Assembly (NCBI GenBank): GCA_046758705.1
Contig: JBHIAT010000059.1
Location: 1-19,198 of the forward strand
DNA: 19,198 nucleotides
Direction of reading: 5' to 3'
Source: Candidatus Bipolaricaulia bacterium
GTDB lineage: Bacteria > Bipolaricaulota > Bipolaricaulia > JBHIAT01
In this document: piece by piece, positions 1 through 19,198 of the stretch
Layout of the letters: the number at the start of each line of letters is the position of its first letter
Numbering within the stretch: position 1 is the stretch's first letter
Program-made: the position numbers and the translations under genes
Notes under the pieces: model-generated
Told to the model about the DNA's origin: nothing
What the model saw: the letters and a program-made list of their open reading frames with translations, nothing else
The model's database searches: none

Positions 1-549
1 GAGCAGGAGCAGGAGCAGGAGTCCGACTCGCGCATCAGCGAGCTGGAGGCGGAGCTTGAGGAACGCCAGCGCAAGATCGACGCCTACGTCGATCGCATCC
101 AGCATCTTCAGGCGGACTTCGAGAACTACAAGAAGCGCAACCGACGGGATCAACAGCGGTTCGCTGAGCAGCTTGAATCCCGGATCTTGCTGGAGATCCT
201 TCCGATCTACGATAATCTGGAGCGAGCCTTCCGTAGCTACAACCATAACGAGGACAAGGATTCGTTCGTCGAGGGGATGGAGCGGATCTTCAGCCAATTC
301 AGCGACTTCCTCACCCGCAAAGGGGTCCGGCCGATCGAGACGGTGGGGAATCGGTTCGACCCGGCCAAGCACGAGGCGCTCATGACCGTCGAGACCGATC
401 AATATGAGCCAAACACCGTCCTGGAAGAGTTCGAACGTGGCTACTATCGGAGCGACATGGTCCTGCGGCCGAGCCGGGTCAAGGTGAGCAAGCGGCCGGT
501 GGAGGTCCAAAATTCGAAAGATGAAGATGAAGATGGAGGTGAACCGTAG
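1..549 (+). CDS. grpE: Nucleotide exchange factor GrpE, 5'-truncated by the window edge
   Basis: Frame 1 is open from base 1 ([21 protein letters not shown]...[11 protein letters not shown]...[14 protein letters not shown]...FDPAKHEAL...GY...[11 protein letters not shown]). These are GrpE motifs, and the gene is directly upstream of dnaK. The ORF-track start at 187 is internal. Confidence 0.96.
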
Positions 550-553
550 GAAG

Positions 554-2416
554 ATGGCTAAAGAAAAAATCATCGGTATTGACTTAGGAACGACAAACTC
601 TTGTGCTGCAATTATCGAGGGCGGAGAGTCCGAAGTCATCCCCAACGCGGAGGGAGGCCGGGTCACACCCTCGGTCGTTAGCTTCACCGACGGTGAGATC
701 CTGGTCGGGGAGGTGGCCAAGCGTCAGGCGATCACCAATCCCAACCGGACGGTCCGATCGATCAAGCGGCACATGGGGGAAGACTACCCGGTCAAGGTGG
801 ACGGCAATAAGTACGCGCCTGAGGAGATCTCCGCCCATATCCTGGGGAAGATCAAGCGGGACGCTGAGGCGTATTTGGGCGGCAAGATTGACAAGGTGGT
901 GATCACCGTCCCCGCGTACTTCAACGACAACCAGCGTCAGGCCACCAAGAATGCCGGCAAGATTGCCGGCCTTCAGGTCGAACGGATCATCAATGAGCCG
1001 ACAGCGGCCTCACTGGCCTACGGGCTTGACAAAGACGAGGATCAGACGATCCTCGTCTTTGACCTGGGGGGCGGCACGTTCGACGTCTCCATCCTCGACA
1101 TCGGTGAGGGTGTGTTCGAGGTGGTGGCTACCCACGGTGACACCCATCTCGGTGGCGATGACTTTGACGATCGCGTCATCGACTGGCTGGTGGAGCAATT
1201 CAAGAACAAGGAAGGGATCGATCTCAAGCAAGATCCCAACGCCATGCAACGGCTTAAGGAGGCCGCTGAGGCGGCCAAAAAGGAGCTGTCGTCCAAGAAG
1301 GAGACAGCGATCCACCTGCCTTATATCACCGCTGATCAGAGCGGCCCGAAGCACCTGGAGGAGAAGCTGACCCGAGCCAAGTTCGAGCAGATGATCACCG
1401 ATTATCTTGACCGAACGATGAAGATCATGGATCAGGTGCTCCAGGATGCCAAGATGACCGAAGACGACATCGATCAGATCGTCCTGGTCGGCGGATCGAC
1501 TCGAATGCCCAAGGTTCAGGAGATGCTCATCGAGCGGTTCTCTGAGAGCAAGATCAACAAGGGAATCAATCCCGATGAGGTCGTCGCCGTGGGTGCAGCA
1601 ATCCAGGCCGGTATCCTGGCAGGCGAGGTGGACGACATCGTGCTGTTGGATGTGACGCCGTTGACGCTGAGCATCGAAACTCTCGGTGGGATCGCCACTC
1701 CGTTGATCGAACGTAACACCACCATCCCCACCGAGCGGACGAACACGTTCACCACCGCTGAGGACGGCCAGACGACCGTCGATATCCATGCCGTTCAGGG
1801 CGAGCGGAAGATGGCCGCCAACAACCGCAGCCTCGGCCGGTTCCAGCTCACCGGCATCCTGCCGGCGCCGCGTGGCATCCCCCAGATCGACGTCACCTTC
1901 AAGATCGACGTCAACGGCATCCTGCAGGTGGAGGCCAAGGATAAAGCGACCGGCAAGTCCCAGAGTATCACCATCAAGGAGACCTCCCGACTCACCGAGG
2001 AGGAGATCGAGCGGATGAGACAGGAAGCCGAGGAGCATGAGGAGGAGGACAAGCTCAAGGCCGAGGAAGTGGAGACCCGCAACCAGGCCGATCAGCTGAT
2101 CTACGCCACCGAGAAGAGTCTGAACGAGCACGGCGAGGTGCTGAGCGACGATGAGCGCAACGAGATTCGGGCGAAGATCGATCAGCTCCAGGAAATGCTC
2201 GATCGCGACGCCGACGTTGCCGATCTGAGACGGGGCATCGAGGAGTTGTCCGAAGTGTCCTATCGCCTCGCCGAGGAGATGTACAAGCAGGCCTCCGAGT
2301 CCCAGGCCAACGGCGAGGACACCGGAGCAGAGGCAGAGGCAGAGGCTGAGCCGGAGGGCCAAAAGAAGGACAAGGACGATGGGGACGATTACATCGAGGC
2401 CGAGTATGAAGACTAA
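554..2416 (+). CDS. dnaK: Hsp70 chaperone DnaK
   Basis: Motifs [66 protein letters not shown]. Start moved to ATG 554 ([10 protein letters not shown]), which follows SD GGAGGTGA at 535-542. Confidence 0.99.
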
Positions 2417-2474
2417 CTCCAGCTGAATAAGGAGTTCCTGAGCCTGAAGGATAAAGGTAAGGATAGAGGATACG

Positions 2475-3587
2475 ATGGCCAAACGGGACTACTATGAAGT
2501 TCTGGGTGTCGCCCGGGACGCCTCCGAGAAAGAGATCAAAAAGGCTTATCGCCAGCTTGCCAAAAAGTACCATCCCGACATGGGAGAGGGGGCGGCTGAC
2601 GAGGAGCGGTTCAAGGAGGCGACCGAGGCCTACGAGGTCCTCTCGGATCCAAACCAGCGCGCCCAGTACGATCGGTTCGGTCACACCGGACCGGAGCAGG
2701 GGTTCGACTTCGGTGAGATGGACTTCAGACGCGCCCGGGAAGCGTTCGATGAGTTCGGCTTCGGACGCAGCGCCTTCGACGACCTGTTCGATATGTTCTT
2801 CGGTCAGGGGATGGGGCGGAGCCGGACCCAGGGACGTACAACCCAGGCGCAGCGGGGCGAAGATCTGGAGTACAGGCTGAAGATCAACCTCGAGGATGCG
2901 GCGTCCGGCACCAAGATGAAGGTGACCGTCCCCCGCTACGAGCGCTGCTCCCGTTGTGAGGGCACCGGGGCCGAGCCCGGCCACGGGGTGACCCGTTGTC
3001 CCCAGTGTGACGGCCGAGGACAGGTCGAATACCGGCAGAACACGTTGCTCGGCAGCTTCATCAACGTTCAGATCTGTCCAGACTGCGGTGGATCAGGAGA
3101 GGTCGTCGAGGTCCCCTGCAAGCGATGCCACGGGGAGGGACGGGTCAAGAAGAAGGATCGTATCTCGATCACCATCCCGGCTGGAGTCGCAGATGGCTCA
3201 CGCCTGCGGTTGAGGAAACGGGGCAACACCGGACGGGCTGGAGGCCCCCCGGGTGACCTGTATATCGTGACCGAGATCGCTCCCCACCCGACCTTCACGC
3301 GGAGCGGGGACGATATCACCTGTGAGGTGTCGATCCAGTTCACTCAGGCAGCCCTCGGTGACACGATCCAGGTCCCGACGCTCAACGGCCAGAGGAAGTT
3401 GCATATCCCGTCGGGCACTCAATCGGGAGTGACCTTCAAGCTCCGCGGCGAAGGCATCCCTCACCTGCAGCGTCGAGGCAAGGGGGATCAATACGTGGTG
3501 GTGCGGATCATCACCCCCAAGAAGTTGACCTCGAAGCAACAGAAGTTGTTGCAAGAGCTCGCTCAGGCTCTAGAAGAAGGGAAATAA
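2475..3587 (+). CDS. dnaJ: Class A J-domain chaperone DnaJ
   Basis: J domain with HPD, G/F-rich region, four CxxCxGxG repeats ([32 protein letters not shown]), and C-terminal GDLY / GDQY motifs. Confidence 0.98.
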
Positions 3588-3611
3588 CGATCGGGGCGGG
3601 ATCCTATCTGC

Positions 3612-4202
3612 TCAGGGGCGAAGCAGGGTGTGCAGCTTGTCTTTGAGCTGTTCCAATGCCCGAGCGCGATGGCTGATCCGGTCCTTGACGTTTGGGCCGA
3701 GCTCGGCCAAAGTCCGGTCATAACCTTCGGGAACAAACAACGGGTCGTAACCAAAGCCTCCATCCCCTCGAGGCGCCTCGGCAATCCTGCCGTGCAGTTC
3801 ACCCTTGGCTACCCACTCGCGACCGTCGGGGAAAGATAGCACGGCCACGGAGCGAAACCGGGCCCGTCTCGATCCGGCCCCCTGCATCAGGGCGAGTAGT
3901 TTGCGATTGTTCTCGGCATCGGTCGCCCCCTCGCCCGAAAACCGGGAGGAGCGAATCCCCGGCCGGCCGCCGAGCGCCTCGACTTTCAGGCCCGAATCGT
4001 CGGCCAGCACGGTCATCCCCACCTCTGCCTTGATGTTACGCGCCTTCTGAGCCGCGTTCTCATAGAAGCTACGTCCGTCTTCCCGGACGGACGAAAAGTC
4101 GTGCTCCCGGTAGGTGAGCAGCTTGAGTCCCTCCAAATCGGAAAGAATACGGCGTATCTCCCGGATCTTCCCGTCGTTCTTCGTCCCCAACAAGATCTCC
4201 AT
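3612..4202 (-). CDS. rdgB: RdgB/HAM1 non-canonical purine NTP (dITP/XTP) pyrophosphatase
   Basis: Motifs TKNDGKIRE, ENAAQKA, ADDSGL..EALGGRPGIRSSRF, GFGYDPLF and the ISHR signature. Confidence 0.96.
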   Translation of the reverse strand: MEILLGTKNDGKIREIRRILSDLEGLKLLTYREHDFSSVREDGRSFYENAAQKARNIKAEVGMTVLADDSGLKVEALGGRPGIRSSRFSGEGATDAENNRKLLALMQGAGSRRARFRSVAVLSFPDGREWVAKGELHGRIAEAPRGDGGFGYDPLFVPEGYDRTLAELGPNVKDRISHRARALEQLKDKLHTLLRP

Positions 4203-4210
4203 CCTGATCT

Positions 4211-4239
4211 ATCGTACACGGGGATCGAGAGAAGAACAA
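4211..4239 (-). promoter_or_regulatory. Putative sigma70 promoter for rdgB (TTGTTC-N17-TACGAT), probably giving a leaderless or near-leaderless mRNA
   Basis: On the minus strand, -35 is at 4234-4239 and -10 at 4211-4216 with a 17-nt spacer. Only 8 nt separate the -10 from ATG 4202. Confidence 0.5.
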
Positions 4240-4240
4240 G

Positions 4241-4269
4241 TTGAAATTTAACCTCCATCGCCCTATATT
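4241..4269 (+). promoter_or_regulatory. Putative sigma70 promoter for the Nudix gene (TTGAAA-N17-TATATT)
   Basis: TTGAAA at 4241-4246 and TATATT at 4264-4269 are each 5/6 consensus with a 17-nt spacer, ending 14 nt before ATG 4284. Confidence 0.65.
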
Positions 4270-4283
4270 CGGGGAGATGCGTC

Positions 4284-4856
4284 ATGGATATCCAGAGTCG
4301 GATAACGGTCGAAACGATCCGGGATGTGCTCGCCCGTGAGAAGAAGCGTCGTCTCGGAGGGGGCGATCTGAAGCCCTCGGCGGTTCTCTTTCCGATGTTC
4401 GAGCGAGACGGCCAGCTGTGCATGCTGTTCACCCAACGGACCGAGACGGTCGCTCACCACAAAGGTCAGATCTCGTTCCCGGGCGGTGTGCAAGATCCGG
4501 AGGATGAGACGCTCCTTGAGACTGCGTTGCGAGAGGCCCACGAGGAGATCGGGCTCCGTTCCGAGGATGTGGAGCTCCTCGGGGAGTTGGACGATGTCTT
4601 AACCGTCTCCTCCGGATTTGTGATCACCCCGTTCGTGGGGCTCATCCCCTGGCCGTACCGGTTTCAGGTGAACCAGCGGGAGGTGGCGCAGCTGATTGAG
4701 GTCCCGGCTGCGGCGCTGGTCGATGAGCGTCGCTTTCGGGTGGAAGTTTGGGCATCACACGAAGTCTACTTTTATGAGTACCAGAGCTATACGATCTGGG
4801 GGGCGACCGCCCACATCCTCAAAAGATTTTTCGATCGGATCGGGGATGCGTTATAA
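4284..4856 (+). CDS. Nudix hydrolase, CoA pyrophosphatase (NudL/PCD1-like) subfamily
   Basis: SAVL, LFTQRT..VAHHKGQISFPGG (NuCoA motif), Nudix box GGVQDPEDETLLETALREAHEEIG, C-terminal IWGATA. Confidence 0.9.
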   Translation: MDIQSRITVETIRDVLAREKKRRLGGGDLKPSAVLFPMFERDGQLCMLFTQRTETVAHHKGQISFPGGVQDPEDETLLETALREAHEEIGLRSEDVELLGELDDVLTVSSGFVITPFVGLIPWPYRFQVNQREVAQLIEVPAAALVDERRFRVEVWASHEVYFYEYQSYTIWGATAHILKRFFDRIGDAL

Positions 4857-4861
4857 ACTGT

Positions 4862-6868
4862 CTATGTAGCAGTTTCTTCATCGGGCTTGATGTCCAACCC
4901 TAACACATATCGGTTCATCCAATCGAGAAGCACCTGGTTCTGGACACGGCGGACAATGGGTGCGCCTGCGATTGATCCAACATGGGGGCTTTTCGGGAGG
5001 CGCACCATCTCCACGATACAGCCGCTTGCCTTGAGTACGGCGTAAAATTGTTCCGATTGTTCCGCCGGGCAGCGATAATCGGCCTCGCCCTGCACCAACA
5101 GGACAGGCGTCTTACAGCGATGCGCATAGGTGATCGGTGAGCAGCGCTGGTAAACCTCGGGAATCTCATGCGGTCGCCCACCCAACTCTTCGACGGCGAA
5201 CCAGGGTCCGATGTCGCTGACGCCGTAGAAACTGACCCAGTTGGTGACCGGGTTCTCTGGCACGGCCGCCTTAAAACGATCCGTCTGCCCCACGATCCAG
5301 CACGTCAGATTGCCACCGCCAGAGAGGCCGCAGCATCCAAGCCGATCCGGGTCGGCAATTCCCTTCTCGATCGCGAAATCGACGCCGGCCATCAGGTCCT
5401 TATAGTCCAGATTGCCCCAATCACCAATGATCTGGGTGGCAAACTCGTCCCCATAGCCGGTCGATCCACGCTGGTTGATGAGCAACACCGCATAGCCGGC
5501 GCCGGCCAACATCTGAAAATCGAAGGAGAAGATGTGGCCAAAGCCGGAATGGGGTCCACCGTGAATGTACAGAACCGTCGGGTAAGGTGGTTTCCCTACA
5601 GGCGGTTTCAACATCCAGCCTTCAACCTGTACTCCATCGGTACTTGGGAACAATAGGCGCTCAACGGTCGGGAGGTCCCGCTCCGCAAGCAGATCGGCGT
5701 TGAGCCGGCTGAGTTGTCGCTCGTGGGCTCCGTCCAGTTCGGTGATGAAAAGATTCACGGGATTGTCGAGGGTGCTGCCGGCGAAAAGCAGATGCCTGTC
5801 ATCCGTGTCCAGTGGAATACACGAGCGCTCACCGGCCACCACCGGAGCCGAGGACTCGGGTCCGGTCAGGGCAACCCGGTGGATCTGAATCGTCCCGCCA
5901 TCCTGAACCTGCACGTAAGCTGTTGTGCCATCCCTGGTCACCAGAATTTCAGGGGCAACCAAGTTCTCCAAGAGCGCCGGCATATCGGGCTGTAAGCGTC
6001 CACCCACCCCGAACTTGAGATCTGGTGTACGACCTTCGGGTTCGCTCCCGTTTCTGTCGATCACCCACAGGTCGTACTTCGATCCAATTGGACGGTCAAG
6101 CGGTTTTCCGACGAAAACGGTTCGCTCGCCATCCGGCATCCAGGCGGCGGACAGGACATGACCCCAATCCCCAACAATTTCGCGAACCTTTCCATCCAGA
6201 TTCACCACCCGAAGCTTGGGGTGGTAAACCTGATGCGAATCCGGTGGCAACGCTGCGGTAAACAGAACCTCTTGTCCATCCGGCGACCAACGCGGTGCAC
6301 CGTTCTGATAGCCGTCGCTTGTCAGTTGTTGGGGTTCTCCCCCTTCGGCGGGGATCACATAGATATCCTGGACAACGTTGCCCAGGTACCCGACCTGATC
6401 GAACCGGTAGATGTGGCGCGTGGCCCGATAAGGCTTTTCCAGATCAAGTGGCTCAACGGCTGGTCCTGCGGTAAAGGCGATGTGCTTCCCATCGGGTGAC
6501 CAAACGGGACCGCCACTGACCCCCTGTTCCATAGAGGTCAGGGCCTGAGCTTCCCCGCCGTCCACCGGCATCCGATAGATTTGAGGCTTGTCCTTGTCAC
6601 CCCGGGTCGAGAGAAAGGCAATCTGCTTGCCATCCGGCGACCACTGGGGATTTGAGTCTCGGGTCGATCCTGAGGTGAGTTGGCGTGAGACGCCGGTCTC
6701 CAGCGACAAAAGCCAGCGGGTGACGTATTCCTCCTCCTTGTCGGCGTCTGTATGGGAGACGGCGTAAGCAATCGTTTTCCCATCCGGAGAGAGCTTCGCT
6801 CCCTGCAGGAACTTAAGACGGAACAAATCTGCGGGTTGGACCGTTCGGAGTTCTTTCGTCTCGTTCAT
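4862..6868 (-). CDS. S9-family (acylaminoacyl / dipeptidyl peptidase-like) serine peptidase with N-terminal beta-propeller
   Basis: Repeated SPDG (PD40/TolB-like) motifs, IHGGPH, NQRGSTGYG, nucleophile elbow GLSGGG, Asp in GEADYRCP, His in PKSPHVG. No obvious signal peptide. Confidence 0.93.
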   Translation of the reverse strand: MNETKELRTVQPADLFRLKFLQGAKLSPDGKTIAYAVSHTDADKEEEYVTRWLLSLETGVSRQLTSGSTRDSNPQWSPDGKQIAFLSTRGDKDKPQIYRMPVDGGEAQALTSMEQGVSGGPVWSPDGKHIAFTAGPAVEPLDLEKPYRATRHIYRFDQVGYLGNVVQDIYVIPAEGGEPQQLTSDGYQNGAPRWSPDGQEVLFTAALPPDSHQVYHPKLRVVNLDGKVREIVGDWGHVLSAAWMPDGERTVFVGKPLDRPIGSKYDLWVIDRNGSEPEGRTPDLKFGVGGRLQPDMPALLENLVAPEILVTRDGTTAYVQVQDGGTIQIHRVALTGPESSAPVVAGERSCIPLDTDDRHLLFAGSTLDNPVNLFITELDGAHERQLSRLNADLLAERDLPTVERLLFPSTDGVQVEGWMLKPPVGKPPYPTVLYIHGGPHSGFGHIFSFDFQMLAGAGYAVLLINQRGSTGYGDEFATQIIGDWGNLDYKDLMAGVDFAIEKGIADPDRLGCCGLSGGGNLTCWIVGQTDRFKAAVPENPVTNWVSFYGVSDIGPWFAVEELGGRPHEIPEVYQRCSPITYAHRCKTPVLLVQGEADYRCPAEQSEQFYAVLKASGCIVEMVRLPKSPHVGSIAGAPIVRRVQNQVLLDWMNRYVLGLDIKPDEETAT

Positions 6869-9210
6869 AAAATCCTCGGCACCAGGCGCAGGACGGATCG
6901 GGTGACCCGTTCCACCTCCGACTGCGACCAGGCGATGGGCACCCCTTCACCACGTTGCCACAGGGGAAGCAGGTCATCGTAGTGGGGCGAAACGGGGTTG
7001 CCGGACTGACCGCCGGGCAGTACGAACCGGCTCGCTTCCCAGTTCCCTACATCAACGACCATTCGCAACGAGGCGATGGCGGCGGGATTGGCTGTGGGAG
7101 CGATTGGATCCGTGGCCGCCTGGCCGACGGTGTTGGCATCGCCACCCCAGGGGAAGGGCCCCAGGTTGAACACCCGGTCGAGGGCTGCTCGCTCTCCCAC
7201 CGGGTGGCGCAGGGTCAGTGGCCGGATGTGCCCCCAGGCCCATTGGCGAGGGTCGTCGCCATAGTCCTGCCTCAGGGTCCGGATGATCGTGGTCAAGGCA
7301 TCCGCCATCTCCTGCGGCCAGGGCCGCTCAAACCACCCTTCCGGTTGCTCCCGGAGGAGGCGGACCAGGTGACCGACGCGTCGCACGGTGAAGAGAGAAT
7401 ATGGGACGAGCGGGGTAAAACCCGTGCCGAGGGCCCATTGTGTAGCACGCGGAGCCTTGGTCTCCACCATCCGCCGGACCATCTCAGTCACGAAGAGTTC
7501 AAAGATGGTGGCGGCCGGAGAGCCGGCTGTCACCACGCCGCCCCAGGTCTCCAGCAAGGCGAGGGCGTTGCGGGCTTCATCGGTCTCGGCGGGTGTGGCC
7601 AGGACGATGTCATGCAACTCACGCCAGGGGAGGGATTTTTGGTCCATCTGGAGTGCCTGTACACTGGCCAGATCCCAGTCATGGCGGCCATCGAGCGCTT
7701 CCACGATGCGAGCCAGACGATAGCCGTCAATCCAGTCTACTCCCAGGAATGGGTCCTCATCTTCGGGGGTTGGCCGGGTGTTGGCGCTAGCGACGAAGCC
7801 GGTTTCTGGATTGGCCAGGTGAGGCATCTTATTAAAGGGGATTGGAGCGTTTTCCCATCCGACCTCCGGGTCCCACCCTGGGAGTGGGATAGTTCCCCAT
7901 CCCTTCCGCCGTTGCGGGGCCTCGCCCACCAGCTGCCAACCGACGGTGCCGGAGGTGTCCGCGTAGACCATGTTGAACGATGCGAATGGCCATTCTGCGA
8001 GAGCACGCCGGAACGCTTCAAAGCTACGCGCACGGTGAATCTGAAAGAACCCCTTCGCCGGCCGAGGGTCCAGCCAGGTGGCGCGCAGGGAGATTGCCCC
8101 GACCTCGCCCTCCAGCGCCGGGCCGATGATGGGACCTCGGGGGGTAACCAAAACCTCCTCCTCGACGGTTTCCCCACCCTTAACCCGGATGATTTCCAGC
8201 CGGGTTTCGCAACGGACAAATTGGTCGCCCTCTCGGATGCTCCGTCCGTCGGGACCGATCTCTTCGATGAACAGGTCGGTGTTGTCCAACAGGCCAGCGG
8301 TCACTCCCCAGGCGGCGGTGTCGTTGTGGCCCACGAAGAAGCCTGGGACTCCGATAAAGGCGGCCCCAGCGACGGCCCAGTCAGGCGTGCGGACGTGAGC
8401 CAGGTACCAATGTGGGGGAAGGGCAGGGGCAAGGTGAGGGTCGTTGGCCAGAAGGGCTCGCCCTGTGGCGGTGTGGGACGGGGCAATGGCCCAGTTGTTC
8501 GACCCGCCGCCCTGGCCGACGGTTGCCGTGAAAACGGCCAGATCCTCGGCCAGTCGGTCGACCGTGCTACCAGCGAGTGCAGTAGGTGGGGATGTGACGG
8601 GGAGCCATTCCGGATATGCGGGGTCAAGAGCCGCCAACGCCTCAGGCCCATCTTCGCTGAGGATCTTGAGGCGCGCCAGTTCGATGTCCCAGTTGGAGGC
8701 CAGGGTGAAGGACAACAGTTTGCCCACCGCCAGGACGTCGGCGGCGCGGTACGGGGTGGACTGGGTTCGTAGCAGGGTGAACTCGTGGGCTGGTCGGCGG
8801 CATCCTCGCTTCGCGCCATCGGTGACCCCTCGAGCATAGGCCGCTAGTGTTTGACGGTTCTCGTCGTCGAGAGCTTCCAACTGTTGTTCGGCGGCGTTGT
8901 GGAAACCAATCCGTCGAGACAGACGATCCAGAGGGAGCGCCTCAGGACCAATGAGCTCAGCCAAGGTGCCACGCGTGACGCGGAGCAGTCCTTCGATCTG
9001 AAACGCGCGGTCCTGTCCGTGACAGAACCCGAGACCGTACCAGGCGTCCTCATCCCGTTCCGTTTCAATGTAGGGGATGCCGTAGCGATCACGCCGGATC
9101 AATACCGGTTGATTGATGCCGGGGATCTTCAGAGTGCCGGTGGTGATAGGGAGACGGCGGCCAAGCAGCAGACGGAACAGTAGGCGGGGGATGTTCATTG
9201 GGATCTCCAT
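6865..9210 (-). CDS. Penicillin acylase family (S45) Ntn-hydrolase
   Basis: RDRYGIPYI, GFCHGQDRAFQ, beta-chain start SNNW (Ser codon 8500-8502), ANDPHL, GHN..AWG, NMVYAD, SAN, GGQSG.P.SPHYDD. The start is either ATG 9210 or ATG 9198 (preceded by GGAG). The stop overlaps the S9 start (ATGA at 6865-6868). Confidence 0.94.
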   Translation of the reverse strand: MEIPMNIPRLLFRLLLGRRLPITTGTLKIPGINQPVLIRRDRYGIPYIETERDEDAWYGLGFCHGQDRAFQIEGLLRVTRGTLAELIGPEALPLDRLSRRIGFHNAAEQQLEALDDENRQTLAAYARGVTDGAKRGCRRPAHEFTLLRTQSTPYRAADVLAVGKLLSFTLASNWDIELARLKILSEDGPEALAALDPAYPEWLPVTSPPTALAGSTVDRLAEDLAVFTATVGQGGGSNNWAIAPSHTATGRALLANDPHLAPALPPHWYLAHVRTPDWAVAGAAFIGVPGFFVGHNDTAAWGVTAGLLDNTDLFIEEIGPDGRSIREGDQFVRCETRLEIIRVKGGETVEEEVLVTPRGPIIGPALEGEVGAISLRATWLDPRPAKGFFQIHRARSFEAFRRALAEWPFASFNMVYADTSGTVGWQLVGEAPQRRKGWGTIPLPGWDPEVGWENAPIPFNKMPHLANPETGFVASANTRPTPEDEDPFLGVDWIDGYRLARIVEALDGRHDWDLASVQALQMDQKSLPWRELHDIVLATPAETDEARNALALLETWGGVVTAGSPAATIFELFVTEMVRRMVETKAPRATQWALGTGFTPLVPYSLFTVRRVGHLVRLLREQPEGWFERPWPQEMADALTTIIRTLRQDYGDDPRQWAWGHIRPLTLRHPVGERAALDRVFNLGPFPWGGDANTVGQAATDPIAPTANPAAIASLRMVVDVGNWEASRFVLPGGQSGNPVSPHYDDLLPLWQRGEGVPIAWSQSEVERVTRSVLRLVPRIL

Positions 9211-9218
9211 CGACGATA

Positions 9219-10670
9219 TTAAACTGTATAGGTTGAAGCTGCGGTAGTACCTCCTCGCCCTGTCCAGTTAGTATGGAAAAATTCACCTCTGGGTTTGTCA
9301 ACTCGTTCGTAAGTATGTGCGCCGAAGTAGTCACGTTGAGCCTGTAAAAGATTGGCTGGTAATCTTTCACTGCGATAGCCGTCATAGAATGCAAGGGCTG
9401 AGCTAATGGCCGGCATCGGGATGCCCATTTCAACAGCAGTGGTTACCACTTTACGCCATGAGGACTGAGCCTTTTCGACAGCATCTTTGAAAAACGGGTC
9501 GAGCAGTAAATTATCGATATTTGGATTATTGTCGAAGGCGTCTTTAATCTTTCCTAAGAATACTGACCGAATGATGCAGCCACCCCGCCACATCAGAGCG
9601 ATACCTCCATAATTCAGATTCCATTTATATTCCTCGGCAGCCGCTTGCATAAGTTGATAGCCCTGTGCATAGCTGACTATTTTAGAAGCATACAAAGCCT
9701 TGCGCAAATCATCGATGAAAGCATCTTTATCAGCTTTAAATTCCGGTTTTGGGCCTGAAAGGACTTTCGAGGCCGCGACACGTTTTTCCTTAAGGGCTGA
9801 AAGGCAGCGAGCGAAAACAGCTTCGCCTATCAATGTTAATGGCTGGCCTAAATCCAAAGCTTCAATTGCTGTCCATTTGCCAGTTCCTTTTTGTCCGGCA
9901 GTATCAAGGATAAGGTCAATGACCTCATTCCCGTCTTGATCTTTATACCCGAGAATGTCACGTGTAATTTCAATCAGGTATGAATTCAACTCGCCCTCAT
10001 ACCATTGAGAGAAGACTTCGTGCATTTGCTGATTTGTCATCCCGAGGCCTTGTTTCATTATCTGATATGTTTCACAAATCATCTGCATGTCGCCGTATTC
10101 GATTCCGTTGTGGACCATTTTTACGAAATGTCCGGCACCATTTTCACCGACCCAGTCGCAGCAAGGTTCGCCGTCATCAGTTTTAGCGCAAATTGCCTGA
10201 AATATGGGTTTTACATGTTCCCAGGCTTTTGGTGAACCGCCGGGCATGATCGATGGGCCTAATAAGGCGCCTTCTTCACCGCCTGAGACGCCTGTACCGA
10301 TGTAAAGCATGCCTTTACTTTCCACTAATTCTGTTCTGCGCATTGTGTCGGGAAAATGCGAATTACCTCCGTCGATGATAATGTCACCCTCATCGAGATA
10401 AGGTAGGATTTGGTCGATGACAGCATCGACCGCTTTGCCGGCTTTGACCATGAGCATAAGCTTGCGCGGAGTTTTCAATGAGGACACAAAGTCTTCTATT
10501 GATTTACAGCCGATGATATTTTTGCCTTTGGCTCTTGTGCTCAAAAAGTCATCAACTTTGGAAACCGTGCGATTATAACATGAGACGGTAAAGCCCTTGC
10601 TTTCCATATTGAGGATAAGATTCTCGCCCATGACCGCTAAACCGACGACACCGATGTCTGCTTTTGACAT
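9219..10670 (-). CDS. gnd: 6-phosphogluconate dehydrogenase, decarboxylating, NADP-type long form
   Basis: IGVVGLAVMGENL, YNRT, IDGGNS, GVSGGEEGA, VKMVHNGIEYGDMQ, QKGTGKWT, WRGGCIIRS, QAQRDYFGAHTY. SD AAGGAGG at 10678-10684. Confidence 0.98.
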   Translation of the reverse strand: MSKADIGVVGLAVMGENLILNMESKGFTVSCYNRTVSKVDDFLSTRAKGKNIIGCKSIEDFVSSLKTPRKLMLMVKAGKAVDAVIDQILPYLDEGDIIIDGGNSHFPDTMRRTELVESKGMLYIGTGVSGGEEGALLGPSIMPGGSPKAWEHVKPIFQAICAKTDDGEPCCDWVGENGAGHFVKMVHNGIEYGDMQMICETYQIMKQGLGMTNQQMHEVFSQWYEGELNSYLIEITRDILGYKDQDGNEVIDLILDTAGQKGTGKWTAIEALDLGQPLTLIGEAVFARCLSALKEKRVAASKVLSGPKPEFKADKDAFIDDLRKALYASKIVSYAQGYQLMQAAAEEYKWNLNYGGIALMWRGGCIIRSVFLGKIKDAFDNNPNIDNLLLDPFFKDAVEKAQSSWRKVVTTAVEMGIPMPAISSALAFYDGYRSERLPANLLQAQRDYFGAHTYERVDKPRGEFFHTNWTGRGGTTAASTYTV

Positions 10671-10698
10671 TTTTAATCCTCCTTAAAAGTTAATTTCC

Positions 10699-11976
10699 TT
10701 ATTGATCATTAAATCTATCTTTTGAAGACCACAGACCCAAAGAGGGATTTGAGATAAAGTATATTTGCTCATCGTTTGGTAAGTTATTGAAGCCATCTTT
10801 TAATTTTTTGGGATTATATTTTTTCATCATTTCTGAAAGATCAGCATATTCGAAATAGACGCTTTCTATTTCCTGTCTGGTTAATCTGCCCGGACAATAG
10901 GTAACTTCGAATCTGCCTTCAGAAGAGCCATGTATCAAATGCGCCGCGGCACTTAGGTTCTGTTTTAAATCTTCGTTTTCCTTAACGGCTTTTAAAACCT
11001 TTGGTGTTTCGATATATCCATACTTTCTGATTAATTTGTCTATTTGGGCATCTTCACCGAATTCCGAAAGTCCCGGAGCCAATACAATTAACTGACCGCC
11101 ATCGGCCATTGCCATCCGCGTTCGATAAATGCTTTTATTTCCCAGCCAGGTGCTTTTATACTCATCCGGGTCGAGATAGACAACAACCTTTTTCAGAGGT
11201 TCATCCAAAAGCTGAAAATTGACCTTGAGAGAAAGCTCGGCAGCGAGATTGAAACATTCAATGTCATCACCGATAAACAGGCCGCGCAGTATATTTTGGC
11301 CGTCATCATCGGGGCTCACGACTGTGAGGATATAAATAATGGGCAAATCTTTTGCAAAATGCTCAGAGGCATAATTCAAAACTTTTCTTACAGGCGTATC
11401 CGCTCGGCCCATCATTTTTTCCATGCCATATGCAGCACCGAGAAAGTGACTTTTATTTATTCCCTCTGTACCCCCTGTACCTATAAGAACATTTTTATTA
11501 TAATTTGCCATTCCAACCACTTCGTGAGGGACCACCTGGCCAATGGAAAGAATCAGGTCAAAATTTCCTTCTACAAGCAATTTATCTACCTGCGCCGGCC
11601 AGCTGTAATCGACCAGACCCTTGCTTACCTCTTTAACAAATTCGGCAGGTACTTCACCGAGAGTTATCAGGCCGGTTCTCCAATTATGCTCGCGGAAAAG
11701 AGAAACCGGAGTTTGGCCGAACATCTCGGTAAGTTGCTTTTCGGTCATGGGAGAATGAGTCCCTAACGCAGGTAGGATATCCGTAAGCCGGTCACCGTAA
11801 TATTGCCACAGCATTTCTGTTATATCACCGGCTCGGGAGTGAAACCTGGTAAAATCAGGGGGTATGGCCAAAACTTTATTTTTGTGCTCGAGCTTTTCCA
11901 TTGATGAACAAACAGCATCTCTGAGTTCATCTGGGGTTATACAATCATTTTCGTGTCCGCGTTTAAATAGTAACAT
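10699..11976 (-). CDS. LarA-superfamily nickel-pincer (NPN) 2-hydroxyacid epimerase, probably GntE-like (mannonate/gluconate 2-epimerase)
   Basis: PPDFTR (D41/R44), ALGTH (H74), VVPHEVVGMANYNK (H151/K161) and INKSH (H177) match the LarA D72/R75/H108/H174/K184/H200 pattern. The substrate is inferred from gene context. Confidence 0.85.
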   Translation of the reverse strand: MLLFKRGHENDCITPDELRDAVCSSMEKLEHKNKVLAIPPDFTRFHSRAGDITEMLWQYYGDRLTDILPALGTHSPMTEKQLTEMFGQTPVSLFREHNWRTGLITLGEVPAEFVKEVSKGLVDYSWPAQVDKLLVEGNFDLILSIGQVVPHEVVGMANYNKNVLIGTGGTEGINKSHFLGAAYGMEKMMGRADTPVRKVLNYASEHFAKDLPIIYILTVVSPDDDGQNILRGLFIGDDIECFNLAAELSLKVNFQLLDEPLKKVVVYLDPDEYKSTWLGNKSIYRTRMAMADGGQLIVLAPGLSEFGEDAQIDKLIRKYGYIETPKVLKAVKENEDLKQNLSAAAHLIHGSSEGRFEVTYCPGRLTRQEIESVYFEYADLSEMMKKYNPKKLKDGFNNLPNDEQIYFISNPSLGLWSSKDRFNDQ

Positions 11977-11978
11977 TT

Positions 11979-12884
11979 TTACCAGCTTGGATGTTCAGGT
12001 AAGTATTCGTCAAATTCCGTGATTAGTTCTTCTTCGTATTGGCCAGTATATTCGCCGCTGATGAACTTATCAAAAGCTTCATCGTGGAATCTCTTCCAGG
12101 ACTCCGGTTCGTCTCCGGGATTGATGGGGTAAAATAGGGCGTTATTTGCTCTTGCCGCTTTCAGGTCACCGGGGGCATCGCCAATCATGAGGATATGGTT
12201 CTGTTCGTACCTACCCTTGGTCGCGTATTCAAGATGCTGGGCTTTGGTTCCCATCTCCTGGCCCGCGATGACCTTGACAAACCTGGCAATATCATGCTCC
12301 TGCCATTCTCTTTCGAGCGCTTCGTTGGGTGTCGCTGAGACGACAACGACATCGGCTTGGGTGGAGATCTTTTCGAGGCTCTCGCGAACATACGGGAAAG
12401 GAGGAATATCTTTGACTATTTCAACGATAAGTTCGTTCACCCTTTTGCTCCATTTAAGGACATGTTGAAGCTCCCGTTTAGCATCTTCATCGTTTGCCTG
12501 GTCGATTGCCTGGGCAAGCCCCTCGTCGCTCAACAGGCTATTCGGATCGTTTACCCAATTGCAATAATATCTGAATTCAGGGATTTCAAATCCGCGTTCT
12601 TTTACGACCGGATGAGATGGAAGAAGTTCGGTAAGGATTCGGACGATCGTTTGATGACGATTTGCTCCGCGGGTCTTTGAAAACAGATCGGCAAATTCTT
12701 TGCATTGTCTTGCAGCTTCTGCTACCGGCTGAAGGTGGAAATAGGCGATCATCATCGGGCAAAAACACTCGCTCTGTTTGATTTCCATGGTATCAAAAAC
12801 ACAGCCGTCTGAATCTATCCCTACGAAGAACTCTTTTGTCGGTTTAAACTCTTTCAGCGGCCTTGCAGGGTCAGAATTTGTCAT
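11979..12884 (-). CDS. HAD-superfamily phosphatase/phosphotransferase with a large C1-position cap
   Basis: Motif I GIDSDGCVFDT, motif II VVVSAT, motif III Lys (GTKAQH), motif IV MIGDAPGD. Start moved to ATG 12884 (MTNSDP), which follows SD AAAGGA just after the uxuB stop. Confidence 0.88.
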   Translation of the reverse strand: MTNSDPARPLKEFKPTKEFFVGIDSDGCVFDTMEIKQSECFCPMMIAYFHLQPVAEAARQCKEFADLFSKTRGANRHQTIVRILTELLPSHPVVKERGFEIPEFRYYCNWVNDPNSLLSDEGLAQAIDQANDEDAKRELQHVLKWSKRVNELIVEIVKDIPPFPYVRESLEKISTQADVVVVSATPNEALEREWQEHDIARFVKVIAGQEMGTKAQHLEYATKGRYEQNHILMIGDAPGDLKAARANNALFYPINPGDEPESWKRFHDEAFDKFISGEYTGQYEEELITEFDEYLPEHPSW

Positions 12885-12897
12885 TTTTTGTCCTTTT

Positions 12898-13716
12898 TTA
12901 GACGCCACTAAATGCACTAAAGCCGCCGTCTACCGGTACGACAATGCCCGTGACAAATTTGGCGGCGTCACTCAGCAGCCAAATTACAGTTCCAGTTAAG
13001 TCTTCAGGCTGGCCAAATCTTGCCATAGGCGTATGGTCGACTATCGTTTTGCCCCTGGGAGTCAGGTCGCCCGTTTTTTCATCGGTCAGCAAGAAACGGT
13101 TCTGTTCGGTCAGGAAAAAACCCGGAGCGATCGCGTTTACACGGATATCTTTAGAATAGTTCTGGCACATATGAACCGCAAGCCATTGTGTGAAATTGCT
13201 GATGGCGGCTTTGGCGGCTGAATAAGCGGGAATTTTCGTCAAAGGTCTGAAGGCATTCATACTGGAAATATTTAAGATCACACCACTTTTATTCTCAGCC
13301 ATGTGTTTGGCAAAGACCTGTGAAGGCAAGAGTGTCCCAAGAAAATTCAAATCGAAAACAAAACGAACAGCATCAGGAGGTAAATCAAAGAAAGGTAAAT
13401 CCTCAGTGGTTGTGGCTTCTTTTTTGTTGCCCCCGGCTCCGTTAATTAAGATGTCGATGTTGCCAAATTCAGAGATGACGTTTTCTTTTGCTTTTTCCAG
13501 AGTCTCTTTTTGAAGAACATTGCACGTTACCGCTATCGCAGTGCCGCCTTGAGCGGTAATATCATGGACGACTTTTTTTGCGGCATCTTCTATAAGATCG
13601 AGTACTGCGATTTTTGCTTTGGCTTTAGCTAAATCTTTTGCTAATTGCCCACAAAGTACGCCACCTGCTCCGGTGATTACGATCGTTTTATCCGATAAAT
13701 CAAATAATGGATGCAT
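12898..13716 (-). CDS. uxuB: SDR-family D-mannonate oxidoreductase (fructuronate reductase)
   Basis: ITGAGGVLCG, LINGAGGN, NISSM, TKIPAYSAAKAAISNFTQWLAVH, RVNAIAPGFFLTEQN, VPVDGGFSAFSGV closely resemble B. subtilis UxuB (YjmF)-type SDRs as recalled. The gene is adjacent to uxaE. Confidence 0.85.
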   Translation of the reverse strand: MHPLFDLSDKTIVITGAGGVLCGQLAKDLAKAKAKIAVLDLIEDAAKKVVHDITAQGGTAIAVTCNVLQKETLEKAKENVISEFGNIDILINGAGGNKKEATTTEDLPFFDLPPDAVRFVFDLNFLGTLLPSQVFAKHMAENKSGVILNISSMNAFRPLTKIPAYSAAKAAISNFTQWLAVHMCQNYSKDIRVNAIAPGFFLTEQNRFLLTDEKTGDLTPRGKTIVDHTPMARFGQPEDLTGTVIWLLSDAAKFVTGIVVPVDGGFSAFSGV

Positions 13717-13728
13717 AATAATCCCCTT

Positions 13729-14976
13729 TTAATCAATAAATATAGGTTTTATGTGTCTTTGGTAAATGTTTTCAGTGACATTTTGGGCGATGGTTTGCTC
13801 GTATTGTTTTAAGACGTTTAGATATTCGTCTTGCATTTCTGCTGCAACTTTGTATCCAACGTGTAAAAGCTGTCTTACGTTCAGGTTGTAATCATCACAG
13901 TTCTGATCATGGCGCAGGACATTGGCAAATTTCTCAGCTGTCCATGTATCAACTTCTTCAGGTTCAGGCAGCTTATCTTTATCTATATCGATAACGGGGC
14001 TATAAGGACCACACAGCTCGTCAAAACGTGAAAGCGCTTTCCTATAAACATCCTTAGCAATCTTTAAACCCGTTCCGCCAGCAGAGGCTAAGCCGATCAA
14101 TTCCTCAAGCCATGTAGTGCCGGCGGTTTTGATATGTAAACCCGCATTGGATTTTTTGAGAGCTTTATTCATTGGTTTATAAATGGAAAATTTATCACTT
14201 CCAGAATGAACACTCAATTTCAAGTTCTTCGGTAAACCAAATTTCTCAATTGCAAATGCAATAACGGCTAAATCCTGATTAAACTCTGTCTCAAACTGGG
14301 GGACATCGCCAACATAGTCAACGCCCTTGTTGAATCGGCCTGTAAACTTAGGCGCTATGGTTTGAGCGGGTATACCTTCGTCGGCTATGGCTGCAAGGAT
14401 GAAAAACATTTCGACGGGGCTTTGCGGTAAGTCTGTTTCGTCGATTGAAACTTCAGTAATAAAATTATCAGCACCTTTGGCAGTTTCTATGTGACGATAA
14501 ATTTTGCCTGCTTGTTTTACAGCATCAAGCACTTTAGAAGCAATTTCTCTGATATTATGTTCAGTTATTTCAATATTATCATCTATACCGGGAATATTCA
14601 ACTTTCCGATATATTTTTTGTTCTTATTAACGAATTGATCTATTTCATTTTGACTTGCAGTTTTGCCAATGAAATCTGCAACGTCAAGAGTGAAAAAATC
14701 GCTTGAATCCATGAAAAGATCGACGTTGGTAAGGTTTATATGGTCGGCATCGACATAATATGAACCTTTATAGTCTAAATCTTTTACAGCACTGTCAGCT
14801 TCGCTGCGTACCGACGTAGGTTCGGTATGAATTATTGTATGTTCACGATGTGACTTATTCCATACAGGTACGATTTCAACGCCCTGTTTTGTAGCCTGGA
14901 TGATTGCCTGTAATTGAGCTTTTCCCTGATGAGCAAATCTGTCACCAACACCAAACGAATATTTCTCAAGTTTCAT
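13729..14976 (-). CDS. uxaE: Tagaturonate/fructuronate epimerase
   Basis: SFGVGDRF, DADH, EVSIDET, APKFTGRFNKGVDY, KLSVHSGSDKFSIY, HIKTAGTTWLE. The start overlaps the pfk stop (ATGA at 14973-14976). Confidence 0.92.
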   Translation of the reverse strand: MKLEKYSFGVGDRFAHQGKAQLQAIIQATKQGVEIVPVWNKSHREHTIIHTEPTSVRSEADSAVKDLDYKGSYYVDADHINLTNVDLFMDSSDFFTLDVADFIGKTASQNEIDQFVNKNKKYIGKLNIPGIDDNIEITEHNIREIASKVLDAVKQAGKIYRHIETAKGADNFITEVSIDETDLPQSPVEMFFILAAIADEGIPAQTIAPKFTGRFNKGVDYVGDVPQFETEFNQDLAVIAFAIEKFGLPKNLKLSVHSGSDKFSIYKPMNKALKKSNAGLHIKTAGTTWLEELIGLASAGGTGLKIAKDVYRKALSRFDELCGPYSPVIDIDKDKLPEPEEVDTWTAEKFANVLRHDQNCDDYNLNVRQLLHVGYKVAAEMQDEYLNVLKQYEQTIAQNVTENIYQRHIKPIFID

Positions 14977-16238
14977 AAATATTTTGGAAGTTTCTTTTCA
15001 ATGGGTTTACGTTCAAATCTCATATAAACCGGCAGGCCATTGTCACCGATTGTGATAGGTGCCTGGCCTTGTACTAAAGGTCGAACGTAATCAAGCATAG
15101 CCTGTGTTACGCCATTACCGTTTTCATTGATATATTCGGCTGGGATCTTTTTTTCACCATTAGCAACATCGCTCAGTTCAGCGAGGCCTGTGGTGCATTT
15201 GTACTCAGCGCCACCTTCTCGAACCAAAGTGACCATTTTGCCGGTTACGCCGTTGAGGGCATTTTTTACGGCCATTTGGCCGCACAGATAGGCTTCATTG
15301 AGATCCGTAAGGGATGCAAAGTGCATAGCGCTTCTCTGATTTGTTCCTAACTTATTGAAACGTGTTTTAATGCCTACTTCTTTTTCAATGACCGTTTTCA
15401 GCATTTCGGCCACCCCGCCAAGCTGGGCATGGCCAAAACTGTCTGTGCCCAAGGCACTGTTTTCAGCAGTAACATAATTTCCATTTTCATCTTTCAGTCC
15501 TTCGCCAACAACGATGAAGACTCTGCCGATATTTTGGTAAACTTCTTTGACATCCTTAACCAGTTTTTCAAAACTAAAGGCAGCTTCAGGCACATATATA
15601 AGATGCGGAGCATCCTGTTCGAGCTGATGGGCAAGACCTGTAGCTGCGGCGATCCAGCCCGCGTTTCTTCCCATCACTTCAAGAATTGTACATGTGTCGG
15701 TCGTATAAAGGGCTTCGGTGTCTCTGCCTGCGTTGGCTGCACTTGTTGCAACGTACTTTGCAACACTGCCATATCCGGGGCAATGATCGGTACAGGCCAG
15801 GTCATTGTCTATCGTTTTCGGGACCCCCATGCAAATCAGTTCATAGCCGCTATCGGCGGCGAGGTTGTTGATCTTGTCAGCGGTATCCATTGAATCATTA
15901 CCGCCTATGTAAAAGAAGTAGTGAATATTGTGGGCCTTGAAAACGTCGATGATTCTTTCGTAATCGGCTTTTGATCCTTCAAGGGACTTCAACTTATAGC
16001 GACATGAGCCGAGCGCTGCCGCGGGCGTTCTTTTCAAATTTTCGATAGTTTCAGGTTTTTCGGCGGTAATATCGAACAAATCTTCGTTTAGAACCCCCAA
16101 TATTCCATTAATAGCTCCAAATACTTTTTCCACTTTCGCTGATTTAATGAGTTCCTGAATCACTCCGCAGGCACTTGAATTGATGACAGTGGTTGGTCCG
16201 CCAGATTGTGCTACTATTGCATTTGGTTTGCCTGACAT
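14973..16238 (-). CDS. pfp: PfkA-family phosphofructokinase, pyrophosphate-dependent type
   Basis: QSGGPT.VIN, LGSCRYKL, GGNDS and PKTIDND (Asp and Lys at the two positions diagnostic for PPi use), EVMGRNAGW. Start moved to ATG 16238 (MSGKPNA), which follows SD AGGAG at 16246-16250. Confidence 0.9.
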   Translation of the reverse strand: MSGKPNAIVAQSGGPTTVINSSACGVIQELIKSAKVEKVFGAINGILGVLNEDLFDITAEKPETIENLKRTPAAALGSCRYKLKSLEGSKADYERIIDVFKAHNIHYFFYIGGNDSMDTADKINNLAADSGYELICMGVPKTIDNDLACTDHCPGYGSVAKYVATSAANAGRDTEALYTTDTCTILEVMGRNAGWIAAATGLAHQLEQDAPHLIYVPEAAFSFEKLVKDVKEVYQNIGRVFIVVGEGLKDENGNYVTAENSALGTDSFGHAQLGGVAEMLKTVIEKEVGIKTRFNKLGTNQRSAMHFASLTDLNEAYLCGQMAVKNALNGVTGKMVTLVREGGAEYKCTTGLAELSDVANGEKKIPAEYINENGNGVTQAMLDYVRPLVQGQAPITIGDNGLPVYMRFERKPIEKKLPKYL

Positions 16239-16257
16239 ATATTTGCTCCTAATATTC

Positions 16258-16286
16258 ATTTTAATTCAGATCTCATAACAATGCAA
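16258..16286 (-). promoter_or_regulatory. Putative sigma70 promoter internal to the cassette (TTGCAT-N17-TAAAAT)
   Basis: -35 at 16281-16286 and -10 at 16258-16263 with a 17-nt spacer, just upstream of the pfk SD. Confidence 0.55.
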
Positions 16287-16289
16287 GAT

Positions 16290-16300
16290 ATTTTATCACA
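16290..16300 (-). promoter_or_regulatory. Putative extended -10 promoter (TGTG-A-TAAAAT)
   Basis: Matches TRTGnTAnnnT. There is no good -35 at 17-nt spacing. Confidence 0.5.
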
Positions 16301-16328
16301 CGAGACGAGACAGGGTGGGAACACTTTT

Positions 16329-16365
16329 TTCTATCCGGTTCTATTCAGTTCTATTTCAATTCTAT
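16329..16365. repeat. Four TTCTAT direct repeats at 10/10/11-bp spacing
   Basis: TTCTAT at 16329, 16339, 16349 and 16360. The last copy contains the dehydrogenase stop codon. Confidence 0.75.
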
Positions 16366-17345
16366 CCCTTGAAAGTCTCCGAATTTACAAGTGTCGGCGG
16401 TCGCTCGCCTTTCAGAGCGCTGATGACATTTTGGACCGCCAGTTTGGCCATGTTGATGCGCGTCTCGGTCGTGGCGCTTCCGAGGTGAGGCAGGAGCACG
16501 ACAGACTCTTCGAGTTTCACCAGTTCCGGATGAACCTTGGGCTCTTCTTCGTAGACATCCAAGGCAGCACCCCGGATCTCTCCAGTCTTCAACGCTTCGA
16601 CCAGCGCTGCTTCGTCGACCACCGGGCCGCGAGACGAGTTGATCAGAATCGCGTTGGACTTCATCTTTTTGAACGCTTCGGCGTTGAACAGATGCCGGGT
16701 CTGTTCGGTCAGCGGGACGTGAGCGGTCACGAAGTCGCTGCGTTCCAGCAGTTCGTCCATGCTGACGTATTGGGCGCCCAGTTTCTGCTCTGCCCTTTCG
16801 TTGCGGATCGCGTCATAGTATAAGACGGTCATATCGAAGCCCAGCCGACCGCGTTTGGCGACCGAAAAGCCGATGCGGCCGATGCCGACGACGCCGAGCG
16901 TCTTGCCGTAGATGTCGACGCCGAGGTGGGGTTGGAACAACTCCCAGCCTTCGTACTTTCCGGCCCGCATGTAGCGATCAGCCTCAGGAATCCTGCGGGC
17001 GGCGCTCATCAGCAGCGAGAACGCGAGATCGGCGGTCGTCTCGGTCAACACGTCCGGTGTATTGGAGACCATGATACCACGCTCGGTCGCCGCCGGGATA
17101 TCGATGTTGTCGAACCCGACGGCGACGTTGGCCACGATCTTCAGATTGGGGTTGGCGCCGAGCAGCTTGCCGTCGATCTTGTCGGTGAGCAGGCAGATGA
17201 GCGCATCGACGTCCCGAATCTTTTCGGCCAGTTCGGCCTTGGGGAGCGGGATGTCGGCTTCGTTCATCTCAAACTCGATTCCTGCGTCCTTCAGCACACC
17301 CAGTGCCTCATCGAACAACTTCCGCGAGATATAGACCTTGCTCAT
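16362..17345 (-). CDS. D-2-hydroxyacid dehydrogenase, glyoxylate/hydroxypyruvate/2-ketogluconate reductase (GyaR/GhrB-like)
   Basis: AVGFDNID, NTPDVLTETTADLA, GVVGIGRIG, and catalytic Arg/Glu/His in NSSRG, DVYEEEP, PHLGSAT. The Asp in YYDAIR suggests NAD(H) preference. Confidence 0.93.
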   Translation of the reverse strand: MSKVYISRKLFDEALGVLKDAGIEFEMNEADIPLPKAELAEKIRDVDALICLLTDKIDGKLLGANPNLKIVANVAVGFDNIDIPAATERGIMVSNTPDVLTETTADLAFSLLMSAARRIPEADRYMRAGKYEGWELFQPHLGVDIYGKTLGVVGIGRIGFSVAKRGRLGFDMTVLYYDAIRNERAEQKLGAQYVSMDELLERSDFVTAHVPLTEQTRHLFNAEAFKKMKSNAILINSSRGPVVDEAALVEALKTGEIRGAALDVYEEEPKVHPELVKLEESVVLLPHLGSATTETRINMAKLAVQNVISALKGERPPTLVNSETFKG

Positions 17346-17375
17346 TCGGGGCCCCCCTCTTAACGTTTTGAATTT

Positions 17376-17747
17376 CTAATCGATTTGGCGAATCTCGATA
17401 TTGGCAGCGCTGTCGATCGTTTTGAACGCCTGTGGGTCTTTGACTTTACCGATCACGGTGACGTCGGAAGCCGCCTTCGGTTTATCCCCAGTGCTCGCCG
17501 GGGTTGGTCCGTAAAAGATGCAGAACCCCCGGCCGGGAGGCCAGTAGGCAAGATCGCCGACCTCAACCTCCTGCTTCGGCTTCTCGTTCTCCAGTTTGAC
17601 CGGGATCTCGAAGTAGATCTCCTCGCCCCAGAAGTTCCCCGAAGCCTGGATCGGAAGCGCTTCATAGATCCACTTGGCCGTTTGGGTATCGTTGAGCTCG
17701 GCCGCGAAGATCTGCTCGTCGATCATGATCTCGATCTGCTTTCCCAT
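17376..17747 (-). CDS. Cyclophilin-like fold protein (TM1367/DUF369 type)
   Basis: ALP, WGEEIYFEIPV, GDLAYWPPGRGFCIFYGPTP, VTVIGKV. SD GGAGGTGA at 17757-17764. Confidence 0.85.
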   Translation of the reverse strand: MGKQIEIMIDEQIFAAELNDTQTAKWIYEALPIQASGNFWGEEIYFEIPVKLENEKPKQEVEVGDLAYWPPGRGFCIFYGPTPASTGDKPKAASDVTVIGKVKDPQAFKTIDSAANIEIRQID

Positions 17748-17768
17748 CTCGCTGGTTCACCTCCGTTT

Positions 17769-18692
17769 CTACACCTGCACCTGGCCCCACGCCTCCTGGA
17801 ACACTCGCTTGGCATTGGCGATGACGATCTGTGGAGGCTCGTCCGGCAGAGGCTTGACCTCGAACCCGACGAACGGCTTCGTCTTGCTACCCAAGAACCC
17901 GATCTCGAACAGAGTTTCCAGGTACTCGACCACCTCGGGGACGTCGTTCTCACCGTCCTCGATGCCGAACCGGGGGTGCTGGTCTCCGTAAGCGGGGTGG
18001 TCTGGATTTCGCATCACACAGTTGCTGATGTGGGCATGGACCAGATGGTCCTTGGCGGTATGAAGCGCTTCGGCGATCGTTTCGTGCTGGATTGGGATAT
18101 GACCGAGGTCGAGCATCAGGCCGAAGTTCGGATGTTCGTTGCGCACCACCTCGGAGACCCGGACGCCGTCGGCGTTCGGACCGATGAGCGACTTCTTCTC
18201 GATGTCGGGATCGAAGGTCTCAAGGGTGATCCCCAGGTTGCCTTCCGATTCCGCGTACGCGCAGATCTGGTTCAGGGAGTCGATCAACAGCTCGATCTGT
18301 TCCTCCCGCGCTCCGGGATCGGCTGGCGCCGGTCCGCTGAGCAACGTCATTCGGCCGGCTCCAAGCTCGTACGCTTGATCCACAGCCTGCTTCAACACCT
18401 CGATCGCCTGCGCTCGTTTGTCAGGATCCGGATCGTTAGGGTTGTGACCTCCCAAGAGGACGATCGGCTGAGCTCCGAAGCCGACCTTAACATGGGCACG
18501 ACGAAGCAGAAAGGCCGCTTCGCGACGGACGGACGCATCGTTGATCGGACCGACCTCGACCGCGGTGAAGAACGGATCTTCTGCGATCTCCGTCAGGGTT
18601 TCAATGATCGGTCCGTTCCCACGGATCACCTCCGGATAGGCCATGAAATGGACGATGCTGAGCTCAAAGTAGTTTTGGTACGGTTCGTTCAC
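17769..18692 (-). CDS. Xylose-isomerase-like TIM-barrel sugar (acid/phosphate) isomerase/epimerase
   Basis: Metal-ligand pattern ITLETFD / MLDLGH / HAHISN / GFEVKP, plus AYELGA. GTG start preceded by GGGGAG. Confidence 0.82.
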   Translation of the reverse strand: MNEPYQNYFELSIVHFMAYPEVIRGNGPIIETLTEIAEDPFFTAVEVGPINDASVRREAAFLLRRAHVKVGFGAQPIVLLGGHNPNDPDPDKRAQAIEVLKQAVDQAYELGAGRMTLLSGPAPADPGAREEQIELLIDSLNQICAYAESEGNLGITLETFDPDIEKKSLIGPNADGVRVSEVVRNEHPNFGLMLDLGHIPIQHETIAEALHTAKDHLVHAHISNCVMRNPDHPAYGDQHPRFGIEDGENDVPEVVEYLETLFEIGFLGSKTKPFVGFEVKPLPDEPPQIVIANAKRVFQEAWGQVQV

Positions 18693-18716
18693 CGTGGATC
18701 TCCCCTCTAGCCAACC

Positions 18717-18744
18717 ATTATGATAATCTTGCCGAAAATGTCAA
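18717..18744 (-). promoter_or_regulatory. Putative sigma70 promoter (TTGACA-N16-CATAAT) for the TIM-barrel operon
   Basis: Perfect -35 at 18739-18744 and -10 at 18717-18722. The -10 is overlapped by the inverted repeat ATTAT-G-ATAAT (18717-18727). Confidence 0.65.
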
Positions 18745-18862
18745 ACGAACTGGGACAACCACTGGGCGATCCCACGGTCCATCCCCCGCTTTCAGACAAG
18801 GCCCTCGAATGCCTCTTCGATATTCAGGGTCTTGCCCTCATCCAGATTGTGTAGGGATTCCT

Positions 18863-19132
18863 CTAGGAGGTTCTCCCGAGGCGGCGTCCGCTCCAGCGAA
18901 AGGTAACTCCGGAACCTGCAATCTTTTTCATCGCCTCCAAGACCGTGTCGCTGGGCTTTCCATAAATCTCGAAGCTGACGATCTCCATGAACTCGTACGC
19001 CTTCTTTGCTATTTCGCCAACCCCTTGCATGTGCAACTCCATAGACTTCGCATCGGGGAAGATATGTACGACACTCACCTCGGTGCCGTCCTCGTTGACG
19101 TAGGCGAGATGGGCGACCGTTAGGTTTTGTTG
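18863..19132 (-). pseudogene. N-terminally truncated fragment of a small ABM-like (dimeric alpha/beta barrel) protein
   Basis: The frame is open upstream of the annotated GTG (..VAHLAYVNEDGTEVSVVHIFPDAKSMELHM..EIYGKPSD..GSGV) but is closed by TGA at 19133-19135, with no in-frame ATG/GTG before the conserved-looking part. The family assignment is from recall only. Confidence 0.5.
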
Positions 19133-19154
19133 TCATGTTCCAAAGTTATTATCG

Positions 19155-19185
19155 GTCAATACACCGGACTTCAGTCCGCGTGGAC
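19155..19185. repeat. Imperfect palindrome, REP-like or terminator-like hairpin
   Basis: GTC-AATA-CAC-CGGAC-TTCA-GTCCG-C-GTG-GAC, followed by a pyrimidine run on the + strand. Confidence 0.55.
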
Positions 19186-19198
19186 TTTCTCCTCTTTC

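Follow-up and report, generated by a model that had tools for sequence, protein, structure and literature searches.

A uronate operon leading into the pentose phosphate pathway with no recognisable hexonate kinase, and a candidate HAD-based phosphorylation step

How can a uronate operon feed 6-phosphogluconate to Gnd when it carries no recognisable hexonate kinase? This question is raised by a gene cluster in a contig of Candidatus Bipolaricaulia bacterium, whose 19,198 nucleotides are here called the window. The open reading frames and family scans bear out what the initial annotation had described, namely six co-oriented minus-strand genes at 9219-16238 in the order pfp, uxaE, uxuB, HAD, larA-like and gnd, and uphold the family call made for each (Table 1); the family calls are all above their curated cut-offs, while the NCBIfam scan of uxaE gave no match. 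The gaps of -4, 12, 13, 2 and 28 nt are also as described, given a pfp start at the ATG at 16238, which has an AGGAG 7 nt upstream, and a HAD start at 12884, which is common to its relatives (alignment A1). In the ORF list all six reading frames are intact, and from the spacing alone the genes appear to be co-transcribed; the description of the cluster as lying "behind one promoter" fared less well, since a consensus scan of the 123 nt upstream of pfp gave no sigma-70-type site. The gene order recurs, entire or in part, across related loci, so the arrangement is not a matter of chance. As had been claimed, the family scans found no uxuA, kdgK, eda, GntK or FGGY gene within the window, and the assignments support reading the cluster as an operon that leads uronates into the pentose phosphate pathway and lacks any recognisable hexonate kinase.

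Table 1. Features of the operon and its surroundings, with family matches (bit score; curated cut-off in parentheses)
Feature	Positions	Strand	Size	Assignment	Match
pfp	14973..16238	-	421 aa	PPi-type phosphofructokinase paralogue ("PFK-U")	PF00365; NF010675 (PPi-PFK), 562 (273)
uxaE	13729..14976	-	415 aa	tagaturonate/fructuronate epimerase family	PF16257, 207
uxuB	12898..13716	-	272 aa	UxuB-type SDR, fructuronate reductase / D-mannonate oxidoreductase	NF006132, 404 (281)
HAD	11979..12884	-	301 aa	HAD superfamily, subfamily IA, large helical cap; candidate phosphoryl-transfer step	PF13419, 33
larA-like	10699..11976	-	425 aa	LarA superfamily, group 18	NF052594 "NPN_18_hexonate", 669 (500)
gnd	9219..10670	-	483 aa	NADP-dependent decarboxylating 6-phosphogluconate dehydrogenase	TIGR00873, 795 (427)
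leader	16239..16361	-	123 nt	presumed promoter region between host 2-hydroxyacid dehydrogenase gene and pfp	read directly
low-GC island	9219..16340	.		43.7% GC vs 57.1% in the genome	

Family membership and conserved linkage suggest the steps. UxaE would convert tagaturonate into fructuronate, the UxuB-type SDR would reduce fructuronate to D-mannonate, the LarA group-18 nickel-pincer (NPN) enzyme, a putative hexonate or 6-phosphohexonate 2-epimerase, would invert C2, and Gnd would oxidise 6-phosphogluconate to ribulose 5-phosphate. We surveyed 80 related larA loci, counting neighbours within 8 kb of larA: gnd is found in 59 and UxuB in 45, relatives of uxaE with 55-75% identity occupy the same position, and the linkage of the group-18 gene (LarAH18) to gnd, SDR and uxaC is conserved. 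Desguin 2020 names group 18 "putative hexonate epimerase", and the supplement's entry for it gives the same context, that is, SDR, 6PGDH and glucuronate isomerase (PMC7583248 and supplement). The core route, which takes uronate through mannonate to 6-phosphogluconate with a group-18 LarA epimerase and Gnd, has already been published as a hypothesis, and the "candidate new route" of the initial annotation shrinks to a candidate new way to perform one step, with HAD and a PPi-PFK. The group-18 loci of that study have an orthologous epimerase (NF052594) and like neighbours, but they carry a ribokinase-family (PfkB) kinase where HAD stands in the window and in 25 of the 80 related loci, and its context table lists neither HAD nor PFK (PMC7583248).

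Two described pathways come close to this one. The galacturonate route proposed for Thermotoga maritima, credited to Rodionova et al. 2012 as cited in PMC7583248 and PMC6978723, runs from UxaE through UxaD/UxuB, GntE (LarAH20) and GntK to Gnd, and the activity of GntE2 has been demonstrated (PMC7583248). It follows the same logic, shares four families with the window (UxaE epimerase, fructuronate reductase, LarA-superfamily C2 epimerase and Gnd) and exits likewise to the pentose phosphate pathway via Gnd; however, its LarA enzyme belongs to group 20 and the window's to group 18, whose activity is putative, and it has GntK, whereas the window's operon has HAD and a PPi-PFK instead. In Lactobacillus suebicus, the mannonate kinase / 6-phosphomannonate 2-epimerase pathway of Valk et al. 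2020, which points to a redox-neutral route to ribulose 5-phosphate, also takes mannonate to 6-phosphogluconate by phosphorylation and C2 epimerisation, followed by Gnd; the phosphorylation described for that species depends on ATP in extracts and is not assigned to genes, and the pathway includes neither HAD nor PPi-PFK, unlike the window's operon (PMC6978723).

Among the 2070 seven-kb windows of the assembly, none has a lower GC content than the island that holds the operon. Per-run contigs of X1, X2 and X3 span its two junctions with even depth, and no flanking repeats of at least 14 nt were found at the island ends. In the LarA tree the window's sequence sits on the side of Planctomycetota, whereas the host DnaK is nearest to named Bipolaricaulota/Acetothermia proteins (67-71% identity). 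By these comparisons, the operon was acquired horizontally, and recently, from Planctomycetota by a Bipolaricaulota-like host. It is quite possible, though we would put it below even, that this host carries the island as a recently arrived passenger without function, a reading compatible with any mechanism. Besides its GC content and the discordance between LarA and DnaK, such a reading is favoured by searches of the 93.9%-complete host genome, in which UxaC, UxuA, LarC and LarB were not found and LarE had no match above cut-off; the six intact frames speak against it, as do the roughly 6% of the host genome that is unassembled and a second, distant LarA homologue on contig C69, which hints at cofactor supply.

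The distribution of HAD bears most directly on the missing step. HAD occurs in 26 of the 80 loci and an operon kinase in 36 (PfkB_a 15, PfkB_b 15, GntK-type 6), and the two are nearly exclusive, with 25 loci holding HAD only, 35 a kinase only, one both and 19 neither (Fisher p = 1.1e-7); the exclusion persists when the count is limited to the 49 loci that extend 4 kb or more in each direction (17, 21, 1 and 10, respectively; p = 1.9e-5). The exclusivity of HAD and gntK that had been predicted holds, with HAD in none of the six GntK-type loci; HAD does share a locus with a PfkB_b kinase once, at L022, which goes part of the way towards the evidence named beforehand against a HAD role. The swap between HAD and kinase recurs between sister LarA lineages (L020 vs L021; L014/L015 vs L034; L011/L013 vs L031; L040/51/52/59 vs GntK-type loci), and the HAD state requires at least 13 changes on the LarA tree. 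A phylogenetically corrected test, underpowered with six independent pairs, found the kinase state opposite in 3-4 and the same in none (p = 0.125-0.25). Neither UxuB nor LarA splits by operon type, which suggests that the same step has been swapped.

The PPi-PFK tracks HAD in turn, in line with the pairing first envisaged. Within the loci, PFK is found in ten, each of them a HAD locus (p = 3.2e-6), and 16 of the 26 HAD loci have none. At the level of genomes, where phylum partly confounds the figures, a PRK14072-type PFK is present in 26 of 27 HAD genomes vs 8 of 23 without HAD, and in 5/6 vs 0/13 among the 19 genomes not titled Planctomycetota (p = 5e-4), while in 401 evenly drawn Planctomycetota the PFK clade and HAD co-occur with an odds ratio of 9.1 (p = 3.9e-6). 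In this planctomycete sample the PFK clade showed no association with LarAH18 (1/22 genomes, p = 0.71). The window's enzyme, PFK-U, has the motifs PKTIDND, GGNDS and MGR; its nearest solved chains are the PRK14072 PPi-PFKs 3k2q and 3hno, which it matches in subfamily, PPi signature and length. Unlike an ordinary enzyme of this type, it forms part of a uronate operon, is strictly accompanied by HAD and, in planctomycetes, comes as a second copy in addition to a resident PPi-PFK. Operon-linked copies from planctomycete MAGs share 70-82% identity with it, the resident enzymes of those MAGs only 40-44%.

Our tentative reading, held with slightly less than even confidence, is that the hexonate receives its phosphate through the beta-phosphoglucomutase-like HAD, whose donor the PPi-PFK regenerates. 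HAD would take the place of the PfkB-type or GntK-type hexonate kinase of sister operons and act as a phosphotransferase, with its catalytic Asp24 phosphorylated by a non-ATP donor and mannonate or gluconate then accepting the phosphoryl group at the 6-OH. The likeliest donor would be fructose 1,6-bisphosphate, which a PRK14072-type PPi-PFK, either genome-resident or, as in the window, operon-borne, would remake from fructose 6-phosphate and PPi, with PPi-driven phosphorylation as the net outcome; acetyl phosphate or PPi itself could serve instead.

The displacement of kinases by HAD, with one co-occurrence in 80 loci, counts for this reading, and so do the confinement of PFK to HAD loci and its association with HAD at genome level, the eight PFK+HAD genomes among the nine that lack any PfkB homologue, the scarcity of GntK-type kinases and the properties of the protein. 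All four HAD motifs (DSDG, S/T, K, GDAPGD) are invariant among 18 relatives, as are the cap residues K36, R59, R72, N75 and R76, so that in alignment the catalytic set is intact and the cap basic; the predicted model (pLDDT 88.5) has a fold resembling sugar-phosphate phosphatases and beta-phosphoglucomutases. There is also a supporting precedent in the beta-phosphoglucomutase of Lactococcus lactis, whose Asp is phosphorylated by fructose 1,6-bisphosphate (Km about 100 uM) or acetyl phosphate and goes on to phosphorylate a sugar hydroxyl (PMC7608592). The two enzymes have in common the fold class, the DxD nucleophile and the acid-base pair; however, a PDB sequence search with the window's HAD gave no match and hence no detectable relationship, its cap is much larger, the TM-scores are just 0.32-0.38, and the L. 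lactis enzyme is a mutase, while what we propose for the window's HAD is net transfer to another substrate. Other points count against the phosphotransferase reading: the PfkB_b at L022, the underpowered outcome of the phylogenetically corrected test, the lack of a tie between the PFK clade and LarAH18, a fold that is most similar to phosphatases (the MtlD mannitol-1-phosphatase domain, YniC and phosphoglycolate phosphatases), and a HAD family wider than the pathway, given that 42 of the 56 HAD genomes in the planctomycete sample have no LarAH18 and that paralogues from glycoside-hydrolase loci nest within the operon HAD clade.

These same fold matches favour an explanation by ordinary parts, which we consider unlikely but worth weighing seriously. 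Here a kinase encoded elsewhere (XylB-like FGGY, KdgK-like or another PfkB) would phosphorylate the hexonate, HAD would be a sugar-phosphate or phospho-sugar-acid phosphatase serving as a safety valve or in metabolite repair, and pfp would be a standard enzyme handling fructose 6-phosphate or sedoheptulose 7-phosphate derived from ribulose 5-phosphate. Characterised HAD IA enzymes of this fold are mostly plain phosphatases, and both the HAD family and the PFK clade are widespread outside LarAH18 genomes. A kinase elsewhere, which the initial annotation had named as evidence against its proposal, is partly borne out: FGGY kinases occur in 49 of 50 genomes, the window's genome has seven together with one KdgK-like gene, and of the 22 genomes whose larA locus includes HAD, nine encode an a- or b-type PfkB in another place, which weighs against the phosphotransferase reading too. 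However, seven PFK+HAD genomes contributed 14 FGGY kinases, none of which came near the gntK_FGGY cut-off, and a GntK-type kinase is present in 1 of 50 genomes; the PFK+HAD genomes examined do carry a XylB-like FGGY kinase, scoring under its cut-off, that could be the missing one. Seven HAD genomes among the first 50 are without any PfkB homologue, and a phosphatase in a catabolic operon would be expected alongside a kinase, whereas a kinase is found in 1/26 HAD loci vs 35/54 others. As to the PFK, fructose 6-phosphate or sedoheptulose 7-phosphate needs phosphorylation downstream of ribulose 5-phosphate, and PPi-PFKs are reviewed as serving the pentose phosphate pathway through the latter (the sedoheptulose bisphosphate variant; PMC12203962), which gives an ordinary reason for its presence. 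In two genomes a PFK-U-like gene adjoins a Cgl0159-like putative aldolase. Transaldolase presence does not distinguish PFK-U genomes from others, so the sedoheptulose reading gains no support, and the HAD-only occurrence of this PFK type outside Planctomycetota is left unexplained.

It is improbable that the missing kinase is the PFK paralogue. In such a scheme it would use PPi to phosphorylate fructuronate at the C1-OH, fructuronate being analogous to fructose 6-phosphate but bearing a 6-carboxylate instead of the 6-phosphate; HAD would be an accessory, and the SDR and LarAH18 would act on phosphorylated intermediates (6-phosphomannonate to 6-phosphogluconate). The 16 HAD loci without PFK, the PFK clade in 21 planctomycete genomes without LarAH18 (58-66% identity), and UxuB and LarA alike in PFK-type and PfkB-type operons, although their substrates would differ, all speak against it, and the absence of PFK without HAD from the 80 loci would be left unexplained. 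In its favour, L. suebicus extracts phosphorylate mannonate before epimerising 6-phosphomannonate (PMC6978723). Nine of the 80 genomes have no PfkB homologue (E <= 1e-25), and eight of these are PFK+HAD genomes; in the ninth, a GntK gene adjoins larA. In Ignavibacteriota and Bacteroidota, moreover, PFK stands exactly where sister loci have a GntK-type or PfkB kinase. In both operon-linked PFK lineages, furthermore, a Lys of 3k2q and 3hno is replaced by Thr or Pro, and a Tyr common to these two and the resident PFKs by Thr, positions that we take to be R162 and H249 of the E. coli enzyme; yet PFK-U retains the equivalents of R243 and R252, the 6-phosphate-binding residues of E. coli PfkA.

The six genes of the minus-strand operon, called from an ORF listing together with Pfam and NCBIfam scans, are compiled in the table below, which also gives the positions of features from related loci. 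The initial annotation had described six co-oriented genes with gaps of -4, 12, 13, 2 and 28 nt, and this layout was reproduced with starts at 16238 for pfp, where AGGAG precedes the start codon on direct reading, and at 12884 for the HAD gene, the same start as in its relatives according to the alignment. A single promoter had also been proposed for the operon, but the consensus promoter scan returned no site upstream of pfp. Neither set of flanking genes in the window has a sugar-acid connection: one comprises grpE-dnaK-dnaJ, Ham1, NUDIX, an S9 peptidase and penicillin amidase, and the other encodes a GhrB-like 2-hydroxyacid dehydrogenase together with a cyclophilin-like and a TIM-barrel protein.

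Positions and family assignments of the operon genes and of features discussed from related loci (L numbers)
Feature	Position	Strand	Assignment
pfp	14973-16238	minus	PPi-PFK subfamily NF010675 (PRK14072), 562 bits, cut-off 273
uxaE	13729-14976	minus	PF16257
uxuB-type SDR	12898-13716	minus	NF006132, 404 bits
HAD	11979-12884	minus	PF13419, weak
LarA homologue	10699-11976	minus	NF052594 'NPN_18_hexonate', 669 bits, cut-off 500; runner-up family 42 bits
gnd	9219-10670	minus	TIGR00873, 795 bits, cut-off 427; NADP-dependent decarboxylating 6-phosphogluconate dehydrogenase
PdxB-family gene	L045:11399-12535		NF001309, 456 bits, cut-off 434; plus DUF3410
Second resident PFK type (alignment A2)	L127:54-1274; L128:72-1289; L138:58-1290		PPi-PFK subfamily, 421 bits
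Operon-PFK relatives	L174:4974-5999; L175:7314-8339		61% identity
URO-D-like / MtaA-like examples	L017, L053, L069 (cluster 32); L115:6191-7255; L170:3834-5120		PF01208, weak

The operon combines genes for UxaE, a fructuronate reductase, a LarA-family epimerase and Gnd, as expected of the Thermotoga-type UxaE-UxuB-GntE-GntK-Gnd route, and related loci show the same combination. A difference lies in the gluconate kinase: the Thermotoga-type route has GntK, whereas the Pfam and NCBIfam scans of the window found no GntK of the FGGY or the GntK/IdnK type.

A scan with one genome per species yielded 378 stretches encoding LarAH18 (LarA-superfamily group 18), the best 80 of which were analysed, with locus genes counted by tblastn within 8 kb of larA; other counts rest on tblastn or on GC3-filtered ORFs. 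Gnd was present in 59 of these 80 loci, UxuB in 45, UxaE in 30, UxaC in 19, the HAD in 26 and PFK, the pfp product, in 10, while the operon-encoded sugar-acid kinases were PfkB subtype a (15 loci), PfkB subtype b (15) and a GntK/IdnK type (6; TIGR01313, 176 bits, over the cut-off). Among the best 80 of 378, the HAD alone is encoded in 25 loci, a kinase alone in 35, both in one (L022) and neither in 19 (Fisher p = 1.1e-7), and the exclusion is also seen when the set is restricted to the 49 loci that have 4 kb or more on each side (p = 1.9e-5). The mutual exclusivity of HAD and kinase raised by the initial annotation is thus real, although L022 keeps it from being absolute. All ten PFK loci of this set of 80 are HAD loci (p = 3.2e-6).

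The LarA tree calls for at least 13 changes of HAD state, and the type of operon differs between sister lineages. Six independent pairs could be formed on well-supported branches, of which 3-4 have opposite kinase states and none the same state (p = 0.125-0.25, the pairs being too few for significance). Since neither UxuB nor LarA separates by operon type, these comparisons suggest that the HAD and the kinase were exchanged at the same step; the pattern is that of a kinase displaced non-orthologously by the HAD. Separately, 11 Bacteroidota and Ignavibacteriota loci carry a PdxB-family (4-phosphoerythronate dehydrogenase) gene between larA and gnd (in addition to L045, for example L025, L030, L033, L041, L044, L050, L068, L073, L080 and L087; cluster 8). 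As the known substrate of PdxB is an omega-phospho-2-hydroxy acid, this hints that such operons handle phosphorylated hexonates.

The whole-genome set consisted of the 50 genomes behind L008-L057 and 30 others. Within the first 50, the HAD is found in 28 genomes (27 at 49% identity or more, and G021 with a 33% relative), a PRK14072-type PFK in 34, FGGY kinases in 49 and GntK-type kinases in one. Queries for both PfkB subtypes gave no match at E <= 1e-25 in seven of the 50, all of which carry both PFK and HAD; for the other 30 genomes the subtype-b query alone, which picks up subtype a too, gave no match in two, one with PFK and HAD and one with a GntK gene adjoining larA. PfkB is therefore lacking in 8 of the 12 PFK+HAD genomes versus 1 of the 68 others (p = 1.5e-7). 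Of the 22 genomes, among the first 50, with the HAD in their larA locus, nine have PfkB subtype a or b elsewhere or, in L022, in the locus itself. Seven of the 22 have no PfkB, one has only weak matches, and five have only a PfkB subtype that is probably KdgK, as it adjoins Eda and an SDR in one genome. Fourteen FGGY proteins from seven PFK+HAD genomes, a subset of their FGGY matches, had as best matches xylulokinase (300-336 bits, cut-off 380), ribulokinase, rhamnulokinase or glycerol kinase, and they scored 133-231 bits on gntK_FGGY against a cut-off of 649.

With the phylogenetic confounding that all our PFK-HAD co-occurrence figures carry, a PRK14072-type PFK is present in 26 of 27 HAD genomes versus 8 of 23 genomes without HAD (p = 5e-6). 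For the 19 genomes without Planctomycetota in their title the proportions are 5/6 and 0/13 (p = 5e-4), and for the 31 titled Planctomycetota they are 21/21 and 8/10, a weak association (p = 0.10). Of 401 Planctomycetota sampled evenly, 22 have a member of the PFK clade (58-82% identity), 41 have LarAH18 and 56 have the HAD; here PFK and HAD co-occur (12/22 vs 44/379, odds ratio 9.1, p = 3.9e-6, with the same confounding), LarAH18 and HAD do so moderately (14/41 vs 42/360, p = 4e-4), and PFK and LarAH18 do not (1/22, p = 0.71). This distribution suggests that a PPi-PFK, supplied either by the genome or by the operon, would be an obligate companion of the HAD.

The HAD has the four motifs of its superfamily, DxD, S/T, K and (G)DxxxD. 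Its catalytic set (D24, D26, S183/T185, K214, D236 and D240) is invariant or nearly so in 18 sequences; D24 and D26, the nucleophile and acid-base pair, are kept by the 18 relatives, which also retain the basic cap residues K36, R59, R72 and R76. In the AlphaFold model (pLDDT 88.5) the core is Rossmann-like and the cap spans about 130 residues; helices at residues 30-157, between strand 1 and motif II, make it a helical C1 cap after motif I. In the Foldseek ranking (probability 1.00) the MtlD mannitol-1-phosphatase domain from A. baumannii came first, followed by an E. coli beta-PGM homologue, YniC, L. lactis beta-PGM and CbbY, and VIA-align matched the model to many HAD IA phosphatases (Z 12-14.6), to the BT2127 pyrophosphatase (Z 12.2) and to the HAD-fold kinase PtkA (Z 11.5). 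The fold likeness to beta-phosphoglucomutase is weak (TM-scores 0.32-0.38). A phmmer search of the PDB gave no match at E <= 1, the sole NCBIfam match was phosphoglycolate phosphatase at 25 bits, the ESM Atlas returned generic HAD clusters and nothing more, and the relatives, at least 8000 proteins, bear generic names only. Two genomes with PfkB-type larA loci contain HAD paralogues in loci with glycoside hydrolases, transporters and LacI; because the paralogues from glycoside-hydrolase loci nest within the operon clade, the activity of the HAD is, to judge from this tree, not hexonate-specific.

Other associations of the HAD were also observed. Two high-GC planctomycetes (L166 in G223 and L168 in G181) share a conserved order of ABC transporter, HAD, RidA, LarA-like and RuvB genes, with a LarA-like protein scoring 161-166 bits on NF052594 and hence of another LarA group, and the HAD of G177 (L169) is immediately preceded by genes for a full-length UxaE and an SDR. 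The linkage of HAD and LarA may therefore extend beyond group 18. URO-D-like or MtaA-like proteins recur beside larA-gnd loci and HAD paralogues (see table).

The solved structures nearest to the operon PFK are the PPi-PFKs 3k2q (E = 1e-115) and 3hno (E = 4e-108). PPi-type enzymes are marked by the Lys in P-K-TIDND and the Asp in GGxDS, and PKTIDND and GGNDS were read in the translation. For the substrate site, equivalents of E. coli R162, R243, H249 and R252, the fructose-6-phosphate site, were set by alignment with the ATP-PFKs of the same genome: R243 and R252 are retained, R162 is replaced by Thr (Lys in 3k2q and 3hno) and H249 by Thr (Tyr in resident PFKs and 3k2q). An apparent loss of the 6-phosphate site came from misassigning FGHAQLGG to GHxQRGG and was discarded, the true equivalent, TRFNKLGTNQR, having both arginines. 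Two lineages of PFK occur in the loci, one in planctomycetes (76-82% identical to that of the window) and one in Ignavibacteriota and Bacteroidota (about 40%), where the order is larA-PFK-HAD-gnd. The resident PFK of planctomycetes is 40-44% identical to that of the window, and seven of these planctomycetes also have the operon type (70-82%), which makes the latter a paralogue. Another type of resident PFK has no arginine at either of the positions aligned with E. coli R243 and R252, and it reads IGR where MGR would stand; despite its PFK fold it may act on a different substrate. In two planctomycetes (L174 and L175) the operon-PFK relatives adjoin a Cgl0159-like protein (PF22649) and an amidohydrolase_2 protein, an arrangement that may represent a kinase-aldolase pair. 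Whether PFK acts on sedoheptulose 7-phosphate was probed through the absence of transaldolase, which was mixed over 53 genomes and does not discriminate.

A phosphoryl shuttle would be the simplest chemistry that fits both the displacement and the companion pattern. PFK would convert PPi and F6P to F1,6BP, F1,6BP would charge the HAD (enzyme-Asp) to give F6P and enzyme-Asp~P, and enzyme-Asp~P would phosphorylate the hexonate to 6-phosphohexonate. Both HAD steps have a documented equivalent in the priming of beta-PGM, for which F1,6BP or acetyl phosphate serves as donor (PMC7608592). In a wider reading of this scheme, which we put forward tentatively and consider somewhat doubtful, the HAD and a PRK14072-type PPi-PFK would constitute a two-enzyme ATP-independent 'kinase', in which PFK charges F6P with PPi, the HAD aspartate passes the 1-phosphate of F1,6BP to the sugar acid and F6P is recycled, and duplicated HADs would serve further sugars in the same way in loci with glycoside hydrolases. 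Such a PPi-driven activation of sugars, not recognised until now, would be common among anaerobic Planctomycetota, from which it would have reached Ignavibacteriota, Bacteroidota and the Bipolaricaulota-like host together with its own PFK.

A more ordinary explanation carries substantial weight: the kinase would be encoded elsewhere, the HAD would be a phosphatase, and PFK would serve downstream glycolysis or the sedoheptulose bisphosphate shunt, a role for which there is precedent (PMC12203962). However, the near-perfect exclusion of operon kinases would still want explaining if the HAD were a phosphatase. That PFK itself is the kinase, acting on fructuronate, is a weaker proposal, because PFK is never found without the HAD in the loci and most HAD loci lack PFK; the argument for a fructuronate kinase was given up in its strong form once both 6-phosphate-site arginines proved to be retained.

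Should the HAD carry out the phosphorylation, alone or together with the PPi-PFK, a family of at least 8000 generically named hydrolases would gain a function, a phosphotransferase would be added as a solution to a step for which an ATP kinase was considered necessary, and PPi-PFK would have a new use. The uronic acids in pectin, and those in other polysaccharides, are an important source of carbon. For the fermentation of residues rich in pectin, a redox-neutral conversion of galacturonate to ribulose 5-phosphate is sought (PMC6978723).

PMC7583248 describes LarA group 18 as a 'putative hexonate epimerase' whose genomic context, for 25 members, includes an SDR (36%), 6-phosphogluconate dehydrogenase (32%), a ribokinase-family kinase (16%) and MFS, glucuronate isomerase and KduI proteins (12% each), and it assigns the epimerisation of mannonate to gluconate to groups 19 and 20; LarAH10 and LarAH15 also catalyse this reaction (PMC11770544). 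In extracts of L. suebicus, mannonate is phosphorylated with ATP and 6-phosphomannonate is then epimerised; that study assigned no genes to the mannonate kinase or the 6-phosphomannonate 2-epimerase (PMC6978723). A LarA-type epimerase on the way from uronates to ribulose 5-phosphate is therefore an element of a route already known, and the interpretation in the initial annotation is supported in part, for the exclusivity within the limit noted and not for a candidate new route. The HAD and PFK are absent from the accounts of the route in PMC7583248, PMC11770544 and PMC6978723, and a search outside the subscription journals found no literature tying either to this pathway; what is new here is the HAD/PFK variant. 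LarAH18 is a good candidate for the 6-phosphomannonate or mannonate 2-epimerase. Its signature residues were considered as a sign of a phosphate site and proved uninformative, being no more basic than those of groups 19 and 20; in the signatures of Desguin 2020, the last position is Ser in group 18 and Arg in the other two.

The contig of the window belongs to a 3.70-Mb assembly of 319 contigs that is 93.9% complete. The cluster has a GC content of 43.7% versus 57.1% for the genome, the lowest among the 2070 seven-kb windows of the assembly, and forms an island (9219-16340) between flanks (1-9218 and 16341-19198), the surrounding genome having 57-60% GC. In the LarA tree (81 rows), the LarA of the window falls on the Planctomycetota side, which has all 41 planctomycete rows, and the host DnaK is nearest to proteins named Bipolaricaulota/Acetothermia (67-71% identity). 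Judged by these affinities, the operon is an inter-phylum transfer of planctomycete-type genes into a Bipolaricaulota/Acetothermia-like host. The window has no integrase, and the island ends are not marked by repeats, direct or inverted, of at least 14 nt. A distance of 8 nt separates the gnd stop from the start codon of the host gene for penicillin amidase, which is high in GC, so transcription of the operon may continue into this host gene.

In the 93.9%-complete assembly, about 6% of the genome being unassembled, there was no match to UxaC (PF02614 and tblastn), the uronate isomerase that would provide tagaturonate or fructuronate, nor to UxuA, LarC (PF01969) or LarB (NF033503), and the best LarE matches reached 39 bits at most against a cut-off of 150; for this reason the pathway may be incomplete in this organism. 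LarC is present in three of five operon-bearing planctomycete genomes. No GntK/IdnK-type kinase (TIGR01313) was matched in the assembly, and its seven FGGY proteins score 22-326 bits against the gntK_FGGY cut-off of 649. In this genome, then, no cofactor genes (larB, larC, larE) are visible for the nickel-pincer enzyme, and a second, distant LarA homologue (24% identity) lies on contig C69.

A chimeric assembly is unlikely because contigs of three separate sequencing runs, all from one study and possibly the source samples themselves, span both junctions with even depth. In one of them, run X2, the depth over 10344-16371 of the window is 15.1-17.9 and that of the flanks 10.8-11.4, and the stretch 14113-14227 is also represented by two short alternative contigs. 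A second population in that sample may carry the island as well.
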